NCBI GenBank assembly: GCA_965207675.1 | Contig: CBDBMY010000006.1 | Span: 23,358-87,357, forward strand | Origin: Vicinamibacterales bacterium | GTDB lineage: Bacteria > Acidobacteriota > Vicinamibacteria > Vicinamibacterales > UBA8438 | Direction of reading: 5' to 3' | Length of the DNA: 64,000 bases | Shown: positions 1 through 64,000 of the stretch, in pieces | Position numbering within the stretch: position 1 is the stretch's first letter | How the letters are laid out: each line of letters starts with the position of its first letter | Notes under the pieces: generated by a model | Databases searched by the model: none | Told to the model about the DNA's origin: nothing | Seen by the model: the letters and a program-made list of their open reading frames with translations, nothing else | Program-made: the position numbers and the translations under genes

Positions 1-1797
1 CAGGTTGATGCCCTCGCCGGCCGCGTCGGTGGCCAGCAGCACCCGCACCTCCGGGTCGTGCCGGAACGCCTCCTGCGCGGCCAGCCGCTCCTCGCGTCCG
101 ACGCCGCCGTGGATGACGACGACCGCCTGCTCGCGGCCGATCAGGGTGGTGATGCGCTCCTGCAGGTAGCGCAGCGTGTCGCGGTGCTCGGTGAAGAGCA
201 CCAGCTTCTGCCGCGGGGACGGCGACGGCGGCGGAATCTCGCCCGCGCCGTACGGGGCGGGCGCCTCCCCCACCCGCCCCGGCAACCCCGCCGCCGTGAA
301 GAGGGCGCCGAAGAGGCTCGCGAGCTCGCGCCACTTCGTGTCGCGCCCCGCGCGGCGCACGCCCAGCGCGAGCGCTTCCAGCCGCTTCAGCGTCTCGATC
401 TCGGCCTTCAGCTCAGCCATGGACCGCGCCGCCGTCGCCTGATCGAGGATGCGCGCCTCGGCGTCCTCGACCTCCTGCTCGGGCGCGTCGTCGAGGTCCT
501 CCACGTCGTCGGGGTCGAGCTCCAGCGCCGTGAACGCCCCGGCGGACGACGGGCGGCCGCCGCGCTGCTGCGCCTCCAGCTCGCCCAGGCGGCCCTCGAG
601 GCGCTCGCGCCGCCGCCGCAACGACCGGTAGATCGCCTCGGGCGACGACGCGAGCCGCCGTTGGAGGATTGTCAGCGCGAAGCCCACCGTGCCCGCCCGC
701 TTGGCGTTGGCCAGCGCGTCGGCCCGGTTGAACTCGTCGCGCACGTAGTCGGTGACCGCCGCGTAGAGCCGCGCCTCGTCATCGGACAGCGTGTAGGGGA
801 CCGTGTACGCGATCCGCTCCGGGAACAGCGCCTTGCCGTCGAACTTCAGCAGCCGTTCCTTGACCATGCGCCGCATGAGGTCCGACACATCCGCGGCGTG
901 GACGCCGTCCCGGAAGCGGCCCTCGAAGCGGTCGCCATCGAGCAGAGCGAGGAAGAGCTGGAAGTCCTCCTCCTTGCCGTTGTGCGGTGTCGCCGTCATC
1001 AGCAGGAGGTGGCGGGTCAGCCCCGACAGGAGCTTCGCCAGCCGGTAGCGCTTGGTGTACTTGACCTCGCCGCCGAAGAACGTCGCCGACAGCTTGTGCG
1101 CCTCGTCGCAGATCACGAGGTCCCACCCCGCGTCGGGCACCCGCAGCTTCCGCTGCACGTCCTCGTCGCGCGACAGCTTGTCGAGACGCGCGATGACGAG
1201 GTTCGTCTCGAGGAACCAGTTCCCGCTGTGCGCAGCTTCGAGCTTGTCGTTCGTCAGGATCTCGAAGGGAAGCTGGAACCGGCGGTACAGCTCGTCCTGC
1301 CACTGCTCGGCGAGGCTGCCGGGGCAGACGACGAGGCACCGCTCCAAGTCGCCGCGCGCGATCAGCTCCTTGATGAGGAGCCCCGCCATGATCGTCTTGC
1401 CCGCGCCGGGGTCGTCGGCCAGCAGGAAACGTAGCGGCTGCCGCGGCAGCAACGCCTCGTAGACCGCGGTGATCTGGTGCGGCAGCGGCTCGACCAGCGA
1501 GGTGTGGACGGCGAGGACCGGGTCGAAGAGGTGAGCCAGGCGGATGCGCTGCGCCTCGGACACCAGTCGGAACAGGGCCCCGTCGCCGTCGAAGCCCCAC
1601 GGTCGGCCCGCGGCGACCAGTTCCAGCCGGTCTTCGTCGTACCGGTAAAGCAGCTCGTTGGCGACGGTACCGTCCGGCGTCTTGTAGGTCAGTTCGACCG
1701 CGTCCGAGCCGAACCACTGCACGCTGACCACCGTCACCACGGCGTCAGGATGCACGCCCCGGACGGAGCAGCGCGGCTGCAGGTCCTCAAGTCGCAT
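1..1797 (-). CDS. SNF2/DEAD-like superfamily 2 helicase, N-terminal 599 codons; the 3' end continues beyond the left window edge
   Basis: Absent from the ORF track because it is open at the window edge. My own reverse-strand translation from the ATG (top base 1797) gives MRLEDLQPRCSVRGVHPD... Motifs seen: motif I LLADDPGAGKTIMAG, DEAH box DLVICDEAHKL, motif III LLLMTATPHNG, and a helicase C-terminal block QKLVLFTEHRDT...VLLATDAAGEGINL at nt 1-220. Track ORFs 58..1434(+) and 779..1717(-) are shadow frames of it. Confidence 0.85.
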   Translation of the reverse strand, partial: MRLEDLQPRCSVRGVHPDAVVTVVSVQWFGSDAVELTYKTPDGTVANELLYRYDEDRLELVAAGRPWGFDGDGALFRLVSEAQRIRLAHLFDPVLAVHTSLVEPLPHQITAVYEALLPRQPLRFLLADDPGAGKTIMAGLLIKELIARGDLERCLVVCPGSLAEQWQDELYRRFQLPFEILTNDKLEAAHSGNWFLETNLVIARLDKLSRDEDVQRKLRVPDAGWDLVICDEAHKLSATFFGGEVKYTKRYRLAKLLSGLTRHLLLMTATPHNGKEEDFQLFLALLDGDRFEGRFRDGVHAADVSDLMRRMVKERLLKFDGKALFPERIAYTVPYTLSDDEARLYAAVTDYVRDEFNRADALANAKRAGTVGFALTILQRRLASSPEAIYRSLRRRRERLEGRLGELEAQQRGGRPSSAGAFTALELDPDDVEDLDDAPEQEVEDAEARILDQATAARSMAELKAEIETLKRLEALALGVRRAGRDTKWRELASLFGALFTAAGLPGRVGEAPAPYGAGEIPPPSPSPRQKLVLFTEHRDTLRYLQERITTLIGREQAVVVIHGGVGREERLAAQEAFRHDPEVRVLLATDAAGEGINL

Positions 1798-2033
1798 GCC
1801 TCAACCGTCGAGCGCCCCGGTCACGCCGCCGAATTGGCTATCCGGCTCCCGGCGATTCGCAGCGTGGATTCCAACAGGTGAGAGCGAAGCTGAAGTGCCT
1901 ACGGAATACACGGTGAATTGATGACGGTCTGGCCATGGATCGGGAACGGTTCCCGAATCCGACAACGGGAACCGTTCCACGACCTCAAGCTGGAACGCGA
2001 TGCCGGTCGCGTCCGACACCGCCAGACAGGGGT

Positions 2034-3737
2034 TCAAGGCAAAGCAAACACGAACAGCGCGTTGCCCTGCCGTGGGTTCCGCATCTCCCGCAGCAGGTCG
2101 GCGGGCAGGATGCTCGTCCAGCTCGATCCGCCGAGGGGGCCGCCGGCGCTGAACGCGATGTACTGCTTGCCGTCGACCGCGTAGGTGATCGGGTAGCCGT
2201 TGGACATGGTGGTCAGCCGGGTCTGCCAGAGCTGCTCGCCGCTAGCGGCGTCGTAGGCGAAGACGTAGCGCTCCCAGTCGCCGACGAAGACGAGGCCGCC
2301 GGCGGTGGTGAGAGCCGCGGTGTTGTAGGGGGCGCGGCGGCGGTGCTTCCAGAGGGTCTCGCCGGTGCGGATGTCGAGGGCCTGGAACTCGCCCATCTGG
2401 TCGGGCGCGTCGGGGTGGAAATGGTTCAGCCGGCCGCGCACGCCGCCGGTGCCCCCGCCGCCGAGCCGGCGCTCGACGGGGCCGAACGCGGCGGTCTCGC
2501 AGTTGAGGTTGAGGGGGATGTAGAGCGCCGTCGTGTCGGGGTGGTAGGCCATCGCCCGGAGGCTCTTGAAGCCGCCGGTGCTCGGGCAGAAGAAGAGCTC
2601 CTCGCCCACGCCGGAGACCATGCCCTCGCGGTAGGTGAACTCGCCCGTCTCGGGGTCGACGTCGGCCAGGTTCTGGTAGCCGAGGTCGACGGCGCTGGTG
2701 AACGCCCCGCTCGCCCGGTCGAGCTCCCAGAGGATGGCGAGCTTGCCCATGCTGAAGACCGACTGCTTGCCGTCGTAGTCGATGAGGATGCGCTCGAACG
2801 TCTCGTCCATGTCGTGGCTGTCGCCGGGGATGTGCTGGAAGTACCACGCCATCTCGCCGGTGGCGGGGTCGAGGGCGAGGGTCGAGTTGCTGTAGAGGGC
2901 GTCGCCGTCGGTGCCGCGGGCGTCGCGCGACCACGGCTTGGCCTGGGCCGTCCCGTAGAAGACGAGGCCCGTCGCGGGGTCGTAGCTGCCGGGGATCCAC
3001 GCGTCGCTGCCGGCGCGGAAGAGCAGGGGCAGGTCGCCCCAGGTGTCGCCGCCGCGCTCGCCGGGCCGGGCGATGGTCGACGTGCGCCAGAGGGCCTGGC
3101 CGGTGCGGGCGTCGAGGCCGACGATGTAACAGGTGTCCTCGCGGAACCGCTCGCAGCCCCGCAGGCCGGCCACGACGACACCGTTCGCGATGACCGGGCC
3201 GCTCGAGAAGCCGTAGCCGTCCTCCTCGGGGATGACCGGCGTCTCCCAGCGCACGTCGCCGGTGCGGGCGTCGAGCCCGACGACGTGGGCGTCGACGGTG
3301 TTCAGGATGATGAGATCCTCGTAGATCGCGAGGCTGCGCATCTGGGCGGCGGGCCGGCGCGCCTCCTCCATCTCGCGCCGGTACTCCCAGATGAAGTCGC
3401 CGCTGCCGGCGTCGAGCGCCTGCACGACGTTGCCGGGGTTGGCGAGGTAGAGGATGCCGTCGTGCACGAGGGGCGTCGTCTGCGAGACGCCGGGCTCCAT
3501 GCCCCACGACCACGCGAGCCGCAGCTCGCCGACGTTGCCGCGGTCGATCTCGTCGAGGGGGCTGTAGCCCCACCCGTCGAGGGTGCGCCGCCAGCTCAGC
3601 CAGTCGGCGGGATCGGGGTCCTGGAGGACCGCGTCGGTGACCGGCGTCAGCTCCTCGATCTGCGCGTGCGACGCCCCCACCGCACCGAACATCACCACGA
3701 CGCTTGCGCATGCAACGAACCAGGCACGAACTGTCAT
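2034..3737 (-). CDS. secreted PQQ-type beta-propeller (quinoprotein) dehydrogenase
   Basis: Track ORF 2034..4031(-). I moved the start to an internal ATG, which gives the signal peptide MTVRAWFVACASVVVMFGAVGASHAQ and has a GAGGAGG Shine-Dalgarno just upstream. Repeated propeller-blade motifs are present (VVGLDARTGDVRWE, IVGLDARTGQALW, ALDIRTGETLWKH, VFAYDAASGEQLWQ). Confidence 0.8.
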   Translation of the reverse strand: MTVRAWFVACASVVVMFGAVGASHAQIEELTPVTDAVLQDPDPADWLSWRRTLDGWGYSPLDEIDRGNVGELRLAWSWGMEPGVSQTTPLVHDGILYLANPGNVVQALDAGSGDFIWEYRREMEEARRPAAQMRSLAIYEDLIILNTVDAHVVGLDARTGDVRWETPVIPEEDGYGFSSGPVIANGVVVAGLRGCERFREDTCYIVGLDARTGQALWRTSTIARPGERGGDTWGDLPLLFRAGSDAWIPGSYDPATGLVFYGTAQAKPWSRDARGTDGDALYSNSTLALDPATGEMAWYFQHIPGDSHDMDETFERILIDYDGKQSVFSMGKLAILWELDRASGAFTSAVDLGYQNLADVDPETGEFTYREGMVSGVGEELFFCPSTGGFKSLRAMAYHPDTTALYIPLNLNCETAAFGPVERRLGGGGTGGVRGRLNHFHPDAPDQMGEFQALDIRTGETLWKHRRRAPYNTAALTTAGGLVFVGDWERYVFAYDAASGEQLWQTRLTTMSNGYPITYAVDGKQYIAFSAGGPLGGSSWTSILPADLLREMRNPRQGNALFVFALP

Positions 3738-3990
3738 CCCGAACCTCCTCACGTCTTCCCAACACGGGGCGGCGCCATGGGAGGGCGCCGCCCCGTGCAG
3801 AATCTGTCGAGCGGGCGTCACTGCCGGGGCGGCAGAAGCCGGGCCACCTGCGACAAAGACCCCGCAGCTCTGGGCGCCTACGCCGCCCACCAAGGACCGT
3901 GGACCCATCGAGGCGGTTCCGTCAAGGTTCCCACCGTCACATCCCCCGCAACGAAACCGCCCGCGAGCGCCCCGCGCGGTTCGGCACGCC

Positions 3991-4070
3991 TGGCCCGCCC
4001 ATCGTCGCCCCCGGCTCCACCGGGCGCACAACCAATCCCTCAGGGGTCCGCGCCGTTCTACTGCGCAGAC
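3991..4070. repeat. single copy of the dispersed intergenic element (family B: ..ggcccgcc(c/a)atcgtcgcc..ggcgc(c/a)caaccaa.. plus a terminal hairpin)
   Basis: Direct comparison with the units at 33277-33525 and 35071-35198. It lies between the lactonase stop codon and the PQQ dehydrogenase start. Confidence 0.7.
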
Positions 4071-4073
4071 TCG

Positions 4074-5141
4074 CTACGCGATCCCCGCGCCGCGCACGCC
4101 CACGTACACCGAGAAGAGCGACTGGCTGGCCGTCATGAACAGCCGGTTGCGCTTCGCCCCGCCGAAGCAGACGTTGGCGCAGACCTCTGGCAGCCGGATG
4201 ACCCCGATGGTGTCGCCGTCGGGGGCCACGATCTGCACGCCGGGCCGCGCGCCGGCCCAGATGTTGCCGTCGACGTCGCAGCGCATGCCGTCGGCGCCCG
4301 ATATCGTGTCCGGGTCGCCGGGCATGGTGAGCTGCACGTGCCGCCGGCCGTTCCGGAGGCGGGTTCCGTCGACGTCCCAGACCCGGATCTCGCGCCCGCT
4401 GCCGGTGTCGGCCACGTAGAGCCGATCGTAGTCCGGCGAGAAGCAGATCCCGTTGGGCGCGCCGATGTCGTCGGTGACCCGCGCGATCGCGCCGGTCTGC
4501 CCGTCCACCCGGTAGACCGAGAGGGGCAGCTCGGCCTCGGCCCGGAAGCCCTCGTAGTCGCCGCGCACGCCGTACGGCGGGTCGGTGAACCAGATGCTGC
4601 GGTCGGGGTGCACCACGACGTCGTTGGGCGAGTTCAGCGGGGTCCCCTCGTAGCGGTCGGCGATGACCGTCACCTCGCCCGACTGCTCGTAGCGGACGAC
4701 GCGGCGCCCGCCGTGCTCGCAGGAGAGCTGCCGCCCCTCGTGGTCGAACGTGTTGCCGTTGCTGTAGCCCGACGGGTTGCGGAACTCGGTGACCCGGCCA
4801 TCGTCCTCGATCCAGCGCATCTGGCGGTTGTTGGGGATGTCGCTCCACACGAGGTAGCGGCCCACGCCATTCCAGGCCGGCCCCTCCGCCCAGAGGGTGC
4901 CGGTGTAGTGGCGGCGGATCGGGGTATTGAACAGGATGTAGCGGCGGAACCGGGGGTCGAGGGCGATGATGTCGGGGTCGGGATAGCGGAGCGGCGTGTT
5001 CCCCGACCAGTCGCGCGGCCGGTAGGGCGGAATCTCCGGCTGCTGCCGGGCCAGCAGCGGCACGGCGGCGCCGGCCGCCCCCACGGCCCCGGCGGCGAAC
5101 GCGGACAGAAACGTGCGGCGGTCTACGGATCGTCGGTTCAT
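4074..5141 (-). CDS. SMP-30/gluconolactonase/LRE-family lactonase with a Tat signal
   Basis: Track ORF 4074..5183(-). Start set at MNRRSVDRRTFLSAFAAGAVGAAG (twin-arginine motif, GAGGTG upstream). Family blocks seen: LWAEGPAWNGVGRYLVWSDIPNN, NSPNDVVVHPDRSIWFTDP, APNGICFSPDYDRLYVADT. Confidence 0.85.
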   Translation of the reverse strand: MNRRSVDRRTFLSAFAAGAVGAAGAAVPLLARQQPEIPPYRPRDWSGNTPLRYPDPDIIALDPRFRRYILFNTPIRRHYTGTLWAEGPAWNGVGRYLVWSDIPNNRQMRWIEDDGRVTEFRNPSGYSNGNTFDHEGRQLSCEHGGRRVVRYEQSGEVTVIADRYEGTPLNSPNDVVVHPDRSIWFTDPPYGVRGDYEGFRAEAELPLSVYRVDGQTGAIARVTDDIGAPNGICFSPDYDRLYVADTGSGREIRVWDVDGTRLRNGRRHVQLTMPGDPDTISGADGMRCDVDGNIWAGARPGVQIVAPDGDTIGVIRLPEVCANVCFGGAKRNRLFMTASQSLFSVYVGVRGAGIA

Positions 5142-5143
5142 GG

Positions 5144-5505
5144 TCACCTCAGTCACACTCTCGAAACGTGGGCCGGCGCGCAAGGAGCTTCGCGCCAGCG
5201 AAACTCCCGACGACCGAAGGTCACGCGCTCACCTCAGTCACACTCTCGAAACATGGGGCCGGCGCGCCAGGAGTCTCGCACCAGCGAAGACTCCCAAAGC
5301 GACCGCAAGGTCGCCCGGTCACACCTCAGTCACGCTCTCGAACACTGGTAGCCGGCGCGCCAGGAGTTGCGCGCCAGCGAAAACTCCCGAGCGACCGCAA
5401 GGTCGCCCGGTCACACCTCAGTCACGCTCTCGAACACCGGCAGCCGGCGCGCCAGGAGTTTCGCGCCAGCGAAACTCCCAACGCGACCGAAGGTCGCGCG
5501 GTCGC
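5144..5505. repeat. four tandem copies of an 85-92 bp structured intergenic element (family A)
   Basis: Units start at about 5144, 5229, 5319 and 5411 (tcac(ac)ctcagtcac(a/g)ctctcgaa...). Each unit contains a 9-bp hairpin ggag(t/c)ttcg-cgccag-cgaaactcc and a second hairpin gcgacc-(gcaa/gaa)-ggtcgc. The array fills the whole gap between the CMD-family stop and the lactonase start. Confidence 0.85.
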
Positions 5506-5510
5506 AGCCG

Positions 5511-6755
5511 TCACCTCGTCAATTCGGCGAGGGCGGCGACGGCCTCGGCCGGGAACAGCTCGTCGGTCTCCTGCGGCTGCACGCCCAGGGCGTTCAGCGA
5601 CATCGACACGAGGCGGTAGTTGGCCACCGTCATCACCACGCTCATCATCTCGCGGGTGTCGTACCGCGACGCCAGCGCGTCCCAGGTGTCGTCGGAAATG
5701 ATACCGTCCCGGTAGATCTCGTCGGCGGCCCGCACGTGGGCCTGCTCGAACGGGTCCCACCCGGCGTCCCGCCCCAACGCGATCCGCTCCGGCTCGAGGC
5801 CGTGGTCGCGGGCGCGGCCCACGCTGCCCACGTGCTTCGCCCACTCGTAGACGGCCTGGCAGTTCCAGCCGATGCGCAGGATCAGCAGCTCGCGGTAGTA
5901 CGGGGTCAGCGGCGAGACGCGGTTCACGTAGCCGGACTGGCCGCTGCGCGCGGTCTGCATCCGGGGATGGCGCCCGAAGGTGCGGCCCACCCGGATGCCC
6001 GGCCCCTCGAGGGGCGCCACCCGCGGCTCGCGGAGGGGCGGCTCGGGGTCGGCGACGTCGAGCCGGTAGGGCACGTCGGCCGGCCAGCGGGCGAGGGCGT
6101 CGGCGTCGGGCTGGACGCCGAACGAGTTGAGCAGCATCGCCAGCAGGGTGGTCTGGTTGACGGTCATCACCGCGTCGACGAGCTCGAGCAGGTCGTAGCG
6201 CTCGTCGAGGGCGGCCCACACCGCGTCGCGGACCGACGAGTTGCGGTACAGCTCGTCGGCCAGTCGCAGCAGAGCGGCCTCGAAAGGCGACCACCCCGGC
6301 GCGGCCGGTCCCTCCGCGATCCGGCCCACCTCGTCGGCCGTGAGCCCGACGAGGCGGGCCGTCGGCGCATGGTCGGCCCACAGATGGCGGTTCTGCGTGA
6401 GCCACGCCGTGCGCAGGATCAGCAGCTCGCGGTGGCGGGCGGGAATCGTCGTCTCGCGGGTGACGTAGATGCGGAACGGCATCACCGCGTCGACGAGCTC
6501 GGGCACGTGCAGCAGGGTCCGGAAGGCGTTGCCGATGCGCACCTCGGGGGCCCAGCGGTCCACCCGGGCGCGGTGCTCGTCCGTCCACTGCGACTCCGGC
6601 AGCGGGGCGATGCGCGGCTCGGAAAGGCGAACCGCCTCGGTGGTTCCCGGGGGGCCCGGCCGGAGCTGCGCCGTTGCGGGCGCGGCGGCGAGCACGGCGG
6701 TACCGGCGAGAGCAAGGAAGACGGCGACCCGGAGGGACGAAGCGGCTGCGGTCAT
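5511..6755 (-). CDS. carboxymuconolactone decarboxylase (AhpD-like) family protein, two tandem CMD domains, secreted
   Basis: Track ORF 5511..6806(-). Start set at MTAAASSLRVAVFLALAGTAVLAAAPATAQ. The CMD-type block occurs twice: RELLILRTAWLTQNRHLWADH and RELLILRIGWNCQAVYEWAKH. Confidence 0.7.
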   Translation of the reverse strand: MTAAASSLRVAVFLALAGTAVLAAAPATAQLRPGPPGTTEAVRLSEPRIAPLPESQWTDEHRARVDRWAPEVRIGNAFRTLLHVPELVDAVMPFRIYVTRETTIPARHRELLILRTAWLTQNRHLWADHAPTARLVGLTADEVGRIAEGPAAPGWSPFEAALLRLADELYRNSSVRDAVWAALDERYDLLELVDAVMTVNQTTLLAMLLNSFGVQPDADALARWPADVPYRLDVADPEPPLREPRVAPLEGPGIRVGRTFGRHPRMQTARSGQSGYVNRVSPLTPYYRELLILRIGWNCQAVYEWAKHVGSVGRARDHGLEPERIALGRDAGWDPFEQAHVRAADEIYRDGIISDDTWDALASRYDTREMMSVVMTVANYRLVSMSLNALGVQPQETDELFPAEAVAALAELTR

Positions 6756-7111
6756 CAGGGCGTCCTTTCGTGGGAGCGCGAACGCGGTCGCGCACGATCC
6801 GAACATGCTAACAGCCCCCGGCGCAAGCCTCGATGCGCTCGACCGGCGATGCGCCCCGGAAACCGGCCTCGGCGCCGGCCGGGGAGCTCACCACGGGCAG
6901 CGGCCCTCGCGGCGGGTTGTCGCCATCGGAATCGGGCCGCCCCCTTCAGGCTCGCCTCACGATGGAATCAATCCCCCTTCAGGCTCACTTCTCATTGGAA
7001 GACGGATGGTCGCGGCCAAACCGATGGACTACCATAGCTTGTTTGTCGTCACGTTCGAAGGCCTCGCAGTCCGACCCGCAGTCCGACAACTTCAATGACT
7101 CGCGAACTTCA

Positions 7112-10100
7112 ATGACTCGCGCCGCACGCGCTCTCGCCGCCTGTCTCCTGCTGCTGCCGGCCACCGCCGGCGTCCGCGCGCAGGAACCGCCGCCGCTCCC
7201 AGGCTCCGATCCGATCGCGGTGCTCCCGTTCACCAACCTCTCGCCGGACCCGGAGGACGCCTGGCTGGGCGACGGGATCGCCGAGACCCTCACGGCCGAG
7301 CTGGCGGCGCGAGGCCTGACGGTCGTCGGCCCCGGCGGGCTTCCCATCGCGATCACCGGCGGGGCGGTGGGCGCCGAGGACGCCGGCGGAGGCTTCGGGC
7401 GGCTGCACCGCCGGCTCGGCGCCCGCCGGGCGGTCACCGGCAGCTACCAGCAAATCGGCCAACGGCTCCGCATCAACGCCCGGATAGTCGACCTGCCCTC
7501 GGCCGTCGTCATCCACGCGGTCAGGACCGACGGCGACCGCCACGAGATCTTCGCACTGCAGGACCGCATCGCCGGCGAGCTCGCGGCAGGGCTGTCGGCG
7601 GGCCGGTTCACGGCCCGGAAGCTCCCGGCGGCGCCGCCTTCGCGTTCCGACCTGAGCACGGAGAGCGCCCCGGCCCCGCGCCTCGGGAACCCGCCCCCCG
7701 CGATTCCTCCTCGCGTCGACCCCGCAGCCGCAGAGGACCCCGCTCGTCCCGGCGGCCTGGCCACGGGCGACCGTCTACAGGGTCGCCCCGTCGAATCGGC
7801 CGCCGCCCTCTCACCCGCCCCCTTGACGCCGCGGGGGCCGGCAAGCGCCGCGGCCGGCGCGGGTGGAACCGCCGGGCTCGAGCCGTTCGCGGCCCCCCGG
7901 CGCCGGCGGCCGACGGAGTCGGCGCCGTTCTCGGCCGCGGGCGAGACCGCCCGCGCAGAGCCCGGCCGGGTCGGCGGCGGAATCCCGGGTTCGGCCGCGG
8001 AGGGCATCAGCGCCCCGAACCCGGCCGGCGGGGTCGCCGGGCTCGGCATCGCCAGCGCCGCCGGCATTCTCACGGGCCGCCCCAGCGTGCGCCCCGCACG
8101 CACGGCCACCGCCCCCCGCATCGACGGGACCCTCGACGACCCTTTGTGGGAACGGGCCACCCGCATCACCGATTTCGTGCAGCAGCGCCCCCTCGACGGC
8201 GCCCCCGCCACCGAGGACACCGAGGTCTACGTCGCCTACGACAACGACAACCTCTACTTCGGCGTCCACGCGCACTACTCCGACCCCGCGCTGATCCGCG
8301 CCAACCGGGCCGACCGCGACCAGACGTTCATCGACGACACGGTGGCCGTCTACTTCGACCCGTTCCTCGATCAGCAGCGCGCCTACGTCTTCTCGGTGAA
8401 CGGCTACGGGGTGCAGGCCGACTCCCTGCTCGAGTCGAGCGCGGAGCGCATGCCCGGCGGCGGGGGCGGCGGAGGCGGGGGCGGCGGACGGCCGGGCGGC
8501 GGGGGCCGGTCGCCGGGCAGCGGGCGCGGGGGCATGAGCGCGGCCCTCGCCGCGTCGCTGGGGGCGCCCCCCACCGGCGACCTCTCGTGGGACGCCCTCT
8601 TCGAGTCGGGAGCGAGGCTGGTCGACGACGGCTGGACGGCGGAGATGGCGATCCCGTTCAAGAGCCTGCGCTATCCGGAGCGGCGGGCGGGCGAGCCCCA
8701 TCGGTGGGGCTTCCAGATCGTGCGGACGATCTTCGGCAAGGACGAGGCCGACGTGTGGTCCCCGGTCTCCCGCGGGGTGGCCGGCTTCCTGACCCAGATG
8801 GGGCTGCTCGACGGGCTCACGAACCTGTCCACGAGCCGCAACCTCGAGATCCTGCCGACGGTCACCGCGATCCGCATCGGGTCGCTCGACACCGCGACCG
8901 GGGCGTTCGAGGAGGAAGACCGGCCCGAGGGCGCCGTGAACGTGAAGTACGGGGTCACCCCGAACCTGACCGCGGACTTCACCTACAACCCCGACTTCTC
9001 GCAGATCGAGTCGGACACCCCGCAGATCGAGGTCAACCAGCGGTTCCCGCTCTTCTATCCGGAGCTGCGCCCCTTCTTCCTCGAGGGCCAGGAGGTCTTC
9101 ACGGTGCCCGGGCAGGTCAACCTGCTGCACACGCGGACCATCATCGATCCGCGGTACGGCAGCAAGCTCACCGGCAAGGTCGGCAACACCACCCTCGGCG
9201 TGCTGGTCGCCAACGACGAGGCGCCCGGCAAGCGGGACGACCCCGCCCACCGCGCCTTCGGCAAGACGTCCCAGGTGTTCGCGGGGCGGGCCCGCTACGA
9301 CCTCTACGCGGAGTCGTCGGTCGGGGTGATGGCGACCGGCCGCGAGTTCCTCGACGCCTACAGCCGGGTCGCGGCCGTCGACGGCCGCTTCCGCCTCGGC
9401 CGCACGTCGTCGCTGACGATGCTCTACGCGGGGTCGCAGCACCGTGACGAGGAGGGGGCGGAGCGCACGGGGCCGACCGCCCACGTCGCCTACAACCGGC
9501 AGGGGCGCAACCTCAGCTACGGGGCGTCGTTCGACAGCGTCGACCCGAACTTCCGGACCGACACCGGGTTCGTGCAGCGGGTGGACACGCGGACCGCCCG
9601 GGCCAACGCCGGCTACCAGTGGTGGCCCGACAACCTCGTCATCAACTGGGGCCCCTTCGCCAGCTACGGCCGCATCTACGACTTCGGGGGCATACTGCAG
9701 GACGAGCAGTCCGGCCTTGGCGTGCGGGCCACCCTCGCCAACGGCATCATCACCGTCGCCAACGTGAACCGCGACCTGGAGCGCTACGGCGGCATCGACT
9801 TCCACAAGACGTCGGCGTTCATCGGCGGCGGGGCCAGCGCCAGCCGCAAGGTCTCCTTCGGGGGGTTCCTCAACTGGGGCGACCAGATCCGCTACCACGA
9901 GACCGACCCGTTCCTGGGCCGGTCCGTCAACACCACGGTGTTCGCCAACCTGCGCCCCACGAGCCGGCTCAGCGCCGACCTGACCCTCATCACCAGCCGC
10001 CTGCACGACCCGATGACCGAGGAGCTGGTCTTCGACGTCAAGATTCTGCGCACGTTCACGACCTACCAGCTCACCAACCGCCTCGCCCTCCGCAACATCA

Positions 10101-10303
10101 TGGAGTTCAACTCGCTGAACCGCACCCTCGGCGCCAACGTGCTGTTCACGTACCGCGTCAACGCCGGCACCGTGTTCTTCGTCGGCTACGACGACCACTA
10201 CCGGCAGGGCAACCTGATCGACGAGGTGCGGTTCCCCACCACCGCCCTGCGCCAGACCAACCGGGCGTTCTTCACGAAGCTGTCGTACCTGTTCCGGTAC
10301 TGA
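7112..10303 (+). CDS. outer-membrane protein with a CBM9-like/DUF5916-type C-terminal barrel, an N-terminal TolB-N-like domain and a long Pro/Ala-rich linker
   Basis: Track ORF 6833..10303(+). Start set at MTRAARALAACLLLLPATAGVRAQ. N-terminal block IAVLPFTNLSPDPEDAWLGDGIAETLTAELA. CBM9-like block IDGTLDDPLWERATRITDFVQQRP..VYVAYDNDNLYFGVH. The C-terminus FFTKLSYLFRY has the aromatic end typical of beta-barrels. Confidence 0.65.
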   Translation: MTRAARALAACLLLLPATAGVRAQEPPPLPGSDPIAVLPFTNLSPDPEDAWLGDGIAETLTAELAARGLTVVGPGGLPIAITGGAVGAEDAGGGFGRLHRRLGARRAVTGSYQQIGQRLRINARIVDLPSAVVIHAVRTDGDRHEIFALQDRIAGELAAGLSAGRFTARKLPAAPPSRSDLSTESAPAPRLGNPPPAIPPRVDPAAAEDPARPGGLATGDRLQGRPVESAAALSPAPLTPRGPASAAAGAGGTAGLEPFAAPRRRRPTESAPFSAAGETARAEPGRVGGGIPGSAAEGISAPNPAGGVAGLGIASAAGILTGRPSVRPARTATAPRIDGTLDDPLWERATRITDFVQQRPLDGAPATEDTEVYVAYDNDNLYFGVHAHYSDPALIRANRADRDQTFIDDTVAVYFDPFLDQQRAYVFSVNGYGVQADSLLESSAERMPGGGGGGGGGGGRPGGGGRSPGSGRGGMSAALAASLGAPPTGDLSWDALFESGARLVDDGWTAEMAIPFKSLRYPERRAGEPHRWGFQIVRTIFGKDEADVWSPVSRGVAGFLTQMGLLDGLTNLSTSRNLEILPTVTAIRIGSLDTATGAFEEEDRPEGAVNVKYGVTPNLTADFTYNPDFSQIESDTPQIEVNQRFPLFYPELRPFFLEGQEVFTVPGQVNLLHTRTIIDPRYGSKLTGKVGNTTLGVLVANDEAPGKRDDPAHRAFGKTSQVFAGRARYDLYAESSVGVMATGREFLDAYSRVAAVDGRFRLGRTSSLTMLYAGSQHRDEEGAERTGPTAHVAYNRQGRNLSYGASFDSVDPNFRTDTGFVQRVDTRTARANAGYQWWPDNLVINWGPFASYGRIYDFGGILQDEQSGLGVRATLANGIITVANVNRDLERYGGIDFHKTSAFIGGGASASRKVSFGGFLNWGDQIRYHETDPFLGRSVNTTVFANLRPTSRLSADLTLITSRLHDPMTEELVFDVKILRTFTTYQLTNRLALRNIMEFNSLNRTLGANVLFTYRVNAGTVFFVGYDDHYRQGNLIDEVRFPTTALRQTNRAFFTKLSYLFRY

Positions 10304-10659
10304 ACCTCTCGTCGTCGTGGCTGCGGCACGGCTCCTTCGTTTCAATCGAGAGCTTGGCCGATGTGCCCGCCGGCCTCCGGAGAATGCCCGGGTCGGGCGG
10401 TACTTCGTGGTGCAACGCCATGGGGAGCTCACTGGCCCGGTGGGGGGCGTGTGCCGCACAATAGTGTCAGAGCTGCCACCAACGGCCGACGCGCACGCGG
10501 ACCGACCAGGACGGACGTGACGACTGGAACCGAAAGGGAGCGGCAGGCACGGAGGCGTGCTCCCGTTCGCGTCCCGCTCCCCAAGCGCTCGCCGAATCCT
10601 GGACCGGCCAGGAAACTCAGGAAGCGTTCACCAGGCCCCACGTGCCGGAGGAGGTCCCC

Positions 10660-13283
10660 ATGACACCAGTGCTACGTTCCACACGGCAGACCGCCGTGAT
10701 CGCCGGCCTCCTCGCCGCTTCGACGCTGCTGCCGGCGGCGCGCGCGCTGGCGCAGACGAACGCGTCCATCGACGGGTCGGTCACCGATATCGGGGGCGGC
10801 GCCCTGCCCGGCGTCACCGTCGCGGTGACCGGCGGGCCGCTCCCGGACGCGCGGCTGGCCGTCACCGGCTTCGACGGCCGCTTCGCCTTCGACATGCTGC
10901 CCGCCGCCGAGTACCTGGTGCGGTTCACCCTCCCCGGCTTCGAGCCCCAGGAGATGCCGGTCGCGGTCGAGGCCGACGCCGCCGTCTCTCTCGACGTGGT
11001 GCTGGAGATCGAGCGGCTGCTCGAGGCGGTGTCCGTCATCGCCGACGAGCCGACGATCTTCGCGACCAACGTCGTCGCCGAGCCGATGCTCGAGCAGCAG
11101 GCCGCCATCACCAGCGTCGTCGCCGTCGTCGACAACCTGCCGGGGGTGTCGGTGCAGGAGGGCGACACCTACGGGTTCGACGACTGGTCGAGCTCGGTCG
11201 CCGTCCGCGGCTTCCAGACCAACCTCAACGAGGCCCAGATCGGCACCACCATCGACGGGTTCCCCAACGGCACCTCCGACTACTGGAGCGGGGCCAAGGC
11301 CAACCGCTTCGTCGACCCCGCCAACCTCGGCGGCGTCGAGGTGTCGCAGGGCACGGCCGACGTCGCCTCGCGCTCGGTCGAGGCGCTGGGCGGCACCTTC
11401 AACTTCCTCACCGACGCCCCCGAGGCCGAGCGCACCTACACGGCGTCGGTCACCCTCGGGGAGAACGACGGCGAGCGCTACTACATGCGGGTCGACACCG
11501 GCTCGCTCTTCGACCGCGAGACGTACGCGTGGCTCTCGGCGGGGCGGCAGACCGCCACCGACTGGGTGCACGGCGCGGCCCGGAACGAGCGCGAGCACCT
11601 CGCGGCCAAGCTCGCCTCGTCGCACGGACGGCTGGAGCTGACGTCGTACTTCTCCTACGACCAGATTCGCGAGGACGTCTACCAGCGCCTCTACTCGGCC
11701 GCCGACTTCGCGGCCGCCCCCCGCTGGGACCGCCTCATCGACGACTGGCCGGGGGTGCCGTACCTCAACCAGTTCTACCGGCGCGGCTGGTCGACCTACC
11801 GCAAGAACACCTTCGGCTACCTGAAGGCCGACTGGGCGGTCAACGACGCCACCACCCTCAGCGCCGGCGCCTACTACCACCGGAACCGGGGCCGCGGCGA
11901 CTGGCTGCCGCCGTTCATCGTCGACGTGACGGACGACGGCGGCGGCCCCGAGTCCGAGCTGATGGGCGGGCCGCCGGTGCGGGGCGGCGACATCCTCGGG
12001 CGGATCCGCTTCGTCGACCGGAATCTCGTGGCGGTGGGGCCGCAGCCCGGCTGCGCGTCGTCGTTCATCTTCCACTACTACGGGGCGGGCGGGCCCGAGG
12101 TCGACCCCGCGTGCCATCCCGGGGCCGCCGCGGTGCAGTCGTTCCGCCACAGCCACTACGGCAAGGACCGCCTCGGCTTCACCCTCGACGAGGAGTGGAC
12201 GGGCGCCGTCGGCGCCGCCGGCAACACCCTGCGGGCCGGCCTCTGGCTCGAGGACTCGACCCGGATGCTCGGCCGCGACTGGCACCGCATCCTGGACCCG
12301 CGCGTCAACGTCACCTTCGACGAGAACCCGTACTGGCAGCAGTACGACTGGGACTTCCCGCAGCAGGTCTTCAAGTGGTACGTCGAGGACACCGTCTACG
12401 CGGGCCCCCTCGCCATCTCCGGGGGGGTCAAGCAGTTCCTGGTGAACGTCTCCCGCAACGACCTGTTCGGCGTCGACCCCGGCCTCGCCGTCGACTCCGA
12501 CTCGGACCTGCTCTTCTCGGGCGGCGTGACCCTCGAGACCCCGGTCGAGGGCCTCGAGCTGTTCGCGGGCTACGCCGAGAACTTCAGGTCGCTCGCCGAC
12601 CGCCTGCTCGAGGTGCCGGGCCGGAGCCTCGCCGCCCTCGAGCCCGAGACCGCCACGAACGTCGACGTGGGGATGCGCTACTCGGGAGAGACCGTCGCCC
12701 TCGGGGCCACGTGGTACGACATCGACTTCGACAACCGCATCTTCTTCCTCGGGCCGACGACCACCGCCGGCCCCAACTACCTCGTTCCCGGCGGCGGCGC
12801 CTACTTCAACGCCGGCGGCATCGACACGCGCGGCGTCGAGCTCTCGGCCACGGTGCAGATGCCCGGCCGGACCTCGTTCTACACTGCCTACACCTCAACG
12901 ACTCGCAGTACGTCGGCACCGGCGACGCGCTGGTCGACGCCTCCCAGAACATCCAGCCGGGCACCGACGTGACGGGGGTGCCCGACCGGCTGTGGGTCCT
13001 GTCGCTCGACCGCTCGGGTCCGCTGGGGATGGGGATGTCCGGCAAGTACACCTCGTCGCGGCGGGTCAGCCTGACCGCCGACTGGTACGCCGACGCCTAC
13101 TGGCTGGTCGACGCCTACCTGACGTTCTCGGTCGAGTCGCTGTCGGACCGCTTCGAGTCGGCCGAGGTGTCGCTGGTCGCGAACAACCTCTTCGACGCCT
13201 CGTACCTCGCCGCCATCGTGGAGAACGCCGCGTGGCTGGGGGCGCCGCGCACGATCTCGATGAACATGTCGGTGTCGTTCTGA
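10660..13283 (+). pseudogene. TonB-dependent receptor with a carboxypeptidase-regulatory-like N-domain; the reading frame is broken by a 1-nt indel near 12893-12895
   Basis: The N-terminal 740 aa are in frame with track ORF 10642..12972: MTPVLRSTRQTAVIAGLLAASTLLPAARALAQ, GGAGGAGG SD, then IDGSVTDIGGGALPGVTVAV. The true barrel C-terminus (..LNDSQYVGTGDALVDASQ...NNLFDASYL...RTISMNMSVSF) lies in the frame of ORF 10557..13283. The switch is at tacacc|tcaacgac, consistent with loss of one C (ancestral acc ctc aac). Confidence 0.75.
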
Positions 13284-13322
13284 ATCCGGACCCATCGACT
13301 TCCTCGGGGACCGTTCGGCCGG

Positions 13323-14177
13323 ATGATGCAGACGAGGGCGGGGCCAGCCGGGGAGTCGTGCCCCTCCGCGCCGCCTGTCGCCCTCCGACCGCTCTCCGGT
13401 CCCACGGTCAGAGCCTTGCGAACGCACGATGACCCGGCCGCGGGCGGGCGGTTTCAGCTTTCTCCTCCGCTCGAGCCGGCCCTTGCCGGCTGTCGTATCC
13501 TGTGCGGCGTGCCGAGCTTCCAGTGCGGGGTGTGCGGGACGGCGTTCGACGTTCCCCAGGCGGCGCTGGACCGCTATCCCGGCTGGCGGCCGAAGTACTG
13601 CCGGGACCACTCTCCGAAGAAAACGGCCTCCTCGCGGCAGGCGGGCGCAACTCGTCCGGGCCGCGGCGGCGCGAGCCGCGCCCGCCCCCTGCGCGAGGAG
13701 AACCTGACCCCGGCCGAGGCCCGTGCGAAGTACACGGACGGCCCCGCCTCGGGCGTCTTCACCGACGGCAGCGCGGTGCCCAACCCGGGTCCCGGCGGCT
13801 GGGGAGTCGTGTGGGTCGAGAACGGCGAGATCGTGTCCGAGAAGCACGGCCACGACCCCGACACCACGAACAACCGCATGGAGCTCCGTGCGCTCATCGA
13901 GGCGTTCAAGATGCTGCCCGAGGACGCCGAGGTCCGCGTCTTCACCGACAGCCGGCTCTGCGTGAACACCATCACCGAGTGGGCGCCGGGGTGGGAGCGC
14001 CGGGGATGGAAGAAGAAGTCCGGCCCCATCATGAACCTCGAGCTGGTGCGGGCGCTGCTGGCCCTCTATCGCGCCCATCCCGCCTGCGAGCTGCGCTGGA
14101 TCGCCGCCCACGCCGGCCACCGCTGGAACGAGTACGCCGACAGCCTCGCCACCGCCTGGATGCGTTCCGAGCGCTGA
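13323..14177 (+). CDS. rnhA: RNase HI with an N-terminal Cys-rich (zinc-ribbon-like) extension; start codon uncertain
   Basis: RNase H fold blocks: VFTDGSAVPNPGPGGWGVVW, TNNRMELRALIEAFKML, VFTDSRLCVNTITEW, WIAAHAGHRWNEYADSLA. Upstream in frame is FQCGVCG..(17 aa)..KYCRDH. A GTG at 13509 is an alternative start. Confidence 0.75.
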   Translation: MMQTRAGPAGESCPSAPPVALRPLSGPTVRALRTHDDPAAGGRFQLSPPLEPALAGCRILCGVPSFQCGVCGTAFDVPQAALDRYPGWRPKYCRDHSPKKTASSRQAGATRPGRGGASRARPLREENLTPAEARAKYTDGPASGVFTDGSAVPNPGPGGWGVVWVENGEIVSEKHGHDPDTTNNRMELRALIEAFKMLPEDAEVRVFTDSRLCVNTITEWAPGWERRGWKKKSGPIMNLELVRALLALYRAHPACELRWIAAHAGHRWNEYADSLATAWMRSER

Positions 14178-14660
14178 GTGGCGAAGGCCGCGCCGCGCAT
14201 CAGCGCCGAGAACGCCACCGCGTCGGCCCGGACCAGCCTTCGAGGAGATGAAGCGCCTCGGCAAGCAGGTCACGTGTCCCTGTCGCCCTCCTCGCGCGGC
14301 CTGATCAACGCGGTGCGGCCCCGCCAACGCCAACGCCTCCCGTAGTTCGAGCCCGGCGGTAACCGCTTTCGCATCATGCGGCCGGCGACCGCCCGGTCAG
14401 TCTGTCCGTCGGCTGCGCCGGCGTCGCCGCCGCGCTCGACGCGGTCTGCCGGCGCCAGGACCCGCATGATCAGTCTCGTACTGTCTCGTACGGTTGACGT
14501 GTGTTATATTTGACAAGACGGTTGGTGGGCGGCGGGGCGATTCTCCCCGGAACCATCGTGCACCGTCGTCTCTCAGTAGCACCGTCTTCTTTCAGCAGAG
14601 GCAGGGAGGACCGGCGCCCTGCACATCGACTACGCCGTACTTCCAGCCGGGCTACGACGC

Positions 14661-15728
14661 ATGGCCAACCCGACAATCCTGCCCGTCCCCTCTCCGCCGT
14701 CGGCGCGCCGGCCGGAAGCGGCCGCGCCGCCGCCCGACCCCGCGCCCGCGCCGGCGACCATGGACGACGTCGTGATGGCGCTGGACCCCGACGAATTCCC
14801 CGGCTGTCGCGCCGTGCACATCTCCCGCGAGGAGTTCGACGACTACGACGGCCGCGTCGAGGTCTGGGACGCCGCCACCGAGACCGCCATGGTGTGCGAG
14901 GCGGCCGGCCTCTACCACGAGGAGCCCTCGCAGCGCCTGGCCCAGATGACGGCCCTGATCGCGGTGGCGCGGGGCGCGCACATCGGCGTCGTCGGCTCGA
15001 CCGACCTGCTGCTGCGGGACGAGCACGGCGCGCGGCGGCGGATCATGCAGGCGGACCAGACCGTCTATCTTCATCCGGAACGGGGCCGGCCCGACGGCCC
15101 CGCCATCGTCGTGGGCGAGGACGTACTGCCGGACGTGACGGTCGAGGTGGACCACACGACCGACGTGCGGCGCCGCAAGCTCGCGATGTACGAGTCGTGG
15201 AAGCTGCCCGAGGTCTGGGTCGAGGTGCCCGACATGCGCGCGCCGAGCCGGCCCGCGAACCGCAAGCCGGGGCTGACCATCCACGTCCTGCACCCCGACG
15301 GCCGCTACCGCCCGGCGCCCGAGAGCCGGGCGTTTCCCGGCTGGACGGCGGCCGAGATCCACCGGGCCTTGAACGAGCCGGTGTGGTCGGCGGAGACGAT
15401 GGCGGTGCTGGAACGCGTCGGCCGGGCGCTGCGCGACCGCGACGGCGCCGGCCCGAGCGACGCCCCCTTCCTGCAGCGGACGCGCGCGGCGGGCCGTGCC
15501 GAAGGCCGCGCCGAAGGCCACGCCGAGCAACGCGCCCTGCTGTGCCGCCTCGCCGCGCGCCGGTTCGACGCCGAGACCGCGGAGGGACTGGCCGAGCTGC
15601 TCGCCGACGTCGACGACCCCGTCGATCTGGCCGACGTGGGCGACTGGATCATCGACTGCGCCACCGGCGACGAGCTGCTGGGCCGATGTTCGAGTCTGCG
15701 CGGCTGGCGCCCGCCGACGGCGGACTGA
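14661..15728 (+). CDS. Uma2-family (DUF820) PD-(D/E)XK endonuclease fused to a C-terminal DUF4351-like domain; start uncertain (alternative ATG at 14760)
   Basis: Uma2 core PDVTVEVDHTTDVRRRKLAMYESWKLPEVWVEVPD. The C-terminal block GRAEGRAEGHAEQRALLCRLAARRFDAETAEGLAELLADVDDPVDLADVGDWIIDCATGDELL follows the pattern of the DUF4351 tail of Rpn/YhgA-like nucleases. Confidence 0.65.
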   Translation: MANPTILPVPSPPSARRPEAAAPPPDPAPAPATMDDVVMALDPDEFPGCRAVHISREEFDDYDGRVEVWDAATETAMVCEAAGLYHEEPSQRLAQMTALIAVARGAHIGVVGSTDLLLRDEHGARRRIMQADQTVYLHPERGRPDGPAIVVGEDVLPDVTVEVDHTTDVRRRKLAMYESWKLPEVWVEVPDMRAPSRPANRKPGLTIHVLHPDGRYRPAPESRAFPGWTAAEIHRALNEPVWSAETMAVLERVGRALRDRDGAGPSDAPFLQRTRAAGRAEGRAEGHAEQRALLCRLAARRFDAETAEGLAELLADVDDPVDLADVGDWIIDCATGDELLGRCSSLRGWRPPTAD

Positions 15729-15754
15729 GCGGCCCCGCCGGCGGCGGGCGGTCG

Positions 15755-18700
15755 CTACGCCCCCCCGGGCGACGACTCCGACCCCACCGGGCGCCCGCGG
15801 GGCGCATCCGCTTCGACCCGCCGCGACAGTCCCCACCCGCGCCAGATCGTGTAGACGGCGGGGAACACGAGCAGCACGACGAGGGCCGCCGTCACCACCC
15901 CGCCCACCATCGGCGCCGCGATGCGCTTCATCACGTCGGCCCCGGTGCCGGCGCTCCACATGATGGGCAACAGGCCGAGCACGGTCGTGGCGCTCAGCAT
16001 CACCACCGGGCGGACGCGGCGCGCGGCGCCGTCGAACACCGCCTGGCGGAGCTCGGCCGGCGTGCGGAGCCGCCCCTCGGCCAGGGCGGCGTCGCAGGCG
16101 CGGTCGAGGTACAGCAGCATCACCACCCCGGTTTCCGCGCTCAGGCCGGCCAGGGCGATGATGCCCACCCACACCGCGATGCTCAGGTTGTAGCCGAGCA
16201 CGTACAGCAGCCAGAACGTGCCGATCAGGGACAGCGGCACCGCCGACAGCACGATGAGGGTCCTGGCCACCGAGCGCGTGCTGGCGTAGATGGTCAGGAA
16301 GATCAGCAGCAGCGTGATCGGGACCACGAGCCGCATCCGTTCCTGCGCGCGCACCATGTACTCGTACTGGCCGCTCCAGCCGAGGCTGTAGCCGGTGGGG
16401 ACCTCCACCTGCGCCGCCACCGCCTCCCGGGCGCGCTCGACGTAGGTCCCGACGTCGACGTCCTCGATGTCCACGTAGACCCAGGCGTTCGGCCGCGCCT
16501 GCTCGCTCTTGATGGCGGGCGGCCCCTTGACGAACGACATCGTCGCGAGGAGGCCGAGAGGAATCTGCTGCCGGGTCGGGGTCTGGACGAGGATGTCCCG
16601 CAGCGCGGCAGGGTTGTCGCGCAGGTCGCGGCTGTAGCGCAGGTTGACGGGGTAACGCTCGAGCCCCTCCACCGTGGTCGTGATGTTCATGCCGCCGATG
16701 GCCGACTGGATGACGTCCTGCACGTCGCCGACGGTGAGCCCGTAGCGGGCGATCTCGTCCCGCCTCACCGAGAAGTTCAGGTAGTTGCCGCCCATCACCC
16801 GCTCGGAGTAGGCCGAGCGCGTGCCCGGCACCTGTCGGACCACCGCCTCGACCTCGCGGCCGACCTCCTCCAGCACCGCGAGGTCGGGTCCGGAGATCTT
16901 GATGCCCACCGGCGTCTTGATGCCCGTCGACAGCATGTCGATGCGGGTCTTGATGGGCATGGTCCAGGCGTTGGTGACGCCCGGGAACCGGATGGCGCGG
17001 TTCATCTCGTCGGTCAGCCGCTCGGGCGTCATGCCCGGCCGCCAGGCGTCTTCCGGCTTGAGCTGGATCGTCGTCTCCAGCATGCTCAGCGGCGCCGGAT
17101 CGGTCGCGGTGTCCGCGCGCCCGACCTTGCCGAACACCTGCTCCACCTCCGGGAAGGTGCGCAGGATGCGATCCGTCTGCTGCAGGATCTCGCGGGCCTT
17201 GGTGATCGACACCCCGGGCAGGGTCGTCGGCATGTAGAGCAGGTCGCCCTCCCAGAGCGGCGGCATGAACTCGGAGCCGAGCCGCGAGAAGGGCACGGTG
17301 GTCGCGCCCACTGCCGCCAGGGTCAATACGACGACCGCCCAGCGCCCGGCCAGCGTCAGCCGCAGCACCGGCCGGTACAGCGCCATGAGCAGCCAAGTCA
17401 GCGGGTTGAACTGCGCCGACACCATGCGGCCGCGCAACCAGTAGCCGACCAGCACCGGCACCAGCGTGACGGAGAGCAGGGCGGCGGCGGCCATGGCGTA
17501 GGTCTTGGTGAACGCGAGCGGCTTGAAGAGCCGGCCCTCCTGCGCCTCGAGGGTGAAGATCGGGGCGAAGGAGATGGTGATCACCAGCAGCGCGAAGAAC
17601 AGGGTGGGGCCGACCTCGGTGGCGGCGCGGGTGACGATCTGCCAGTGCGGCAGCCGGCCGGCGTCGCGCTCCAGATGCCGGTGCGCGTTCTCGACCATCA
17701 CGATCGCGGCGTCCACCATCGCCCCGATGGCGATGGCGATGCCCCCCAGCGACATGATGTTGGCGTTGATGCCCTGCAGGGCCATCACGACGAGGGCCAT
17801 GAGCACCGCCAGCGGCAGGGTCAGCACCGCGACGAGGGCCGAGCGCACGTGCAGCAGGAAGACGGCGCAGACCAGCGCCACGATCGCCATCTCCTCGAGC
17901 AGCTTCTGCCGCAACGTGTCGATCGAGCGCTCGATCAGCGTCGTCCGGTCGTAGACGGGGACGACCTCCACCCCCGGCGGCAGCCCCGACTGCAGCTCCG
18001 CGAGCCGGGCCTTCACCCGCTCGACCACCTCGTGGACGTTGGCGCCGTAGCGCACCACGACGATGCCGCCGACCACCTCGCCCTCGCCGTTCAGCTCGGC
18101 GAGCCCGCGGCGGATGTCGGGGCCTATCTGAACCGTGGCGACGTCCTGGACCGTGATCGGGGTGCCCGACTCGTCCACCCCGAGGGCGACGCGCCTCACG
18201 TCGTCGACGCCCTGGATGTAGCCCTCGCCGCGCACCATGAACTCGGCCTCGGACATCTCCAGCACGCGCCCGCCGACGTCGTTGTTGCTCCGCTCGACGG
18301 CGTCCCGGATGCGCGACAGCGAGATGTCGTAGGCGCGCAGGCGGTTCGGGTCGACGGTGATCTGGTACTGCTTGACGAAGCCGCCGATGCTGGCGACCTC
18401 CGACACCCCCGGCACGGCGGTCAGCTCGTACTTGAGGAACCAGTCCTGGAGCGAGCGCAGCTCGGCGAGGTCCGTGTCGTCGGAGCGGAGGGCGTACATG
18501 TACGCCCAGCCGACGCCGGTGGCGTCGGGGCCGAGGGTCGGCGTCACGCCCCGGGGAAGGCGCCCGCCGACGTAGTTGAGGTACTCCAGGACCCGGCTGC
18601 GCGCCCAGTACAGGTCGGTGCCGTCCTCGAAGATCACGTAGACGAACGAGAAGCCGAAGAACGAGTAGCCGCGCACCACCGTGGCGGAGGGGACGGCGAG

Positions 18701-18919
18701 CATCTGCGTGGTGATGGGATAGGTGACCTGGTCCTCGACGACCTGCGGGGCCTGCCCCGGGTAGTCGGTGAAGACGATCACCTGCACGTCCGAGAGGTCC
18801 GGCAGCGCGTCGAGGGGCGTCGCGCGCAGGGCGTAGATACCGCCGAAGGCGATGAACACCGCCCCGAGGACGACGAGAAAGCGGTTGCCGATGGACCACT
18901 CGATGACCCTGGCGAGCAT
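15755..18919 (-). CDS. cusA: heavy-metal efflux RND pump, CusA/CzcA family, monovalent (Cu/Ag) type
   Basis: 1054-aa ORF starting MLARVIEWSIGNRFLVVLGAVFIAFGG... The TM4 signature GGIAIAIGAMVDAAIVMVENAHRHLE is the AIG-DAA-VEN form typical of CusA-type pumps rather than DFG-DGA-VEN. It sits immediately downstream of the adaptor and outer-membrane factor genes. Confidence 0.9.
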   Translation of the reverse strand: MLARVIEWSIGNRFLVVLGAVFIAFGGIYALRATPLDALPDLSDVQVIVFTDYPGQAPQVVEDQVTYPITTQMLAVPSATVVRGYSFFGFSFVYVIFEDGTDLYWARSRVLEYLNYVGGRLPRGVTPTLGPDATGVGWAYMYALRSDDTDLAELRSLQDWFLKYELTAVPGVSEVASIGGFVKQYQITVDPNRLRAYDISLSRIRDAVERSNNDVGGRVLEMSEAEFMVRGEGYIQGVDDVRRVALGVDESGTPITVQDVATVQIGPDIRRGLAELNGEGEVVGGIVVVRYGANVHEVVERVKARLAELQSGLPPGVEVVPVYDRTTLIERSIDTLRQKLLEEMAIVALVCAVFLLHVRSALVAVLTLPLAVLMALVVMALQGINANIMSLGGIAIAIGAMVDAAIVMVENAHRHLERDAGRLPHWQIVTRAATEVGPTLFFALLVITISFAPIFTLEAQEGRLFKPLAFTKTYAMAAAALLSVTLVPVLVGYWLRGRMVSAQFNPLTWLLMALYRPVLRLTLAGRWAVVVLTLAAVGATTVPFSRLGSEFMPPLWEGDLLYMPTTLPGVSITKAREILQQTDRILRTFPEVEQVFGKVGRADTATDPAPLSMLETTIQLKPEDAWRPGMTPERLTDEMNRAIRFPGVTNAWTMPIKTRIDMLSTGIKTPVGIKISGPDLAVLEEVGREVEAVVRQVPGTRSAYSERVMGGNYLNFSVRRDEIARYGLTVGDVQDVIQSAIGGMNITTTVEGLERYPVNLRYSRDLRDNPAALRDILVQTPTRQQIPLGLLATMSFVKGPPAIKSEQARPNAWVYVDIEDVDVGTYVERAREAVAAQVEVPTGYSLGWSGQYEYMVRAQERMRLVVPITLLLIFLTIYASTRSVARTLIVLSAVPLSLIGTFWLLYVLGYNLSIAVWVGIIALAGLSAETGVVMLLYLDRACDAALAEGRLRTPAELRQAVFDGAARRVRPVVMLSATTVLGLLPIMWSAGTGADVMKRIAAPMVGGVVTAALVVLLVFPAVYTIWRGWGLSRRVEADAPRGRPVGSESSPGGA

Positions 18920-18930
18920 CGGTCTCCTCC

Positions 18931-19100
18931 CACCGTCGGTCGCGGCGGCCGCGTCAGCGGCGGTGGCCGGCCGTCCCCGCTTCGGGCCGGCCGGTCCCCT
19001 CGGGCTGCGCCGGCACCAGTCGGTCGCGGCGGCCGCGTCAGTGGCGGTGGCCGGCCGTCCCGGCTGTCGGGCCGGCCGGTTCCTCGCGTTGCGCCGACGC
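18931..19100. repeat. tandem duplication (2 x about 85 bp, diverged) spanning the cusB stop codon and the cusB-cusA spacer
   Basis: The sequence gtcggtcgcggcggccgcgtcag(c/t)ggcggtggccggccgtccc.. occurs at about 18935 and again at about 19019. The second copy supplies the cusB stop in use (19038-19040); the first copy carries an equivalent tca at 18954-18956. Confidence 0.8.
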
Positions 19101-20624
19101 CGGTCCCGTGCCCCGCGCGTGCTCCGCCGGCGCGCCCGGCGCCGCCGGCATGCCCGGCATGGCCGGCTCGGCGGCCGCAGGCGTCGCGGTCTCCGTGCCG
19201 TGTACGTGCTCTGCCGGCATCCCGGGCGTGGCCGGCGCGCCGGACGCGGGCGTCCCAGGTTCCGTGCCGTGCACGTGCTCCGCCGGCATCCCGGGCATGT
19301 CCGGACCCGACTCGAGGCCGCGGATCGCCTGCGTGAGGTTGCTCTCGGAGTCGATGAGGAACTGCGCGGAGACGACGACCGTGTCCCCCTCCGCGACGCC
19401 GTCCAGCACCTCCCACACGCCGCCGCCCTGCCGGCCGAGGGTCACGGCGGCGACCTGGAATGTTCCGGGAGACCGCTCGAGGACCACGAGGTCGCGGGTG
19501 CCGCCGCGTATCACCGCCTCCTCGGGCACGGCCAGCGCGTTGCGCGCCACCGGCACGTCGAACGTCACGTTGGCGTACATGCCCGCGCGCAGCGTCAGGT
19601 CGGGGTTCTCGAGCTCGATCGAGACCGTCATCGTGCGCGTCCGCTCGTCGAAGTGCGGATAGAGGTAGCGCACGAACCCGGTGTAGGGCCGGCCCGGCAG
19701 GTACGGCAGCTCGACCTGCGCGCGCTGGCCGACGCGCATCGCCTCGACCTGGTGCTCGAAAACCTCGACGTCGACCCAGATCGTCGTCAGGTCGGCCATC
19801 TTGTAGAGGTTCATGCCCGCCTCGACGAACATCCCGTCCAGCGCCTGGTCCATCTTCTCGACCACGACGCCGGTGACCGGGGACAGGACCGACAGGGTGC
19901 GGCGCGGCGTGCGCTCGCGCTCCAGCGTCGCGATCTGCTCGTCGGTGATGTCCCAGTAGCCGAGCCGCGCGCGCGCCGACGCGACGAGCGAGCGCGCTCG
20001 CTCGGCGATCGCCGGGTAGGCCGACGTCTCGAGCCGCGCCGCGTAGTCGACCGCCTGCAGGTACTCCATCTGGGTGGTGACGAGCTGCGGGCTGTAGATG
20101 TCGAACAGGACCTGTCCCTCCTCGACCGTCTCGCCGAGGTAGTTCACGGCCACGTTCTCGATCCAGCCGTCGTACTTCGTGTTGACCCAGGCGATCTGCC
20201 GGTCGTTGTGGGCGAGAGTGCCCACGGTGCGGATGGTCTGCGCGATGCCGCGCCGGGCGACCGGCTCCTTGCGGACCCCGACGCTCTGCACGAAGCCGGG
20301 GTCGATGCGCACCGTGCCCGGCGGCAGGCTCTCGACCTCGTCCGCGTATACCGGGACGAGGTCCATGCCCATGGGCGACCGGCCGGGCCGGTCCGACGTG
20401 AAGGTCGCGTCCATCGGCGCGCGCCAGTACAGAATCTCCCGGTCTTCTTCCGAGGCGGGCGCGCCGGCCGGCGCACGCCCGGCGAGCGCGGGAGCTTCGC
20501 GCGCCGCCACGAGGGAGAAGAGGCGGGAAGGCCACTGCCAGCCCGCCGGATTGACGGCCACCAGCGCCGCCGCGACCACGCCGAGCCCGAAGCTCACGAC
20601 GCCGACGGCGATCGCCTTGTTCAT
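19038..20624 (-). CDS. cusB: efflux RND periplasmic adaptor (membrane fusion protein) with a Met/His-rich repeat tail
   Basis: 528-aa ORF with adaptor blocks VSPVTGVVVEKMDQALDGMFVEAGMNLYKMADLTTIWVDVEVFE and GMYANVTFDV. The C-terminal tail carries three copies of MPGMPAEH(V/A)(H/R)GT. Its ATG overlaps the stop of the preceding small reading frame (ATGA). Confidence 0.9.
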   Translation of the reverse strand: MNKAIAVGVVSFGLGVVAAALVAVNPAGWQWPSRLFSLVAAREAPALAGRAPAGAPASEEDREILYWRAPMDATFTSDRPGRSPMGMDLVPVYADEVESLPPGTVRIDPGFVQSVGVRKEPVARRGIAQTIRTVGTLAHNDRQIAWVNTKYDGWIENVAVNYLGETVEEGQVLFDIYSPQLVTTQMEYLQAVDYAARLETSAYPAIAERARSLVASARARLGYWDITDEQIATLERERTPRRTLSVLSPVTGVVVEKMDQALDGMFVEAGMNLYKMADLTTIWVDVEVFEHQVEAMRVGQRAQVELPYLPGRPYTGFVRYLYPHFDERTRTMTVSIELENPDLTLRAGMYANVTFDVPVARNALAVPEEAVIRGGTRDLVVLERSPGTFQVAAVTLGRQGGGVWEVLDGVAEGDTVVVSAQFLIDSESNLTQAIRGLESGPDMPGMPAEHVHGTEPGTPASGAPATPGMPAEHVHGTETATPAAAEPAMPGMPAAPGAPAEHARGTGPASAQREEPAGPTAGTAGHRH

Positions 20625-20793
20625 GGCGTCCTCCCGGGCACGCGCGTGCCGATCGCCCGTTCGAGGGCGGCGAGCGCGATGAGGATGTCGGACAGGTGGA
20701 CGGCGATCGCCTTGTTCATGGCGTCCTCCCGGGCACGCGCGTGCCGATCGCCCGTTCGAGGGCGGTGAGGGCGATGAGGATGTCGGACAGGTA
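20604..20793. repeat. near-perfect 95-bp tandem duplication of the cusC-stop/cusB-start junction
   Basis: Unit gacggcgatcgccttgttcatggcgtcctcccgggcacgcgcgtgccgatcgcccgttcgagggcgg(c/t)gag(c/g)gcgatgaggatgtcggacaggt(g/a), at 20604-20698 and 20699-20793. The duplication creates a 32-codon chimeric frame (20621..20719, MNKAIAV + HLSDILIALAALERAIGTRVPGRTP) between cusC and cusB. Confidence 0.85.
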
Positions 20794-22053
20794 GCGCGCG
20801 CGCATCGAGCGGACGTCGATCACCGTCCGCTCGCTGTCGAGCAGCTCGAGCACGCCGAGCTCGCCCGTCTCGTAGGCGGTCTCGGTGGCGCGCAGCGCCT
20901 CCTCCGTCTGCGGAATCAGCACCGTGTCGAGCAGGTCGATCTGCCGGTCGAGGGTCTCGAGGCGGACCACCGCCTCCTGGACCTCCATCTCCATGGCGTT
21001 GCGCGCCGCCGCGCGCCGCCGGGTGTGCGCGCGCAGCTCCGCGCCCGCCTCCACGACGCGCGCGCGGTACTTCGCGCCCCAGAGGGGCAGCGACATGCCC
21101 AGGGAGACGGTGACCGAGTTCCTCCCGTCGTCGGCCAGCGGCAGAAGGGCGGCGTCGTCGCGCCGGCCCACGTTGGTCACGCCCACGCTCGCGGTGAAGC
21201 CCGGCCGCGCATCCTTCCTGGCCAGCTCGACGGCCCGCTCGCCGCCCTCGATGAGCGCGCTCGCCGCCCGCAGCTCGTGACGGTGACGGTCGCCGAGGCG
21301 GTAGAGCTCGTCGCGGTCCACCGCGACGGAGGGCCGCACCAGCGGCGCCACCGCCGGCACCGGGGCCTCCGCGGGCCGGTCGAGCAGGGTGTCGAGACGC
21401 GCCGCGAGGGTCGCGCGCTGCCGCTCGAGCAGGTGCCGGCGGTCGATGACCCGGGTGATCTCCGCCTGCAGCCGGATCACCGCCTGCTGCAGGCCCTGGC
21501 CGGTGGCGTAGCGGGCGCTGGCCAGGGTCTCGTAGTGCTCGAGCAGCGACTGCTCCTCGCCGGCGAGACCGAGGGCGGCGTCGACGTACGCCAGGTCGTA
21601 GTAGACCTCCTTGACCTCGGCGACGACGTCCCGCCGGGCCGCCTGGTACAGGTGCCGCAGGGCCGTCGCCTCCAGCAGCGCCACGCGCTCCCGCAGCTCC
21701 AGGGTGCCGAACCAGGGGAACGACTGGGTCAGGGTGACGCTGTTGAGCTGGGGCCCGACGCGGGTCTCCACGCTGCGCAGGGCCTGGGTGAAGCTCACGA
21801 CCGGATCGGGAAGCGCGGCGACCTGGGGCGCCCGCTGCCGCGCCGCTTCGTACCGCGCGCGGGACTCGAGGATCGCCGGATTGCTCTCGACCGCCGCCGT
21901 CACGTAGGCGCGCAGCTCCGGCGCGACGGCGTAGAAGTCGAGCGCGTCCTCCGGTGATGGCGGCACTGCCGGCGGCTGCGCAGCGGCCAGCGTCGAGATC
22001 AGGCCCACGGCGACCAGCCCGGCCGCGGACAGCCGAGAGCGTGTTGCAGGCAT
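20716..22053 (-). CDS. cusC: TolC-family outer-membrane efflux factor of the cus operon
   Basis: Track ORF 20716..22893(-). Start set at MPATRSRLSAAGLVAVGLISTLAAAQ (ATG top base 22053, GGGGGA upstream). Typical outer-membrane-factor repeats are present (VEVKEVYYDLAYVDAAL, LQAEITRVIDRRHLLERQRATLAARL, VLELLDSERTVIDVRSMRARYLSDILIALTALERAIG). Confidence 0.85.
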   Translation of the reverse strand: MPATRSRLSAAGLVAVGLISTLAAAQPPAVPPSPEDALDFYAVAPELRAYVTAAVESNPAILESRARYEAARQRAPQVAALPDPVVSFTQALRSVETRVGPQLNSVTLTQSFPWFGTLELRERVALLEATALRHLYQAARRDVVAEVKEVYYDLAYVDAALGLAGEEQSLLEHYETLASARYATGQGLQQAVIRLQAEITRVIDRRHLLERQRATLAARLDTLLDRPAEAPVPAVAPLVRPSVAVDRDELYRLGDRHRHELRAASALIEGGERAVELARKDARPGFTASVGVTNVGRRDDAALLPLADDGRNSVTVSLGMSLPLWGAKYRARVVEAGAELRAHTRRRAAARNAMEMEVQEAVVRLETLDRQIDLLDTVLIPQTEEALRATETAYETGELGVLELLDSERTVIDVRSMRARYLSDILIALTALERAIGTRVPGRTP

Positions 22054-22274
22054 GGGATCGTCCCCCGTGTTCCGTCGCGTTCCCGGAGCTCGGGGGCGAC
22101 CCTCGTGGTCGCCAGGGCTTCCGGGGAACAGGCGTCCTCCCCCCGAGCGCGGAACGCAACGACACCGGTGGCGCGCGCGGCGCGCGGATCGGCGGCGCGC
22201 GGATCGGCGGCGCGCGGTCCGCGCCCCGGACCCGACGCTCGGGCGGAGAGAACGACGGCCGTGACGGAGAACGA

Positions 22275-22625
22275 TCAGATCAGCAGGGAGGCGTGTTGCA
22301 CGAAGAGCGGCGGCGAGGCGGATCGAGGCCGCGGGTGGTCGGCGTGCCACTCGGCCCGCGGCGACGCGTGCGGCGCGACATCGACGGCGGGCGGCAACGC
22401 GGCGACGGCATCGGGCGCGGCCTTCGCCGCCACGGCGGCGACGACGGGCGCGCAGCAGGTGAACGCGGGCGACGTGTCGCCGTGGTGATCCTGGGCCGGC
22501 TGGTCGTGACAGCTCGACGCGGAGGGCATCGCCGCCGCGGCCGCCATCAACGGGCAGAGGACCACGGCGGCCAGCAGGGTCGACCCGACCCCGAACACGA
22601 AAGACCGCCGCCACCCGCGCAGCAT
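22275..22625 (-). CDS. small membrane-anchored Cys/His-rich protein, first gene of the cus operon (possible metal-binding accessory protein)
   Basis: Track ORF 22275..22757(-). Start set at MLRGWRRSFVFGVGSTLLAAVVLCPLMAAAAA (N-terminal hydrophobic helix). This is followed by SSCHDQPAQDHHGDTSPAFTCCAP and ..HASPRAEWHADHP. No family is assigned with certainty. Confidence 0.5.
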   Translation of the reverse strand: MLRGWRRSFVFGVGSTLLAAVVLCPLMAAAAAMPSASSCHDQPAQDHHGDTSPAFTCCAPVVAAVAAKAAPDAVAALPPAVDVAPHASPRAEWHADHPRPRSASPPLFVQHASLLI

Positions 22626-22653
22626 GCTCCCATCGTCGCACACTCCGGCCGCT

Positions 22654-22936
22654 ATTGCACGAACTCGATGTCGTAGGGGTGCACGGCAGTCGTTCCCGTC
22701 CGACGTGGTGTTCCTGACGACCGGCAATTGCACGAACTCGATGTCGTCGGGGTGCACGGCAGGAATGTGACGGCGCTACGCAAGACGGGGCGCGGCGTCG
22801 TGTGCGGGCGTAGAAGCCTCCATGGGGCGGCGTGTTCGCGGGGTCCAGGCTGCTCCCGCGAATCGGGAGCTTGACAGCGCGAGGGGCCGTCATCCCACAA
22901 TCTTGACGTGCACCATGTCGTCGGGGTGCACGTCAG
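22654..22936. promoter_or_regulatory. three copies of a 36-nt motif upstream of the cus operon; the third copy is an 11-bp perfect inverted repeat
   Basis: Copies at 22654-22689, 22727-22762 (attgcacgaactcgatgtcgt(a/c)ggggtgcacggcag) and 22902-22936 (cttgacgtgcaccatgtcgtcggggtgcacgtcagg). In copy 3, TGACGTGCACC (22904-22914) and GGTGCACGTCA (22925-22935) form a perfect dyad with a 10-nt spacer. Confidence 0.45.
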
Positions 22937-23235
22937 GAAATGAGGCGCCGCGGAGAACGACACCGCAAGCGTCAACCTGACGGTGCCTGGGGCGCTCATC
23001 TCTCGAATCTGTTACGCACCCATGTCATCGACGCCCCGTCCGCTCGGCGAGGGTCGGCCCTGTGCCCGGCGGCCCACCGGCAGGCGGCAGAGAACGACCA
23101 CGACCGCTTGGCGGGAACCGCCCTTCCGGGCGCCGGCCGATTCCGCGGATGCCGGCCGTGCAGGGTACGTGCCTCCCGGGCGACGGGCGCCGCATTGCGG
23201 CGGGTATAATCGACGCCGCCCGACCGGAGGATGCG

Positions 23236-25047
23236 ATGACCACTCCCCGAGACCGCTCCCGACGCCGGTTCGTGAAGCAGATGGGCGCCGCCGCCGGCAT
23301 GCTCGCGGTCCGGCCCGGCGAGGCCGCGGCGCAGGCGCCGGCCGCGCCGGCGATGCCGACCCTGGAGGAGACCCCGCGCTCGGTCCACCCGACCCTCAAC
23401 CGGCGGACGCGCGGCTGGCTGCGCTTCCTGTGGGAGAAGGCGACGACCCCCGACGACTGGAACGCCGACGGGGTGCCGCACATGTGGTGGGACCGCTACT
23501 CCAACCCCGTCGTCACCAGCTACGGCCGCTTCGACCTGCACAACTCGTCGTACGCCCTGCTGCTCATGGCCGACCAGACGCCGGCGTGGCGCGAGGTCTA
23601 CACCCGCATCGCGGACGGGCTCGCCAGCCGCTACCCGACCTACTGGGGGGCCGTCGACTGGCTGACCCAGATCGGCGACGACCCACGGCGGGAGAACTAT
23701 CCTCCGCAGGTGATGGCCGGCATCCCCGAGCGCCTCCGCGGCCGCTACAACCGCATCGGTTGGACCGCGAACGGGATCGAGCCGTGGGGCCTGTCGCCGG
23801 ACCCGATCGGGTCGGAGGGCAACCTCTTCTTCCGCGGCTGGTTCAACCTGCTGCTCGGCATCTACAAGTACGTCTCGGGCGACGACAAGTACGAGCGGCC
23901 GTTTCCCGTGACAGGCTACGGCGACCAGCGGTTCGAGTGGGACCAGCACCGCATCGCCGCCCTGCTCGAGAGCCAGTACCGGGAGCGCCCGGAAGGCCCG
24001 CACTGCGAGAACACGAAGATCTGGTTCCCCTGCAACGCCTCCGCGGGCCTGGGCATGTTCCTGTACGACCGGCTCTACGGGCGCGACACCCACCGCCCGG
24101 TGCAGGGATGGCTGGAGTACGCGCGGGACAACTTCATCGGCATGTCGAACGACGGGCGGCTCGAGTGGGTCACCAGCTACTACGACCCCATCGTCAACCA
24201 CAAGGCGAACGGGGGCCCCGGCGCCGGGGTCGGCGTCGCCTTCCTGCTGCTGCCCCAGGACCGCGAGACGGCGACCCTGCTCTACGAGTCGGCCGCCAAC
24301 GCCCTCGGCTGGAACGACCCGAGCGTCGAGATCCGCGCCTCGGCCACCGGCCTCGTGATGGCGCGCGAGCTCGGCGACCACACCGCGGTGGAGCGGCTGC
24401 GGGCGGCGGCCGAGCGCGAGTACGACCCGCGCTTCTTCGGCGAGCACGACGAGAAGTTCGGCTGGTGGTTCGGCCTGAACGAGGCCTACCCGCGCGGGCA
24501 GCGCAGCGCGAGCATGATGGTGGCCGAGGTCGGCGACGGCGACGCCTGGAACCGCGCCTTCGACGCCCCGCACATGGACAAGTTCGACGCCCCCACCGTG
24601 GAGGGCGTCGACTTCCCGTCGCTCGGCGTCTACCAGGCCTGGAACGACGTCGAGAGCGGCGCCCTCCACGTCGGCACCTGTGCGGCGGCCCCCGAGCGAC
24701 GGGGAGACGACACGAGCTGGCGGGTGACCAACCTGCCCGACCCCGGCGACGTCTTCATCATCTGCGACGGCGCGCCGTTCTCGCGGTTCGCGGCCGACGG
24801 GCCCAACGCCATCCGCGTCGACGGCGCGATCGGGCTGCACCGCTACCAGATCTTCACGGGTTATCGGGGACCGGACGCGCGCCAAGCCGAGGCGCGGCAC
24901 CAGGAACGCCGACGGCGCGCCACGGCGGCCGCGAGCGTCGCGGCCAGCGCCGCCGCTTCGCCCGACCGGCCGCCGCGCGACACCCGTCAGGCCACGGCCA
25001 CCTTCTCGCCGGATGGCGGCCCCACCTGCGCCTGCTGCGTGGGGTGA
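23236..25047 (+). CDS. Tat-exported linalool dehydratase/isomerase (LDI)-like protein
   Basis: Track ORF 23062..25047(+). Start set at MTTPRDRSRRRFVKQMGAAAGMLAV (GGAGGA SD). The blocks NLFFRGWFNLLLGIYKYVSGDDKYE and CENTKIWFPCNASAGLGMFLYDRLYGRDTHRPVQGWLEYARDNFI resemble, from memory, the [20 protein letters not shown] and [29 protein letters not shown] blocks of Castellaniella Ldi. Confidence 0.5.
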   Translation: MTTPRDRSRRRFVKQMGAAAGMLAVRPGEAAAQAPAAPAMPTLEETPRSVHPTLNRRTRGWLRFLWEKATTPDDWNADGVPHMWWDRYSNPVVTSYGRFDLHNSSYALLLMADQTPAWREVYTRIADGLASRYPTYWGAVDWLTQIGDDPRRENYPPQVMAGIPERLRGRYNRIGWTANGIEPWGLSPDPIGSEGNLFFRGWFNLLLGIYKYVSGDDKYERPFPVTGYGDQRFEWDQHRIAALLESQYRERPEGPHCENTKIWFPCNASAGLGMFLYDRLYGRDTHRPVQGWLEYARDNFIGMSNDGRLEWVTSYYDPIVNHKANGGPGAGVGVAFLLLPQDRETATLLYESAANALGWNDPSVEIRASATGLVMARELGDHTAVERLRAAAEREYDPRFFGEHDEKFGWWFGLNEAYPRGQRSASMMVAEVGDGDAWNRAFDAPHMDKFDAPTVEGVDFPSLGVYQAWNDVESGALHVGTCAAAPERRGDDTSWRVTNLPDPGDVFIICDGAPFSRFAADGPNAIRVDGAIGLHRYQIFTGYRGPDARQAEARHQERRRRATAAASVAASAAASPDRPPRDTRQATATFSPDGGPTCACCVG

Positions 25048-25053
25048 CCCTCT

Positions 25054-26040
25054 CTACGGCGCCCGGCCCGCGGCCGCCTCCAGGACGCGCTCGCCGCGTA
25101 GCGCGTTGGCGATCCCGTAGTTCCCCTCGTGGCACGCGTACTCGTAGATGACGTAGCCGGGAGGGCTGACGAGGGGCAGCTCCACCGTGAACGGGCGCGT
25201 GTACGTCGCCGCGTCGTGAATCGTGTAGCGGTACTCGATGGTCTCGGCGTCGATGCGGGTGAACCGCTCGACCGCGCGCAGGTCGCGGGTGCCCGGGAAC
25301 CCCCGCCACGTCGTGTCGTCGCGGTAGTGCGTGGTCTCGATCACGAGGGTGTCGCCGTCCCAGCGGCCGCGCCCGTCGCCGTTCCACTGGCGGATGCGCC
25401 CGTCGATGGGCGGCCGCCCGTCGAGCGGCACGACGCGCACGTCGTGGATCATCTCGTTGAGGATGACGACCTGCCCCGGGCTCTGGAAGATCTGATACGC
25501 GTTGCTGTAGCCGGACGGCACCGGCGGCACCCGCTGGTAGGTCATGCACCGCTCCTGCAGCGGCCGGTCGGCCCACGAATCGAAGGGGCCGGCGGCGCGC
25601 CGCTCGCGTGCGGCCGCGAGCCGCCGCTCTGCCGCCGGCGTCAGGGGCGGAAGCCGGCCGTCGGACGGGTCCACGATGAGCGACGTGCGCCCGGTCGACT
25701 CGCCCCGATCCCACCACACCTGGTCGTAGGCGAGGGCGAGGTCGCGCTCGGCCGAGAGCTCGCCGCGGCGTTCGGACGTCGCCCGGGTCGCGTCGGCCAG
25801 GTTCTGCGCGGCCACCTCCTCCGGCGTCAGGAGCTCGCGCCCGGCGAATTCCGCCGGCCGCTGTAGCGGCGTGAACGTGGCGTAGGACCAGATGCCCTGC
25901 AGGTCCGGATCGCCCCAAGGGGTCCGGAACGTCGTCGGCTCGGGTTCCGATGCGGCCTCCTGACCGGCCGCCAAGCCCGGCATCAGGCACGCCGCCGCGA
26001 CCATCACTACCACCGGTAGCGCCAACCATCGACGGGTCAT
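25054..26040 (-). CDS. secreted protein of unknown function (paralogue of the partial gene at 63541..64000)
   Basis: Track ORF 25054..26046(-). ATG at 26040 preceded by GAGGAGGTG. Signal peptide MTRRWLALPVVVMVAAACLMPGLAAGQ. It shares the N-terminal block TPWGDPD(L/I)QGIWS and SLIVDP(S/P)(D/N)GR(L/F)P with the 63541 gene. Confidence 0.7.
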   Translation of the reverse strand: MTRRWLALPVVVMVAAACLMPGLAAGQEAASEPEPTTFRTPWGDPDLQGIWSYATFTPLQRPAEFAGRELLTPEEVAAQNLADATRATSERRGELSAERDLALAYDQVWWDRGESTGRTSLIVDPSDGRLPPLTPAAERRLAAARERRAAGPFDSWADRPLQERCMTYQRVPPVPSGYSNAYQIFQSPGQVVILNEMIHDVRVVPLDGRPPIDGRIRQWNGDGRGRWDGDTLVIETTHYRDDTTWRGFPGTRDLRAVERFTRIDAETIEYRYTIHDAATYTRPFTVELPLVSPPGYVIYEYACHEGNYGIANALRGERVLEAAAGRAP

Positions 26041-26256
26041 ATCCACCTCCTCGGCTTCGCAAGGACATGGTGCCCGACGAGGCCCGCCCGGGCCCGCCGG
26101 GAGCGATCCGTCGCCCTCGCTTCCCTGAGGATATACCGACCGCCGGCAGACGGGATCGACTGGTTCGCGTTCGAGGCGTCCATGGCGGATGTCGTCCTGC
26201 GGGACACACTGGTCGCCGGTTCGAGACGGCCCTTGCCGGCGTACCCGGCCGGCCGA

Positions 26257-26529
26257 TCACGCCACGTCCACCAGCGCGCGAGGATTCCTCTCGGCGATCA
26301 AGAGCAGCGTCCGAGCCGCACCGGAAGGCATGCGGCGCCCCTGCTCCCACTCCTGCAGAGTACGGACCGAAACGCCCAGCAGCTCCGCGAACCTCGACTG
26401 CGACAGCCCCGTCTTCTCGCGAATGCTCGAGATGGCCGGCACGTTGACGATGCGCCCGTGCTCACCTCGCTTGAGCTCTCGGATACCCTCCAGAATCTCC
26501 TCGCCGATGTCGCGTCCGGCGTCAGCCAT
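26257..26529 (-). CDS. XRE/HigA-type helix-turn-helix antitoxin
   Basis: MADAGRDIGEEILEGIRELKRGE...IREKTGLSQSRFAELLGVSVRTLQEWEQGRR (HTH). The ATG is preceded by GGAGGAG and overlaps the toxin stop codon. The toxin-first gene order is typical of HigBA. Confidence 0.8.
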   Translation of the reverse strand: MADAGRDIGEEILEGIRELKRGEHGRIVNVPAISSIREKTGLSQSRFAELLGVSVRTLQEWEQGRRMPSGAARTLLLIAERNPRALVDVA

Positions 26530-26833
26530 CAATCTCCTCCCTGATCTTCCTCAGCAAGGACGGAGGAATGCTGTCGACCACATTCTTCGCGTAGACGGTC
26601 AACATCCAGATCTCTCCGTACTTCGAGCGCAGGTAGTAGATCACGCGAATTCCGCCACGCTTGCCTCGACCGGCGACGTTCCAACGCAACTTCCGGACTC
26701 CGCCCGACCCCCGGATGATGTCACCGGCTTGCGGATTCGCGATCAGCGCCTCCTGCAGGGCTCGATACTCGTCGTCCGCCAGGTACTCACGCAGCCGCTT
26801 CGTGAAGAGCTTCGTCTCGACGAACGTCAACAC
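26522..26833 (-). CDS. RelE/ParE-superfamily (HigB-like) toxin
   Basis: 103-aa ORF (M)LTFVETKLFTKRLREYLADDEYRALQEALIANPQAGDIIRGSGGVRKLRWNVAGRGKRGGIRVIYYL, with the typical size and motif pattern. It lies upstream of, and overlaps, the HTH antitoxin. Confidence 0.75.
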   Translation of the reverse strand: MLTFVETKLFTKRLREYLADDEYRALQEALIANPQAGDIIRGSGGVRKLRWNVAGRGKRGGIRVIYYLRSKYGEIWMLTVYAKNVVDSIPPSLLRKIREEIDG

Positions 26834-26927
26834 GTCCCAGTATACGTCAATGACGGAGGGGGGCAGCCGGCTCTCACGTCCAGCGCATCTTGTCGCCCGT
26901 CAGTGCGCGTGCTTCGCCTGCGCGCGT

Positions 26928-27079
26928 CGAATCACCCGCTGAACGTTCGCCGAATCACCCGCTGAACGTTCGCCGAATCACCCGCTGAACGTTCGCCGAA
27001 TCACCCGTTGAACGTTCGCCGAATCACCCGTTGAACGTTCGCCGAATCACCCGTTGAACGTTCGCCGAATCACCCGCTC
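26928..27079. repeat. spacer-less tandem array, 6.6 copies of a 23-bp unit cgaatcacccg(c/t)tgaacgttcgc
   Basis: Units begin at 26928, 26951, 26974, 26997, 27020, 27043 and 27066 (the last is partial). The first three carry gct and the next three gtt. Each unit contains the perfect 8-bp palindrome GAACGTTC. The array lies between the vapC stop and the higB-like start. Confidence 0.9.
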
Positions 27080-27098
27080 GGGCTGGCACGGACGACCG

Positions 27099-27533
27099 TC
27101 AGGCAACGAGCGGGTTGCGAGCGGCGAGGGACGGAAAGCGGCCGAAATCGCGATCGGCGGTCAGCAGCTCTTCGACGCCGTGACCGATGCAGATGGCGGC
27201 AATCCGCGCGTCGTGCACCATGGGGCCCCGGACCTGTCCCGCCGAGAGCTGCCGGCGCAGGATCGCCCAGTGATCGTGCGGCTCGCCGAGGAGCACCAGC
27301 CCCGGCGACTCCATCCACGCGTCGAACTGGCCGAGCGCCTCCTCCACGGTGGACGGCGGGTCGTAGATGCGCGGGTGGGTGACGACGGCGATGAACTCGT
27401 GAAGGCACGGCCACGGAATCGCCCAGGCGGCGCGTCCCTCCGCGAGGCGGCGCACGCACGCGCTCGCGCCGGCGTGCCAGCGGGAGTCGCGCCGGTGGGC
27501 GTGGACGAGGATGTTCGTGTCGACGGCCGTCAA
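27099..27533 (-). CDS. vapC: PIN-domain toxin VapC
   Basis: MTAVDTNILVHAHRRDS... (N-terminal acidic D of PIN), ..CLHEFIAVVTHP.., ..HDARIAAICIGHGVEELLTADRDF. Its start overlaps the antitoxin stop by 4 nt. Confidence 0.85.
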   Translation of the reverse strand: MTAVDTNILVHAHRRDSRWHAGASACVRRLAEGRAAWAIPWPCLHEFIAVVTHPRIYDPPSTVEEALGQFDAWMESPGLVLLGEPHDHWAILRRQLSAGQVRGPMVHDARIAAICIGHGVEELLTADRDFGRFPSLAARNPLVA

Positions 27534-27778
27534 CCGCCCCGCCCTTCGTACGCGGCGTCCCGGAGCCTCGACCAGGCTTCGTCGCGGAACTCGGCCCGCA
27601 AACCGGAGCCGTCCACGCTCGCATCCCGCAGAACGAAGGAGGCCCGCATCCCGGTCTCGCCACGGAGCGTCGAGCGAATCCCCTCCTCGATGACGGCCCG
27701 AAGCGTGAGGCCGTGACGGGCGGCGTAGCGCTTGGCTTCCCGCGCCAGGTCATCGGCGAGCTCGACGGTGGTCTTCAC
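27530..27778 (-). CDS. vapB: VapB-type antitoxin
   Basis: Track ORF 27530..27817(-). Likely GTG start giving (M)KTTVELADDLAREAKRYAARHGLTLRAVIEEGIRSTL, typical of antitoxins paired with PIN toxins. Confidence 0.75.
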   Translation of the reverse strand: MKTTVELADDLAREAKRYAARHGLTLRAVIEEGIRSTLRGETGMRASFVLRDASVDGSGLRAEFRDEAWSRLRDAAYEGRGG

Positions 27779-27835
27779 GTGATCCACCCTACCATATTCA
27801 AGAATATGGGTGCCCATATCGCACGACGCACAAAG

Positions 27836-28543
27836 TCACACCGGCCTGAACGCGGCTTCCACTCGCAGGAAGTAGACTCCCGTCCTGGCTTCGAATCCCG
27901 AGTCGACGCCGAAGAACAGCCAGGCCCGGCCACTGGAGGGTATCGAGATCGACGCCGGAATCGGTCTGCCCGCGAACAACTTGCGCTCCCATTGGCGCGG
28001 TTGCTCGCAGCGCCTCGAGTTGGCGACGTTGCCGAGCACCACGCCCTGCGAGCCGCCGGCCGACTGATTGCCGATGTCGATGTTCATGCGCAGGTAGGAG
28101 CCTTCACGGATCGGGAGCGGTTCGACGTCGGTCGCTCCGGCCTTGATCCACACGCTCTCGCCCGGCGCACCACCGACGCCGACGCACCCGGCCGGCACGT
28201 CGGTGGCGATCTCCACGCTGACCGTCACGTCGTAGCGCGCCCCCGGCAACAACCCGTCGACGGGCCCCTTGAAGAACATGAAGAGGTCGTCGCTCCGGTT
28301 GACTCCCGAGATGAAGAGGGCGGGCTCCGGCGCCAGCGGCGGCGGGAGGGCGCGGTGGTCGGAGGTCAGCTCGTAGATGTCCGCATTGCCGGGCGGGTAG
28401 TCCGCGAAGCCGGCGACGAACCCCTGCGGCCCGCGGCGGAAATCGAAGGTGAACGTCACGCCGTCCGTCGGTGCGCTCGGGTTTCCCGAGCATCCGACGA
28501 GCACCGCGGCCAGCAACGCCACCGCCGACGCCGGGCGGTTCAC
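27836..28543 (-). CDS. lipoprotein of unknown function
   Basis: MNRPASAVALLAAVLVGCSGN carries a lipobox (LVGC). The composition is coherent and not shadow-like. No family recognised. Confidence 0.65.
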   Translation of the reverse strand: MNRPASAVALLAAVLVGCSGNPSAPTDGVTFTFDFRRGPQGFVAGFADYPPGNADIYELTSDHRALPPPLAPEPALFISGVNRSDDLFMFFKGPVDGLLPGARYDVTVSVEIATDVPAGCVGVGGAPGESVWIKAGATDVEPLPIREGSYLRMNIDIGNQSAGGSQGVVLGNVANSRRCEQPRQWERKLFAGRPIPASISIPSSGRAWLFFGVDSGFEARTGVYFLRVEAAFRPV

Positions 28544-28669
28544 GTGAGGATCCTCATGCGGGCCCTCTCGGTGTCGGACGGTTCGGCCCGGGTTTCGGGC
28601 TTCCTGGCCGCGATCTCGTCCCCCGCGGCCGTGGCTGCGGGCCCGCCGGCTACGGGCGCGCCCCGGTCT

Positions 28670-28712
28670 TGTGCAAATATAATATGGCTTATTTGATTTG
28701 ACAGACCCGACA
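28670..28712 (+). promoter_or_regulatory. AT-rich patch with a consensus TATAAT (28678-28683) in the divergent intergenic region upstream of the AAA ATPase gene
   Basis: The sequence gtgcaaaTATAATatggcttatttgatTTGACAgaccc is the most AT-rich stretch in this neighbourhood. There is no convincing -35 box at 17-nt spacing, so this is only a candidate. Confidence 0.3.
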
Positions 28713-28716
28713 GGCG

Positions 28717-29931
28717 ATGCGGTACGTCCCCCGAGCGCTGGCTACCACCGTCCGGCGTGCGATGCGCACGTTCCCCGCGGTGCTCGTCACCGGACCCCGC
28801 CAGACCGGCAAGACGACCCTTCTCCGCGAAGAGTTCGGCGGCTCCCATCGGTACGTCTCGCTCGAGCGCCCCGACGTGCGCGACGTCGCGCGCGACGATC
28901 CCGCCGGGTTTCTCGCGGACGCCGGCGAGCGCGCCATCCTCGACGAGATCCAGTACCAGCCGCAGCTCCTCCACTACATCGAGGACGAGATCGACGCCCG
29001 CCGCGAGCCGGGCCGCTGGCTGCTGACCGGGTCGCAGGACTTCGCGCTGATGCGCGGCGTGAGCCAGACCCTCGCGGGGCGGATCGCGGTGCTCCACCTC
29101 GATCCCCTGGCCGTCTCGGAGGTGGTCGGCGCGCCGGCCCCGGGCAGCCTCGGCGAGCTGCTCGACCGCCACCATGCGGGCGCGGACGGCGACGCTCCCG
29201 ACGTCGACCTGGCGGACTGGCTGCACCGCGGCGCCTGGCCCGAGCCGCGCCTCGACCCCGACGTCGACCGCGACCTGTGGATGCAGAGCTACGTCCAGAC
29301 CTACCTGGAGCGCGACCTGCGGAACATGGAGCAGGTCGGCGACCTCGAGACCTTCCGCGCGTTCTTCTCGCTCGTCTGCGCCTCGACGGGACAGGTGGTG
29401 AACCTCGCCCGCCTCGGGCGCGACGCCGGGGTGAGCGCGCCCACCGCGCGCCGGTGGCTGAGCCTGCTGGTCACGAGCCGCCTCGTGCTGCTGCTGCCCC
29501 CTTACCACCGCAACTTCGGCAAGCGCATCCGCAAGAGCCCCAAGCTGCACGTCATCGACCCCGGACTCGCAAGCTGGATGCTCGGCTACCGGACCCGGGA
29601 CGCCATCATGAACGGACCCGCCCTCGGCGCGCTCGTGGAATCGGCCGTCGTGTCGGAGCTGACCAAGGCCATCCACCACGCCGGCGGCGCCGAGCGGCTC
29701 TACCACTGGGAGGGCCTGGCGGCCGAGGTCGACATCGTCGTCGAGCTGGACGGCCGCCTCTACGGCATCGAGGTGAAGGCGACCCGAACCCCCACGCCCC
29801 GCCACGCCGAACGCCTCGCCGCCTGGTGCGAGCTCACCGGGGGCCACGGCGTCCTCGCCTGCCGTACCCGCCGCGCGAGCCCCCTCGGCCGCGGCATCCG
29901 TACCGCGCCGTGGCACTTCTGCGTGCCGTGA
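28717..29931 (+). CDS. AAA-family ATPase with a DUF4143-type C-terminal domain
   Basis: Walker A VLVTGPRQTGKTTLL, Walker B-like ERAILDEIQY. The C-terminal block ..HWEGLAAEVDIVVELDGRLYGIEVKAT is restriction-endonuclease-like and typical of the AAA_14/DUF4143 family. Confidence 0.8.
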   Translation: MRYVPRALATTVRRAMRTFPAVLVTGPRQTGKTTLLREEFGGSHRYVSLERPDVRDVARDDPAGFLADAGERAILDEIQYQPQLLHYIEDEIDARREPGRWLLTGSQDFALMRGVSQTLAGRIAVLHLDPLAVSEVVGAPAPGSLGELLDRHHAGADGDAPDVDLADWLHRGAWPEPRLDPDVDRDLWMQSYVQTYLERDLRNMEQVGDLETFRAFFSLVCASTGQVVNLARLGRDAGVSAPTARRWLSLLVTSRLVLLLPPYHRNFGKRIRKSPKLHVIDPGLASWMLGYRTRDAIMNGPALGALVESAVVSELTKAIHHAGGAERLYHWEGLAAEVDIVVELDGRLYGIEVKATRTPTPRHAERLAAWCELTGGHGVLACRTRRASPLGRGIRTAPWHFCVP

Positions 29932-29948
29932 ACCCGCCGCCCGTCGAA

Positions 29949-30554
29949 TCAGCCCCGATCCGCAACCGGCACGCCGCACCGGCGGGCATGCATACCGAGC
30001 GCGAGCAGCAGCGCCATCAGCGCCACGATGGCGGCCGGCGGCATTCCGGGCACCGCCGCGGGCACCACGCCGCACGCCAGCCGGGGGCCGCCACCGCCCA
30101 GCGGCGCCGGCGAGTCCGAGTAGTTGTCCCCGCCCTCGTGAATCACCAGAGCGCGTCCGTACAGGTCGCTCATCGTCAACCGCGTCGCGACCACCGACGT
30201 GACCACCCGGCCCGCTTCCGACGCCAGCCGCGGCAGGTCGCCGAGGTGACCGTCGCCTTCGGGCCCCTCGTGCCGGCCGGTGTCCCCCGGGTCGTAGTGC
30301 CCGCCCGCGGCCTGCCCGCCCGCTCCGCAGTCCGGATTCACGTGGGCATGAAAGCCGTGATCGCCCGCGGGGAGGATGTCGCCGAGATCGGGCGTGAAGC
30401 GCACGCCGCCGCCCGCCTCCTCCTGGAGCACGATGGTCCCCAGTCGCTCCGTGCCCGTGGTCGTGTCGAAGATGTCCACGGTCGTCTGCGCCGCCGCAGG
30501 CCCTGCAAGCGACATCGCCGCGACCGCCACCGCCAGCGTTCGTCTTCGAGTCAT
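29949..30554 (-). CDS. sodC: Cu/Zn superoxide dismutase with a C-terminal hydrophobic anchor-like tail
   Basis: Track ORF 29949..30584(-). Start at MTRRRTLAVAVAAMSLAGPAAAQ. Motifs GFHAHVNPDCG, GGHYDP, GHLGDLP, ALVIHEGGDNYSD, LGGGGPRLACGVV. The tail is VPGMPPAAIVALMALLLALGMHARR. Confidence 0.85.
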   Translation of the reverse strand: MTRRRTLAVAVAAMSLAGPAAAQTTVDIFDTTTGTERLGTIVLQEEAGGGVRFTPDLGDILPAGDHGFHAHVNPDCGAGGQAAGGHYDPGDTGRHEGPEGDGHLGDLPRLASEAGRVVTSVVATRLTMSDLYGRALVIHEGGDNYSDSPAPLGGGGPRLACGVVPAAVPGMPPAAIVALMALLLALGMHARRCGVPVADRG

Positions 30555-30743
30555 GCTGCCCCTCCATCCCTCGAGCCGCGACAATCACACACCTATCGCA
30601 TGACCGAAGCGGGCGCCGAACCGACCCTACAGGCACCCGTGGGGTTCCCAAGCCACAGGCCACCTTGGGGCAGTTGACCGATTCTGCCGATCGCCGCCGG
30701 GAAAGGCTCGACTCCGCCTGCGGCTGGCTGGTCTCCGCGCCCG

Positions 30744-31637
30744 TCAGGACGACATCCTCGCCTCGTAGTCCAAATCCGCCATCATCGGCGCGCTGAAGGC
30801 CGCCGATGCAGGATCCCACTCGCGTCGGGCCGTCAACCGCTTCAGGTCCGGCGCGGCGTAGACGAACCGTTCATCGTATTGCCGATAGAGCGAGCCGAAG
30901 AACCGCTCGAACCGCAGCGGGCTGCCGGAAGCCGGGAACTCGTCGATGATCGTCCCGGTGTACTCCGTTCGCGTGGAGGCCAACCCGAGTGCAATCGCTT
31001 CGTAGCGACTGACGTCGTTCCGAATGCCGCGTCTGTCCGCCAGCTCGCGGAGCGCCGAGTGGAATCGACGGACGGCCTCGACCGGGCGGCCGTCGCTGTC
31101 GATCGCCACGTCGTTCTCCACGAGCTCTCGAACCGCCCCGTCCTGCTCAGATCCAGCCTCGAGCCTCCGCCCCAACTCCTCCGCGCGGTTCGCGCGCATG
31201 ACGAACAGGTAGCCGCACACGAGCGGTGGGTAGGCGATGTGCAGATTCGTGCAGTCACCGACCGCCTCCTCCATCCGGTTCGTGAGATTCCTGAACGCCC
31301 CGATGGCGCCCTTGCAGGAGACGGCGAGCACCGGACCGATTCCCTCCTTCGTCACGACAACGTCGACGTTCTTCGTCTTGAGGCCGCCGTAGACCGTGCG
31401 CTCACCGGCGCCGCCGCGGCTGGGGTCGTGGACCAGCACCAAGCGGTTGCCCTTCCCCTCCACGCGGAACGGCGGTCGCGGCACGATGTCATCAGGGTCG
31501 AACCCGCCCTCGACGACGAGACGGCAGGCGACGTACCAGTGGAGCGGCTTGATGTGCCGCTGGCTCTGCGTCGAGCCGCGGAACGTCACGAAGTGGGCCA
31601 GTGCCGAGCGGAGCGACACCCACTCGCAGGCGCTCAC
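30744..31637 (-). CDS. putative type II restriction endonuclease (PD-(D/E)XK-like), partner of the upstream methyltransferase
   Basis: Only the last 297 codons of track ORF 30744..33038(-) look like protein. The GTG start overlaps the methyltransferase TGA (GTGA). Candidate catalytic block GLKTKNVDVVVTKEGIGPVLAVSCKGAIGAF (D..x..S-C-K). Confidence 0.6.
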   Translation of the reverse strand: MSACEWVSLRSALAHFVTFRGSTQSQRHIKPLHWYVACRLVVEGGFDPDDIVPRPPFRVEGKGNRLVLVHDPSRGGAGERTVYGGLKTKNVDVVVTKEGIGPVLAVSCKGAIGAFRNLTNRMEEAVGDCTNLHIAYPPLVCGYLFVMRANRAEELGRRLEAGSEQDGAVRELVENDVAIDSDGRPVEAVRRFHSALRELADRRGIRNDVSRYEAIALGLASTRTEYTGTIIDEFPASGSPLRFERFFGSLYRQYDERFVYAAPDLKRLTARREWDPASAAFSAPMMADLDYEARMSS

Positions 31638-33172
31638 GCCAGATGTCGCCACTGCTGCATCACCTCGATGCCTTCTTCGAGCAGAACGCGGTCGCGCTCG
31701 GTGACGGCGGCATCCGGTGCCAGAAGCACGTTTCGCGCCTCGCCTGGCTCGAGCTTCAGCATGCCGCCGCCGAGCGGGTGCCCCTCGAGCTCGCAACTCA
31801 GCCGGCCGGCCGGCGAGCCCCACGCCGCCGAGAGCCCCGGTTCGGACATGCCCCCGTTGCCGAAGAGATCGGAACGGAAGTCGACCGCCAGAAAAGCGTT
31901 CGTGCACGTGCACCCGCCACGGTTCACGGCCAACGCCGGCGACCGTCCGCTCATGTACGTCAAGACGAAGGCGGGACGCCGCACGTCGGGAACCGTGTAC
32001 CACGGCGTGCGGTTGCGGCACTTGTAGGAGGCCCGGGCCTGCCGGCCCTCCGCCGTGTCCAGATACGCGCGGACGGCGCCCGGCACCTGGGCGCCCGGCG
32101 GGATGCGCAGAAGGAACACGGGTTCGTCCTTCTCGACCCAGCGCTCGATGTCGGCGTCGTCGACCACCGCGCCGGCGAGGTAACGGCTGTTGCGGATGGA
32201 CGGCACGAGGAACTCGTCGGGTATCGCGAAACGCCGCACGTCGGACGGGCGCAGATGGAAGAACCCGTTGGCGCCGCTGACGTACCCGATGCCGACCTGG
32301 GCGATCTGTCCCAGGCGCACCGCGTCCGGCTCGGTCCCCATGCGCTCGTAGAGCCTGCGAACGCGCGGCGGCAGCAGGAAGGGCCGCAGCCGGCGGCGCC
32401 ATCCGACCCGCCAGGCCTCGACGTCGATCTCCTCCGACACGGGAGGGGGCATGACGCCCGGGTCGAACCGATCGACCCGCGACAGCCGTATGGCGCCGGA
32501 GCTCGCGCCCGCGTCGTCGGCCAGCAGCAGCCAGCAGTCTTCCGACAGCCTCGGGAAGATCTTGTCCCTGATGGCGACCAGGTGCACGGAACCGAAGTTG
32601 CCGACCAGGTACTCCACGAGCGGGCCGGCGTACGGCGCATGACCGATCTCGGCCGGCACGACGAAGGCCATCCGCCCGCCCGGGCGCAGCTTGCTGGCCG
32701 CCGCCACGATGAACGGCGCCCACGACGACGAGAGCCCGCTGAAGACGACGCCCAGGCGCCGGCAGTAGTCGAGCGCGGCCCGCCGGGTCGCCCCCGCGAA
32801 CCGCTGGTAGCGGATGAACGGGGGGTTGCCGGCGGCGCAGTCGAACCGTCGCCGGTCGGCCGCCGCCCACGTGAAGAAGTCGCCCTCGACGATTGCGGCT
32901 CGCGGCGCCCGCCCGCGCGACTCGGCGGCCGAGGCCGGGTCCCTCTCGACCCCGACGCTGTTCGGGTGGCGGGCCACGAAGCGGCCGTCGCCGCTCGACG
33001 GGTCTAGGAGCCGGTCGCCCGCGTCTCGAACCGCCCACCGCACCAGGGCGTCAGCCACCGCCTCCGGCGTGTAGTAGGCCCCGAGCGTCTTGTCTTCACG
33101 TGGCATCGGTTCCGACGTGGAACCTGCAAGACGCGGGCCGGATGGGGGCGCGACGGTCGAGGCGGGACGCAT
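31634..33172 (-). CDS. N6-adenine DNA methyltransferase (gamma-class, Eco57I/TaqI-like)
   Basis: Motif I LLDPSSGDGRF precedes motif IV AAGNPPFIRYQ. The N-terminal LGAYYTPEAVADALV is typical of the family. A long C-terminal region is the presumed target-recognition domain. Start taken as the ATG at 33172 (GAGG upstream); an alternative ATG is at 33106. Confidence 0.85.
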   Translation of the reverse strand: MRPASTVAPPSGPRLAGSTSEPMPREDKTLGAYYTPEAVADALVRWAVRDAGDRLLDPSSGDGRFVARHPNSVGVERDPASAAESRGRAPRAAIVEGDFFTWAAADRRRFDCAAGNPPFIRYQRFAGATRRAALDYCRRLGVVFSGLSSSWAPFIVAAASKLRPGGRMAFVVPAEIGHAPYAGPLVEYLVGNFGSVHLVAIRDKIFPRLSEDCWLLLADDAGASSGAIRLSRVDRFDPGVMPPPVSEEIDVEAWRVGWRRRLRPFLLPPRVRRLYERMGTEPDAVRLGQIAQVGIGYVSGANGFFHLRPSDVRRFAIPDEFLVPSIRNSRYLAGAVVDDADIERWVEKDEPVFLLRIPPGAQVPGAVRAYLDTAEGRQARASYKCRNRTPWYTVPDVRRPAFVLTYMSGRSPALAVNRGGCTCTNAFLAVDFRSDLFGNGGMSEPGLSAAWGSPAGRLSCELEGHPLGGGMLKLEPGEARNVLLAPDAAVTERDRVLLEEGIEVMQQWRHLA

Positions 33173-33276
33173 CAAGCCTCAGTGTACCAGCTACCGCGGG
33201 GACACGGTGTCGATGCAAAATGCTATATGCCACGTTCGATTTGTACAGCTCCGGAAACTGAGCGATGCCGTGCACC

Positions 33277-33525
33277 CTGGCCCGCCAAGCGTCGCCTTCG
33301 GCTCCGCTGGGCGCCCAACCAACCCGACAGGAGCCCGCGCCGTCCTACGGCAACTCCTCGCCCACCCATCGTCGCCTTCGGCTCCGCTGGGCGCCCAACC
33401 AACCCGACAGGAGTCCGCGCCGCTCACGGCGACTCCTCGCCCGCCCATCGTCGCCTTCGGCTCCGCTGGGCGCCCAACCAACCCGACAGGAAGTCCGTGC
33501 CGCTCTTGCGGCGCGGACTCCTACG
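33277..33525. repeat. three tandem copies (about 79-85 bp) of intergenic element family B
   Basis: Units at about 33277, 33361 and 33440: ccc(a/g)cccatcgtcgccttcggctccgctgggcgcccaaccaacccgacagga(g)(t/c)ccg(c/t)gccg..cggc..actcc. Each ends in a hairpin with a stem of about 10-12 bp. The array fills the gap between the DUF1501 stop and the methyltransferase start. Confidence 0.85.
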
Positions 33526-34981
33526 CCAAAATCCCCCGGATCGGGTGCCCGTCCACGTCGGCCAGCCGGAAGTCCCGGCCGCCGAAGCGGTAGGTCAGGT
33601 TGCGGTAGTCGAGGCCCAGCAGGGTGAGCACCGTCGCGTGGAGGTCGCGGACGGTGTGCGAGTTCTCGACCACGCGGTAGCCGTACTCGTCGGTCTGCCC
33701 GTAGATGAAGCCCTTCTTCAGGCCGCCGCCGGCCAGCCAGAGGCTGAAGCCGTAGGGGTTGTGGTCGCGGCCGTTGGTGCCCTGCACGAACGGGGTCCGG
33801 CCGAACTCGCCCGAGAAGATGACGAGGGTCTCGTCGAGGAGGCCGCGGGCGCGGAGGTCCTTGACGAGGCCGGCCACGGGCTGGTCGACGGTGAGGGCGT
33901 TGGCGGTGTGGCCCTCGATCAGCTTGGTGTGCTGGTCCCACGGGTTGGCGGCCTGCCCCATGCCGTCGGTGCCCACCATGGTGAGCTCGACGAAGCGGAC
34001 GCCGCGCTCGACGAGGCGGCGGGCCACCAGGCACTGGCGCCCGTAGGCGGCGGTCGACGCGTTGGGCGAGTCCATGCCGTAGAGGCGCTTGGTGGCCTCG
34101 GTCTCGCCCGCGAGGTCGACGAGCTCGGGCACCGCGGTCTGCATGCGATAGGCGATCTCGTAGTTGTCGATGGCCGCCTCGACCTGTCGGTCGCCGCCGA
34201 TGCGGTCGACGAAGGCGGCGTCGAGGTCGCCGATGAGGCCCAGGCGGCCCCGCTGCTGCCGGTCCGTCTCGCGGGGCTGCACGTTGCTGAGGGGCTCGGC
34301 GTTCTCGGGATAGAGCATCGACCCCTGGTGGACCGCGGGCAGGAAGCCGTTGCCGAAGATGTTGATCCCGCCCAGGGGGATGCCGCCGCTGCCGAGGACC
34401 ACGAACCCCGGGAGGTTCTGGTTCTCGGTGCCGAGGCCGTAGGTCACCCACGCCCCCATGCTGGGGAAGCCGTTGAACGGCATGCCGCTGTGGAAGTAGA
34501 AGTTGGCCTGGGCGTGCTCCATGAACGGGGCGGTCATCGAGCGGATGACGGTCAGCTCGTCGGCCACGCCGCCGACGTGGGGGAAGAGCGCGCTCACCGG
34601 GATGCCGCTCTCGCCGTAGTGCGTGAACTCCCAGGGGCTCGGCCAGATGTTGCCGTCCTGGTTGAACATCGTCCGCTCGGTCTGGAACGGCATCGGCCGC
34701 CCCTCCTCGGCCGCCAGCCGCGGCTTGGGGTCGAACGAGTCGACGTGCGACAGTCCGCCGGACATGTAGCAGAAGATGACGTTCTTCACCTTCGGCGGGA
34801 AGTGCGGCGGCTTCGCGGCCAGCGGGCCGTCGCCCGCCTCCTGCGCGAGGCCCGCGTAGGACCGGTCGGCCATCAGGGCCGACAGCGCGAGCAGGCCGAA
34901 GCCGGTCGAGGTCTGGCGCAGCATCTCGCGGCGCGTCAGGAACGGGCTGGGAGCGGGGTGACGGCGTGGATCAAGGCACAT
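33521..34981 (-). CDS. DUF1501 (sulfatase-like) protein with a Tat-type signal
   Basis: Track ORF 33521..35140(-). Start at MCLDPRRHPAPSPFLTRREMLRQTSTGFGLLALSAL. Family blocks NVIFCYMSGGLSHVDSFDPKP and GRDHNPYGFSLWLAGGGLKKGFIYGQTDEYG. Confidence 0.85.
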   Translation of the reverse strand: MCLDPRRHPAPSPFLTRREMLRQTSTGFGLLALSALMADRSYAGLAQEAGDGPLAAKPPHFPPKVKNVIFCYMSGGLSHVDSFDPKPRLAAEEGRPMPFQTERTMFNQDGNIWPSPWEFTHYGESGIPVSALFPHVGGVADELTVIRSMTAPFMEHAQANFYFHSGMPFNGFPSMGAWVTYGLGTENQNLPGFVVLGSGGIPLGGINIFGNGFLPAVHQGSMLYPENAEPLSNVQPRETDRQQRGRLGLIGDLDAAFVDRIGGDRQVEAAIDNYEIAYRMQTAVPELVDLAGETEATKRLYGMDSPNASTAAYGRQCLVARRLVERGVRFVELTMVGTDGMGQAANPWDQHTKLIEGHTANALTVDQPVAGLVKDLRARGLLDETLVIFSGEFGRTPFVQGTNGRDHNPYGFSLWLAGGGLKKGFIYGQTDEYGYRVVENSHTVRDLHATVLTLLGLDYRNLTYRFGGRDFRLADVDGHPIRGILA

Positions 34982-35070
34982 GGAAAAACCTCGGCGCGAG
35001 GAGTCCGTAGCGCGACTTCCTGCCGGGCTGGACCCGCGTGGCGGCCGGAGCCACCGGCGACGCTCTCCGG

Positions 35071-35198
35071 GCTGGCCCGCCAATCGTCGCCGAACGCGAC
35101 CGCAAGGTGGCGCCACGGCCTCCGCCTGGCGCCCAACCAAAAGCCTACCGTGAGTCTGCGCCTCCCCCGGAGGCGGCGCCGTTCTGCGGCGCAGACCC
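35071..35198. repeat. single hybrid copy of intergenic elements (family B ends plus the family A gcgaccgcaaggt hairpin)
   Basis: gctggcccgccaatcgtcgcc..gcgaccgcaaggtggcgc..ctggcgcccaaccaa..gtctgcgcc(..cctcccccggagg..)ggcgcagac. It lies between the PSCyt/PSD gene stop and the DUF1501 start. Confidence 0.7.
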
Positions 35199-38100
35199 CT
35201 ACCGGACGAACAGGTATTCCTTCAGGTTGAACAAGCTGTGCGCGACGTCCTGCCACACCTGCGCGTCGTAGAGCAGCAGGTGCGGCGCGCTGCCGCGCTC
35301 GGCCGCTACCGCCTCGAGATAGCCGGCGACCCGCGCGCGCTCCGCGTCGGAAGGGGGGCGGGACAGCGCCTTGACGAACATGTGGTCGATGCGGCTCTCC
35401 ACCGACCCCGCCTCGCCCTCGGCGAGACGCCGCCCCCACTCGGCCGCCTGCCCGATGACGAACGGGCTGTTCAGCATGGTCAGCGACTGCGCGGGCACGT
35501 TGGTGGCGTCGCGCTGGCCGCGCGTCGTCGCCGGCCGCGGCAGGTCGAAGACGTCGAGGAACGGGTTGTGCGCGTTGCGGCGAATCTCCTGGTAGATGCT
35601 GCGGCGCCCGGCGCCGTCGACGGGGCCGTTGTTCGGATCGCCCTCCGTCAGCCCGTACCGCTCCGCGTAGCGCACCGGCACCGACGGGCCGAACATCGTC
35701 GGGTCGAGCCGGCCCGACACCGAGAGAATCGAGTCGCGGATGGCCTCGGCGTCGAGCCGCCGCAGGTTGGCGTGCTGCAGCAGCCGGTTCGACGGGTCGG
35801 CCGCGAGCGCCTCCGGCGACCCCTCGCTGCCCATGCGGTACGCCGCGGTCGACACGAGGCGCCGGACGAGCCGCTTCACCGAGTGGCCGTCGCCGGCGAA
35901 CTCCGCCGCGAGGTGGTCGAGCAGCGCCGGGTGCGTCGGGGGGTCGCCGAGCCGCCCGAAGTTGTCGACGGTGCGGACGAGGCCGTAGCCGAACAGGTGG
36001 CGCCACACGCGATTCACGGCGACACGCGCGGTCAGGGGGTTGTCGGGCGCGGTGATCGCGTCGGCGAGGCGCAGCCGGACCAAGCCGGCGTCCTCGTACC
36101 GCCGCGCGTCGAGCGCGGTGAGGAACGCCCGGGGCACCGCCTCGCCGAGGGACTTGTGGTTGCCGCGCACCAGCAGCGGGTGGTCCGGCGCCGCCTCCTC
36201 GACCACCCCGGGGGCGCGGCGCGCCACCGGCACGTCGCGCTCGAGCAGGCGGTAGCGCGCGGCCGGCGCGCGCAGGGCCACGAGGTCTTCCAGCGACCGC
36301 GGCAGCAGATCGGCGCGCACGAGCTCGTCGAGGAACGCCGCCTCGGTCTCGGTCAGCGCGCCGCCGCGCCAGCGGGACACGACATCGCCCACGCGCCGGC
36401 CGACGCGATCGGCCAGCTCGGCGCGCGAGCCGGGCGGCGGCCCGTCGCCGGCGAGCAGGTGCAGCACCGGCAGGGCGGTGCCGCGCGGCTCCGCCGCCTC
36501 GTCGTGGAACAGCACCCGGCCGACCCCGATCGACGAGCGGCCGTCGCCGCGTCGCACCGGCCGGTTCCGCTGCCGGCCGTCCTCGGGGTCGAGGGTGAAC
36601 TGCGTCACGTCGTCCTGGGTCGCGAACTCGATGTAGGCGCTGAACCCCTTCCAGAACGCGGCGTCCCACTGCGCCCACGTCATCCGATCCTGCTTCGGGC
36701 TGTAGCGCAGGTGGTAGATGCCGCCGCGCGGCACCGCGTAGTTCTCGATGATGAGGTTGGCGAAGCTGAGGTCGCCGCCGAGCACCCGGAAGCTGATGAA
36801 GTCGCTGTCGATGGTGAAGCGCGGCGTCTGGATGACCCCCGCGTGCTTCGACGACAGCAGGTGCGTGTAGGCGCCGCCGGGATAGATGCCGTTCAGCAGC
36901 CGGTCGCCCCGCCGCTCGATGGCGAACTCGCCCGGCGGCGAGGGCACGTCGGGGCGGCCGAGACCGTGACCGACCGTCGCGGCGTAGTCGGCGCCCGCGA
37001 GGTCCCAGGCGACCTCGAAGTGCTCCTGGTTGAACCGCTCGCGCTCGGCGAGCTCCGCCTCCCAGCGGGCGCGCAGCTCGTCCCACGCGCGCGGGAGGTC
37101 CGCGTCGTCGACCGCGGCCAGCTCGCGCCACGCGGCCAGCGCGCTCCCGTCTCGCTCGTCCTGCCTCGCGTCTCGTGCCGGGGCCGCCTCGCCGGATTCA
37201 GCCGCCTTCGCGTCCGCCTCTTCCAGCAGCCGCGCGCCAACCGTCCCCGCCGCGTCGAGCCAGGCGTCGGCCAGCCCGTCGCGTATCTCCTCCTTCAGCG
37301 CCGCCAGCGCGTCCCGGTTCGTCTCGAGCAGGGCCGGGTCGTCGATGGCGCGCTGGGTCGGCCGCGCGCCGTAGAGGGTGCCGAACAGCGAGTAGTAGTC
37401 CTTCTGGCTGATCGCGTCGAACTTGTGGTCGTGGCACCGGGCGCACGAGACAGTCAGGCCCATGAACGCCTTCGACACCACGTCGACCTGATTGTCCTGC
37501 CACTTGACCCGGTCCTCCCACGGGTCGACCGGCTGATAGCCGTGCTCGACGAGCCGGTAGTGGCCGGTGCCGATGATCGACTCGTTGGTCCGGGTCTCCG
37601 TGTCCAGCCGCGGCTCGGGCAGCAGGTCGCCGGCCACGTGCTCGCGAATCAACTGGTCGTAGGGCACGTCGCCGTTGAAGGCGCGGATCAGGTAGTCGCG
37701 GTAGCGCCACGCGAGGGGAATGTCGGGGTCGCCCTCGCTGCCGTGCGACTCGCTGTAGCGGAACAGGTCCATCCAGTGCCGCGCCCACCGCTCGCCGAAG
37801 TGGGGCGACGCGAGGTACCGGTCGACGAGGTTGGCGTAGGCGTCGGGCGACGGGTCGCCGACGAACCGCGCGATCTCGGCCGGCGTCGGCGGCAGCCCCC
37901 GCAGGTCGAACGACAGCCGGCGAATCAGCGTCCGGCGATCGACGGGCGGCGCCGGCTCGAGTTTCTCGGCCTCCAGGCGGGCGAGGATGAAACGGTCCTC
38001 CGCGCTCCGCGGCCACGCCTCGTCGGCGACGGCGGGCGGCTCGACCGTGTCGACCGGCTGCCACGCCCAGTGCTCGCGCCGGCGCTTGTCGAGGTCGAAC

Positions 38101-38528
38101 GGCTCGGACGGGTCCGGCGTGCCGGCGGCAGCCACTGCCGTCTCGGGCCACGGCGCGCCCATCTCGACCCAGGCGATCAGGCTCTCCACCTGCGCCGGTG
38201 CGAGGGCCCCGGTCGGCGGCATCAGCACCGGCCGCCCCTGCACCCGCTGCACGAGCGGGCTTGCCACGGGGTCGCCGGGCACGACTGCGGGCCCCGAGTC
38301 GCCCCCCGCGAGCAACCCGTCCCGGCTGTCGAGCCGCAGCCCCCCGAACGGCGTCTCCAAGGCCGGCCCGTGGCACTGAAGGCACTGCTCGGCGAGCAGC
38401 GGCCGGATCTCGGTCTCGAAGAACTCGACTTGCTCCGGGCCCGGTCCCCCCGGCTGAGCGCCGGCCCCGACTCCGGCGACCAGAGCGGCCGCCACGCTCA
38501 AGAGCGCCGCATTCGATCTGAGAGTCAT
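35199..38528 (-). CDS. PSCyt1/DUF1549/DUF1553 (PSD) multidomain protein, the usual partner of DUF1501
   Basis: Track ORF 35199..38567(-). Start at MTLRSNAALLSVAAALVAGVGAGAQ. Heme-binding-like CLQCHGP, DUF1549-type HFGERWARHWMDLFRYSESHG, DUF1553-type CARCHDHKFDAISQKDYYSLFG. Confidence 0.85.
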   Translation of the reverse strand: MTLRSNAALLSVAAALVAGVGAGAQPGGPGPEQVEFFETEIRPLLAEQCLQCHGPALETPFGGLRLDSRDGLLAGGDSGPAVVPGDPVASPLVQRVQGRPVLMPPTGALAPAQVESLIAWVEMGAPWPETAVAAAGTPDPSEPFDLDKRRREHWAWQPVDTVEPPAVADEAWPRSAEDRFILARLEAEKLEPAPPVDRRTLIRRLSFDLRGLPPTPAEIARFVGDPSPDAYANLVDRYLASPHFGERWARHWMDLFRYSESHGSEGDPDIPLAWRYRDYLIRAFNGDVPYDQLIREHVAGDLLPEPRLDTETRTNESIIGTGHYRLVEHGYQPVDPWEDRVKWQDNQVDVVSKAFMGLTVSCARCHDHKFDAISQKDYYSLFGTLYGARPTQRAIDDPALLETNRDALAALKEEIRDGLADAWLDAAGTVGARLLEEADAKAAESGEAAPARDARQDERDGSALAAWRELAAVDDADLPRAWDELRARWEAELAERERFNQEHFEVAWDLAGADYAATVGHGLGRPDVPSPPGEFAIERRGDRLLNGIYPGGAYTHLLSSKHAGVIQTPRFTIDSDFISFRVLGGDLSFANLIIENYAVPRGGIYHLRYSPKQDRMTWAQWDAAFWKGFSAYIEFATQDDVTQFTLDPEDGRQRNRPVRRGDGRSSIGVGRVLFHDEAAEPRGTALPVLHLLAGDGPPPGSRAELADRVGRRVGDVVSRWRGGALTETEAAFLDELVRADLLPRSLEDLVALRAPAARYRLLERDVPVARRAPGVVEEAAPDHPLLVRGNHKSLGEAVPRAFLTALDARRYEDAGLVRLRLADAITAPDNPLTARVAVNRVWRHLFGYGLVRTVDNFGRLGDPPTHPALLDHLAAEFAGDGHSVKRLVRRLVSTAAYRMGSEGSPEALAADPSNRLLQHANLRRLDAEAIRDSILSVSGRLDPTMFGPSVPVRYAERYGLTEGDPNNGPVDGAGRRSIYQEIRRNAHNPFLDVFDLPRPATTRGQRDATNVPAQSLTMLNSPFVIGQAAEWGRRLAEGEAGSVESRIDHMFVKALSRPPSDAERARVAGYLEAVAAERGSAPHLLLYDAQVWQDVAHSLFNLKEYLFVR

Positions 38529-38702
38529 CGTGCCCCGCACTTTAGCGCCGGGTTGACCCCGACGCAAGCGGCGGGACGCATCTCCACGCTACGCCGTCTT
38601 CGGCCCTGACGCGTGCCGACACCACCGTCCCGACGCGCACAGTCGGATCTCACGCATGCAGAGACGGTGTATGCTTTGTCACGATTCGTCTTGGATGGCG
38701 AC

Positions 38703-41700
38703 ATGAACGTGACCCCATTCCACTGCGGGCCCTTCGCGAACGAGAGCGAACGCACCGCATTCGAACATCTCAAGAACCGCATCGAGTCGTCGCTCGGCGG
38801 CGACGGCGACCGGTGGATTCTGCTGACCAACCTCACTTGGTCGGTCACGCACCAGTTCCAGGCGGACGAGATCGACGTTGTGGCCATCGGTCCGCCGGGC
38901 GTGCGCGTCATCGAGGTCAAGCACTGGTCGCGGCGATGGGTCGATGAGCACGCGGACCTCGTGGAACAGGAGGCGGACAAAGTCACGAACAAGGCCCGCA
39001 AGATCGGGACCACCTTGCGCAAGTCCGTACCGAACCTCGGCCGCGTGGACGGCGTGGTCCTGTTGACGCGCGAATCGCCGGACATCAAGGAGCTGGCCGG
39101 CCGGGTCATCAGGGGTGTGCGGTTCTGCACGCTGAAAGAGTGGCGCGAGGCCATCGACTTCGACGGGACACCAGCGCTGCGCCCGCAGGAGGTCGCCCTT
39201 CTCGGCCGTCGGCTGGAACCCAGGAGTGCTGTCGCCCTCGACGGCTCGCTCCGGCGGTTCGCCGGCTACGTCAACCTCGAACGGCGCACGCCCCCGGTCG
39301 AGCGGTTCCACCGCGTCTATCGGGGGGTCCACGCCACCCGCCAAGACAAGGTCGTTCTGCACCTCTACGACCTGTCGGCGAGCGATGCAGCGGACGCAGA
39401 AACGCGGGCCAGCCGGGAGTGCGAAGCCCTGCGTCGGCTGCAACTGCACACCTGGGCGCCGCGCGTACTCGACTCGTGGCAGCCGGCCCCCGGCTACGCG
39501 GGCGAGATGCACTTCTTCACCGTCACCGACCCGCTGGCCCCTGCCCTCGAGAAGCGCGCATCGGACCGGTCCTGGGACACCCCGGCGCGGCTGGCCTTCG
39601 CGCGGGCCGCGCTGGACGCCTTGGTCGAGCTGCATGGCGAGACGGTGGACGACGGACCGATCCTGCACCGCAACCTCACGCCGCAGACGGTCCTCGTCCG
39701 GCACGACAACACGCCGATCTTCACCGGATTCGAGCTGTCGAAGATTCCGTCCGAACGGAGCGTGGCGTCGGCGGGGCCGCCGACCGGAGAATGGCCGCCA
39801 TCGACGGCGCCGGAAGTGCGCGCGCAAGGACTGCACGCCGCGGACACCCGCTCGGACCGCTACGCGCTCTGCGCCAGCCTGCGCATCCTGTTCGAGGGCC
39901 GGCAAGACGACACGAGCCGCCAAGCCCTCGACGTGCTGGCTTCGGGCATGATGGACGATGCGTCGCAGCGTAGCGACCCGTCCGCGCTCGACGCGCGCCT
40001 GTCGGAGCTGCTCGGCGAGTCCCCGCCCGCCCCGCCGCCTCCGCCGGCGCGGTTCTGGACGGAGGACCAGATCGTCTCGTTCCGCGGCAGCCGGTATCGC
40101 GTGGTCGAACGACTCGGCGCCGGCGGGGTGGGCACGGCGTTCAAGGTCGTGCAGATCGACCGTGACGGGCAGGAGGAGGGAACCTACGTCGCCAAGGTGT
40201 GTCACGACGAAGAGGCGGGGCGCCGCGCCGTGGACGCCTACCGGCTGGCGCGGTCACACCTGCAGCACCAGGCCGTCTCCGGCATCTTCGAGGTGGCGTC
40301 GGCGTGGCGCGAGAACGAGTTCACGGCGCTCATGACCTGGGTCGACGGCTCGCCGCTGCGCGATTTCGCGGGGGTCCTGCCGCTCCTCGTGGACGACCTC
40401 GACGAGACCTCCGCCGACGCGCTGACCCTCTTCTGGCTACAGACGATGTGCAGGGCCCTGGACGTGCTGCACCGCAACGGGCTCGTGCACGGCGACGTCA
40501 ACCCCGGCAACCTCATCGTGTCGGGGCGCGACCTCGTGCTCACCGACTACGACTTCGTCTCGCGAATCGACGAGCCAATCGCCGCGCCCGGCGCCGTGCT
40601 CTACTGCTCGCCGTCCCACCAGGCGGGCCGGGCGGCCTCGCCTTCCGACGACCTGTACGCGCTGGCGGCCAGCTTCTTCCACGTGATGTTCGAGCACGAG
40701 CCGTTCCGCCACGACGGGACGCTGGCAAAGGAACGCGGCCTGAACTGGGAGGCCGTCGCCCCCGAACGGCGCGCCGAGTATCCGTCGGTGGCGGCGTTCC
40801 TCAGCCGGGCCACCCACCCCGATCCGGATGAGCGCTTCCATTCCGCGGCCGAGGGGCTGAAGGCCCTGGCGGCGGAGCCGCCCCCCTCGGCCGCAACCGT
40901 AGCACCGCCCGGTCAGGCGACCGTGCCGCCCGCAACCGCACTCGAAGCGTCAGGGACGGGCTCCGCGAGTCCCCCCGCGCCGTCGGCTCGCGCGGCAGCG
41001 ACGCCCGAGGCGCCGGACACGCGACCGGAGAGCCCTGGAGAGACTCCCGGCGTTCGTCCGCCTTCTCCCGGCGCGGCGCCGGATACGGGATCCGCAGGCC
41101 TCCCTGCATCGTCGGCCGCCGCGACATCATCCGCTCCCGAGCCGTCGGCGCCCCCAACCTCCGCCGCCGCGCCGCCCGAAGGCCGCCCCTCGCCGCGCGG
41201 GACGTCCGATCCGGCGGCCGTACGTCGCGAGCAGCGCGTCGAGTGGCTGCGCTGGCTGCTGCAGTCGTATCCAGGCTCGCGGTGGGGAAACCGGGAGACG
41301 CGGGGGCTCGATAGCGACTTCGCGGAGCAGACCTACGTCGAGACGCCGCTGGAGGCGGCGTTGTACGAGGACGTGCGGGGGCGCCGCATCCGGCTCATCG
41401 TGCTGTGCGGCAACGCCGGCGACGGGAAGACGGCACTGCTCCAGCATCTTGCCGCCGGGTTCGGCCTCGAACGCCGGGCGTCATCCGAGCGCGTTCTGGA
41501 AGGAACGACGGACGACGGCCTGGGTGTGCGGATGAACCTGGACGGCTCCGCGTCGTGGCGGGGGCGGTCGGCCGACGACCTGCTCGACGAGTTCCTGGCC
41601 CCGTTCCGGGACGGGCCGCCATCGGAGGATATCGCGCATCTGCTGGCCATAAACGACGGGCGCCTGCTGGAGTGGATCGAGCGGGTCGAGCGGCGGGACG

Positions 41701-43259
41701 GCGAGACTCCCCTCACGGAAGCGCTGTATGCCGCCCTGCAGCGGGTTCAGCAGGATCGGTGGGTGGAAACGCCCGTCGCCGAGCGAGACGAGCACGAACG
41801 GGAGGCGCGGAGGTCGCTCACCGATGAGGCCGCCAGCGTGGAGGCCGGCGCGCGAAACGAACGCGAGTACAAACTCGAGGACTTGACCGGGACGGGCGAT
41901 GGCGCTGCAGCAGATGACGCCGGCGATGCGGAAGAGAACGCCAACCTCCAGCCGGCTCCCGATGCCCACATTCGGTTCGTCAACCTCAATCAGCGGTCGC
42001 TCGTCGGCGGCGTGACCACCGATGGGACCCGCATCGAAACCGGTTTCCTGGAGAGCCTGGTGGACCGCCTGTACGGCGCCGGCCGGGCGCCGGAGATCTG
42101 GGCACCGTGCGCGACCTGCTCGGCGCAGGACCGCTGCGAAGTGTTCCGGGCGAATCGCCTGTTCGGGCCGGCCGGCCTCCCCGGGGCCGCCCCTGCGGAG
42201 GCGCGGTCCCGCGCGCGGGACCGGCTCTTCGAGGCGCTCCAGGCCGTCCACCTGCGCGGCGAGACCCACGTCACGGTACGCGAGCTGCGCGCGGCGCTCG
42301 TCTACATCCTGTTCGGGGTCCACTTCTGCGACGACTACCACGACGGCGCCATCGCGACGGGCCGCCGCCGGGTTCCAGACTACTGGGAGCCGTCCTTCGG
42401 TCCGTTTCAGGAGCCCGGTGCTCCGGCAGAGACCGCGCCGACCTCTCTGCCCTGGTGGGACCGGGCGTTCGATCCGGAGTCCCCGGCGCGGCAGGGGGCC
42501 GTGCTCGCGGACTTGGCGCGCTTCGACCCGGCGCTGGACGCGCATCCGCGTATCGACCGACACCTGATGCGCCCGACGCACGCCGGCGTCCGCCGGGGCG
42601 TGCCAGGGTTCCCCGACCTGGACCTCGCCTCGGCGCGGCGGCGCGCGTACTTCGAATGGCGCGAGCACGACATCGAGGCGCTCACCGGCGATCCGCACGC
42701 CCTCGACCTCGCCCACGGCCGTCACCTCCGACGGTTCCGCGGCTTGGCGGTGGACGATGAGGCGCGCGAAGCGGCTTGCGAAGCGCTCTGCGCCGGTATG
42801 GCCGGTCTGGCGACGCTGCCCCCGCAGGCCTACGACCGTCCGGGAGTCCCGTTGCGCATCACCCCCCGGACCCCGACGGAGACCGCGTTCTGGATCGAGA
42901 AGGCGGCGGATCGCTTCCACCTTGAAGCTGACCTGCCGCCCGCGGCCAGCGGGCTCGATCGCCTGCACCGTCAGGCGAGTCTCGTCTACCGCTACGCGGA
43001 CGGTCGCGAGGAACGTCTCCGCCTCGGCGCGGAGCTCTTCCACCTGCTGATGGAGCTGAGCGAGGGGTACCAATTGGGTGACGCCTCGACCGACGACACG
43101 TTCGCGCATCTGTCGATCTTCGTGCAACGGCTGGAGCGCGAGGACGACCGCCGGCTGCTCGCCTGGAACCCGATGCGTGACGACCGCATCTACGAAGTCG
43201 TGGCGGAGAGCGCTTCCGAAGACGGACAGCAACGATTGGCGCTTCAACCGCTGGAATGA
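38703..43259 (+). CDS. giant NERD - pseudokinase - Ser/Thr-type kinase - P-loop NTPase protein (gene A of the candidate system); the start may be GTG 38613
   Basis: Track ORF 38613..43259(+), with an internal ATG at 38703 preceded by GGATGG. NERD-like D..E.K block ADEIDVVAIGPPGVRVIEVKHW (about 38868-38927). Kinase-like domain 1 has HRNLTPQTVLV and no DFG Asp (about 39255-40020). Kinase domain 2 has LGAGGVGTAF, YVAKV, HGDVNPGNLIV and LTDYDF (40113-40553). A Pro/Ala/Ser linker follows (about 40875-41222), then Walker A LIVLCGNAGDGKTALL (41409-41432), LLAINDG, and C-x2-C-x5-C in WAPCATCSAQDRCEVF (42108-42137). Confidence 0.85.
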   Translation: MNVTPFHCGPFANESERTAFEHLKNRIESSLGGDGDRWILLTNLTWSVTHQFQADEIDVVAIGPPGVRVIEVKHWSRRWVDEHADLVEQEADKVTNKARKIGTTLRKSVPNLGRVDGVVLLTRESPDIKELAGRVIRGVRFCTLKEWREAIDFDGTPALRPQEVALLGRRLEPRSAVALDGSLRRFAGYVNLERRTPPVERFHRVYRGVHATRQDKVVLHLYDLSASDAADAETRASRECEALRRLQLHTWAPRVLDSWQPAPGYAGEMHFFTVTDPLAPALEKRASDRSWDTPARLAFARAALDALVELHGETVDDGPILHRNLTPQTVLVRHDNTPIFTGFELSKIPSERSVASAGPPTGEWPPSTAPEVRAQGLHAADTRSDRYALCASLRILFEGRQDDTSRQALDVLASGMMDDASQRSDPSALDARLSELLGESPPAPPPPPARFWTEDQIVSFRGSRYRVVERLGAGGVGTAFKVVQIDRDGQEEGTYVAKVCHDEEAGRRAVDAYRLARSHLQHQAVSGIFEVASAWRENEFTALMTWVDGSPLRDFAGVLPLLVDDLDETSADALTLFWLQTMCRALDVLHRNGLVHGDVNPGNLIVSGRDLVLTDYDFVSRIDEPIAAPGAVLYCSPSHQAGRAASPSDDLYALAASFFHVMFEHEPFRHDGTLAKERGLNWEAVAPERRAEYPSVAAFLSRATHPDPDERFHSAAEGLKALAAEPPPSAATVAPPGQATVPPATALEASGTGSASPPAPSARAAATPEAPDTRPESPGETPGVRPPSPGAAPDTGSAGLPASSAAATSSAPEPSAPPTSAAAPPEGRPSPRGTSDPAAVRREQRVEWLRWLLQSYPGSRWGNRETRGLDSDFAEQTYVETPLEAALYEDVRGRRIRLIVLCGNAGDGKTALLQHLAAGFGLERRASSERVLEGTTDDGLGVRMNLDGSASWRGRSADDLLDEFLAPFRDGPPSEDIAHLLAINDGRLLEWIERVERRDGETPLTEALYAALQRVQQDRWVETPVAERDEHEREARRSLTDEAASVEAGARNEREYKLEDLTGTGDGAAADDAGDAEENANLQPAPDAHIRFVNLNQRSLVGGVTTDGTRIETGFLESLVDRLYGAGRAPEIWAPCATCSAQDRCEVFRANRLFGPAGLPGAAPAEARSRARDRLFEALQAVHLRGETHVTVRELRAALVYILFGVHFCDDYHDGAIATGRRRVPDYWEPSFGPFQEPGAPAETAPTSLPWWDRAFDPESPARQGAVLADLARFDPALDAHPRIDRHLMRPTHAGVRRGVPGFPDLDLASARRRAYFEWREHDIEALTGDPHALDLAHGRHLRRFRGLAVDDEAREAACEALCAGMAGLATLPPQAYDRPGVPLRITPRTPTETAFWIEKAADRFHLEADLPPAASGLDRLHRQASLVYRYADGREERLRLGAELFHLLMELSEGYQLGDASTDDTFAHLSIFVQRLEREDDRRLLAWNPMRDDRIYEVVAESASEDGQQRLALQPLE

Positions 43260-43270
43260 GGTGAGCACGC

Positions 43271-45085
43271 GTGGCGCACGCTGATCGAGAGATCGTCGAG
43301 AACGCACTGTCGCCGGACCTGGTCAAGGAAGTCTGGACCGGCAACTACGACAAGGTGCTGCCGGTGACGTTCTTGGGATTCGAAATCTCTGCCATTCTCC
43401 CGGCCGTCCTCTATATGTTCCGCTTCGGCCACCGTCGCGGCGCCGGAGACTTCGTCTCGACATACGGCCCCGCATCCGGGACGCCGGCCCAGCGGCGTCG
43501 GGAGACCACCGTCGAGCGGATCGCTGCGAAGCTCGCTGAAATCGAGGAGCTGACCGGGTTCGAAGGCGAGGTCGAGAAGGCTGTTCTCGGTGACCTACTG
43601 CTCTGTTTCTGTCTCGAAAACGTCCGCCACCGACTGGGCCGGAACCAGCAGGTACAGCGTGTCGCGCCGACGCACTACTTGGCGAGTTGGATTGACTTGC
43701 CCTACAGCGTGGGCAACCTGCGCTTCGTGCCCGAGATGATTGTCGCCATGCTGGCGAATCGACGCGCGGGCGACTACGTCACCGCCAGTGATGAGATGGA
43801 CCGGACACGCTTCCCTGTCCTGAACCGCTACGAGGAAAACCCGTTGTTCCGGGCCTTCGGTCAAGGGGTCAGCCGCCGTAGCGGCTCGTCGAGCGATCTC
43901 GCGTCCGATTGCTTCGACGAGACAGACGATGCCGTGGGTCTGGATCAACTCCTGACAATTCGACTGGCCCAGCAACTGCGAGCCGCTCCGCAAAAGGTCA
44001 GGCCAAGCAAGACACAGGGCGCCGACGCGCACAAGATCTCCAATCAGCGCCCCATCGCCGAGGCCGCCGGCCGACGATTCTCGGACGACATTCGACGCTT
44101 CGTGCGCTCGTACGCCGATTCCGCGCCACGGCACGCCTTCGTGGACATGCTGGAGTCGTGCATCACGGTCGGACTGACCACCATTCTCACCAGCACCGTC
44201 GAGGTGTTGTTCCAGTGGGAGGCGACGGGCAGGGTGACGGATGTCGACGCACAACACCCGGCGTCGCTGTTCGTGGACTGCTCCTGCGGCGCCGACGATC
44301 GACTTCGGCTGCGGGCCGAGCAGTCGACAGACGACTTGATGCGGCGCCTCGAACGCGTTCCGGTGATTCTCATGACGCTGCGCTTGCTGGACTACGAGGC
44401 GCGCTCCCGGTCGCGAATCAAGTCGCAGCAGGTCACTACGCGACCGTACGCGACAGATTGGCTGAACCTGCTCGGGGATCTCCTCCACGACCGCCACCCC
44501 GAGGCGCAACGCGTCGCTATCCTCATCGAGGACAAGGCCGAGAAGTTGGCCGACAGAGTGGCCGACGACCATGAAGATGTGGCCAGCATGCTTCGCGATG
44601 ACGGACCACATCCGGTCTTTGGACTAGCCGGCGGACTGATGGCGCTGATGGGACGGCAGCCCCGCGAAGATCTCACCAAGATGGTCGATTCCAGCATGGC
44701 CGTCGGGCGCCCGAACGGGCTGGCCATCAAGCGCCCGACAACTCGCGGCAGCGGTCCGGGAACGCGCCGACGACGCGACGTTCGCGCACTCGTCTTCACC
44801 GATTCGACGCTCGAGTACCTCGTGCACCTCCATCTGCTGCCCGGCCCGAAGGGCGGCGACCGCGCCAGCATCGTCTCGTTACTGGACTTCCTCAGGGAAG
44901 ATTATGGCCTTCACATCGATACTGCGCCACCAGGCATGACGATCTCCAACGAGGTTCTGGGTCGCAACCGGGCGACACTGGAGCGGCGTTTGCGCGATCT
45001 CGGCCTCCTGATCGGCGTCAACGACGCCGAGCGGATGAAGCGGCTTACACCTCGCTTCGAGGTCGCCGAAGGGATTCTGGGGTGA
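43271..45085 (+). CDS. 604-aa protein of unknown function (gene B of the candidate system)
   Basis: GTG start 11 nt after the gene A stop, with GAGGTGAG upstream. Its stop overlaps the gene C start (GTGA). The amino-acid composition is protein-like and differs from the shadow frames. I recognise no catalytic motif. Confidence 0.8.
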   Translation: MAHADREIVENALSPDLVKEVWTGNYDKVLPVTFLGFEISAILPAVLYMFRFGHRRGAGDFVSTYGPASGTPAQRRRETTVERIAAKLAEIEELTGFEGEVEKAVLGDLLLCFCLENVRHRLGRNQQVQRVAPTHYLASWIDLPYSVGNLRFVPEMIVAMLANRRAGDYVTASDEMDRTRFPVLNRYEENPLFRAFGQGVSRRSGSSSDLASDCFDETDDAVGLDQLLTIRLAQQLRAAPQKVRPSKTQGADAHKISNQRPIAEAAGRRFSDDIRRFVRSYADSAPRHAFVDMLESCITVGLTTILTSTVEVLFQWEATGRVTDVDAQHPASLFVDCSCGADDRLRLRAEQSTDDLMRRLERVPVILMTLRLLDYEARSRSRIKSQQVTTRPYATDWLNLLGDLLHDRHPEAQRVAILIEDKAEKLADRVADDHEDVASMLRDDGPHPVFGLAGGLMALMGRQPREDLTKMVDSSMAVGRPNGLAIKRPTTRGSGPGTRRRRDVRALVFTDSTLEYLVHLHLLPGPKGGDRASIVSLLDFLREDYGLHIDTAPPGMTISNEVLGRNRATLERRLRDLGLLIGVNDAERMKRLTPRFEVAEGILG

Positions 45086-48000
45086 ACTGGACGGCACTGC
45101 ACGGGACGCTCCTCGGCCGCGCCTTCGAGAGCCTCCTGGGCCGGCCAGAACCCGGCGCGATGGCGTTCGTGCGCTGTCTGGCCCCGGACGTGGTGGCTGC
45201 GCTGGCGGCCGATGCGACCTTCGCGCCGAATGAGTGGCGCGTGTTGCGCGTGGCGGATACGGACGACGAGTCGAACAGGAGCACAGACGCGGACACGGCG
45301 GTCGAGCTGCGCGAGGCCAAGGGCGATGCGACGCTGCTGCTAGTCGACACAAGCCGGGCCGGCGCCGGCATGGACGGCATCTACAACGCCGCGCGCGAGG
45401 TCAACGAGACCGAACTGTTCGCGGACGCGAAGCGACTGGCGAGCATCGAGGTTGCGAACCGGCTATCACCCGTGCACCGTACCTATAGCGAACGCGCGAT
45501 CCGCAAAGCCCAGGGGGTGGGCCGCTACGCTAGCGTGTCGCCGTGGATGGAGTTCGACTTTCTCTGCCGCGTGGCCGCGCGCCAGCGCCATCCTGGCAAG
45601 TACCTGCATCTCCTTGGTCTGTGGCCGGTCGAGGTGGTGGCGGACGGAGACGTCGGTGCGGAACTCGCAGACTCGCGCCGGTTCGTGGATCGCCTGCTCG
45701 GCGTGGCCGCCGCCCGCCTCACCGTCCCTGCACGCATCGCATCGCTTCGGATCGCGGCAACCGGCGCACAGCGGCAGGATCTCGAACGCTTCCTTGAAGA
45801 AGCGGCGACCCGACCGTTGCGCGACGCCCTGCAGGCGCTCGCCGATCGACCGCATCTGTGGGTCGGGTCCCTGCCGGTCCACCCGCCCGACGACATCCAG
45901 TCCATCGAACTCACCTCTTGGCGCAACCGCAACGGGAAAATCGCCAGGTGGTCCGGGCTGATGGAACCGTCCGAGGCGGAGGCGCCGGAGCTCGTCCTGG
46001 ACCCTGACGCCCAGTCCGCGAAGGACTATACGAACCTGGAGGTCCGGTGGAAGACCCGGCCCGCCGACCTGGAGAAGAACGCCGTCGACTACCGCGTAGC
46101 GGTGCTGACGGACCAGGACGAGGAGCTGGCCTCCCGCGATGTCCGCCACTCCGCGCGCCAGCAGGAGAAGTGCCGGTTCAGCAACGACGACTTCTCGGCG
46201 CTGAGCGACGACGCCCTGCTGTCGGCCCGCGTGGTCGTCTCCGTCATCGGCCGCGACGCGATCGAGCGGCAGTCGAGCGAGGAGTTCGTCATCCGGTTCG
46301 GCGAGCGGCGTGATACGACGGCCGTCGGCGCGGGCCGGAAGGTCCGCACCTTCAGTGAAGGGCTCATCGAGGGCCCGGGACGAGAGATCGCGGCCGCGGT
46401 CCCCGAGAACCCCACCTGCATCGCCGCCGACGCGCGGGGCTTCGTCGTGCTGCGTCCGCCTGACGCGCGGCTCCGCAAGAGCTTCCGGGTGTTCCGCCCA
46501 CCGTTGATCCGCGACGTGGAGAGCGAGTGGACGAGTCGCCAGGGCGCGCTCGGACGCTGGCGGGTGCGCGTCCGGGCGTCGGGCGAACGGGCGGCGAGGC
46601 TGGAGTTCGTCCCGGCGGAGGGCGGAGACGGCACCGCGTGGGACCGCACCGTCGCCGCGAGCCGGCGGCTGGCGGAGCGGTTCCGGGACTCCGGCGGCGG
46701 AGTTGGCCAAGTCCACGACGACCAGTCCAGGTCGTTCGAGACGGTGAAGGGGTACGTGCTCGCGTGGACGGCGCTACTCGACGCCGGCGATCCGTCGCTC
46801 GCCATCTGCAACACGGTCGAAGTGCAGTCGCTGTCGGGGCAGACCATCGGCCTGATCGTGCTGCCGGCCCATCCCCTGCGCATCGCCTGGCTGGCCGCCT
46901 ACGACAACCTGCTGTTCCACGCCGTCTTCGACGAGGGACAGGCGCCCAGGCAGGTGAGGGACGAACTGCGGGGGCTCGACGGCGCGATGTTCCCCGCACT
47001 CCTGCCCAACCCGGCCGGTGGGGCGTTCGTCTTCGCCGACACGCTTGGGTTCCACGCGGTGGGCATGGTGCCCGATGACGACCGGGAGCCGAAGGCGGCG
47101 GTGGCGGTGCTCGCCCGCACCCTCGGCGAGAGCGAGTCGTCGGAGAGTGCACCCACCGTCGGCGAGCAGAGCGCTGCGGTCCTCGGGAACGAGATCGTCA
47201 AGTATCTCGAATGCCACGACTCGTCCCGCCTGTTGCGGTTGCACGCCCTCCGGGCCGGCGATGGTCTCACCGTCGCACGAGCCCTCGGCCGCGTGCACAA
47301 GCACTACGACGGGGACAGCGACGAGGCGGACGACGACGCGGCGGACATCGCGCGTGTCGAAACCGCAGCCGCCCCCGCCTTCACGCTCGACCTGTATCCA
47401 TCCCGCGAGCAGCGAACCATCGCGGGGCGGTTCATCGCGGAAGCGCGGGAGAAGCGGCGGAGCGGCGCCGGCGTTCTGACAACCGACGACCAATGGATGC
47501 TCGAATCGATCAACCTGCCCGGCGGCGTCGCCCTTCCCCGCCTCCGATGGGCGCGGAAGCAGAGCGGCGACCCGGAGACGGCGGCGCACCTTGCCGTCGC
47601 GTTCGACACGTTCGAGTCGCGCGTGGAGATCGACGCGGGGGACGCACCGGCCGCCCCGTTCCGGGCGTTCGGCCTGATGTCGTTCTTCGAGCGCGACTTC
47701 ACGGCAGCGCCGACCCCGTCCTGGCGCAGCGTCGTGCCGCGATCCGGCGGCGGCGAGAAGCACCCGTCGGAACGGGCCCACACCGAGCGGCTGGACCGCC
47801 TGGGCCAGCGGATCCTGGAGGCGGTCGCACGGCACGTCACCAAGGGTGACGGCGATCCGACTTCGCACACGGGATGGCGCTGGCCCTGGGGAGTCTCGAA
47901 CACGACCGGTGACGCGAATCACGGAGCCCCGGTACTTCGAACGACGATTCCACCCGAGAAAGCCGACAGCATCACGGAACTCCACCGCTTGTGCGACTGG

Positions 48001-49730
48001 GTGGTGACCCTGGATCGCAATGCTGGCATCGAGTACTTCGACTCGCCGCAGGACAATCGGGACATCTACGATGCCTACGTCATCGACTGCGTGCCGGAGC
48101 GCGAGGATCTCGGCTGCCTGCAGCTGATCACCTCGACCAGCAACATCGAGGAGGTGCACGACCTGCTCGACGAGGCACTGGTGCGACTGGGGCTCAGCCG
48201 CACGCGGCGGAACGCCGACTTCCTGCTGGAGCACCTCAAGTCGCTGAGCGGGCGGCTCGCCATCCGTCTGACCGGCAACGCCGCCCCGACGTCGGAACTG
48301 ATCGCGCTGGCCATCGCCCGCGCCAACTGCCGCCGGACGACGGAGAACGATGCCTGCTGGACGTCGCTGGAACGCGGCTTCCTCGTGCCGGTGGACGATG
48401 TGCGCGACCTGCTGCCGCCGCTGCAGGACGACGAACCCAACGGGGCCGCCGGCCGCGAGCGGCAAACCCGTCCAGACCTGATTCACGTCTCGACGCAGCC
48501 GCGCCGGGGACTCCTCTTCCGGTTCATCGAGGTGAAGCACCGGCGCCACCTGCGCCAAGCGCGTGCGCCGGAGCTGCTGCGCAGCGTCCAGGAACAAACC
48601 GCCGCGCTTCGCTCGCGCTGGTACGAGTGGTACGGCCACGAAGGCGTGTATTCAGCGTTCCGAGCGGTGCGGCGCGCCAAGCTGGCGCGGGTACTGCGCT
48701 TCTATGCGGACAAGGCGCACCGGCACGGTCTGCCGACGGAGCGATACGAGGAGATCGTCGCCGAGCTCGATCGCATGGTCGAGAAGGGCGCCGACTACGC
48801 CATTTTTACAGGCGCCGGACGGCGACCGCGGCTGGGTGTTCTGCCCCGAGTACGCAGGACAAGAGCCGCTGGAGATCTCGCCGGCCGGCTCCACGGTGCG
48901 GGTCTTCCTTTTCGGTCCCGGCCGATTGCCGGACGCCGACTTCCGTTTCGGGACGGACCCTACGGCGGCCGGAGCGGCCAGCCCGCCCGGGGGCGGGACC
49001 CCGGGCGACAAAGGGCGCGGGGAGACCGCCTCTTCTCACCGCGCGACGCCGACGGTCGCTGGAGGGGAGCGGACCGCCGGCGCAGCCACACCCGGTTCCG
49101 GCAGAGGGAGCAAAACCGCCGACGAAAGCGGATCCGGCTCGGACACATCCGATCCGAGCGGTCATGCCCCCTACGCAAGCGAAGTCACGCCGGACCCGGT
49201 GGACCCGACCGGCGGCGGAAGTGGATCCGGCCCGACCGCGACGGATCTGAACGGCGGTCGCGGTGAGGCATCGGGCGGCGACGGCAGCGCCGCGCCACGG
49301 CCCATGGTTCCCGGCGGCGACCCGACGCGCCCAGGGGGCGCCCCGGCCGCGGACGGCGTCGAGCCGGCCGAGGTCTCCACGCCGGTTCCCGCCATCACGC
49401 TGGGCGCGGACACTCTCACCGGCGCCGACGTGCAGTGGCCCCTGACCGTCAAGGGCAACCCCCACCTCCTCATCGGCGGCCTGCCCGGCATGGGCAAGAC
49501 GACCTGCCTGCTCAACCTGTGCCGGCAGATGGTGACCGCGGGCGTCCATCCGATCATCTTTTCCTACCACCAGGACATCGACGAGCGCCTGGTCGACTTG
49601 GTTGCCTCGGTGCGGTTCGTCGACTTCGACGGACTGGGCTTCAATCCGCTGACGGTGATGAACGCTGAATCCCCGCGAGCGTATCTCGATGTCGCCGGGT
49701 CGCTGCGTGACGTCTTCGGGGCCATCTTCC
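45082..49730 (+). pseudogene. 5' part (about 1550 codons) of gene C: large protein with a PD..EVK nuclease-like motif and the Walker A of a HerA/FtsK-type ATPase; broken by a 1-nt indel in a T5 run (48803-48807) and truncated by the IS21 insertion at 49730/49731
   Basis: Residues 1-1241 are in the frame of ORF 45082..49266. Sense then continues in the frame of ORF 48563..49759 (..LQAPDGDRGWVFCPEYAGQEPLEISPAGSTVRVFLFGPG..). PD-(D/E)XK-like block RPDLIHVSTQPRRGLLFRFIEVKHRRH (48472-48537). A Gly/Ser/Pro/Thr/Asp linker follows (about 48950-49387). Walker A LLIGGLPGMGKTTCLL (49475-49501). Confidence 0.8.
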
Positions 49731-49815
49731 TCAGTGGACGGGTCAAAACCGGCCATTAGTGGACACCGCAAAACCGGCCATTTCCGGCGGCCCGAGACGG
49801 GCGTTGATCTTTACT

Positions 49816-50571
49816 TCACGGCCCCTGTGTTCGCAAGGTCGTCTGGACCTTGGTGCGCCAGCTCCGGGGCCCGCACTTCAGCACGTGCGCGTGATGGAGG
49901 AGGCGGTCGAGCAGCGCCGTGACGGCGGCGGTGTCGCCAAGCAGCTTCCCCCAGTCGTCGACCGGCCGGTTCGAGGTGAGCATCGTGGAGGCCCGCTCGT
50001 AGCGGCGCATGATCAGTTCGAGCAAGTCCTCGGCCGCGGTGTGGGGCAGCTTGCGCATGCCGAGGTCGTCGATGATGAGCAGGGGTACCCGGGTCAGCTC
50101 GGCCAAGTAGTCCTTTCGGGTCTCGGCGAGCGTCGCCTCGGCGAGCTCCTCGAGGAGGGTGTGGGCCTCGCGGTAGATGACGCGGTAGCCCTGCTGGATC
50201 GCGGCGCGGCCGATGGCCTGAGCCAAGTGGCTCTTCCCCGTACCGGGCGGGCCGATCAGGAGCGCGTCCTCGCGCTGGGCGATGAAGCGGGCGGTGGCGA
50301 GCTCGAAGACGAGGGCGCGGTTGATCTTCTTGTTGAAGGCGAAGTCGAAGCCGTCGAGAGCGCGGTCGGGGTCGCGGAAGCGGGCCTGCTTGTGTCGCCG
50401 GGCGAGCAGGCGGTCCTGGCGCCGCTGGAGCTCGTCGGTGACGAGGGCGGCGACGAGGTCGATCGGGACCATCTGCTCGGCCTGAGCCTGCTGCAGGCGG
50501 GTTTCGAGGACGTCGGCCATGCCGGAAAGGCGGAGCTTGCGAAGGGCCTGGTCGAGTTCGACGAGATTCAT
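49816..50571 (-). CDS. istB: IS21 helper ATPase IstB
   Basis: 251 aa. Walker A LLIGPPGTGKSHLAQAIG, Walker B PLLIIDDLG. Its start overlaps the istA stop by 4 nt. Confidence 0.95.
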   Translation of the reverse strand: MNLVELDQALRKLRLSGMADVLETRLQQAQAEQMVPIDLVAALVTDELQRRQDRLLARRHKQARFRDPDRALDGFDFAFNKKINRALVFELATARFIAQREDALLIGPPGTGKSHLAQAIGRAAIQQGYRVIYREAHTLLEELAEATLAETRKDYLAELTRVPLLIIDDLGMRKLPHTAAEDLLELIMRRYERASTMLTSNRPVDDWGKLLGDTAAVTALLDRLLHHAHVLKCGPRSWRTKVQTTLRTQGP

Positions 50572-52157
50572 GACGGGTCTCCTGTTCTGCGGTCGATGAG
50601 ATCGCGGTAGAGGGTCAGTTGCCGGATGAGGGGGTCGACCTGGCGCAGCGAGAGGGGCGCGACGGGCCGGCGGTCGAGGTAACGCCGCAGGAAGCGGTAG
50701 GTGGGCACACCGAGTTCGAGGGCGGCGGTGGCGGCCTCTTCGGCGACGGCGGGACCGTGCTTCCTGGCCAGGGCGAGGACGCCTTGGATGCGGCGAAAGC
50801 CGGCGGCGCCGTCGTGACGGTGGATATGGTCGCAGATGGTGGAGATGGCCGGACCGGCCCGCTTGGCGGCGGCGAGCAGGGCGAGGGTCTTCGGTGGAGT
50901 GCGTGCGGGCCGGTCTCGGTCCTCGATGCGATGCCAGCCCCGCGGCGCGCGCAGGTGCTCACGGAGGAGCTGGCCGGTGTGGGGGTCAAGCAGCCGCACG
51001 TGGGCTGCGTTCCACTGGACGTGAACGCGGCGGCCGATCCAGCCCGGCGGCGCGCTGTAGTAGGCCGCCGCGACCTCGACGCAGCCGTCCAGATGCACGG
51101 TGCGGTGGCCGTACTGGTAGTAGCGGAACGGCTCGAGCGGCAACGGGCCGAGGGCCGGGCGCTCCTCGGCAAACATGGCGGCGACCTGGCGCTTGGTCGT
51201 GCCGTGGCTGCGGGTGTCGGCCCAGCGCCGCTCCCAGCGGTCGAGGTAGGCCTGGCCGTCGTCGAGGTCCTCGAAGCGGAGGCCGCGCAACGGCGTCCTC
51301 TTGGCGTGGCCGACGCCGGCCTCGACCTTGCCCTTTCGATCGGGGTCTCGGACGCGGCACGGCAGGGCGACGACGCCGTAGTGGGCGAGCACGTCGCGGT
51401 AGAGCGGATTGAGGGTGGGGTCGTAGATGTCGGGCGTGAGGACGCCCTCCTTGAGGTTGTCGAGCACGACGACACGTACGGTGCCGCCCAGCCGCCGGAA
51501 CGCCCGCTCGTGCAGCTCGGCCCAGACCTGGGCACTCGACCGGCGGACCAGCAGCCGCACCGACTTTCGCGAGTAGCCCAGGGTCAGGACGAAGAGCCGT
51601 GTCCGCCGGTACTTGCCGGAGTCGGGGTCACGGACCATCGGCCCGTCGCCGTAGTCGACTTGAGCTTCCTCGCCCGGGGCGGTGGTGATGACGGCCCGCG
51701 CCTCGAAGGTGGGCTGCTGTCGGAGCGTCGAGACGAAGCGCCGTACGCTTGCATAGCCAGCCGGGAAACCGTGGTCGTCGACCAGGTCCTGCCAGATGGC
51801 CATGGCATTGCGCCCGCGGCCAAGGGCCTCGGCGATCAGCTCGCGGTACGGCTCGCAGGCACTCGCTTGCGGCGCCCGACCAGGGCGGTCTTCGGACGCG
51901 GGCACGACGAGCGTCGTGCCCGCGCTGGCTGCCGGAGCCCTCGAAGAGTCGGTGGACACCTCCGACGAAATGGCCGGTTTTGCCGGATGCGCGGGCGGGC
52001 GGCCACGGCCCCGCACCCCCACGCCGGCGGCCCTCAGGTAGTGGCTGGCCGTCTCGCGGCGGACCCCGGTGGCCCGTTCGATCCGCCGCAGCGACCAACC
52101 GAGGCGCCCCAGGGCCAGGACCTGCTGTCGTTTCTCTTCAGCCAAGACGTTGCTCAT
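50568..52157 (-). CDS. istA: IS21 transposase IstA
   Basis: Track ORF 50568..52193(-). Start at MSNVLAEEKRQQVLALGRLGWSLRRIERATGVRRETASHYL (HTH). DDE-type core (..EEAQVDYGDGPMV.., ..VVLDNLKEGV..). Confidence 0.95.
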   Translation of the reverse strand: MSNVLAEEKRQQVLALGRLGWSLRRIERATGVRRETASHYLRAAGVGVRGRGRPPAHPAKPAISSEVSTDSSRAPAASAGTTLVVPASEDRPGRAPQASACEPYRELIAEALGRGRNAMAIWQDLVDDHGFPAGYASVRRFVSTLRQQPTFEARAVITTAPGEEAQVDYGDGPMVRDPDSGKYRRTRLFVLTLGYSRKSVRLLVRRSSAQVWAELHERAFRRLGGTVRVVVLDNLKEGVLTPDIYDPTLNPLYRDVLAHYGVVALPCRVRDPDRKGKVEAGVGHAKRTPLRGLRFEDLDDGQAYLDRWERRWADTRSHGTTKRQVAAMFAEERPALGPLPLEPFRYYQYGHRTVHLDGCVEVAAAYYSAPPGWIGRRVHVQWNAAHVRLLDPHTGQLLREHLRAPRGWHRIEDRDRPARTPPKTLALLAAAKRAGPAISTICDHIHRHDGAAGFRRIQGVLALARKHGPAVAEEAATAALELGVPTYRFLRRYLDRRPVAPLSLRQVDPLIRQLTLYRDLIDRRTGDPS

Positions 52158-52275
52158 GCCGCGCAGGAACACGCAGTTCCCGGCCGGCGTCAACGTCTCG
52201 GGCTGCTATCGGAAATGGCCGGTTTTCAACCGTCCACTAATGGCCGGTTTTGGGTGTCCACCGAGGCCATCTTCC

Positions 52276-52973
52276 CCGAGTTGGGCGATCTCCAGTGCGA
52301 GAGCATCCGCCGGGCGATCAAGGAGAGCTTCAGCGAAGCGGGTTGGACCGGGTCGCAGGCAGGAGCGCGGGAGCCGGAGTTCGGTCGTTTCGTCGAGATC
52401 CTGCGCGACCAGCCGAAACCGGACCGTGGACTGCGCACGCTGCTGGCGCGTCTGACCGAGCTCGACGACTACGGCTTTTTTAGCCCCGGAGAGACGCGCG
52501 AGAGTCTCTGGAAGAGCGATCGGGCGACCGTCGTTCGCATCCACACGACTCAGAACGACGCGCTGCAGCGGGCCTTCGCCTCGCTCGTGTTCTATGGCCT
52601 CTACAAGGACATGTTCCGCCGGGGCATTCAGGATCGGATCACGCATGCCCTGATCTTCGACGAAGCCCACCGGGCAGCCGGACTGAAGCTGATCCCGACG
52701 ATGGCGAAGGAATGCCGGAAGTACGGCATCTCGCTCGTGGTCGCTTCCCAGGAAGCCAGAGACTTCGACGCGTCGTTGTTCTCGGCCGTCGCCAACTACC
52801 TCGTACTGCGCCTGACCGAGGCGGACGCGAAGGCGCTGGTACGGAACGTCGCCACGGCGCGGCAGGAGCGCAGCCTCATCGACAAGATAAAGCAGATGGC
52901 CCGGTTCAGGGCGCTGTACTTCTGCGAAGGCAAGCAACGGCCATCGTCGGTCAGCCTTCACGCGCTGGACTGA
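52276..52973 (+). pseudogene. 3' fragment (about 232 codons) of gene C: Walker B and the C-terminal part of the HerA/FtsK-type ATPase
   Basis: Tail of track ORF 50619..52973(+): PELGDLQCESIRRAIKES...RVVRIHTTQNDALQRAF..ITHALIFDEAHRAAG (DE at 52659-52664)..KYGISLVVASQEARDFD..LVLRLTEADAKAL. It is in phase with the 5' part once the IS is removed. Confidence 0.85.
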
Positions 52974-53032
52974 ACGACCGGGATGGACGGATGTTCACGC
53001 GTTCGCAGGCCGTCGCGCAGCACCGCGGACGG

Positions 53033-53764
53033 TCAGCGTGGGCCGGCGGCCTCCAGCCGATCCGCGACGCGGCGGGCGAGGGTCCGCAAGAACCGGGCCT
53101 GAGCGGACGGGCTGCCCCGCGCGAACAGCCGATCGAGATCGGCGCGGATCACGCCGGGGAAGATGCCGCTTTCCTCGGCGGGCCGGCACCCTGCGGCAGC
53201 CCCGGCGTCCGGCCTCCAGATCGCCGCAGGTTCCAGGCGGTGTTTCGTCCAGACCTCCTCGACGCCCATTCGGAAGTACGGCCGGAGCTTGTGGCGCGAC
53301 CGCTGGCTGCGGTCGATCTCGACGACCAGGGTGGGCGGCGGCAGGCCGGTGCGCACGTCGACATAGTCCTCCACCTGCCCCAGCGCTCGCGCCGCCTCGG
53401 CATCCAGATAGAAGCTGGCGTCGGCCTCGAACGCGCCGTCGTCGCTCAACAGGCGCGTCGCCCCGGCCGGCCGCCACGCGACGTCCACACCGCTGTCGGC
53501 GAGGACGTCCTGGACGCGGAAAAAGAGTTGGCCGGCCGCCATCGTCTGCACTTCATGCGTCATGTCCGGCACGGCCACGAACTCGGCCAGGCCGGTGTGC
53601 TCGTCGTACCGGCAACGCGGCGCGTCGTCGTGGCCGGTCAGGCGGTCGAAGAGCGCGCGCGGCATCGCGACCTCGACCCGTACCGGGGCGTCGAGGCCGC
53701 CGGCCGGCGCGAGCTCGCCGGCCGGCCGGCGAACGATATCGGAGGCAACGGTCGGGGATGCCAT
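53033..53764 (-). CDS. Uma2-like PD-(D/E)XK protein, paralogue 1 of 3
   Basis: MASPTVASDIV...EADASFYLD...PPPTLVVEIDRSQRSRHKLRPYFRMGVEEVWT matches the Uma2 pattern (D.. hhhhE-x-D/S ..K..Y...GV.E.W). It aligns over its full length with 53805..54542 and 56175..56906. Confidence 0.7.
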   Translation of the reverse strand: MASPTVASDIVRRPAGELAPAGGLDAPVRVEVAMPRALFDRLTGHDDAPRCRYDEHTGLAEFVAVPDMTHEVQTMAAGQLFFRVQDVLADSGVDVAWRPAGATRLLSDDGAFEADASFYLDAEAARALGQVEDYVDVRTGLPPPTLVVEIDRSQRSRHKLRPYFRMGVEEVWTKHRLEPAAIWRPDAGAAAGCRPAEESGIFPGVIRADLDRLFARGSPSAQARFLRTLARRVADRLEAAGPR

Positions 53765-53804
53765 TCCTTCCGCCCTCAGCCAAAACCGCGGCTCGCTTCA
53801 TCCT

Positions 53805-54542
53805 TCAGCGCGGGTAAGCGTCGAGGATCCGCCGGGCCACACGGCGGGCGAGACGCCGGGCGTGCTGGGCCTGCTCGCGCGGATCTCCACCCGTGCAGAG
53901 CGGAGCGAGATCGGAGCCGGTCAACCCCGGGAGGACCACGCTGGCCGGAACCGACCGGAAGCCCTCGGCCGCACCCGCATCGGACGTCCAGATAGTGACG
54001 CCGTCCTTCCGATCGGAAGTCCACGTCTCCTTGACGCCCATCCGGAAGTATGGCGCGAGCTTGTGCCGCGACCGGCGGCTGCGGTCGATCTCCACCACCA
54101 GGTCGGGAGGCGCCAGACCCTTGCGCACGTCGACGTAGCCTGCAATCCCGCGGTCGCGCAACGCGCGTGCCGCTGCCGCGTCGAAGTAGAAGCTGGCATC
54201 GGCCTCGAAGGCGCCGTCGTCGCTCAGCAGGCGCAACGCACCGGTCGCCTGCCAGCCGACATGACGCCCGTGTTCGGCGAGCACGTACCGGACACACGAC
54301 ACCAGGTCGCCGATGGCCCAGGCCGGCCGCTCGTGCGCCACACCCGGCTCGGCCACGAACTCCGCGAGCCCCGTAAGCTCGTCGTACCGGCAGCGGGGCG
54401 CGTCGTCGTGCTCCGTCAGCCGGTCGAAGAGGTCGCGGGGCATGGCGACCTCGATCCGCACCGGCGCGTCGAGGCCGCCGGCGGGCGCCGGCTCGGCGGC
54501 CGGTGGACGAACGACATCGGGGGCAACCGTCGGCGATGGCAC
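53805..54542 (-). CDS. Uma2-like PD-(D/E)XK protein, paralogue 2 of 3
   Basis: Track ORF 53805..54563(-). A GTG at 54542 aligns with the ATG of paralogue 3 ((M)PSPTVAPDVV..). Core APPDLVVEIDRSRRSRHKLAPYFRMGVKETWT. A conserved 20-nt leader (gttgtg(t/c)tacg(c/t)t..cac) is shared with paralogue 3. Confidence 0.7.
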   Translation of the reverse strand: MPSPTVAPDVVRPPAAEPAPAGGLDAPVRIEVAMPRDLFDRLTEHDDAPRCRYDELTGLAEFVAEPGVAHERPAWAIGDLVSCVRYVLAEHGRHVGWQATGALRLLSDDGAFEADASFYFDAAAARALRDRGIAGYVDVRKGLAPPDLVVEIDRSRRSRHKLAPYFRMGVKETWTSDRKDGVTIWTSDAGAAEGFRSVPASVVLPGLTGSDLAPLCTGGDPREQAQHARRLARRVARRILDAYPR

Positions 54543-54622
54543 GTGTCGAGCGTAACACAACACCCGCGGGGTCTGCCGGGAGGATCAGCGGAACGGTCCG
54601 TCACGCGCTGGCGGCATTCCGC

Positions 54623-55423
54623 TCATGCGGCGAGAACCGCGTCGAGATTGGCACGTTCCAGAAGCGCGGCGTCGGCCGGCCGCTCCAGGAAGGGCTCCAC
54701 GTCGCGGATCAGGACGCCGGTGTCGAGGTCGGCGAGCCGCGTCCGAAGCAGGCGGCGCCAATCCGCGGCCCGGTGGCGGCCGGCGCCCTGCGTCTGGTCC
54801 AGGGCATGCTGGAGAAGCTCCATGTTCGGCACGACGGGCGGGCGACGCGACCGGTACCACACCAGGTCGAACCAGTCGCGGCCCTTCGGATACTTGCGCG
54901 TGAGCAACGCGTGCAGCTTGCCGGCCATCAGCGACGGCAGGTCGTAGTGACCGATCACGAACGTGAAGTGGCGGGTGACGACGGAGCGCCGGACCGCCGC
55001 CCCCGCGGGCGGACGGGTGTCGATCTCGACCTTGATGGAGAGGTTCTGTTGCTGATGACCCGACAGACCCGCTTCCGCCAGCAGCGCCGCGGTTCGGACC
55101 CAGGCGACCTGCACCGGCTTGCGGTCGATCCAGCGGACCGTGCTGTCGAAGCCGGCGAGATGGAGGTCCCGCTTGAGCTTGCGCAGCCAGCGCACGGGCT
55201 CGTACCCGTCGGACGAGACCTGCGAGAAATCGAGGTCTTCGGAGAACCGCGGGAGGCCCTCGAGAAGCCGCAGCGCGGTTCCGCCGACGAACGCGACGGC
55301 CCGCGATGCCTCGCTCTCATGGAGCGACCGCATGACGAAAGCCTGGAGGTACTCGCGCAGAGCGTTGAGCCTGCGGCCGGGATCGTCGAACCGCGACGCC
55401 GCGTCGAGGGCCCGGTCCTTCAC
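54623..55423 (-). CDS. abiEii: AbiEii/AbiGii-family nucleotidyltransferase toxin (type IV TA)
   Basis: The last 266 codons of track ORF 54623..56077(-). The GTG start overlaps the abiEi TGA (GTGA). NTase block AVAFVGGTALRLLEGLPRFSEDLDF. Later blocks LMAGKLHALLTRKYPKGRDWFDLVW. Confidence 0.85.
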   Translation of the reverse strand: MKDRALDAASRFDDPGRRLNALREYLQAFVMRSLHESEASRAVAFVGGTALRLLEGLPRFSEDLDFSQVSSDGYEPVRWLRKLKRDLHLAGFDSTVRWIDRKPVQVAWVRTAALLAEAGLSGHQQQNLSIKVEIDTRPPAGAAVRRSVVTRHFTFVIGHYDLPSLMAGKLHALLTRKYPKGRDWFDLVWYRSRRPPVVPNMELLQHALDQTQGAGRHRAADWRRLLRTRLADLDTGVLIRDVEPFLERPADAALLERANLDAVLAA

Positions 55424-56061
55424 AGGTCCACGCCGTCTTCCTGCGCGTCGCAGCACTCGCGCCACACTTGCACGGCGCGCAGAATGCGGGGCTTTCCCAT
55501 GCGCCGCGCCCAGGCCTGCAGACGATGGCGGTCGACCATCCCGGTCTGCTGGAACCGCATCTCGAGCATCCGCGGGCGATCCCATTCGCCGCTGCCCAGG
55601 TGAAACAGGTCGAGCAGCGCCTTCTCCGCCGTGGCCAGCACGACCTCGGCGCCGGCGATGGAGACGGTGCGGTAGCCGAAGAAGAAGCTCCGCTTGATGG
55701 CGGTGTAGTGGAATGCGCCGAACGGATTGTCGAACCTGCGCGGCGTGCGCGTGGTGACGCTGGTGTAGACGGACACGCCCTCCGGGATCAAGCCGAAGAA
55801 CGCGAGCGCCCACAGCCCGCTGATGTAGGAGGGCGAGTACAGCGCGTTGGCCAGAGCGGCCGGCGAGACCGCAGTCCGGCGATAACGATCCGCGAACGCG
55901 TACATTCCGCGGCGAAGCGGCACCAGCTTGCCCGCCCGGCTCCAGCGGTGAAGCTGATTCACCACCGTCGGATGCGACTCCTGAGTCAACTGCACGGCCG
56001 TGGCGAGATCGAAGAACGGCAACCCGCCCAGGAGGTCGACGGCCGTGTCGAGACGCATCAC
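55420..56061 (-). CDS. abiEi: AbiEi-family antitoxin / transcriptional regulator (type IV TA)
   Basis: (M)MRLDTAVDLLGGLPFFDLATAVQLTQESHPTVVNQLHRWSRAGKLVPLRRGMYAF (winged-helix N-domain typical of AbiEi). It lies directly upstream of the NTase toxin. Confidence 0.85.
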   Translation of the reverse strand: MMRLDTAVDLLGGLPFFDLATAVQLTQESHPTVVNQLHRWSRAGKLVPLRRGMYAFADRYRRTAVSPAALANALYSPSYISGLWALAFFGLIPEGVSVYTSVTTRTPRRFDNPFGAFHYTAIKRSFFFGYRTVSIAGAEVVLATAEKALLDLFHLGSGEWDRPRMLEMRFQQTGMVDRHRLQAWARRMGKPRILRAVQVWRECCDAQEDGVDL

Positions 56062-56066
56062 TCCCG

Positions 56067-56096
56067 ATAATCGGCAATAATGCCTATTTTTGTCAA
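56067..56096 (-). promoter_or_regulatory. candidate abiE promoter: TTGACA - 18 nt - GATTAT, ending about 6 nt before the abiEi start (possibly leaderless)
   Basis: The reverse strand reads gtcaTTGACAaaaataggcattattgccGATTATcgggaGTGATG. The spacer contains the short inverted repeat GGCA..TGCC. This is the only AT-rich patch in this intergenic region. Confidence 0.4.
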
Positions 56097-56174
56097 TGAC
56101 TCACGACGTTTCGCGCAAGAACGATTCGGTTCGGCGAGGGGAACGGAAGCGGCCGGCCACGTTCGCGCCGGCCG

Positions 56175-56906
56175 TCAGCGGAGGGGAACGTCGAGCATTC
56201 GCGCGGCCACACGGCGCGCGAGTCGCCGGGAGTGCCGGGCCTGCCGCCGGGGGTCTCCGCGCGTGCAGAGGGGGGCGAGATCGGCGGCGGTCAGCCCCGG
56301 AAGGACGGCGCTGGCCGGAACCGGCTGGAAACCCTCGGCCGAAGCCGCGTCGGGCGTCCAGATGCTGACCCCGTCCTTCCTGTCCCACGTCCAAACTTCC
56401 TTGACGCCCATTCGGAAGTAGGGAGCGAGCTTGTGGCGCGACCGGCGGCTCCGGTCGATCTCGACGACCAGGTCGGGCGGCGGCAGGCCGGTCCGCACGT
56501 CGAGGTAGTCGTCGACCTGCCGGGCGGCCCGTTCCGCCGCGGCGTCGAGATAGAAGCTCGCGTCGGCCTCGAAGGCGCCGTCGTCGCTCAGCAGACGGAG
56601 GGCGCCGGCCGGCGTCCACGAGACCTCGCGGCCCCCGTCCTCGAGCGCGTCCGCGATGCGCCCGAACAACTGGCCGATCCACCACGCCGGGCGCTCGTGC
56701 GCGAACCCCGGCTCGGCCACGAACTCGGCCAACCCGGTGTGCTCGTCGTACCGGCAGCGGGGTGCGTCGTCGTGGTCGGTCAACCTGTCGAAGAGGCCGC
56801 GGGGCATGGCGACCTCGATCCGCACGGGGACGTCGGGACCGCCGGCGGGCGCGGGGTCGCCGGCCGGCGGAGGAACGGCGACGGGGGCGACGGTCGGCGA
56901 AGCCAT
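56175..56906 (-). CDS. Uma2-like PD-(D/E)XK protein, paralogue 3 of 3
   Basis: The last 243 codons of track ORF 56175..58970(-), starting at the ATG with top base 56906 (MASPTVAPVAV...). Core PPPDLVVEIDRSRRSRHKLAPYFRMGVKEVWTWD. Confidence 0.75.
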   Translation of the reverse strand: MASPTVAPVAVPPPAGDPAPAGGPDVPVRIEVAMPRGLFDRLTDHDDAPRCRYDEHTGLAEFVAEPGFAHERPAWWIGQLFGRIADALEDGGREVSWTPAGALRLLSDDGAFEADASFYLDAAAERAARQVDDYLDVRTGLPPPDLVVEIDRSRRSRHKLAPYFRMGVKEVWTWDRKDGVSIWTPDAASAEGFQPVPASAVLPGLTAADLAPLCTRGDPRRQARHSRRLARRVAARMLDVPLR

Positions 56907-57051
56907 GTGCCTAACGTAGCACAACTCGCGGTCATCCGCCCACGCGCGACCGCCCGACCCGCGACAATCGCTCGGCCCGGGTTGCTTCGACCCGCACTGG
57001 CGCGTGGAGTCGGCACCCCCGCGTCCTGGGCACCGACCCACGGCGCTGCCG

Positions 57052-58955
57052 CTACGGCGCCCGCACATGCGGTGCGACCTGCAACACGAGCTGCGAGGGG
57101 TGCAGGTCGTCGTGCAGCACGCGCTGGGTCGCCGTCCGCACCTGCGCCTCTGCCCGAAGGGGGCGCCGGTGTTGGGGTTCCGGTCGAAGTGCGGGAAGTT
57201 CGACGAGCTGATCTCCAGCCGGATGCGGTGCCCGGCGCGGAACACGGTGGCGGTGTAGCCGAGGTCGATGGTGTAGTCGTGCGCGGCCCCCGGGGTGAGC
57301 CACGACTCGAGGTAGTCCGAGTTGCGGTACCGCGCGCGGACGATGCCCTCCGACACGTTGTGGGCGTAGCCGTCGAGGTGCACGTCGACGAGCTTGGCGG
57401 TGAAGTCGGTGTCGCGGGCCGACGACGCCGCCCACAGACGCACCTCCACCGGGCCGATGACGGTCAGGTCCTCGGCCAGCGGCTCGCTGGTGTAGACGAG
57501 CACGTCCTCGCGCCGCTCCACCTCGCGCTGGTCGAAGGCGCCCGAGGCGAGGAGGCCGTTCTGGCAGCACATGTTGCCGCCGACGGTGGGAACGGGGTCG
57601 CGGGGGTCGTAGACGTACTCGTCGGCCGGCCCGCCGGGGCCCTCGCCCGAGAGGACGCCGTCTCCGGCGGACGAGTTGGCCCCGCCGCCGCTCTGCAGGT
57701 AGAAGCGCGTCTCCACCGCGTCGGGCAGCGGGAACTCGTCGGCGGTGATCCAGAAACCGCCGCCGGCCGTGCCCTCGTCGGGCGGCGTCATCACGAAGAG
57801 CCGCACCGCGGGGTCGTCGGCGACGCCGTTGTCGACGCCCTTCAGCCAGTAGTCGAACCAGCGCGCCCACGCCGCGTTCAGGTCGAGCACGTTGTCGGGG
57901 CCGAAGTCGATGTCGCCGGCGGTGGTGTCGCCCGGGCAGGCGTGGCAGAGCGCGCGCATGATGAGCTTCGTGCCGTTCCGCGCAACGTCGGTCCCGCCCT
58001 CCTCGCGCACCCCCATGAAGTTGCGGATGGTGCCCTCCTGGAAGATGTCGTACCAGCCGCCCGTGATCAGGGCCGGCACCTCGACGAGCGGCCACTTCGT
58101 CTCGAGGTCGAGGTGGGCCCAGTAGTCGTCGTAGCTCGGGCGCGCGAGCCACTCGTCGTAGTAGGCGGCGATGTTGCCGCTGCGCCGGAACCCGGCGAAA
58201 TCGGCGAGGGGAAGCTGCCAGAGCCAGTCGTCGAGCAGCTTCTCCTGCCCCTCGGCGACGAACGCGCCGACCTGCTCGAGGGCCTGCGCCCTCGGCATCC
58301 CGCCCGCCTCGAGGCGCCGCTGCAGGGTGTCGGGGGCGAGGGTTTGCGCGGTCCAGCTCATGGCGAACCACAGATCGAACGCGCCGCCCTGGTACGTCCA
58401 CCCCTTGTGGTAGTCCGACGAGCTGTAGTGGGGGGCGATGGCCACGAGGTGCGGCGGCTGCTCGACCGCCGCCTGCCACTGCGTGAGCCCGACGTACGAG
58501 CCGCCGATCATGCCCACCTTGCCGTTCGACCACGGCCGCGCCGCCGCCCACTCGACCGCGTCGTAGCCGTCTGCCGCCTCCTGCCGCATGGCGTCGAACT
58601 CGCCCTCCGAGCGGTAGCGTCCCCGGGTGTCCTGGTTGAGCGTCGCGTAGCCGCGCGCCGCGAAGTAGCGCCCGGTGCCGGAGCCGCAGTCGCTGCCGGG
58701 GTTGGGCGAGCGCCGGTTGTAGGGCGTCCGCTGCAGGATCACGGGGAAGGGCCCGTCACCCGCCGGCAGGTACACCTCGGTCGCGAGCCTGACGCCGTCC
58801 CGCATCGGCGCCCACTCGACGGCGCAGCGCACGCCGTTCGTATCGCCGTCCTGCCCCTGATTCGCCGCCCGTGCCTCGACCCACCCCGCCGACGCGAGGA
58901 TCAGACCCGCCGCCGCGGCGAGAACCACGCTGTCGACCACGCATCGCTTCCGCAT
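57052..58955 (-). pseudogene. CocE/NonD-family (S15 X-Pro dipeptidyl-peptidase-like) hydrolase; the frame is broken by a 1-nt indel near 57153-57163
   Basis: Start at MRKRCVVDSVVLAAAAGLILASAGWVEARA (GGGGGAGG SD). Blocks VILQRTPYNRR and GMIGGSYVGLTQW (GxSxG). After ..FDRNPNTGAPFG the family-typical end AEAQVRTATQRVLHDDLHPSQLVLQV continues in the frame of ORF 57052..58551, with its stop at 57052. The break lies beside C3/G5 runs. Confidence 0.75.
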
Positions 58956-59355
58956 CGTCGCCTCCCCCAAGAAGCCGTGATGAAACGCTGCAGCATTCTA
59001 CCCACCCGCGATGCAGTCCTGCGCGCATCACCCTGCTTCGGGTTGCCCATGCCGAGCCGGCTCCCGCCGCCCCTCCCCCGGGCCCCCTTCAGCCGGCCGG
59101 CTCCTCGGCGCGCCCTCCCGTCGCGAACGCGGGTTGCGCGGTAGGCTGCCGCCGGGGGAATCGGCGGGCGCGGGACGTCCCTCGGAGGTCGAGCCGCCGT
59201 TCGCATCGAGCGCCGGCACCCGGGAAGAACCGCCGCGCGGCATGCTCCGCGGAGGCCAGCGGGTACACTAGACGGCAACTTCGAATTCCGGAGGCGTCAT
59301 TCCCGACCAGCCCGAGCCCCGCCAGCCGCCGGCTTCCCCGGCCGTCGATCGGCCG

Positions 59356-60834
59356 ATGTTCGGCCTCGCCCTGCTCTGCCTGCTCGGCGTGAGCCTTCCC
59401 ATCCTGATGGCACCGGAGGCAGCCGGCGCCGTCGTGTCCGCCGTCTACGAGTGGATGGCCCGCGAGCTGGGGCTGCTCTACCAGTGGGCGACCCTGTTCA
59501 CCCTGGGGTTCCTCGCCTGGCTCGCGCTCGGCCGCCACGGCTCTCGCGTCCTCGGCCGCTCGCCCGAGCCCGAGTACGGCAACGCGAGCTGGATGGCGAT
59601 GCTGTTCTGCGCCGGGATCGGCGGCGGGCTCATGTACTGGAGCTCCATCGAGTGGGCGTTCTACGTCGACCAGCCGCCGTTCGGGGTCGAGCCCGGCAGC
59701 CTGGCCGCGCGCGAGTGGGCCGCGACCTACGGCATCTTCCACTGGGGCCCCGCCGCGTGGGGCCTCTACGCGCTGCCGACGGTCGCCATCGCCTGGCCCT
59801 ACTACCGCTACGACCTCCCATGCCTGCGGTTCTCCGGCGCCCTCGTGGGCCTCTGCGGCCGCGGCTTCCCGGACCGGCCCGCCGGCCGCGCCGTCGACTT
59901 CTTCTTCATCATCGCCATCATCGGCGGCACCGGCACGTCGCTCGGCCTCACCACGCCGATGCTCGGCGCGGTGGCGGCGCGGCTCTTCGACATCGCCCAG
60001 TCACCCGGCCTGATCTGGGTCATCACCGGCGCCTGCGTCGGACTGTTCGGGGCCAGCGCCTACCTCGGCCTCGACCGCGGCATCAAGCGCCTCTCCAACG
60101 CCAACCTCGTGCTCGGCGCCGTCTTCCTCGCCTGGGTCCTCGCGGTCGGCCCGGCCCGGTTCGCCCTCGAGCTCGGCACGTCGTCGATGGGGCTCATGCT
60201 CCAGGAGTTCGTCCGCATGACCACGTGGACCGAGCCGCTCGCCGACACCGGCTTCGTCGAGGACTGGACGATCTTCTACTGGGCGTGGTGGGTCGCCTAC
60301 GGCCCGTTCATGGGGCTGTTCGTCACCCGCATCTCCCGCGGCCGCACCCTGCGCGCGCTCGTCCTGGGCATGGCCGGCTTCGGCACCCTGGGTTGCGCCG
60401 CGTTCTACGTCGTGTGGGGCAACAGCGTCCTGTGGCTCGACCTGCACGGGGGGCTCGACCTGCTCGACCTCGTCCGCGCCGGCGAGGCGGGCACCGCCAT
60501 CGCCGCCGCCCTCGGCGCGCTGGCCGGGCAGCCCGCGCCGCTGCTGCTGTTCCTGGTCCTCGGGTTCGTCTTCGTGGCCACCACCTACGATTCCGCCTCG
60601 TACGCGATCGCGGCGGCGGCGACCCGCGACCTGCGCCCCGGCGCCCATCCGCACCGCGCCCACCGCGTGTTCTGGGCGGCGGCGCTCGCCTTCCTGCCGG
60701 TAGCGCTGATCGTCATCGGCAGCCTCGAGGCGGTGCGCTCGTCGGTGCTCGTGGCGTCGCTGCCGATCCTCGTTATCGGGGCCCTGGCCGTCGTGTCGCT
60801 CCTGCGGTCCCTGCAGGATGAGGACACGGCATGA
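59356..60834 (+). CDS. BCCT-family (betaine/carnitine/choline-type) transporter
   Basis: 492-aa ORF. BCCT signature WTIFYWAWWVAYGPFMGLFVTRISRGRTLR and multiple hydrophobic helices. The true start may lie upstream (see rejected notes). Confidence 0.85.
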   Translation: MFGLALLCLLGVSLPILMAPEAAGAVVSAVYEWMARELGLLYQWATLFTLGFLAWLALGRHGSRVLGRSPEPEYGNASWMAMLFCAGIGGGLMYWSSIEWAFYVDQPPFGVEPGSLAAREWAATYGIFHWGPAAWGLYALPTVAIAWPYYRYDLPCLRFSGALVGLCGRGFPDRPAGRAVDFFFIIAIIGGTGTSLGLTTPMLGAVAARLFDIAQSPGLIWVITGACVGLFGASAYLGLDRGIKRLSNANLVLGAVFLAWVLAVGPARFALELGTSSMGLMLQEFVRMTTWTEPLADTGFVEDWTIFYWAWWVAYGPFMGLFVTRISRGRTLRALVLGMAGFGTLGCAAFYVVWGNSVLWLDLHGGLDLLDLVRAGEAGTAIAAALGALAGQPAPLLLFLVLGFVFVATTYDSASYAIAAAATRDLRPGAHPHRAHRVFWAAALAFLPVALIVIGSLEAVRSSVLVASLPILVIGALAVVSLLRSLQDEDTA

Positions 60835-61014
60835 CCAACGCCGGCGGCGGGGTCCGGTCACCGCGGCCGGCGGCGCCCTGCTCCTGCCGGACGGTGCGCG
60901 GCGGACCGGCGGCCTCGCGTTGTCGCTCGCCGGCGCCGCCGAGGCGCAGCTGCTCCTGCCGGACGGTGCGCGGCGGACCGGCGACGGGAAGCAGATGGAG
61001 GACACGGCATGACC
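60820..61014. repeat. duplicated gene junction: gaggacacggcatgacc at 60820-60836 and 60998-61014, with an internal 34-nt direct repeat (60878-60911 and 60950-60983)
   Basis: The first copy holds the BCCT stop codon (ATGA overlap configuration). The second holds the oxidoreductase ATG at 61009. The internal repeat is ctgctcctgccggacggtgcgcggcggaccggcg, present twice. Confidence 0.8.
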
Positions 61015-62274
61015 CGTGGTGCCGCAACCGGCCGCCGACTCGGCATCGGGTTCATCGGGAGCGGGTTCATCACCCGCTTCCACATCCGGTCGATGGTCGG
61101 CGTGCGGGACGCCGACGTGCGCGGGTGCTGGAGCCCGCGCCGCGAGCACGCCGAGGAAGCGGCGGCGCTCGCCCGCGAGCTCGACGTGGGCGACGCCCGG
61201 GCGTTCCCCTCGATCGAGGCGATGGCCGCCGACCCGGCCGTCGACGCCATCTGGCTGTGCGGGCCGAACCACAGGCGCATCGAGAACCTGGAAGCGGTCG
61301 CGGCCGCGGTGCAGGCCGGGGCGGCCCTGCGCGGGGTGGCGTGCGAGAAGCCCCTGGCCCGCACCGTCGCCGAGGCGAAGCGGATGCGTGCGCTCGTGGC
61401 AGAGGCCGGCCTCAACCACGGCTATCTCGAGAACCAGATCTTCGCGCCGGCCGTCTCCCGCGGGCGCGAGCTGCTGTGGCGCCGGGGCGCCGCCCTCACC
61501 GGCCGGCCCTATCTCGCCCGCGCCGCCGAGGAGCACAGCGGCCCCCACCGGCCGTGGTTCTGGCGCGGCGACCTGCAGGGCGGCGGGGTGCTGAACGACA
61601 TGGCCTGCCACTCGGTCGAGGTGGTGCGGCACCTGCTGACCGCGCCCGGCGCGCCGCGGGCGTCCATCCGGCCGCGGCGGGTGACCGGACGCATCGCCTC
61701 GCTGAAGTGGACCCGGCCGGAGTACGCGGCCCGGCTGCGGCAGGCCATGGGGGCCGAGGTCGACTACCGGGCGCGCCCGGCCGAGGACTTCGCCAGCGTG
61801 ACCATCGAGTACGAGGCCGAGGACGGGGCGCCTCTCGTCGGCGAGGCCACCACGTCGTGGGGCTTCGTGGGGGCGGGGCTGCGGCTCAGCCTGGAGCTGC
61901 TCGGCCCCGAGTACTCGCTGTCGGCGAACTCGCTCGACAGCGGTGTCAAGCTCTTCTTCAGCCGCGCGGTGCAGGGAGAGGCGGGCGAGGACCTCGTCGA
62001 GAAGCAGAACGCCGAGGTCGGCTCCATGCCGGTGGTCGTCGACGAGGCGTCCGAGTACGGCTACACGGCCGAGAACCGCCACATGGTCCGCGCGTTCCTG
62101 CGGGGAGACGCACCCGACGTGACGTTCGACGACGGCGTCGAGGTGGTCGCGCTGCTCATGACCGCGTACATGAGCGCCGAGCAGGGCCACACCCTGCCGT
62201 TCCCGCCGGAGGGGCTCGACGCCTTCGTCCCCGCGGTGGCGCGCGGCGCGTGGAAGGGAAGCAGCGCCATGTAG
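61009..62274 (+). CDS. Gfo/Idh/MocA-family NAD(P)-dependent oxidoreductase
   Basis: Rossmann start LGIGFIGSGFITRFHIRSM, then ACEKPLARTVAEAKRM and GYLENQIFAP, typical of the family. Confidence 0.85.
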   Translation: MTRGAATGRRLGIGFIGSGFITRFHIRSMVGVRDADVRGCWSPRREHAEEAAALARELDVGDARAFPSIEAMAADPAVDAIWLCGPNHRRIENLEAVAAAVQAGAALRGVACEKPLARTVAEAKRMRALVAEAGLNHGYLENQIFAPAVSRGRELLWRRGAALTGRPYLARAAEEHSGPHRPWFWRGDLQGGGVLNDMACHSVEVVRHLLTAPGAPRASIRPRRVTGRIASLKWTRPEYAARLRQAMGAEVDYRARPAEDFASVTIEYEAEDGAPLVGEATTSWGFVGAGLRLSLELLGPEYSLSANSLDSGVKLFFSRAVQGEAGEDLVEKQNAEVGSMPVVVDEASEYGYTAENRHMVRAFLRGDAPDVTFDDGVEVVALLMTAYMSAEQGHTLPFPPEGLDAFVPAVARGAWKGSSAM

Positions 62275-62682
62275 TCGACCGGCGCCCGACGCTGCGCGGG
62301 GCGCCTGCTCGGACAGGGGCCGCCACTGCGACCCCCAAGCCATGCGGAACCGGACTTGTCGAGACGGACTCTCGGCGCCCAGGTACAAGGGGCCGGCCCG
62401 CGTCCGGGCTCGCGAACGGGTCGACCTGCCCGACCGCCTGTTCCGGCTCTAGGTTACGCTGAGGCCGGTGCTCCCCGGATGCTGCGGGCGCTACGCAGGG
62501 AGAGATGACGGCGGCCGCTCCCCCGGCCGAGTTGCGTCGGCAGTTGCTGCTACACTGGCCCGGCTCCGCGGAAAGGGCGTTGGAGCCGGGCCATCGCTAC
62601 TGCATCGCGACCGCCGACCTCCGGAGGAACCGGGTTGTGACACGCGACTCGGTAAGGGCCACCGGAGCGAGGAGCGAACTCC

Positions 62683-63270
62683 ATGGGAGCAATGAGCGAC
62701 GCCCTGGAAAACAACGTCGCGGTGCGAACAAGTAAAGCCACCTACCAGGACATACTCGACGCCCCGGAGCACCAGGTCGCCGAGATCATCGACGGCACCC
62801 TCTACACCCACCCGCGCCCGGCACCGGCACATGCAGTGGCCAGCTCAGTGCTCGGCGGCGAACTCGGCCCGCCGTTCCACAGGGGTCGGGGAGGCCCGGG
62901 AGGCTGGTGGATCATCTTCGAGCCGGAGCTGCACCTCGGGGACGAGATCCTCGTCCCCGACCTGGCGGGGTGGCGCCGGGAACGCATGCCGAAGCTGCCC
63001 GACACGGCGTACTTCGGGCTCGCGCCGGATTGGGTATGCGAGGTGATCTCGGTATCGTCGCGCAAGATCGATCTGCACGGCAAGCGCCCGATCTACGCCC
63101 GCGAAAGCGTCGGGCACCTGTGGCTCATCGACCCGGCGGATCAAACGCTGGACGCGCTGGAGCTGCACGAAGGACAGTGGGTGCTGATCGGCAGCGCGAA
63201 GGACGAGGAATCGGTGAGCATCCGACCGTTCGACGCGATCTCGTTCAGTCTTGGAGACTTGTGGGACTGA
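62683..63270 (+). CDS. Uma2-family (DUF820) endonuclease
   Basis: ..YQDILDAPEHQVAEIIDGTLYTHPRP.., ILVPDLAGW, APDWVCEVISVSSRKIDLHGKRPIYARESVGHLWLIDP (canonical Uma2 D..E-V-x-S..K..Y...GV...W.ID). GAGGAG SD upstream of the ATG at 62683. Confidence 0.85.
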   Translation: MGAMSDALENNVAVRTSKATYQDILDAPEHQVAEIIDGTLYTHPRPAPAHAVASSVLGGELGPPFHRGRGGPGGWWIIFEPELHLGDEILVPDLAGWRRERMPKLPDTAYFGLAPDWVCEVISVSSRKIDLHGKRPIYARESVGHLWLIDPADQTLDALELHEGQWVLIGSAKDEESVSIRPFDAISFSLGDLWD

Positions 63271-63540
63271 CCCCGCAACTTCCGAGACGATGTCCGGCCC
63301 GCCGCTCCAACTCCAGGCCGCCTCCGGCACCCACGCACCGCGCCTCCCCGACCCGCCGACCTCCGCGACGTCAAGGCGTTTCGGGCCCAGGGGGAGAGGG
63401 CGGCCAGGTCGTCTGGGAGACGCCTTGACCTCGACAGGCGCCTGTGCGATGTTTGCGCCTGGAGAGACGTTAATCGAGGAGACCGCGACGGCGCGGTCCC
63501 GATCGAGGAGACCGCGCCGCGGTCCTGGAGGAGGTTTCAG

Positions 63541-64000
63541 ATGAGGAAGACACGGCTCCGTGCATTCGCCGTTCCCGTCCTGGCGTTCGTCGTCCCGGTG
63601 CTGGCCGCCGCCACCGCCGCCGGACAGGCCCCCAAGACCCCGTGGGGCGATCCGGACATCCAGGGCATCTGGTCGTCGTCGGGAGCCACGCCCTTCGAGC
63701 GGCCCGACGATCTCCAGGGGCGCGAGACGCTGACCGAGGAAGAGGTCGCGGAGATTCGCGGCGAGACCGAGGCCCGCAACCAGGCGCTGCTCGACGCCTC
63801 GGCCCAGCGCACCCAGGCCGGGGGCAACGTCGGCGCCTACAACAACTTCTGGATGGAGCGGGGGGCGCGGTCGAACCGGACGTCGATGATCGTCGACCCG
63901 CCGAACGGCCGCTTCCCGGCCCTGACCGAGGCGGGCGAGATGGCCCGCAACAGCCGCCCCCGCGGCGACGACACGTGGGGCGACCGCCACATCTGGGAGC
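63541..64000 (+). CDS. secreted protein of unknown function, N-terminal 153 codons (runs off the right edge); paralogue of 25054..26040
   Basis: Not in the ORF track because it is open at the window edge. My own translation from the ATG at 63541 (GGAGGAGG SD): MRKTRLRAFAVPVLAFVVPVLAAATAAGQAPKTPWGDPDIQGIWSSSGATPFERP...SMIVDPPNGRFPALTEAG. Confidence 0.75.
   Translation, partial: MRKTRLRAFAVPVLAFVVPVLAAATAAGQAPKTPWGDPDIQGIWSSSGATPFERPDDLQGRETLTEEEVAEIRGETEARNQALLDASAQRTQAGGNVGAYNNFWMERGARSNRTSMIVDPPNGRFPALTEAGEMARNSRPRGDDTWGDRHIWE

Follow-up and report, generated by a model that had tools for sequence, protein, structure and literature searches.

Does an operon of three very large genes in a 64-kb stretch of Acidobacteriota DNA (the window) encode a defence system of a new kind? 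An earlier note, based on the letters alone, had described a NERD-tandem kinase-P-loop gene (A), a 604-aa unknown (B) and a giant nuclease-ATPase gene (C), and regarded their combination as undescribed. The combination proved to be known: A, B and C are full-length homologues of MAD6, MAD7 and MAD8, and the fusion found in A has been published. MADS, the methylation-associated defence system encoded by mad1-mad8, is experimentally validated (10.1101/2023.03.30.534895; Maestri et al., Cell Host Microbe 2024). It tells self from non-self by methylation; MAD6, MAD7 and MAD8 are required for phage resistance in P. aeruginosa SMC4386, and in the MADS model these three genes are mandatory (10.1101/2023.03.30.534895). 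The fusion of a NERD domain, an inactive kinase and an active kinase to a DndF core was published in 2024 (Krishnan et al., NAR, PMC10853773) and restated in PMC12839542.

Operon structure

Genes A, B and C are co-directional (Table 1). The open reading frame list and direct reading of the junctions confirmed the tight packing described earlier: A and B are separated by an 11-nt gap (TGA-GGTGAGCACGC-GTG), and B and C share a GTGA stop/start overlap (GGGGTGAAC). The domain content given earlier for A and C was likewise recovered with Pfam, NCBIfam, PADLOC and motif conservation. For A, the NERD domain, the two kinase-like domains and the P-loop stood, and the GTG start at 38613 did not: the ATG at 38703 is probably the true start, because the N-termini of the family begin at M31.

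Table 1. Features of the operon and its surroundings (window positions)
Feature	Position	Strand	Details
Eco57I-like N6-methyltransferase	31634-33175		5.4 kb upstream of the trio
Gene A	38613/38703-43259	+	1548 aa from GTG at 38613; 1518 aa from ATG at 38703 (ORF list)
NERD (PD-(D/E)xK) nuclease domain of A	38745-38996	+	aa 45-128; Pfam NERD 4.4e-8
EVK of the NERD motif	38910-38927	+	
Kinase-like domain 1 of A	39285-40022	+	aa about 225-470; NCBIfam MAD6 stretch 37-467
HRN of kinase-like domain 1	39663-39677	+	
Ser/Thr protein kinase domain 2 of A	40086-40874	+	aa 492-754; Pfam Pkinase 1.8e-19 at 495-742
HGDxxxxN of kinase domain 2	40485-40511	+	
DYD of kinase domain 2	40542-40556	+	
DndF/DptF-type core of A	41319-43202	+	aa 903-1530; P-loop at aa 933-940
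Walker A of A, GNAGDGKT	41409-41432	+	invariant in the family
NLDG motif of A (ND type)	41532-41549	+	invariant in the family
AIN-DG motif of A, Asn Walker B	41646-41663	+	invariant in the family
Cys cluster of A	42105-42137	+	within the DndF/DptF-type core
Gene B	43271-45085	+	604 aa (ORF list)
Gene C	45082-52973	+	start at 45082; 1781 aa once repaired
First segment of C	45082-48806	+	aa 1-1241; Mad8/DndH-like body
Nuclease motif of C, RPD ... EVK	48469-48543	+	aa 1130-1132 and 1150-1152; motif conservation
+1 frameshift in the T5 run of C	48803-48807	+	homologues need one base fewer
Second segment of C	48808-49730	+	end of the nuclease region, linker, start of the ATPase
Walker A of C, GLPGMGKT	49478-49501	+	HerA/FtsK ATPase, from residue 1437
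11-bp direct repeats GGCCATCTTCC	49720-49730 and 52265-52275		flank the IS21 element; read from the sequence
IS21-family element, 2.5 kb	49731-52264	-	interrupts the ATPase domain of C; Walker A lies on one side of it, Walker B on the other
istB	49816-50571	-	IstB_IS21 3.9e-61
istA	50568-52193	-	Pfam rve and Mu-transposase C domains
Last segment of C	52276-52973	+	remainder of the HerA/FtsK ATPase
Walker B of C, ALIFDEAH	52647-52670	+	HerA/FtsK ATPase

Gene A

Judging by its sequence, A is a Mad6/DndF-like sensor-effector subunit. Profile comparisons were made with hhalign, using as the reference a plasmid operon whose eight proteins all score above the NCBIfam MAD1-8 cut-offs. Residues 36-1530 of A align with residues 5-1359 of the 1391 in this bona fide MAD6 (100%, E 1.8e-72). 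The NCBIfam MAD6 model (NF047741) gives 181 bits for A (E 3.5e-53), below its cut-off of 460 bits; the reference MAD6 itself scores 760 bits. The full-length match together with the score of 181 against 460 bits therefore places A as a distant homologue of MAD6 and not an equivalog.

The D...EVK motif of the NERD domain is conserved (59 family members). The two kinase domains align on each other as a second hhalign match in the comparison of A with MAD6. The first is a predicted pseudokinase, with HRN in place of HRD and no DFG in the motif analysis. The second is predicted to be active: the Gly-rich loop, the VAK lysine, HGDxxxxN and DYD are conserved in the family, and the best PDB sequence matches are PknA/PknB. 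The rest of A is built from a P-loop kinase-like domain of derived type, to which a large lid of helices and a C-terminal domain are added. Its intact Walker A, Asn Walker B, ND at strand 2, enlarged lid and C-terminal domain are those of a DndF core, and its motifs agree with the description of DndF in PMC10853773. Compared with five DptF proteins, residues 903-1530 align with residues 199-713 of 728 (96.3%, E 1.6e-9), and Walker A, ND and Asn Walker B correspond one to one in the motif-by-motif alignment. The PADLOC SspF model matches at 1.3e-11. The NCBIfam PglW model gave no match to A, and the NCBIfam DptF equivalog model gave none at E below 0.1.

Gene B

B is no longer an unknown: Pfam PF26611 'MAD7' is recorded for it and for all listed B homologues. 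It aligns with the reference MAD7 over the full length (99.1%, E 8.5e-19), and the NCBIfam MAD7 model (NF047733) matches at 2.6e-33 with 116 bits, below the cut-off of 410 bits. B thus appears to fit MAD7 at the level of the Pfam family, short of the equivalog level. The AF2 model consists mainly of helices, has a small C-terminal beta-hairpin/helix module and is of low confidence in its N-terminal half; a structure search with this model returned no PDB fold match and no FokI- or SspB-like fold. The B family showed no similarity to five DptG proteins (probability 0.1% or less), and MAD7 itself reached 9.7%. We considered and rejected an assignment of B to DptG/DndG (DndG being a triple winged-helix protein of about 450-500 aa), as no test run revealed any similarity. 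B is a positional analogue of DptG.

Gene C

The first segment of C begins with an alpha/beta and helical module at the N-terminus, continues with a beta-sandwich and with poorly modelled domains in the middle, and also holds a PD-(D/E)xK nuclease. Residues 11-1279 align with residues 21-1301 of MAD8 (99.9%, E 1.5e-34). The NCBIfam MAD8 model (NF047742; cut-off 175 bits), which covers the N-terminal 200 aa of MAD8, gave no match to C at E below 0.1. The AF2 model is confident for residues of about 1-400 only and too poor at 400-1200 for domains to be discerned; Foldseek returned solely weak Ig-like beta-sandwich matches (E 1.2e-3 for the best; no match reached 0.001). Motif IV of N6-methyltransferases was found in none of 65 family members. 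The nuclease motif is invariant or nearly so in 45 aligned homologues, and residues 1127-1153 match Pfam VRR-NUC faintly. The linker that follows (aa about 1290-1430) is of low complexity and not conserved.

Residues 1437-1773 match the PADLOC models of DndH (3.9e-17) and mad8 (2.4e-16). In hhalign the ATPase module aligns with DptH at 99.4% (E 4.9e-21) and with MAD8 at just 88.8%, over 60 columns, which marks it as an ATPase of the DptH and not of the MAD8 type. The C-terminal domain of DptH (PDB 7es4) matches at E 2e-4; weak matches to VirB4, TraC and TraD were also seen. The whole of C aligns with DptH through residues 949-1763 (98.7%, E 2e-16). The body alone reaches DptH with a probability of 1.5% and is linked to it through MAD8 (96.3%). 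One JGI record labels a family member DptH.

Two lesions interrupt C in the window. Removal of one T from the T5 run restores ...GADYAILQAPDGDRGWVFCPEY..., and the downstream GWVFCPEY is conserved in homologues; the additional T may be a genuine mutation or else a sequencing error in the homopolymer. When the flanks of the IS21 element are joined, they match uninterrupted homologous loci without gaps (empty-site test). Intact homologues are 1640-1790 aa long, in line with repaired C; the one in a syntenic relative (L094) has 1747 aa. Because the element splits the ATPase and the frameshift lies upstream of it, the module in the window is dead, a pseudogenised relic.

Distribution and genomic context

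Homologues of A, B and C keep a collinear order in about 80 loci spread over more than 10 phyla, and the ten domain pieces are all collinear in essentially every one of 79. The linkage of the three genes is strict. The hosts belong to Acidobacteriota, Latescibacterota, Chloroflexota, Planctomycetota, Proteobacteria, Spirochaetia and other groups; collinear copies occur also in more distant members and on two Rhizobium plasmids, on one of which RefSeq names them 'NERD domain-containing protein kinase family protein', 'hypothetical protein' and 'ATP-binding protein'.

The neighbours were surveyed for about 4.5 kb on either side of the operon. Each flanking gene family is confined to at most 7 of the 79 loci, and neither an integrase, a relaxase or a transfer gene nor PglX, PglY or PglZ is among conserved neighbours. 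Searches with MAD1-5 (tblastn) found no match in the window and, across about 80 loci, MAD2- and MAD5-like genes adjoining the trio in a single case (L078), directly after C; by these searches and the flanks, the trio lacks the operon-encoded MAD2 methyltransferase and MAD5 specificity subunit of MADS. In two loci (L098, L099) C is followed by a 1305-aa Eco57I-family gene. About 5-7 of 113 nearest-neighbour ORFs encode N6-methyltransferases, and about 90% of the loci contain no methyltransferase within about 4.5 kb. With tblastn, DndB, DndC and DndD were absent from the 80 loci and from the window, in keeping with the earlier statement that the latter holds no dnd genes. No relatives of B were found in viral contigs.

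In the region around the operon, a domain search of the window confirmed AbiEi/AbiEii and two Uma2 genes, as the earlier note had it; of its restriction-modification pair, the methyltransferase half was confirmed, an Eco57I-like N6-methyltransferase. This enzyme matches type II models at 2.6e-82 against 1.2e-15 for mad2, and two unrelated genes (DUF1501, PSCyt/PSD1) lie between it and the trio; it is apparently an ordinary, divergent type II enzyme. It is kept in L094, which is simple synteny between close relatives. On the Rhizobium phaseoli plasmid pRphaR630c, SIR2 and a type ISP restriction-modification enzyme lie near the trio; like AbiE and Uma2 in the window, these are surroundings of the defence type. 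The defence-island signal of the trio loci is modest, because many neighbours are housekeeping-like and just 5-7 of the 113 are methyltransferases.

Proposed function and alternatives

We consider it probable that the trio is a horizontally mobile module against invaders that is complete in itself, that is, a Mad6-Mad7-Mad8 core acting as an ATP-driven translocase-nuclease gated by A; the missing mad1-5 would be the regulator, methyltransferase and specificity genes. The homology of the proteins, their domain content, the conservation of their motifs and the strict three-gene linkage are as observed above, and a defence role is plausible. C would be the motor-effector: its N-terminal DNA-binding/recognition domains would load it onto DNA, its HerA/FtsK-type ATPase would translocate the DNA, and its PD-(D/E)xK domain would nick or cut it. 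A would sense and regulate: a nucleotide signal would bind to its DndF-type P-loop kinase-like domain, while the active Ser/Thr kinase with its pseudokinase partner and the NERD nuclease would either activate the complex or be suicide effectors in reserve. B (MAD7) may be a bridging or DNA-binding subunit in the DndG position. We infer that the subunits assemble into a complex whose translocation and cutting of DNA would be gated by the kinase. Between them, PADLOC and NCBIfam matched mad6, mad7 and mad8 without the NCBIfam cut-offs being reached, and with scores so far below equivalog level the function is therefore extrapolated from MADS across a large distance.

Since MADS relies on methylation, its core ought to be autotoxic or inert when no methyltransferase accompanies it, which counts against a self-contained module. 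The survey of about 4.5 kb on each side also leaves room for an unlinked partner. The trio might instead be the restriction half of a MADS whose methyltransferase lies elsewhere, here possibly at 31634-33175, and marks host DNA as in the canonical system. Such a division would suit the methylation-based discrimination of MADS, the Eco57I-family gene upstream that is kept in the syntenic relative, the MAD5- and MAD2-like genes right behind C in L078, the 1305-aa gene in L098 and L099, and the few N6-methyltransferases among the nearest neighbours. We nevertheless hold it to be rather unlikely, given that about nine loci in ten have no methyltransferase nearby, and that the candidate in the window is divergent, two unrelated genes away, far closer to type II models than to mad2 and conserved by plain synteny. 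That the trio is an ordinary phosphorothioate-dependent DndFGH/DptFGH system with dndABCDE elsewhere in the genome is very improbable. The DptF- and DptH-type homology of A and C and the JGI label agree with it, and DndFGH is often uncoupled from dndABCDE (PMC10853773); yet B belongs to MAD7 and not to DptG, A, B and C lie much nearer to MAD6-8, none of the three is matched at E below 0.1 by the NCBIfam models of DptF, DptG or DptH, and the tblastn searches for DndB, DndC and DndD were empty.

An equally slight chance attaches to an undescribed system, or to a relative of BREX type 2 with a PglW-like protein at its centre. The order NERD, pseudokinase, kinase is that of PglW, and the RefSeq names on the Rhizobium plasmid are merely generic, but this reading is already contradicted by the full-length MADS homology of A, B and C and the Pfam assignment of B. 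The published fusion with DndF (PMC10853773, PMC12839542), the missing NCBIfam PglW match and the absence of PglX, PglY and PglZ from the conserved neighbours also speak against it. Least probable of all is the lack of any immune role, with the trio as an accessory by which a mobile element pumps or segregates DNA and the HerA/FtsK motor serving the transfer of that element. The weak VirB4, TraC and TraD matches and the copies on conjugative plasmids could be taken in this way; against it, the conserved neighbours of the trio include no integrase, relaxase or transfer gene, the MADS homologues are required for phage resistance, the conserved nuclease motifs suit restriction better than transfer, and viral contigs yielded no B relative.

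Returning to the self-contained module, we propose more tentatively, as a possibility short of a probability, that Mad6, Mad7 and Mad8 by themselves form a complete immune machine that does not depend on modification. It would protect without a methyltransferase and recognise invaders through A, with its nucleotide-sensing DndF-type domain and its two kinase domains, and through the body of C, which would bind DNA. If so, the methylation genes of canonical MADS would be an add-on merely refining self-protection, and MADS and DndFGH would form two branches of a single family of restriction complexes driven by HerA/FtsK motors, in which ATPase modules can be exchanged and the middle subunits are unrelated. 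The comparisons join MADS to DndFGH at two of the three subunits and show that the ATPase module has been swapped. The trio is MADS stripped to its three mandatory components, common in uncultured soil and sediment phyla and found also on plasmids of cultivable Rhizobium; it therefore offers a minimal, tractable version for asking what Mad6-8 do and whether methylation is needed.

Comparison with known systems

The likeness of the N-terminal half of A to PglW of BREX type 2, pointed out in the earlier note, is real homology: in both, NERD, pseudokinase and active Ser/Thr kinase lie on one polypeptide of about 1500 aa and precede a sensory C-terminal half. This half is a DndF core in A and a triple-wHTH with an inactive STAND module in PglW. 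Only the N-terminal arrangement of A is common to the trio and BREX type 2, whose PglX, PglY and PglZ are not among the conserved neighbours.

The likeness to DptF-DptG-DptH, also noted earlier, held for the C-terminal half of A and for C, and failed for B. A has the DndF synapomorphies (canonical Walker A, ND at strand 2, Walker B Asn, long helical lid), and C the apparent layout of DndH, namely a large DNA-binding body that lacks an active methyltransferase motif, together with a PD-(D/E)xK nuclease and a DptH-type HerA/FtsK ATPase. Both trios are operons standing alone without modification genes, and PMC10853773 does not treat phosphorothioate dependence of DndFGH as obligatory. They differ in the middle gene (604-aa MAD7 family versus 440-475-aa triple-wHTH DptG), in the body of C, which reaches DptH only transitively via MAD8, in the missing NCBIfam DptF, DptG and DptH matches, and in the lack of dnd genes (DndB, DndC and DndD searched) near our trio. 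With MAD6 aligning to DptF at 97% and MAD8 to DptH at 98.4% (hhalign), the MADS core appears to belong to a wider DndFGH superfamily.

From MADS the trio differs in that mad1 (HTH), mad2 (methyltransferase), mad3 (AAA ATPase), mad4 and mad5 (S subunit) are absent from the operon, the window and 79 of 80 related loci, that the NCBIfam scores of A and B fall far short of equivalog level and C gives no match to the N-terminal MAD8 model, and that the ATPase of C is of the DptH and not of the MAD8 type. Order and architectures are the same as in mad6-mad7-mad8: MAD6 (1391 aa versus 1518-1548 aa for A) combines NERD, pseudokinase, kinase and a DndF-type core, MAD7 has 557 aa versus 604 aa for B, and MAD8 (1858 aa versus 1781 aa for C) joins a large body and a nuclease to a C-terminal HerA/FtsK ATPase. 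The NERD-kinase-DndF trio is thus already described as a kind, homologous to the Mad6-Mad7-Mad8 core of MADS; what is new is solely its three-gene, methyltransferase-less form.

Organization of the operon and disruption of C

Coordinates of the features are collected in the table below. The ORF list bears out the earlier note in that the three genes of the trio (A, B and C) are co-directional on the + strand, and direct reading of the sequence yields the same junctions: A and B are separated by 11 nt, and the stop of B overlaps the start of C in GTGA. Family N-termini (59 members) place the most likely start of A at the ATG at 38703. The G+C content of the window is ~71%.

The frame of C is shifted by an extra T in a T-run, through either a mutation or a homopolymer sequencing error. 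Past this run, the 3' frame encodes GWVFCPEY, a stretch that homologues conserve, and the homologous DNA is one base shorter at the run. C is also interrupted by an IS21-type element having an 11-bp direct repeat, GGCCATCTTCC, on both sides; when the flanks are joined, they match uninterrupted homologues without gaps. The repaired C is 1781 aa long (1640-1790 aa in intact homologues). In the nearest genome, Vicinamibacterales chromosome OZ242205.1 (syntenic locus at 2,496,127-2,517,941), C is intact (1747 aa) and the surroundings are the same; hence the locus is vertically shared, and the window has an allele of it that the IS disrupts. The trio is inactivated in the genome from which the window comes.

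Coordinates of the features in the window, in protein A and in compared loci
Feature	Sequence	Coordinates	Strand	Remarks
AAA_14/DUF4143 ATPase	window	28717-29931	+	
Eco57I-like methyltransferase	window	31634-33175		
Methyltransferase, DUF1501 and PSCyt1/DUF1549/DUF1553 genes	window	31634-38567	-	
A	window	38613-43259	+	1548 aa, ORF list
Linker of A	window	40890-41250		A aa ~760-880
B	window	43271-45085	+	604 aa, ORF list
C	window	start 45082	+	ORF list
T-run	window	48803-48807		
Linker of C	window	48950-49390		C aa ~1290-1430
ATPase of C	window	49391-52973		
IS21-type element within C	window	49731-52264	genes on -	2.5 kb; IstA, rve and Mu-transposase C; IstB, IstB_IS21 3.9e-61
Separate Uma2 gene	window	53033-53797		
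S15 peptidase-Uma2 fusion	window	56175-58997	-	940 aa
NERD	protein A	aa 45-128		Pfam
Protein kinase	protein A	aa 495-742		Pfam
Tandem B copies	L023	8059-9909		
Tandem B copies	L025	8019-9890		
Tandem B copies	L058	12034-13880		
Tandem B copies	L074	11731-15653		
Tandem B copies	L077	7954-9909 and 11802-13799		
MAD5-like S subunit and MAD2-like methyltransferase	L078	17645-20058		after trio
PP2C phosphatase	L091 (Bacteroides)	21097-21762		after MAD8
Methyltransferase, DUF1501 and PSCyt1/DUF1549/DUF1553 genes	L094 (OZ242205.1)	1-5495		
Eco57I-family protein	L098	15620-19537		after trio

Reference sets

The Piscinibacter plasmid operon, all eight proteins of which score above the NCBIfam cut-offs, was used as the MADS reference (MAD6 1391 aa, MAD7 557 aa, MAD8 1858 aa). 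Shorter operons were taken from Bacteroides and Hymenobacter, both with a methyltransferase, an S subunit, a kinase, MAD7 and MAD8; in the former, MAD8 is followed by a PP2C phosphatase gene, a possible partner of the kinase. A Ralstonia megaplasmid match considered as possible MADS proved to be an unrelated DUF87 gene. Query profiles for comparison with MADS were built from relatives of A, B and C, and the Dpt profiles from five annotated plasmid dptFGH operons.

Assignment of A and B

The NERD motif D...EVK of A is conserved in the family. In kinase-like domain 1 the motif reads HRN and DFG is missing, which indicates a pseudokinase; kinase domain 2 retains the Gly-rich loop, the VAK lysine, HGDxxxxN and DYD. 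The resemblance to PglW noticed earlier holds, the arrangement being NERD, pseudokinase, predicted active kinase. The P-loop region matches SspF from PADLOC (1.3e-11). The hallmarks of DndF, an intact Walker A, an ND-type motif at strand 2 and Asn in Walker B (Krishnan et al., PMC10853773), are present in A and invariant across its family. The NCBIfam MAD6 match of A scores 181 bits (cut-off 460). In profile comparison A aligns with MAD6 (probability 100%, E 1.8e-72, residues 36-1530 to 5-1359), and its C-terminal half with DptF from the five operons (96.3%, E 1.6e-9, residues 903-1530 to 199-713), the paired motifs being LCGNAGDGKT/LCGSVGDGKS, RMNLDGS/KIHNDST and LLAINDG/IIAINLG. A long Pro/Ala/Ser/Gly-rich linker of A is non-conserved in the family.

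The NCBIfam MAD7 match of B covers almost the full length and scores 116 bits (cut-off 410), and profile comparison with MAD7 is full-length as well (99.1%, E 8.5e-19). The Pfam profile scan yielded no family for B; precomputed tables assign PF26611 'MAD7' to B and to all listed homologues, PF26611 being a recent family apparently absent from the Pfam copy scanned. DptG was ruled out as the identity of B by BLASTP and by hhalign against one and against five DptG (probability ≤0.1%); MAD7 itself compared with DptG gives 9.7%. The predicted structure of B (mean pLDDT 65, confident only at residues 260-580) consists mainly of helices and has a hairpin-helix module at its end. No PDB sequence matched the B profile, no PDB fold matched the model in Foldseek below E 0.7, and relatives of B were absent from the viral contigs scanned. 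In some relatives two or three tandem MAD7-like copies of B sit between A and C, and in L058 an additional copy is split into two ORFs.

Mosaic composition of C

Pfam gave only faint P-loop matches for C, and PADLOC matched its C-terminal ATPase with both mad8 (2.4e-16) and DndH (3.9e-17). Together, the NCBIfam and PADLOC matches of the trio indicate one named system, MADS. The nuclease motif of C, RPD(1130-1132)...EVK(1150-1152), is invariant or nearly so, and both Walker motifs (A and B) of its HerA/FtsK ATPase are invariant.

The body of C aligns with that of MAD8 (99.9%, E 1.5e-34, residues 11-1279 to 21-1301). Compared with DptH, C gives 98.7% (E 2e-16, residues 949-1763 to 955-1747). For the ATPase module, set against loci L081-L088 and L091-L093, the match with DptH extends over the whole domain (99.4%, E 4.9e-21), whereas that with MAD8 covers 60 columns only (88.8%). 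Against the body of DptH, the bodies of C and MAD8 give 1.5% and 96.3%, respectively, so that the C body reaches DptH only transitively. By these alignments, C is a mosaic of a MAD8-like body and a DptH-type HerA/FtsK ATPase, which points to swapping of ATPase modules between MADS-like and Dnd-like systems. This fits the capture of HerA/FtsK modules from different sources by DndH-like proteins (PMC10853773).

The predicted structure of C residues 1-1200 (mean pLDDT 51) is confident only at ~1-400, where it comprises an alpha/beta domain, a helical domain and a beta-sandwich. Foldseek with this model, unreliable past residue ~400, found Ig-like beta-sandwiches and one weak SF2 helicase. The model agrees with the DndH layout in the literature but does not prove it. 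C also has a long, non-conserved Pro/Ala/Ser/Gly-rich linker, with mean column identity 0.07-0.25.

Distribution and genomic context

Scanning one genome per species yielded 79 trio loci, almost all in metagenome-assembled genomes. The taxa represented are Vicinamibacterales (closest, 89%), other Acidobacteriota, Latescibacterota, Caldilineaceae, Anaerolineae, Planctomycetota, Gamma- and Alphaproteobacteria, Spirochaetia, Binatia, Thermodesulfobacteriota, Gemmatimonadota and Verrucomicrobia. Among 1.84 billion representatives, a profile search picked out 440 clusters at E ≤0.001. Conserved linkage, a question raised in the earlier note, was found: the ten domain pieces of the trio keep their collinear order in essentially all loci with sufficient flank. 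The trio also occurs, under generic annotation only, on two conjugative plasmids of Rhizobium, adjoined by SIR2 and type ISP R-M genes; an intact orthologue lies on Rhizobium phaseoli pRphaR630c (NZ_CP013540.1, 21,217-31,933). Three-gene operons also surround more distant MAD7 relatives. In L098 and L099 a 1305-aa Eco57I-family protein follows the trio.

The gene order in OZ242205.1 is Eco57I-like methyltransferase, DUF1501, PSCyt/PSD1, trio, Uma2, AbiE, Uma2, S15 peptidase. DUF1501 and PSCyt1/DUF1549/DUF1553 are typical "planctomycete" gene families, although the genome here is probably acidobacterial. In the window, an unusual fusion joins an S15 X-Pro dipeptidyl-peptidase (Peptidase_S15, PepX_C) to a Uma2 nuclease-like domain at the C-terminus. 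Elsewhere in the window, the AAA_14/DUF4143 gene matches PADLOC candidate defence family PDC-S01 (2.9e-104) and has the gene for a Cu-Zn superoxide dismutase on one side and several family-less ORFs on the other.

Proposed function

Within the DndFGH superfamily, the trio is a stand-alone three-gene form of the MADS core Mad6-Mad7-Mad8. C would act as an ATP-driven translocase-nuclease controlled by A, a putative multi-enzyme sensor subunit, and B would be the MAD7 subunit bridging the complex. The linkers of A and C are probably flexible tethers joining effector to motor modules.

The operon encodes no methyltransferase. The main rival explanation is that host DNA is spared by an unlinked one, the candidate here being the Eco57I-like type II N6-methyltransferase upstream of the trio. 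N6-methyltransferase motif IV was found in none of the 65 C family members, three MAD8 and five DptH; C cannot itself provide a methylation mark. The candidate and the two genes that accompany it stand in identical order in OZ242205.1. N6-methyltransferases were the commonest PADLOC families among 113 nearest-neighbour ORFs (5-7 members, a count without a background rate). Within ~4.5 kb on each side, no flanking ORF family was common to more than 7 of the 79 loci, and MAD2-/MAD5-like genes adjoined the trio in L078 only.

Comparison with known systems

The likeness to DptF-DptG-DptH proposed in the earlier note stands for A and C, whereas the middle gene B has no detectable likeness to DptG. 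A metagenome scan for DptG relatives gave three loci only, and tblastn with DndB, DndC and DndD found no Dnd homologues in the window and 80 loci. Some DndF proteins carry NERD, an inactive kinase and an active kinase before the DndF core, with the same grammar as PglW (PMC10853773; PMC12839542); hence both resemblances pointed out in the earlier note were correct and already published. Its view of the trio as a defence candidate also stands. The system is not an undescribed one, given the homology of the three proteins to MAD6, MAD7 and MAD8 and the Pfam name of B.

MADS, from Pseudomonas aeruginosa, is an anti-phage operon of eight genes, of which mad2-4 and mad6-8 are required for resistance (10.1101/2023.03.30.534895). 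A 2026 review still counts its restriction mechanism among the unknowns. In the MADS detection model MAD6, MAD7 and MAD8 are mandatory, and the trio is a minimal form of MADS amenable to experiments.

Follow-up and report, generated by a model that had tools for sequence, protein, structure and literature searches.

Proteins that combine a NERD domain, an inactive kinase and an active S/T/Y kinase with a DndF-type P-loop module in a single polypeptide have been described in two contexts. A computational survey reported this N-terminal arrangement fused to DndF (Rakesh, Aravind and Krishnan, NAR 2024; PMC10853773). The second context is the experimentally validated MADS system of Pseudomonas aeruginosa SMC4386, whose kinase is MAD6; mad6, mad7, and mad8 are each needed for defence there (Maestri et al., 2023 preprint; 2024, Cell Host Microbe). 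Two other families overlap with this architecture in part. The canonical DptF/DndF/SspF proteins have a homologous P-loop and lid region, but are shorter (~500-600 aa), have no nuclease or kinase domains, and are tied functionally to dnd/ssp phosphorothioate modification. PglW begins with the same NERD, pseudokinase, and kinase triad, but its C-terminal half combines an RNAP alpha-CTD-like domain and three wHTH modules with a STAND domain that is inactive and has no Walker motifs (PMC12839542). PglW also acts as an autokinase, and it is toxic in E. coli.

The subject here, gene A, lies in a 64-kb stretch of Vicinamibacterales DNA (64,000 nt, referred to below as the window). Its architecture is one already described, that of kinase-fused DndF and of MAD6.

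Gene A and its N-terminal half

The longest ORF of gene A (38613..43259, + strand) encodes 1548 aa, and its GC3 of 0.86, from codon-position composition in this frame, identifies it as a real coding sequence. The true start is probably the ATG at 38703 (M31), giving a protein of 1518 aa, since sequence conservation begins at M31 and the database copy (P0001, identical to the gene A product) has this length. At least 933 homologues were found at E < 1e-10, and the family has 618 clusters at 50% identity. A consensus scan for promoters and terminators upstream of the gene gave no sites. Two + strand ORFs in that region (33182-35230 and 35238-38609), considered as upstream operon partners, were discarded as shadow ORFs; the genes opposite them, on the minus strand, encode DUF1501 and PSCyt/DUF1549/DUF1553 proteins, with a GC3 of 0.95.

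The preliminary description of this DNA divided gene A into five parts, and translation, HMM searches, and alignment bear out all five; every motif that it named is kept without change in 21 homologues, which come from several phyla. It included neither the published architecture, nor the three-gene cassette context, nor the disruption of the third gene, H.

The first part is a NERD PD-(D/E)xK nuclease domain (38745..38996, + strand; residues 45-128; Pfam NERD, E = 4.4e-8). The block EIDVVAIG..VIEVKHW, from which a NERD-type domain had been proposed, occupies residues 86-105. In the alignment D85, E86, D88, E101, and K103 are invariant, and three of these (D88, E101, and K103) are the catalytic residues.

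The kinase-like domain that follows (39306..40013, + strand; residues ~232-467) had been read as lacking catalytic residues. It is matched by several kinase HMMs (PADLOC PD-T4-6, E = 7e-9, and MkoA, E = 4e-12; NCBIfam LanL kinase, E = 6e-9), and the NCBIfam MADS6 model also matches this region. H250 replaces the VAIK lysine, HRN (352-354) stands for HRD, and TGFE (371-374) for DFG; HRN, TGF, and H250 are kept in 21/21 aligned sequences, and marginal matches to PDB kinases pair HRN with HRD. Because the catalytic Lys, HRD, and DFG are replaced in all homologues, the region is a pseudokinase, as first proposed.

The next domain (40086..40862, + strand; residues 492-750) is an active Hanks-type non-RD kinase (Pfam Pkinase, E = 1.8e-19), with matches in the PDB to PknA/PknB (E = 1e-14 to 1e-11). 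The full motif set previously noted for it is present: GxGxxG (GAGGVG) at 502-507, VAK at 526-528 (with K528), HGDVNPGN at 626-633, which includes HGD (626-628) and N633, and DYD at 645-647, all invariant in the alignment. HMM and PDB matches gave no indication that either kinase-like region has another fold, a point on which the first reading might have failed.

A low-complexity Pro/Ala/Ser linker of about 115 aa (40863..41207, + strand; residues ~751-865), also seen earlier, joins the kinase to the C-terminal module. Residues 745-875 span 131 positions here, against 40-70 in most other lineages; the linker varies in length, with ~40-50 aa in most homologues, and the long form is an expansion specific to Vicinamibacterales.

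The C-terminal P-loop module

The remainder of the protein (41208..43256, + strand; residues 866-1548) is a DndF/SspF-type module. A helical N-terminal extension leads into the P-loop domain, with Walker A GNAGDGKT at 933-940, NLDG at 975-978, and a Walker-B-like LLAINDG at 1010-1016. This is followed, as predicted by modelling, by a long helical lid, which carries an acidic low-complexity insert (~1049-1117; lineage-specific in the alignment) and a CxxCx5C cluster at 1166-1175 (residues 1163-1175 are WAPCATCSAQDRC), and then by an alpha+beta domain. GNAGDGKT, LLAINDG, and MNLDG do not vary among the aligned sequences (21/21), and neither do the three Cys of the cluster. The earlier identification of a P-loop NTPase with a CxxCx5C cluster therefore stands; its description as a motor/switch ATPase holds for the P-loop NTPase but not for the motor, the module being a derived, P-loop-kinase-like one.

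Whether these last 680 or so residues belong with DptF or with PglW had been left as a question, and the comparisons place them in the DptF/SspF type. In PADLOC, the C-terminal part matches SspF (E = 1.7e-12) and DndF (E = 7.5e-6, with three DndF models matching), and these are the only ATPase families that it matches. All 10 of 10 relatives tested likewise have SspF/DndF matches, at E = 1e-12 to 1e-19 for SspF and at E = 1e-5 to 1e-8 for DndF. In NCBIfam, DptF (TIGR03238) is the best match for stand-alone-sized relatives, at 25.1 and 22.8 bits (cutoff 50); gene A itself scores 10.4 bits against the same cutoff and, as it does not reach it, is considered a distant homologue of DptF rather than an equivalog.

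For kinase-fused DndF, the features reported are a Walker B Asn, an ND motif, a large helical lid that may contain a Zn-binding insert, and an alpha+beta domain (PMC10853773). Gene A has the Asn and the ND motif, with strand positions taken from a structural model, and its lid and alpha+beta domain are predicted. An AF2 model of the module (pLDDT 73, pTM 0.71) has at least 12 helices at module residues 156-548, followed by an alpha+beta region at 552-688, an order of secondary structure that agrees with that published description. Foldseek comparison of the model with the PDB, which includes no solved DndF, gave only weak matches to the P-loop proteins TsaE/YdiB. One difference is that the alpha+beta domain of DndF is described as fast-evolving (PMC10853773), while that of gene A is strongly conserved.

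The other candidate for a relative of this size is PglW, of type 2 BREX (Pgl), whose usual partners might then be encoded elsewhere. The resemblance is real in the N-terminal half: PglW and gene A have the triad in common and are of similar length, and the active kinase of gene A is matched by the NCBIfam PglW model (NF033442). That match, however, reaches 36.7 bits where the cutoff is 990, and is aligned to the active kinase only; at E <= 1, the PADLOC PglW model found neither the N-terminal 480 aa nor the C-terminal 689 aa. The C-terminal half, with its invariant Walker A and SspF/DndF homology, is an active-looking DndF-type P-loop module where PglW has wHTH domains and an inactive STAND. 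The partners differ as well: those of PglW are PglX/Y/Z, BrxD, and BrxHI, and those of gene A are G and H (below). PglX, PglY/BrxC, PglZ, BrxD, and BrxHI were absent among the GC3-supported ORFs scanned in the 64-kb window and in related loci. The suggestion that gene A is a routine, full-length PglW orthologue was accordingly rejected, on the basis of the sub-threshold match limited to the second kinase and the different C-terminal half; even with partners at a distance, orthology to PglW seems extremely improbable.

The F-G-H cassette

Gene A is the first gene (F) of a conserved three-gene cassette, F-G-H. The order is kept in at least 20 loci from at least 7 phyla, with carriers in Acidobacteriota, Planctomycetota, Chloroflexota, Proteobacteria, and other phyla, and start and stop codons within the cassette are tightly spaced or overlapping. 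Cultured carriers of an intact cassette include Rhizobium phaseoli R630 (on pRphaR630c), Kallotenue papyrolyticum, and Thioalkalivibrio sp. HK1.

The second gene, G (43271..45085, + strand; 604 aa), is at the DndG position and directly follows F in all loci examined. It belongs to the MAD7 family (NCBIfam MADS7 and PADLOC mad7): the MADS7 match covers its full length (E = 2.6e-33, 116 bits; cutoff 410), and Pfam PF26611 (MAD7) matches the G orthologue of one locus, L027. Neither a G-family profile nor a single G sequence found a relative in the PDB. In the DndFGH class a triple-wHTH, DndG-like protein would be expected at this position; the homology seen for G is to the MAD7 family.

The third gene, H, encodes a DptH-like protein of ~1,700 aa that combines a PD..ExK nuclease motif with a HerA/FtsK ATPase; in all loci other than the one in the window it is one unbroken ORF, 1,640-1,790 aa long. 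The nuclease motif, RPDL..FIEVK at residues ~1130-1152, is conserved as an REase motif, and a catalytic [DNS]PP[YFWH] motif was absent from 48/48 H sequences. The best PDB match to an H-family profile is the DptH C-domain (7ES4, E = 1.8e-11), PADLOC DndH models match H, and one homologue is labelled DptH by JGI. The N-terminal domains of H in the DndFGH class are an inactive SWI2/SNF2 C-domain, an HTH, two beta-sandwiches, TRDs, and an inactive methylase. For the present family, an AF2 model of H residues 42-1241 was poor (pLDDT 52), with only the first ~370 residues confident; Foldseek gave weak matches of this model to GH2 beta-sandwiches and Brr2/SF2 helicase.

Comparison with DndFGH brings out likenesses beyond gene A itself. 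The DndFGH partner H is also a protein of ~1,700 aa with an REase followed by HerA/FtsK, and the cassette also occurs stand-alone, without Dnd modification genes (PMC10853773). DndG, by contrast, is 450-500 aa long (PMC10853773), while G has 604 aa and is of the MAD7 family. The NCBIfam DptG and DptH models matched none of the cassette proteins, and with these equivalogs absent and DptF below its threshold, they were set aside as an identity for the cassette.

A tblastn search of plasmids with G returned two cassettes only, both from Rhizobium. A weak match to gene A led to locus L028, an eight-gene MADS operon, whose F protein aligns with gene A in four colinear blocks (phmmer, E = 5.6e-36). 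Homologues 88-92% identical to this protein, including those of P. aeruginosa, carry the name MAD6, and in BLASTP gene A and P. aeruginosa MAD6 (P0444) have GNAGDGKT, IN(D/E)G, and CxxCx5C in common. MAD6 is thus colinear with gene A throughout (NERD, HRN-type first kinase, second kinase, P-loop, and CxxCx5C), and it is followed by Mad7 and Mad8, the homologues of G and H; for H, homology to mad8 is found with PADLOC only (E = 3e-7). The two systems nevertheless differ considerably. Identity between MAD6 and gene A is ~23-36% per module, and the MADS6 model scores gene A at 181 bits against a cutoff of 460, below the family threshold. MADS also has five extra upstream genes, for an HTH regulator, an N6 methylase, an AAA ATPase, the DUF4276 protein Mad4, and Mad5, which were not found beside a cassette of the window type in any phylum examined. 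Because the MADS6, MADS7, and DptF cutoffs are missed and DptG and DptH are unmatched, the cassette is a distant branch rather than an orthologue of the studied systems.

On these comparisons, gene A is probably the F subunit of an F-G-H anti-invader restriction cassette of the DndFGH class, a methylase-less counterpart of the Mad6-Mad7-Mad8 core. A different reading of the same homologies is that the cassette supplies the restriction half of a MADS-like system that depends on methylation, in which an unlinked methyltransferase would protect self DNA. F, G, and H are, after all, homologous to Mad6, Mad7, and Mad8, and in Vicinamibacterales there is a candidate for such a partner, a gamma-type, Eco57I-like adenine methylase (31634-33175, - strand) syntenic ~5.4 kb upstream of the cassette and with a weak match to mad2. 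However, this methylase is on the opposite strand, and separated from the cassette by two housekeeping genes (DUF1501 and DUF1549/1553, GC3 0.95) whose codon usage differs. In other phyla (L013, L015, L017, L019, L023, L026, and L027) the cassette is found without any methylase. Mad1 to Mad5, the methyltransferase Mad2 included, are all missing from the cassette, which consists of three genes in all loci examined and in none of them includes methylase or phosphorothioation genes. Dependence on an unlinked methyltransferase is therefore rather unlikely.

Disruption of H and possible mode of action

In the window itself, H is in three pieces. The first (45082..48804, + strand; residues 1-1241) overlaps the stop of G by 4 nt and was identified by tblastn with an intact H from locus L001 (91% identity). 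The second, in the +1 frame, contains the start of the HerA/FtsK domain (48812..49729, + strand), as seen from the frame change in tblastn and from DNA alignment; compared with L001 and L002, the frameshift, near 48805, is a 1-nt insertion in a T-run. Directly after this piece is an IS21-family insertion (49731..52264, - strand; NCBIfam IS21 transposase and IstB), with istB at 49816-50571 and istA at 50568-52193. The element has inverted repeats at its ends and is flanked by a direct duplication, GGCCATCTTCC, at 49720-49730 and 52265-52275, the target of which is single-copy in L001 and L002. The third piece (52266..52973, + strand) is the C-terminal part of the HerA/FtsK ATPase, matched by PADLOC HerA, DndH, and mad8, and is 93% identical to L001 H residues 1546-1780 (tblastn). 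An interpretation as two genes, one a 1394-aa ORF (45082-49266) and the other a small Mad8/HerA gene, was rejected, the region being one ORF in every other locus.

H is thus a pseudogene here, by a frameshift plus IS21, and the IS21 element alone is enough to disrupt it. For this reason the F-G-H system is probably inactive in this genome, although gene A is intact, and the locus is better seen as a decaying defence cassette than as a new kind of protein.

The survival of gene A beside a decayed H would be explained if gene A acted alone, as a kinase-controlled abortive-infection toxin with the NERD domain as its nuclease and no need for G or H. It is full length, with all catalytic residues, and its triad is evidently portable: it is also fused to an SF2 helicase in locus L018, and is found in PglW and in the Mokosh-like MkoA profiles. 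The toxicity of PglW in E. coli offers a parallel. Against this, F is seen without G and H only in obviously degraded loci (L010, L022, and L024), and the requirement of MADS for mad7 and mad8 argues against F acting by itself. Since the IS21 target duplication is still intact, the disruption may also be so recent that gene A has not had time to decay. An independent toxin is accordingly quite unlikely.

For the three-gene restriction cassette preferred here, a mode of action can be suggested. F, G, and H would form one complex, with DNA recognized by G and the N-terminal part of H, and H would move along invader DNA and cleave it. The P-loop module of F, which has an intact Walker A and an Asn-Asp replacing the usual Walker B aspartate, may bind nucleotide and, as the sensor or switch, permit restriction. 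The kinase pair might autophosphorylate, by analogy with PglW, or phosphorylate the partners, so gating activity, and the NERD domain could be a second, back-up nuclease. A sensor-effector role for gene A, put forward in the preliminary description, agrees as a putative function with the literature proposal for this architecture (PMC10853773).

A more far-reaching version of this scheme is possible but doubtful: F-G-H might be a self-contained, modification-independent restriction machine, in which a nucleotide-sensing P-loop and the pseudokinase-kinase pair gate both NERD and the PD..ExK nuclease of H, with MADS being the same machine plus a methylation module. MADS and DndFGH would then belong to a single superfamily, a link not found stated in the literature searched. 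On this view, the unusually high conservation of F, G, and H, at 58-65% identity between phyla, would suggest that one successful design has spread recently and widely by horizontal transfer.

The family is large and present in many phyla, yet it is not flagged as defence by standard tools; PGAP names F a "NERD domain-containing protein kinase family protein," G a "hypothetical protein," and H an "ATP-binding protein." Its placement beside Mad6-8 and DndFGH provides a testable function. It would also provide a simpler, three-gene, methylase-less model for the kinase pair and DndF-type P-loop found among MADS, DndFGH, and PglW.

Gene A and its N-terminal domains

The preliminary description divided gene A (F; 38613-43259, + strand) into five parts: a NERD nuclease-like domain, a pseudokinase, an active kinase, a low-complexity linker and a P-loop module with a cysteine cluster. 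All motifs it quoted are present in the translation, and the dissection is borne out, the protein being real and its parts correctly separated. The window, which resembles Vicinamibacterales (Acidobacteriota), has about 71% G+C, and third-position GC (GC3) was used to tell real long ORFs from false ones; for gene A it is 0.86. Two long + strand ORFs immediately 5' of it were rejected as shadows of minus-strand DUF1501 and PSCyt/DUF1549/DUF1553 genes. Translation probably starts at the ATG at 38703 (residue 31 of the 1548-aa longest ORF, whose numbering is used here).

Pfam places NERD at residues 45-128 and the active kinase (Pkinase) at 495-742, the latter with matches to PknA/PknB structures (E 1e-14 to 1e-11). 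Region 232-467 is recognised by kinase profiles (PADLOC PD-T4-6, E 7e-9; MkoA, E 4e-12; NCBIfam LanL kinase, E 6e-9); its PDB matches are marginal, but all are kinases, with HRN aligned to HRD. In an alignment of 21 homologues from several phyla, NERD D88, E101 and K103 are invariant, as are HRN (352-354) and G372/F373 of the TGF motif in the pseudokinase, and GxGxxG, K528, HGD, N633 and DYD in the active kinase. H250, which replaces the VAIK lysine of the pseudokinase, is found in at least 90% of them. The described linker, about 115 aa long, is present but represents a lineage-specific expansion; a second low-complexity insert, acidic, occupies residues 1049-1117.

The NERD-pseudokinase-kinase triad is a portable module, since in another Vicinamibacterales locus (L018, OZ251506, 9896-16531) a 2211-aa ORF fuses it, at 65% identity to gene A residues 31-789, to a DEAD/Helicase_C helicase. 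Downstream of this fusion are genes for an MrfA Zn-binding-domain protein and a UvrD-like helicase.

The C-terminal module: DndF-like or PglW-like

Whether the C-terminal 680 aa resemble DptF or the C-terminal part of PglW had been left as a question. With PADLOC they match SspF (E 1.7e-12) and DndF, the sole ATPase families to do so. As a query against 1.84 billion representatives, the module gave 618 clusters at E<=1e-3; SspF/DndF models match all ten relatives scanned, stand-alone-sized proteins of 526-637 aa among them, with E from 1e-12 to 1e-19 and up to about 300 profile positions aligned. The NCBIfam DptF model (TIGR03238) is the top match for two of the stand-alone-sized relatives, yet below its 50-bit cutoff, and gives just 10 bits with gene A. 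Walker A (GNAGDGKT), NLDG, the N-D-G of LLAINDG and C1166, C1169 and C1175 are invariant in the 21 homologues.

The AlphaFold2 model of the module (pLDDT 73, pTM 0.71) runs from a helical extension through a P-loop core and a long helical region with the Cys cluster to an alpha+beta domain, the domain order published for DndF (PMC10853773). Foldseek matches were limited to weak ones with TsaE/YdiB P-loops, the remaining parts having none, in agreement with the statement there that the DndF alpha+beta domain lacks structural relatives.

A PglW identity for gene A was rejected. Kinase 2 is the only part aligned by the NCBIfam PglW model, whose 36.7 bits fall short of the 990-bit cutoff, and the PADLOC PglW model matches neither the N-terminal nor the C-terminal parts. 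Gene A also differs from the published C-terminal half of PglW, which is built of wHTH modules and a STAND that is inactive and has no Walker motifs. Among the genes of the window there are no PglX/Y/Z, no BrxC/D/H and no dnd or ssp modification genes.

The F-G-H cassette and its disruption

Among 25 related genome loci retrieved, gene A has the same two genes behind it, first G and then H. This order is seen in Vicinamibacterales, a Deltaproteobacteria MAG, Latescibacterota, Thermodesulfobacteriota, Planctomycetaceae, Thioalkalivibrio, Salinarimonas, two Rhizobium plasmids and further metagenomic contigs; close gene A homologues additionally occur in Chloroflexota (Kallotenue), Pyrinomonadaceae and Entotheonellaceae. 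Comparison of the flanks across phyla found no further conserved neighbour. In the window, where the cassette spans 38613-52973, F and G (43271-45085) are 11 nt apart, and G and H overlap by 4 nt. G, about 600 aa, gives a full-length NCBIfam MADS7 match (E 2.6e-33, 116 bits against a cutoff of 410), and Pfam PF26611 (MAD7) matches a G orthologue. In Thioalkalivibrio sp. HK1 (NZ_JFBG01000010; locus positions 14215-21803) four tandem, MAD7-like G paralogues, 56-86% identical to one another, lie between F and H, which would fit G as a target-recognition or specificity subunit. A Firmicutes version on Bacillus thuringiensis pKK1 (locus positions 4108-18861) has a kinase-F of 1352 aa, G of 531 aa and H of 1728 aa, with an additional 1308-aa hypothetical protein 5' of the cassette and an HNH endonuclease and helicase gene close by.

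Outside the window H is one protein of 1,640-1,790 aa. It has a conserved RPDL..FIEVK (PD..ExK) motif; no methylase catalytic motif was found in H sequences. The best solved relative of its C-terminal HerA/FtsK domain is the DptH C-domain (7ES4; E 1.8e-11 with the H family profile, 5e-4 with a single sequence), and one H homologue carries the JGI label DptH; the NCBIfam DptH and DptG models give no match. For H residues 42-1241 the AF2 model is too poor to settle the N-terminal domains.

A 1394-aa gene with a separate small HerA gene was considered for the window and rejected, both being pieces of a single H gene. Residues 1-1241 are encoded at 45082-48804. The frame then changes near 48805, where a T-run has gained 1 nt, and an IS21 element (49731-52264; istA and istB, with terminal inverted repeats) splits the HerA domain. 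A direct duplication, GGCCATCTTCC, borders the element on both sides; intact relatives have a single copy. Given the frameshift and the insertion, the cassette is very probably non-functional here, with gene A intact. Decayed copies also occur in three other Vicinamibacterales loci: in one F ends after the kinase (703 aa), in another a 175-aa remnant is left, and in the third a deletion fuses F residue ~116 to H residue ~230.

Relation to DndFGH and MADS, and a possible mechanism

Rakesh, Aravind and Krishnan (NAR 2024, PMC10853773; restated in PMC12839542) described DndF proteins with a NERD nuclease and tandem inactive/active S/T/Y kinases N-terminal to a core that has a Walker B Asn, an ND motif, an alpha+beta domain and a lid in which a Zn insert is optional. 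Gene A matches this account, for the lid and the alpha+beta domain as far as the AlphaFold2 model shows. Stand-alone DndFGH cassettes, including REase-HerA/FtsK DndH, are also described there (PMC10853773).

A weak plasmid match led to an eight-gene operon of Piscinibacter gummiphilus (NZ_CP136338; locus L028, 995-18061): HTH, N6 methylase, AAA ATPase, 215 aa, 443 aa, 1391-aa kinase, 557 aa and 1858 aa. NCBI and UniRef give the name MAD6 to homologues with 88-92% identity to the kinase, among them Pseudomonas aeruginosa proteins of 1382-1386 aa. All four modules of gene A are colinear with those of the 1391-aa protein (phmmer E 5.6e-36), and gene A is likewise colinear with P. aeruginosa MAD6, sharing GNAGDGKT, IN(D/E)G and CxxCx5C with the latter; G and H match the last two operon genes at E 7e-12 and 3e-26. 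Judged from these colinear matches, the mandatory MADS core Mad6-7-8, every gene of which is required for defence, is the same F-G-H module, the window-type cassette being a distant version (23-36% identity) that lacks the methylation module Mad1-5 of MADS. In this light the MADS core resembles a DndFGH module of the kinase type combined with a methylation module. This link was not found stated in the searchable literature; no claim is made that it is unpublished.

Novelty is limited, since the family to which gene A belongs is already known from computational work and is related to a system validated by experiment. The clade is, however, large, highly conserved and methylase-less, and is overlooked by standard annotation; it can serve as a simple model for the still unexplained roles of kinase and P-loop that MADS, DndFGH and PglW have in common.

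Directly observed for the cassette are its domain content, intact motifs, gene order and close spacing. From the DndFGH and MADS literature and the autokinase activity reported for PglW, we infer how it would work. F, G and H would act as a single complex, in which DNA is recognised by G together with the N-terminal portion of H, while H translocates along invader DNA and cleaves it. The F P-loop may bind nucleotide, serving as sensor or switch; phosphorylation by the kinase pair could gate activity, and NERD might be a second nuclease.

An Eco57I-like gamma-class adenine DNA methyltransferase (31634-33175, -; PADLOC MTase_II, E 3e-82; weak mad2 match) lies 5.4 kb upstream of the cassette; it is syntenic in Vicinamibacterales only, with no evident nuclease gene adjoining. 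Directly 3' of the cassette, in synteny kept in related Vicinamibacterales, are two tandem Uma2-family genes (putative restriction-endonuclease-like; 53033-53764 and 53805-54563, -). Elsewhere in the window are a type IV toxin-antitoxin pair (54626-56061, -) of AbiEii nucleotidyltransferase toxin (54626-55417) and AbiEi antitoxin (55420-56061), an S15 peptidase with a C-terminal Uma2 domain (56175-58970, -), a DUF4143/AAA_14 ATPase gene (28702-29931, +) within a lower-GC3 stretch at 26-31 kb, and a SNF2/ResIII helicase gene (1-1800, -) cut by the window start.

Follow-up and report, generated by a model that had tools for sequence, protein, structure and literature searches.

The window, that is the whole 64,000-nucleotide stretch of Vicinamibacterales DNA analysed here, carries three genes, A, B and C (38613-52973), which very probably constitute a self-contained anti-phage defence cassette whose large subunit, gene C, is disabled. 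The trio is related to the MAD6-7-8 core of MADS, the methylation-associated defence system, and more remotely to DndFGH, gene C being homologous to MAD8 and distantly related to DndH/DptH. The gene itself is real but was recently inactivated, by one frameshift and one IS21 insertion, and it belongs to a known subfamily. The features on which this reading is built are collected in Table 1.

Table 1. Features of the A-B-C cassette and its surroundings, in window coordinates
Feature	Position	Strand	Evidence or remark
Eco57I-like type II N6-adenine methyltransferase	31634-33175	-	type II 2.6e-82; weak mad2 match 1.2e-15
Gene A, 1548 aa, intact	38613..43259	+	MAD6-like; Pfam NERD and Pkinase, NCBIfam MAD6 3.5e-53
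Gene B, 604 aa, intact	43271..45085	+	MAD7-like; NCBIfam MAD7 2.6e-33
Gene C, piece 1	45082..48802	+	frame 1, aa 1-1240; translation, collinear with intact homologues, MAD8 homology, structure model 1
Predicted nuclease domain	48364-48937	+	holds D1132, E1150, K1152
Predicted nuclease motif RPDLIHV-x9-FRFIEVKH	48469..48540	+	RPDLIHV aa 1130-1136, FRFIEVKH aa 1146-1153
T5 run, CATTTTTACA	48803..48807	+	net +1 insertion, frame 1 to frame 2 inside the nuclease domain
Gene C, piece 2	48804..49730	+	frame 2, aa 1241-1549
Linker	48950-49387	+	aa 1290-1435, 146 aa
Walker A GLPGMGKT	49478-49501	+	aa 1466
11-bp target-site duplication GGCCATCTTCC	left copy 49720..49730, right copy 52265-52275	.	repeat search
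IS21-family element, 2534 bp	49731..52264	-	NCBIfam matches, repeats
istB	49816-50571	-	NCBIfam IS21_help_AAA 5e-76, above cut-off
istA	50568-52193	-	NCBIfam transpos_IS21 7.5e-72, above cut-off
Gene C, piece 3	52276..52973	+	aa 1550-1781, remaining ATPase; stop codon 52971-52973
Walker B ALIFDEAH	52647-52670	+	aa 1674
R/K-YG...ASQ arginine-finger and Q sensor-1 block	52719-52766	+	D, E, R, K, S, Q invariant in 109 homologues

The earlier note had joined three pieces into a single protein of about 1780 aa, and the reconstruction holds at the positions it proposed. Removing one T of the CATTTTTACA run together with 49731-52275, which comprises the IS21 element and one copy of the 11-bp repeat, leaves a stop-free product of 1781 aa. 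The start is a GTG overlapping the gene B stop, and homologues begin at the same residue (MEWTxLHG). Piece 1 contains the N-terminal recognition region and most of the predicted PD-(D/E)xK nuclease domain, while piece 2 contains the end of this domain, the low-complexity linker and, with Walker A, the first part of the HerA/FtsK ATPase. The repaired protein is matched by 824 database proteins, the best of which (1778 aa) shows 92% identity at 100% coverage; in a single-sequence search of a 1.84-billion-protein library, the weakest of the best 150 matches lies at about 1e-47, so that these matches are all too close to reveal a bridge to DptH. Hundreds of intact homologues of 1650-1790 aa are collinear with it, and the alignment runs unbroken across both lesions (ADYAI/QAPDGDRGW and FGAIF/PELGDLQ). 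The pieces therefore align to single intact homologues, one of the two points on which the note had let its proposal stand or fall, and judged by these alignments the match is not due to chance.

In the syntenic locus L087, with 90-95% DNA identity, gene C is uninterrupted at both lesions; Rhizobium phaseoli pRphaR630c carries another intact trio (AMC87_RS24850-24840). The T run is one base shorter there (GCCATTTCG-CAGG, as against GCCATTTTTACAGG in the window) and the insertion site is empty, the two flanks overlapping by 12 bp that include the 11-bp repeat (L087 14626-14637). The inserted element has the hallmarks of the IS21 family, with IstA and IstB, imperfect terminal inverted repeats of ~54 bp, the internal repeat AAAACCGGCCATT and the target-site duplication, and it interrupts gene C between the Walker A and Walker B motifs. 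The repaired coding sequence has a GC3 of 0.86, and its pN/pS relative to L087 is 0.20, compared with 0.24 for gene A and 0.16 for gene B; by this measure gene C is under purifying selection and resembles its two intact neighbors. Three observations point to a recent inactivation: the 11-bp duplication is perfect, the transposase genes are intact and pN/pS stands at 0.20. Because the +1 frameshift truncates the nuclease domain and IS21 parts Walker A from Walker B, the A-B-C system cannot work in this genome, and gene C, being dead here, is a remnant and not a working effector. The frameshift falls at a homopolymer and could be an assembly error, but the IS insertion by itself still inactivates gene C. 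A programmed frameshift is ruled out, since all homologues are uninterrupted at this point.

The repaired protein shows, in order, a probable N-terminal recognition region, a predicted PD-(D/E)xK nuclease, a linker and a HerA/FtsK ATPase. Of the two-part nuclease motif described beforehand, both halves are present, although the gap between them is 9 aa instead of 12. Residues D1132, E1150 and K1152 are each conserved in at least 90% of 109 homologues, and in the structure model the D..ExK residues lie on adjacent strands with pLDDT values above 90 and an alpha-beta-beta-beta-alpha-beta order; sequence and model together predict a PD-(D/E)xK endonuclease. Intact homologues keep the block, the note having allowed that they might lack it. 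The linker of about 145 aa, announced as rich in Gly, Ser, Pro, Thr and Asp, is also found, with a composition of 23% G, 14% A, 14% P, 11% T, 11% S and 8% D, and Walker A, Walker B and then KYGISLVVASQEARDF (aa 1698) are all in place.

Three ATPase motifs, GLPGMGKTT, IFDEAHR and CRKYG...LASQ, are invariant in the 109 sequences and are those of the HerA/FtsK clade. Gene C structure model 2 has a pLDDT of 84, and the best 50 Foldseek matches of the gene C model all fall on the ATPase. The top one is the DndH C-domain (PDB 7ES4, E 4.6e-17, TM 0.80), followed by HerA, VirB4 and SIR2-HerA. Sequence searches of the PDB gave weak ATPase matches only, and Pfam only sub-threshold P-loop matches. On motifs and modelled fold, the C-terminal domain is assigned as a HerA/FtsK-type ATPase. 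Gene C shares with SIR2-HerA/Nezha and DUF4297-HerA a HerA-type ring ATPase combined with a nuclease or NADase effector, with strong structural matches in the ATPase. In these HerA-partnered systems, however, the effector is separate and HerA has its own N-terminal barrel, whereas gene C combines nuclease, ATPase and a large recognition region in a single chain of 1780 aa. For the N-terminal part, model 1 displays first an alpha/beta domain, then a bundle of helices and then a region rich in beta-strands (aa 274-510), with weak PDB matches to GH2-type beta-sandwiches and the Brr2 SF2 helicase; the model is confident for aa 1-640 only, and aa 680-1200 are modelled poorly.

Profile comparison makes MAD8 of MADS, and not canonical DptH, the nearest named family of gene C. 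The gene C family profile aligns with bona fide MAD8 over 1149 columns (hhalign 99.9%, E 1.5e-31; aa 11-1283 against 21-1305), BLASTP of the repaired protein against the reference MAD8 (Piscinibacter gummiphilus plasmid, L089 12397-17973, 1858 aa) gives 4.6e-21, and the PADLOC mad8 model matches the gene C ATPase at 2.4e-16. Taken by itself, the N-terminal region matches 663 clusters at 50% identity. The earlier note had recognized no motif in it: the curated models are indeed silent, but the region does align with MAD8. NF047742, covering the N-terminal 200 aa of MAD8 with a cut-off of 175 bits, matched neither repaired gene C nor P0001 at E up to 10, and two remote family members reach only 15-17 bits (aa 46-213); in the reference MADS operon, all eight MAD proteins exceed the NCBIfam cut-offs, with 231 bits for the control MAD8. 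From the homology over aa 11-1283, the N-terminal ~1090-1100 aa probably correspond to a MAD8/DndH-type recognition region. Gene C thus resembles MAD8 (Maestri et al. 2024; NF047742) in its collinear N-terminal region and nuclease block, its C-terminal P-loop ATPase and its third place in the operon, behind a MAD6-type kinase and a MAD7-type protein. Identity is only about 22-25%, however, and Walker A reads GLPGMGKT in gene C and GVQGGGKS in MAD8. The ATPases align weakly (48%), in keeping with the swapping of HerA/FtsK modules that has been described for DndH.

Directly upstream of gene C and on the same strand lie homologues of the MAD6 kinase and of MAD7, in the order of MADS. Gene A consists of a NERD nuclease (aa 45-128), a pseudokinase (HRN), a kinase (GAGGVG, HGD, DYD; aa 495-745), a Pro/Ala/Ser linker, a P-loop core of the DndF type (GNAGDGKT, aa 933; AIND with the Walker B asparagine, aa 1012) and a C-terminal region. 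Its core aligns with bona fide MAD6 (hhalign 99.95%, E 1e-37) and less strongly with DptF (92%, E 5.5e-7; TIGR03238 10 bits vs a cut-off of 50). Gene B covers the full NCBIfam MAD7 model at 116 bits vs a cut-off of 410, its homologues are matched by Pfam PF26611 MAD7, and its position is that of DndG in DndFGH. Genes A and B are accordingly divergent homologues of MAD6 and MAD7, both below the equivalog cut-offs; the curated models for MAD6, MAD7, MAD8, DptF, DptG and DptH all missed genes A, B and C or stayed below cut-off. Among close relatives, gene B changes far more quickly than A and C, and some genomes carry it in tandem, up to four-fold; apparent gene B insertions in L020, L071 and L086 are such tandem paralogues and not insertion sequences. 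A + strand ORF at 35238-38609 was considered as the opening gene of the operon but shadows a PSCyt1/PSCyt2/PSD1 gene on the minus strand, which has strong Pfam matches and a GC3 of 0.95. The + strand ORFs at 22983-35230 gave no defence matches, the real genes there being mostly on the minus strand, and an exact-sequence look-up of one window protein, aimed at annotating the left part, found no record.

The earlier note had pointed to DptH, and the nuclease-plus-translocase logic it recognized is supported by 7ES4 being the nearest solved structure of the ATPase. If gene C were canonical DptH/DndH, the cassette would be a phosphorothioate-dependent DndFGH system sparing PT-modified host DNA, with gene C as restriction subunit, which we consider very improbable. 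The resemblance is greatest at the C-terminus: a PD-(D/E)xK nuclease precedes a C-terminal HerA/FtsK ATPase with Q sensor-1 and upstream arginine, the chain has a similar size (~1700-1800 aa) and domain order, and the D..EVK spacing recurs at nearly the same coordinate in canonical DptH, with a parallel consensus. The gene C ATPase aligns with the canonical DptH family (hhalign 98.4%, E 7e-15), PADLOC DndH matches aa 1437-1773 (3.9e-17), and JGI automatic names label several homologues DptH. Gene A, moreover, carries the DptF-type P-loop and Walker B asparagine of the first gene in DndFGH. The N-terminal 1250 aa, in contrast, show no similarity that HMMs or direct profile-profile alignment could detect. 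TIGR03237, built on this part of DptH (cut-off 620 bits), matched neither gene C nor 11 homologues, remote members included, and scored 747 bits on Bacillus DptH as positive control. Direct profile-profile alignment of the N-terminal 1300 aa with canonical DptH was not significant (best E 0.0045, probability 8%), and region by region the hits outside the ATPase were collinear but also not significant (E 0.005-0.04). Bona fide MAD8 itself aligns with canonical DptH over 626 columns (84%, E 7e-6), which suggests a weak link between these two and ties the gene C N-terminal region to DptH only via MAD8. Among the partners, gene B is MAD7-like and shows no similarity to DptG, gene A resembles DptF in the P-loop only, and phosphorothioation genes are absent. 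In all its frames the window is free of PP-loop (SGGxDS) and NifS-type motifs and thus holds no DndC/SspD-like gene, and no dnd/ssp gene recurs beside the cassette in ~80 loci. A closer parallel is provided by the stand-alone DndFGH variants with wHTH/NERD/pseudokinase/kinase-fused DndF, described together with the DndH architecture (Rakesh, Aravind and Krishnan, NAR 2024, PMC10853773). In gene A the modules are fused in exactly this order ahead of the DndF core, and in both systems no modification module is attached and the third protein ends in a nuclease and a 'captured' HerA/FtsK domain. Accessions of the gene C family were not found in one supplementary file of that paper, which describes an eight-domain DndH whose N-terminal layout comprises an inactive SF2 C-domain, an HTH, two beta-sandwiches, a TRD and an inactive methylase with nested TRD.

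The trio could instead be the restriction half of a split MADS that distinguishes self from non-self by methylation, its methylation half lying elsewhere, for example in the methyltransferase of Table 1. Such an arrangement, which we regard as unlikely, would account for A, B and C being full-length homologues of MAD6, MAD7 and MAD8, and the candidate is an N6 methyltransferase with a weak mad2 match 5.4 kb upstream of the cassette. It is, however, far better matched as a type II enzyme, lies on the opposite strand and is separated from the cassette by two unrelated genes (DUF1501 and PSCyt/PSD1). The A-B-C order and strand are kept in nearly all of ~70 loci with upstream DNA, spanning Acidobacteriota, Planctomycetota, Chloroflexota, Latescibacterota, Proteobacteria, Spirochaetia and others. 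The MADS methylation module (MAD2, MAD5, MAD3, MAD4 and MAD1) is absent from the window operon and from ~70 homologous cassettes, so that the trio, unlike MADS, which needs its methylation genes, lacks the regulator, methyltransferase, AAA ATPase, MAD4 and S subunit of MAD1-5. In 7 of ~80 loci, from different phyla, an HsdM-like N6 methylase is found no more than 6 kb away, but more than 90% of the loci have no methylase within that distance, none recurs as a conserved neighbor, and methylases are frequent in defence islands regardless. No flanking gene family is common to more than 7 of the ~80 loci. A mobile-element DNA-transfer ATPase, that is a VirB4/TraC/FtsK-like coupling protein with no immune role, is scarcely credible: VirB4 is among the top structural matches and NCBIfam, Pfam and tblastn give weak matches to VirB4, TraC, TraD, TrwB and FtsK, yet these cover the P-loop domain only and rank under DndH-C and HerA. 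The other 1400 residues are MAD8-like with a conserved nuclease motif, no conjugation genes occur in the window region or the homologous loci, and the neighbors are defence genes (AbiE, Uma2 and PDC-S01).

Returning to the preferred reading of a disabled MAD8-like subunit, a mechanism may be proposed by analogy with DndFGH, for which nickase and translocase activities are reported (PMC11662687), and with MADS, whose defence depends on each of mad6-8 according to genetic work (bioRxiv 10.1101/2023.03.30.534895). In intact relatives, A, B and C would form a complex, with A and B serving to detect or pick out foreign DNA or signals of infection. C would then load onto the selected DNA, pump it via its ATPase and nick or cut it via its nuclease, with the N-terminal ~1090 aa probably acting as recognition and DNA-binding domains and the linker probably disordered. 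The NERD and kinase modules of gene A could serve as additional effectors or regulators. We suggest tentatively, at somewhat less than even chances, that A-B-C is an autonomous, modification-independent and methylase-less descendant or ancestor of MADS in which B is an exchangeable target-specificity subunit.

The window locus is thus a defence cassette that an insertion sequence disabled very recently, and inactivation of this kind is a common fate of costly or self-toxic immunity genes. The gene C family is large, is spread across many soil and water phyla and is annotated only as 'ATP-binding protein' or 'hypothetical'. At the sequence level, the comparison connects the MAD6-7-8 core of MADS with canonical DndF/DndH and with the computationally described DndFGH variants that carry NERD/kinase fusions. 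It also prompts the question how trios lacking a methylase leave their own DNA unharmed. A 2026 review still gives the MADS restriction step as unknown (PMC12904381). By analogy, a nuclease joined to a HerA/FtsK pump would provide a testable mechanism for this step and, if the tentative reading of an autonomous trio is true, the homology of MAD6/MAD8 with DndF/DndH would explain DNA destruction by MADS through HerA/FtsK-driven translocation and PD-ExK nicking.

The window has a G+C content of 70%, at which spurious long ORFs are common, so coding potential was checked besides reading frames for gene C, the large nuclease and ATPase gene broken by a frameshift and an insertion sequence. Removal of one T of CATTTTTACA (48803-48807) and of positions 49731-52275 yields a 1781-aa product without stops, in agreement with the earlier note, which had joined the three pieces into one continuous protein of about 1780 aa. 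A search of 5.8 billion proteins returned 824 relatives, the top ones intact and collinear at 100% coverage each (1778 aa with 92% identity, 1781 aa, and 1770 aa), and a 13-sequence alignment crosses both lesions without gaps (ADYAI/QAPDGDRGWVFCPEY and FGAIF/PELGDLQ). The repaired coding sequence has a GC3 of 0.86 and, relative to L087, the closest homologous locus, a pN/pS of 0.20, like the intact neighbors (0.24 for gene A and 0.16 for gene B), so gene C evolved under purifying selection until recently. The L087 DNA is 90-95% identical to the window and syntenic with it, with a PSCyt/PSD1 gene upstream and Uma2, AbiE, peptidase S15, and BCCT genes downstream in both. The nearest relatives of genes A-C, with 75-84% identity, come from Vicinamibacterales (Acidobacteriota) MAGs (loci L007-L012, L023, and L027), which makes this order the probable origin of the window, even though the genes neighboring the cassette carry 'planctomycete' Pfam names.

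Features of the cassette and its surroundings in the window
Feature	Position	Strand	Remarks
PDC-S01	28717-29931	+	
Ordinary type II methylase	31634-33175	-	Sole methylase near the cassette; two unrelated genes intervene
DUF1501 gene	33521-35140	-	Follows the PSCyt/PSD1 gene
PSCyt1, PSCyt2/DUF1549, PSD1/DUF1553 gene	35199-38567	-	GC3 0.95
Gene A	38613-43259	+	NERD, degenerate kinase, kinase, Pro/Ala/Ser linker, P-loop, in that order
Gene B	43271-45085	+	Full-length MAD7 match (2.6e-33), under the cut-off
Gene C start	45082	+	GTG, overlaps the gene B stop (GGGGTGA)
Gene C piece 1	45082 to ~48802	+	Frame 1
Gene C piece 2	up to 49730	+	Frame 2, recognizable protein
Direct repeat GGCCATCTTCC	49720-49730 and 52265-52275		Perfect, 11 bp, flanks the IS21 element
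IS21-family element	between gene C pieces 2 and 3		istA and istB above NCBIfam cut-offs
istB	49816-50571	-	IstB above NCBIfam cut-off
istA	50568-52193	-	IstA above NCBIfam cut-off
Gene C piece 3	52276-52973	+	After the IS21-family element
Two Uma2-family genes	53033-53764, 53805-54563	-	Downstream of gene C
AbiEi antitoxin gene	55420-56061	-	Downstream of gene C

At the frameshift site, L087 has GCCATTTCG-CAGG and the window has GCCATTTTTACAGG; this one-base insertion may be an assembly error. Gene C is inactivated by the IS insertion alone, and both of its catalytic domains are broken in this genome. The element has imperfect terminal inverted repeats of ~54 bp, and an internal 20-mer is found at its two ends only. 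Target duplications in the IS21 family are usually 4-8 bp, which places the 11-bp duplication on the long side; comparison with the uninterrupted target site in L087, where both window flanks overlap by 12 bp, supports a length of at least 11 bp. The insertion looks young because the duplication is perfect and istAB are intact.

In the C-terminal half of the repaired protein, all motifs listed in the earlier note are present, with a spacing of 9 rather than 12 residues between RPDLIHV and FRFIEVKH. Across 109 homologues with identity down to 45%, the Walker A GLPGMGKTT, the Walker B IFDEAHR, the arginine/lysine of CRKYG, and the glutamine of LASQ are invariant, and conservation reaches 90% or more at the nuclease-block residues D1132, E1150, and K1152. 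For the homologue P0098, which has a short linker, an AlphaFold model of the corresponding region (aa 908-1648, mean pLDDT 84) places RPDLIYV and FRFIEVKY on adjacent strands, with one strand before and long helices and two further strands after, the predicted order being that expected for a PD-(D/E)xK core. The top Foldseek match of this model in the PDB is the DndH C-domain 7ES4 (E 4.6e-17, TM 0.80 on target, rmsd 3.4 Å), followed by Sulfolobus HerA, VirB4, and the HerA subunits of SIR2-HerA and DUF4297-HerA; the matches listed are to the ATPase, and the nuclease fold is predicted from the motif and the model. PADLOC models of DndH and mad8 match aa 1437-1773 at 3.9e-17 and 2.4e-16, respectively. 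Both the PD..EVK nuclease-like motif and the HerA/FtsK-type ATPase recognized in the earlier note are supported. The family consensus at residues 1099-1152 (GFxVPVDDV ... RPDLIxV-x11-FRFxEVKxRR) parallels that of canonical DptH at 1096-1156 (WVPiSmEE ... SDD-x17-YPvEVKIG).

Neither Pfam nor NCBIfam gave a match in the N-terminal 1100 residues, a region that by itself matches 663 clusters at 50% identity. The TIGR03237 model, which covers DptH residues 7-1292 and recognizes a Bacillus control at 747 bits, matched neither the gene C protein nor eleven homologues. When profiles of 113 gene C family members and 47 canonical DptH sequences were compared, significance was reached for the ATPase only (98.4%, E 7e-15), and in runs restricted to particular regions the alignments were collinear yet weak (E 0.0045 and 0.0079). 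Partial tblastn matches of gene C on plasmids led to MAD8, for which the NCBIfam model covers the first 200 residues only and the PADLOC model the ATPase only. On the Piscinibacter gummiphilus plasmid, an eight-gene operon encodes MAD1 to MAD8, each past its NCBIfam cut-off, with a MAD8 of 1858 aa. Against this MAD8, combined with a Bacteroides homologue, the profile of the gene C family aligns with 99.9% probability (E 1.5e-31, 1149 columns, aa 11-1283 versus 21-1305), with weaker matches at Walker A and Walker B, and MAD8 in turn aligns with the canonical DptH family (84%, E 7e-6, 626 columns). The two alignments place gene C in a single superfamily with MAD8 and DptH, within which, judging from the profiles, gene C is much nearer MAD8. 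A model of aa 1-1200, confident to ~aa 640 only, contains an alpha/beta domain, then a helical bundle, then a beta-rich region; its PDB matches, to GH2-type beta-sandwiches and to an SF2 helicase, are weak. The model is compatible with, not proof of, the domain layout that Rakesh, Aravind and Krishnan proposed for DndH (PMC10853773).

Gene A matches the described fusion of NERD and inactive and active kinase domains to a DndF core (PMC10853773). Its kinase retains the glycine loop, HGD, and DYD, and its P-loop has the Walker B AIND and the Walker A GNAGDGKT, the same sequence as in bona fide MAD6. By hhalign, its C-terminal half aligns with MAD6 residues 788-1359 (99.95%, E 1e-37), and both gene A and MAD6 reach 91-92% against the DptF P-loop. 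At four homologous loci (L027, L036, L062, and L078; gene A region ~6000-8200), the match is confined to the C-terminal DndF-like core (query aa ~830-1547); the NERD/kinase half is seemingly absent or replaced there, which suggests a modular N-terminal fusion. Gene B has no match whatever to DptG. Its pS between the window and the closest relative is 0.43, compared with 0.14 for A and 0.17 for C. Tandem paralogues of gene B occur as 2, 3, and 4 copies in L020 (6317-9984), L071 (4286-9996), and L086 (2423-9996), the hosts being Caldilineaceae, a gammaproteobacterium, and Thioalkalivibrio sp. HK1. From both features, gene B seems to be a specificity subunit that is exchanged or diversifies.

The A-B-C order, on one strand and tightly spaced, recurs in the syntenic loci of Vicinamibacterales, in an unrelated MAG, where it lies between housekeeping genes and toxin-antitoxin pairs, and on a plasmid of Rhizobium phaseoli. 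Nearly all of ~70 other genomes, drawn from many phyla, have it as well. Clustering of flanking ORFs revealed no family common to more than 7 of ~80 loci: one 7-locus cluster comprises the syntenic Vicinamibacterales neighbors, and another, from various phyla, HsdM-like N6-adenine methylases within 6 kb of the cassette (7 of ~80 loci, including L017, L024, L039, L044, L076, and L080). The latter could stem from co-location in defense islands or, as in MADS, from some loose functional tie to methylation. The window lacks PP-loop and NifS motifs in all frames, and hence any DndC/SspD-type gene. An ORF at 4074-5183 (minus strand), ~34 kb from the cassette, carries FTDPPYG, typical of motif IV of N4/N6 DNA methyltransferases. 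The Uma2, AbiEi, PDC-S01, and type II methylase genes around the cassette look like a loose defense island, and, by comparison with L001 and L087, the AbiEii partner should directly follow AbiEi (minus strand, ~54600-55400). The plus-strand ORF at 35238-38609 (1123 aa) upstream of gene A was rejected as a shadow ORF, the real gene lying on the minus strand. A single ORF of 931 aa at 56175-58970 (minus strand) encodes an X-Pro dipeptidyl-peptidase (S15 and PepX_C) with a Uma2 nuclease-like domain at its C-terminal end. In both L001 and L087, the peptidase gene stands apart and is shorter (634-635 aa); in L001 a separate 243-aa Uma2 gene directly follows it, with none called there in L087. Fusion via stop-codon loss and an ORF-calling artefact are both possible.

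Decayed cassettes were also observed. In L029 (Vicinamibacterales), the first 230 aa of gene C are gone and its frame shifts near aa 893, gene A is cut down to aa 3-116, and gene B is missing. In L060 and L065, gene C lacks the first ~200-280 aa and gene B was not found; gene A was not found in L060, and its match in L065 is N-terminal only, to aa ~964. L070 has extra gene C fragments downstream (16986-18183).

Gene C is not a canonical DptH, as neither a match to the defining HMM nor the corresponding partners were found, nor a curated MAD8, as it stays below the cut-off and the methylation module is absent. Its sequence relationships instead make it a full-length but divergent representative of the MAD8/DndH superfamily within a trio of the MAD6-7-8 type, which supports and sharpens the DptH-like nuclease and translocase reading of the earlier note. 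The architecture is already described computationally and its MADS cousin validated experimentally.

To these observations of homology, domain order, motif and operon conservation, and lesions, a mechanism may be added by analogy. DndFGH is reported to nick and translocate DNA (PMC11662687), and MADS defense requires each of mad6, mad7, and mad8 (bioRxiv 10.1101/2023.03.30.534895). By analogy with both, A, B, and C would act together as a complex whose C subunit pumps foreign DNA and cuts it. Following PMC10853773, nucleotide sensing may fall to the P-loop of A, with the NERD and kinase modules of A as possible back-up effectors.

Bona fide MAD6, on the Piscinibacter plasmid (L089, 6552-17973) and a Bacteroides finegoldii plasmid (L088, 6315-17619), has a DndF-type P-loop core (GNAGDGKT, AIN; 91% by hhalign to DptF), and MAD8 is a DndH-like protein of 1850 aa (84% by hhalign to the DptH family). 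In the Bacteroides finegoldii operon, a PP2C phosphatase directly follows MAD8. Given this core and the DndH-like MAD8, the restriction half of MADS seems to share ancestry with DndF and DndH. A 2026 review gives the MADS restriction mechanism as unknown (PMC12904381), and no statement of an explicit sequence link between MAD6/MAD8 and DndF/DndH was found in the accessible literature; this link is the most useful by-product of the analysis.
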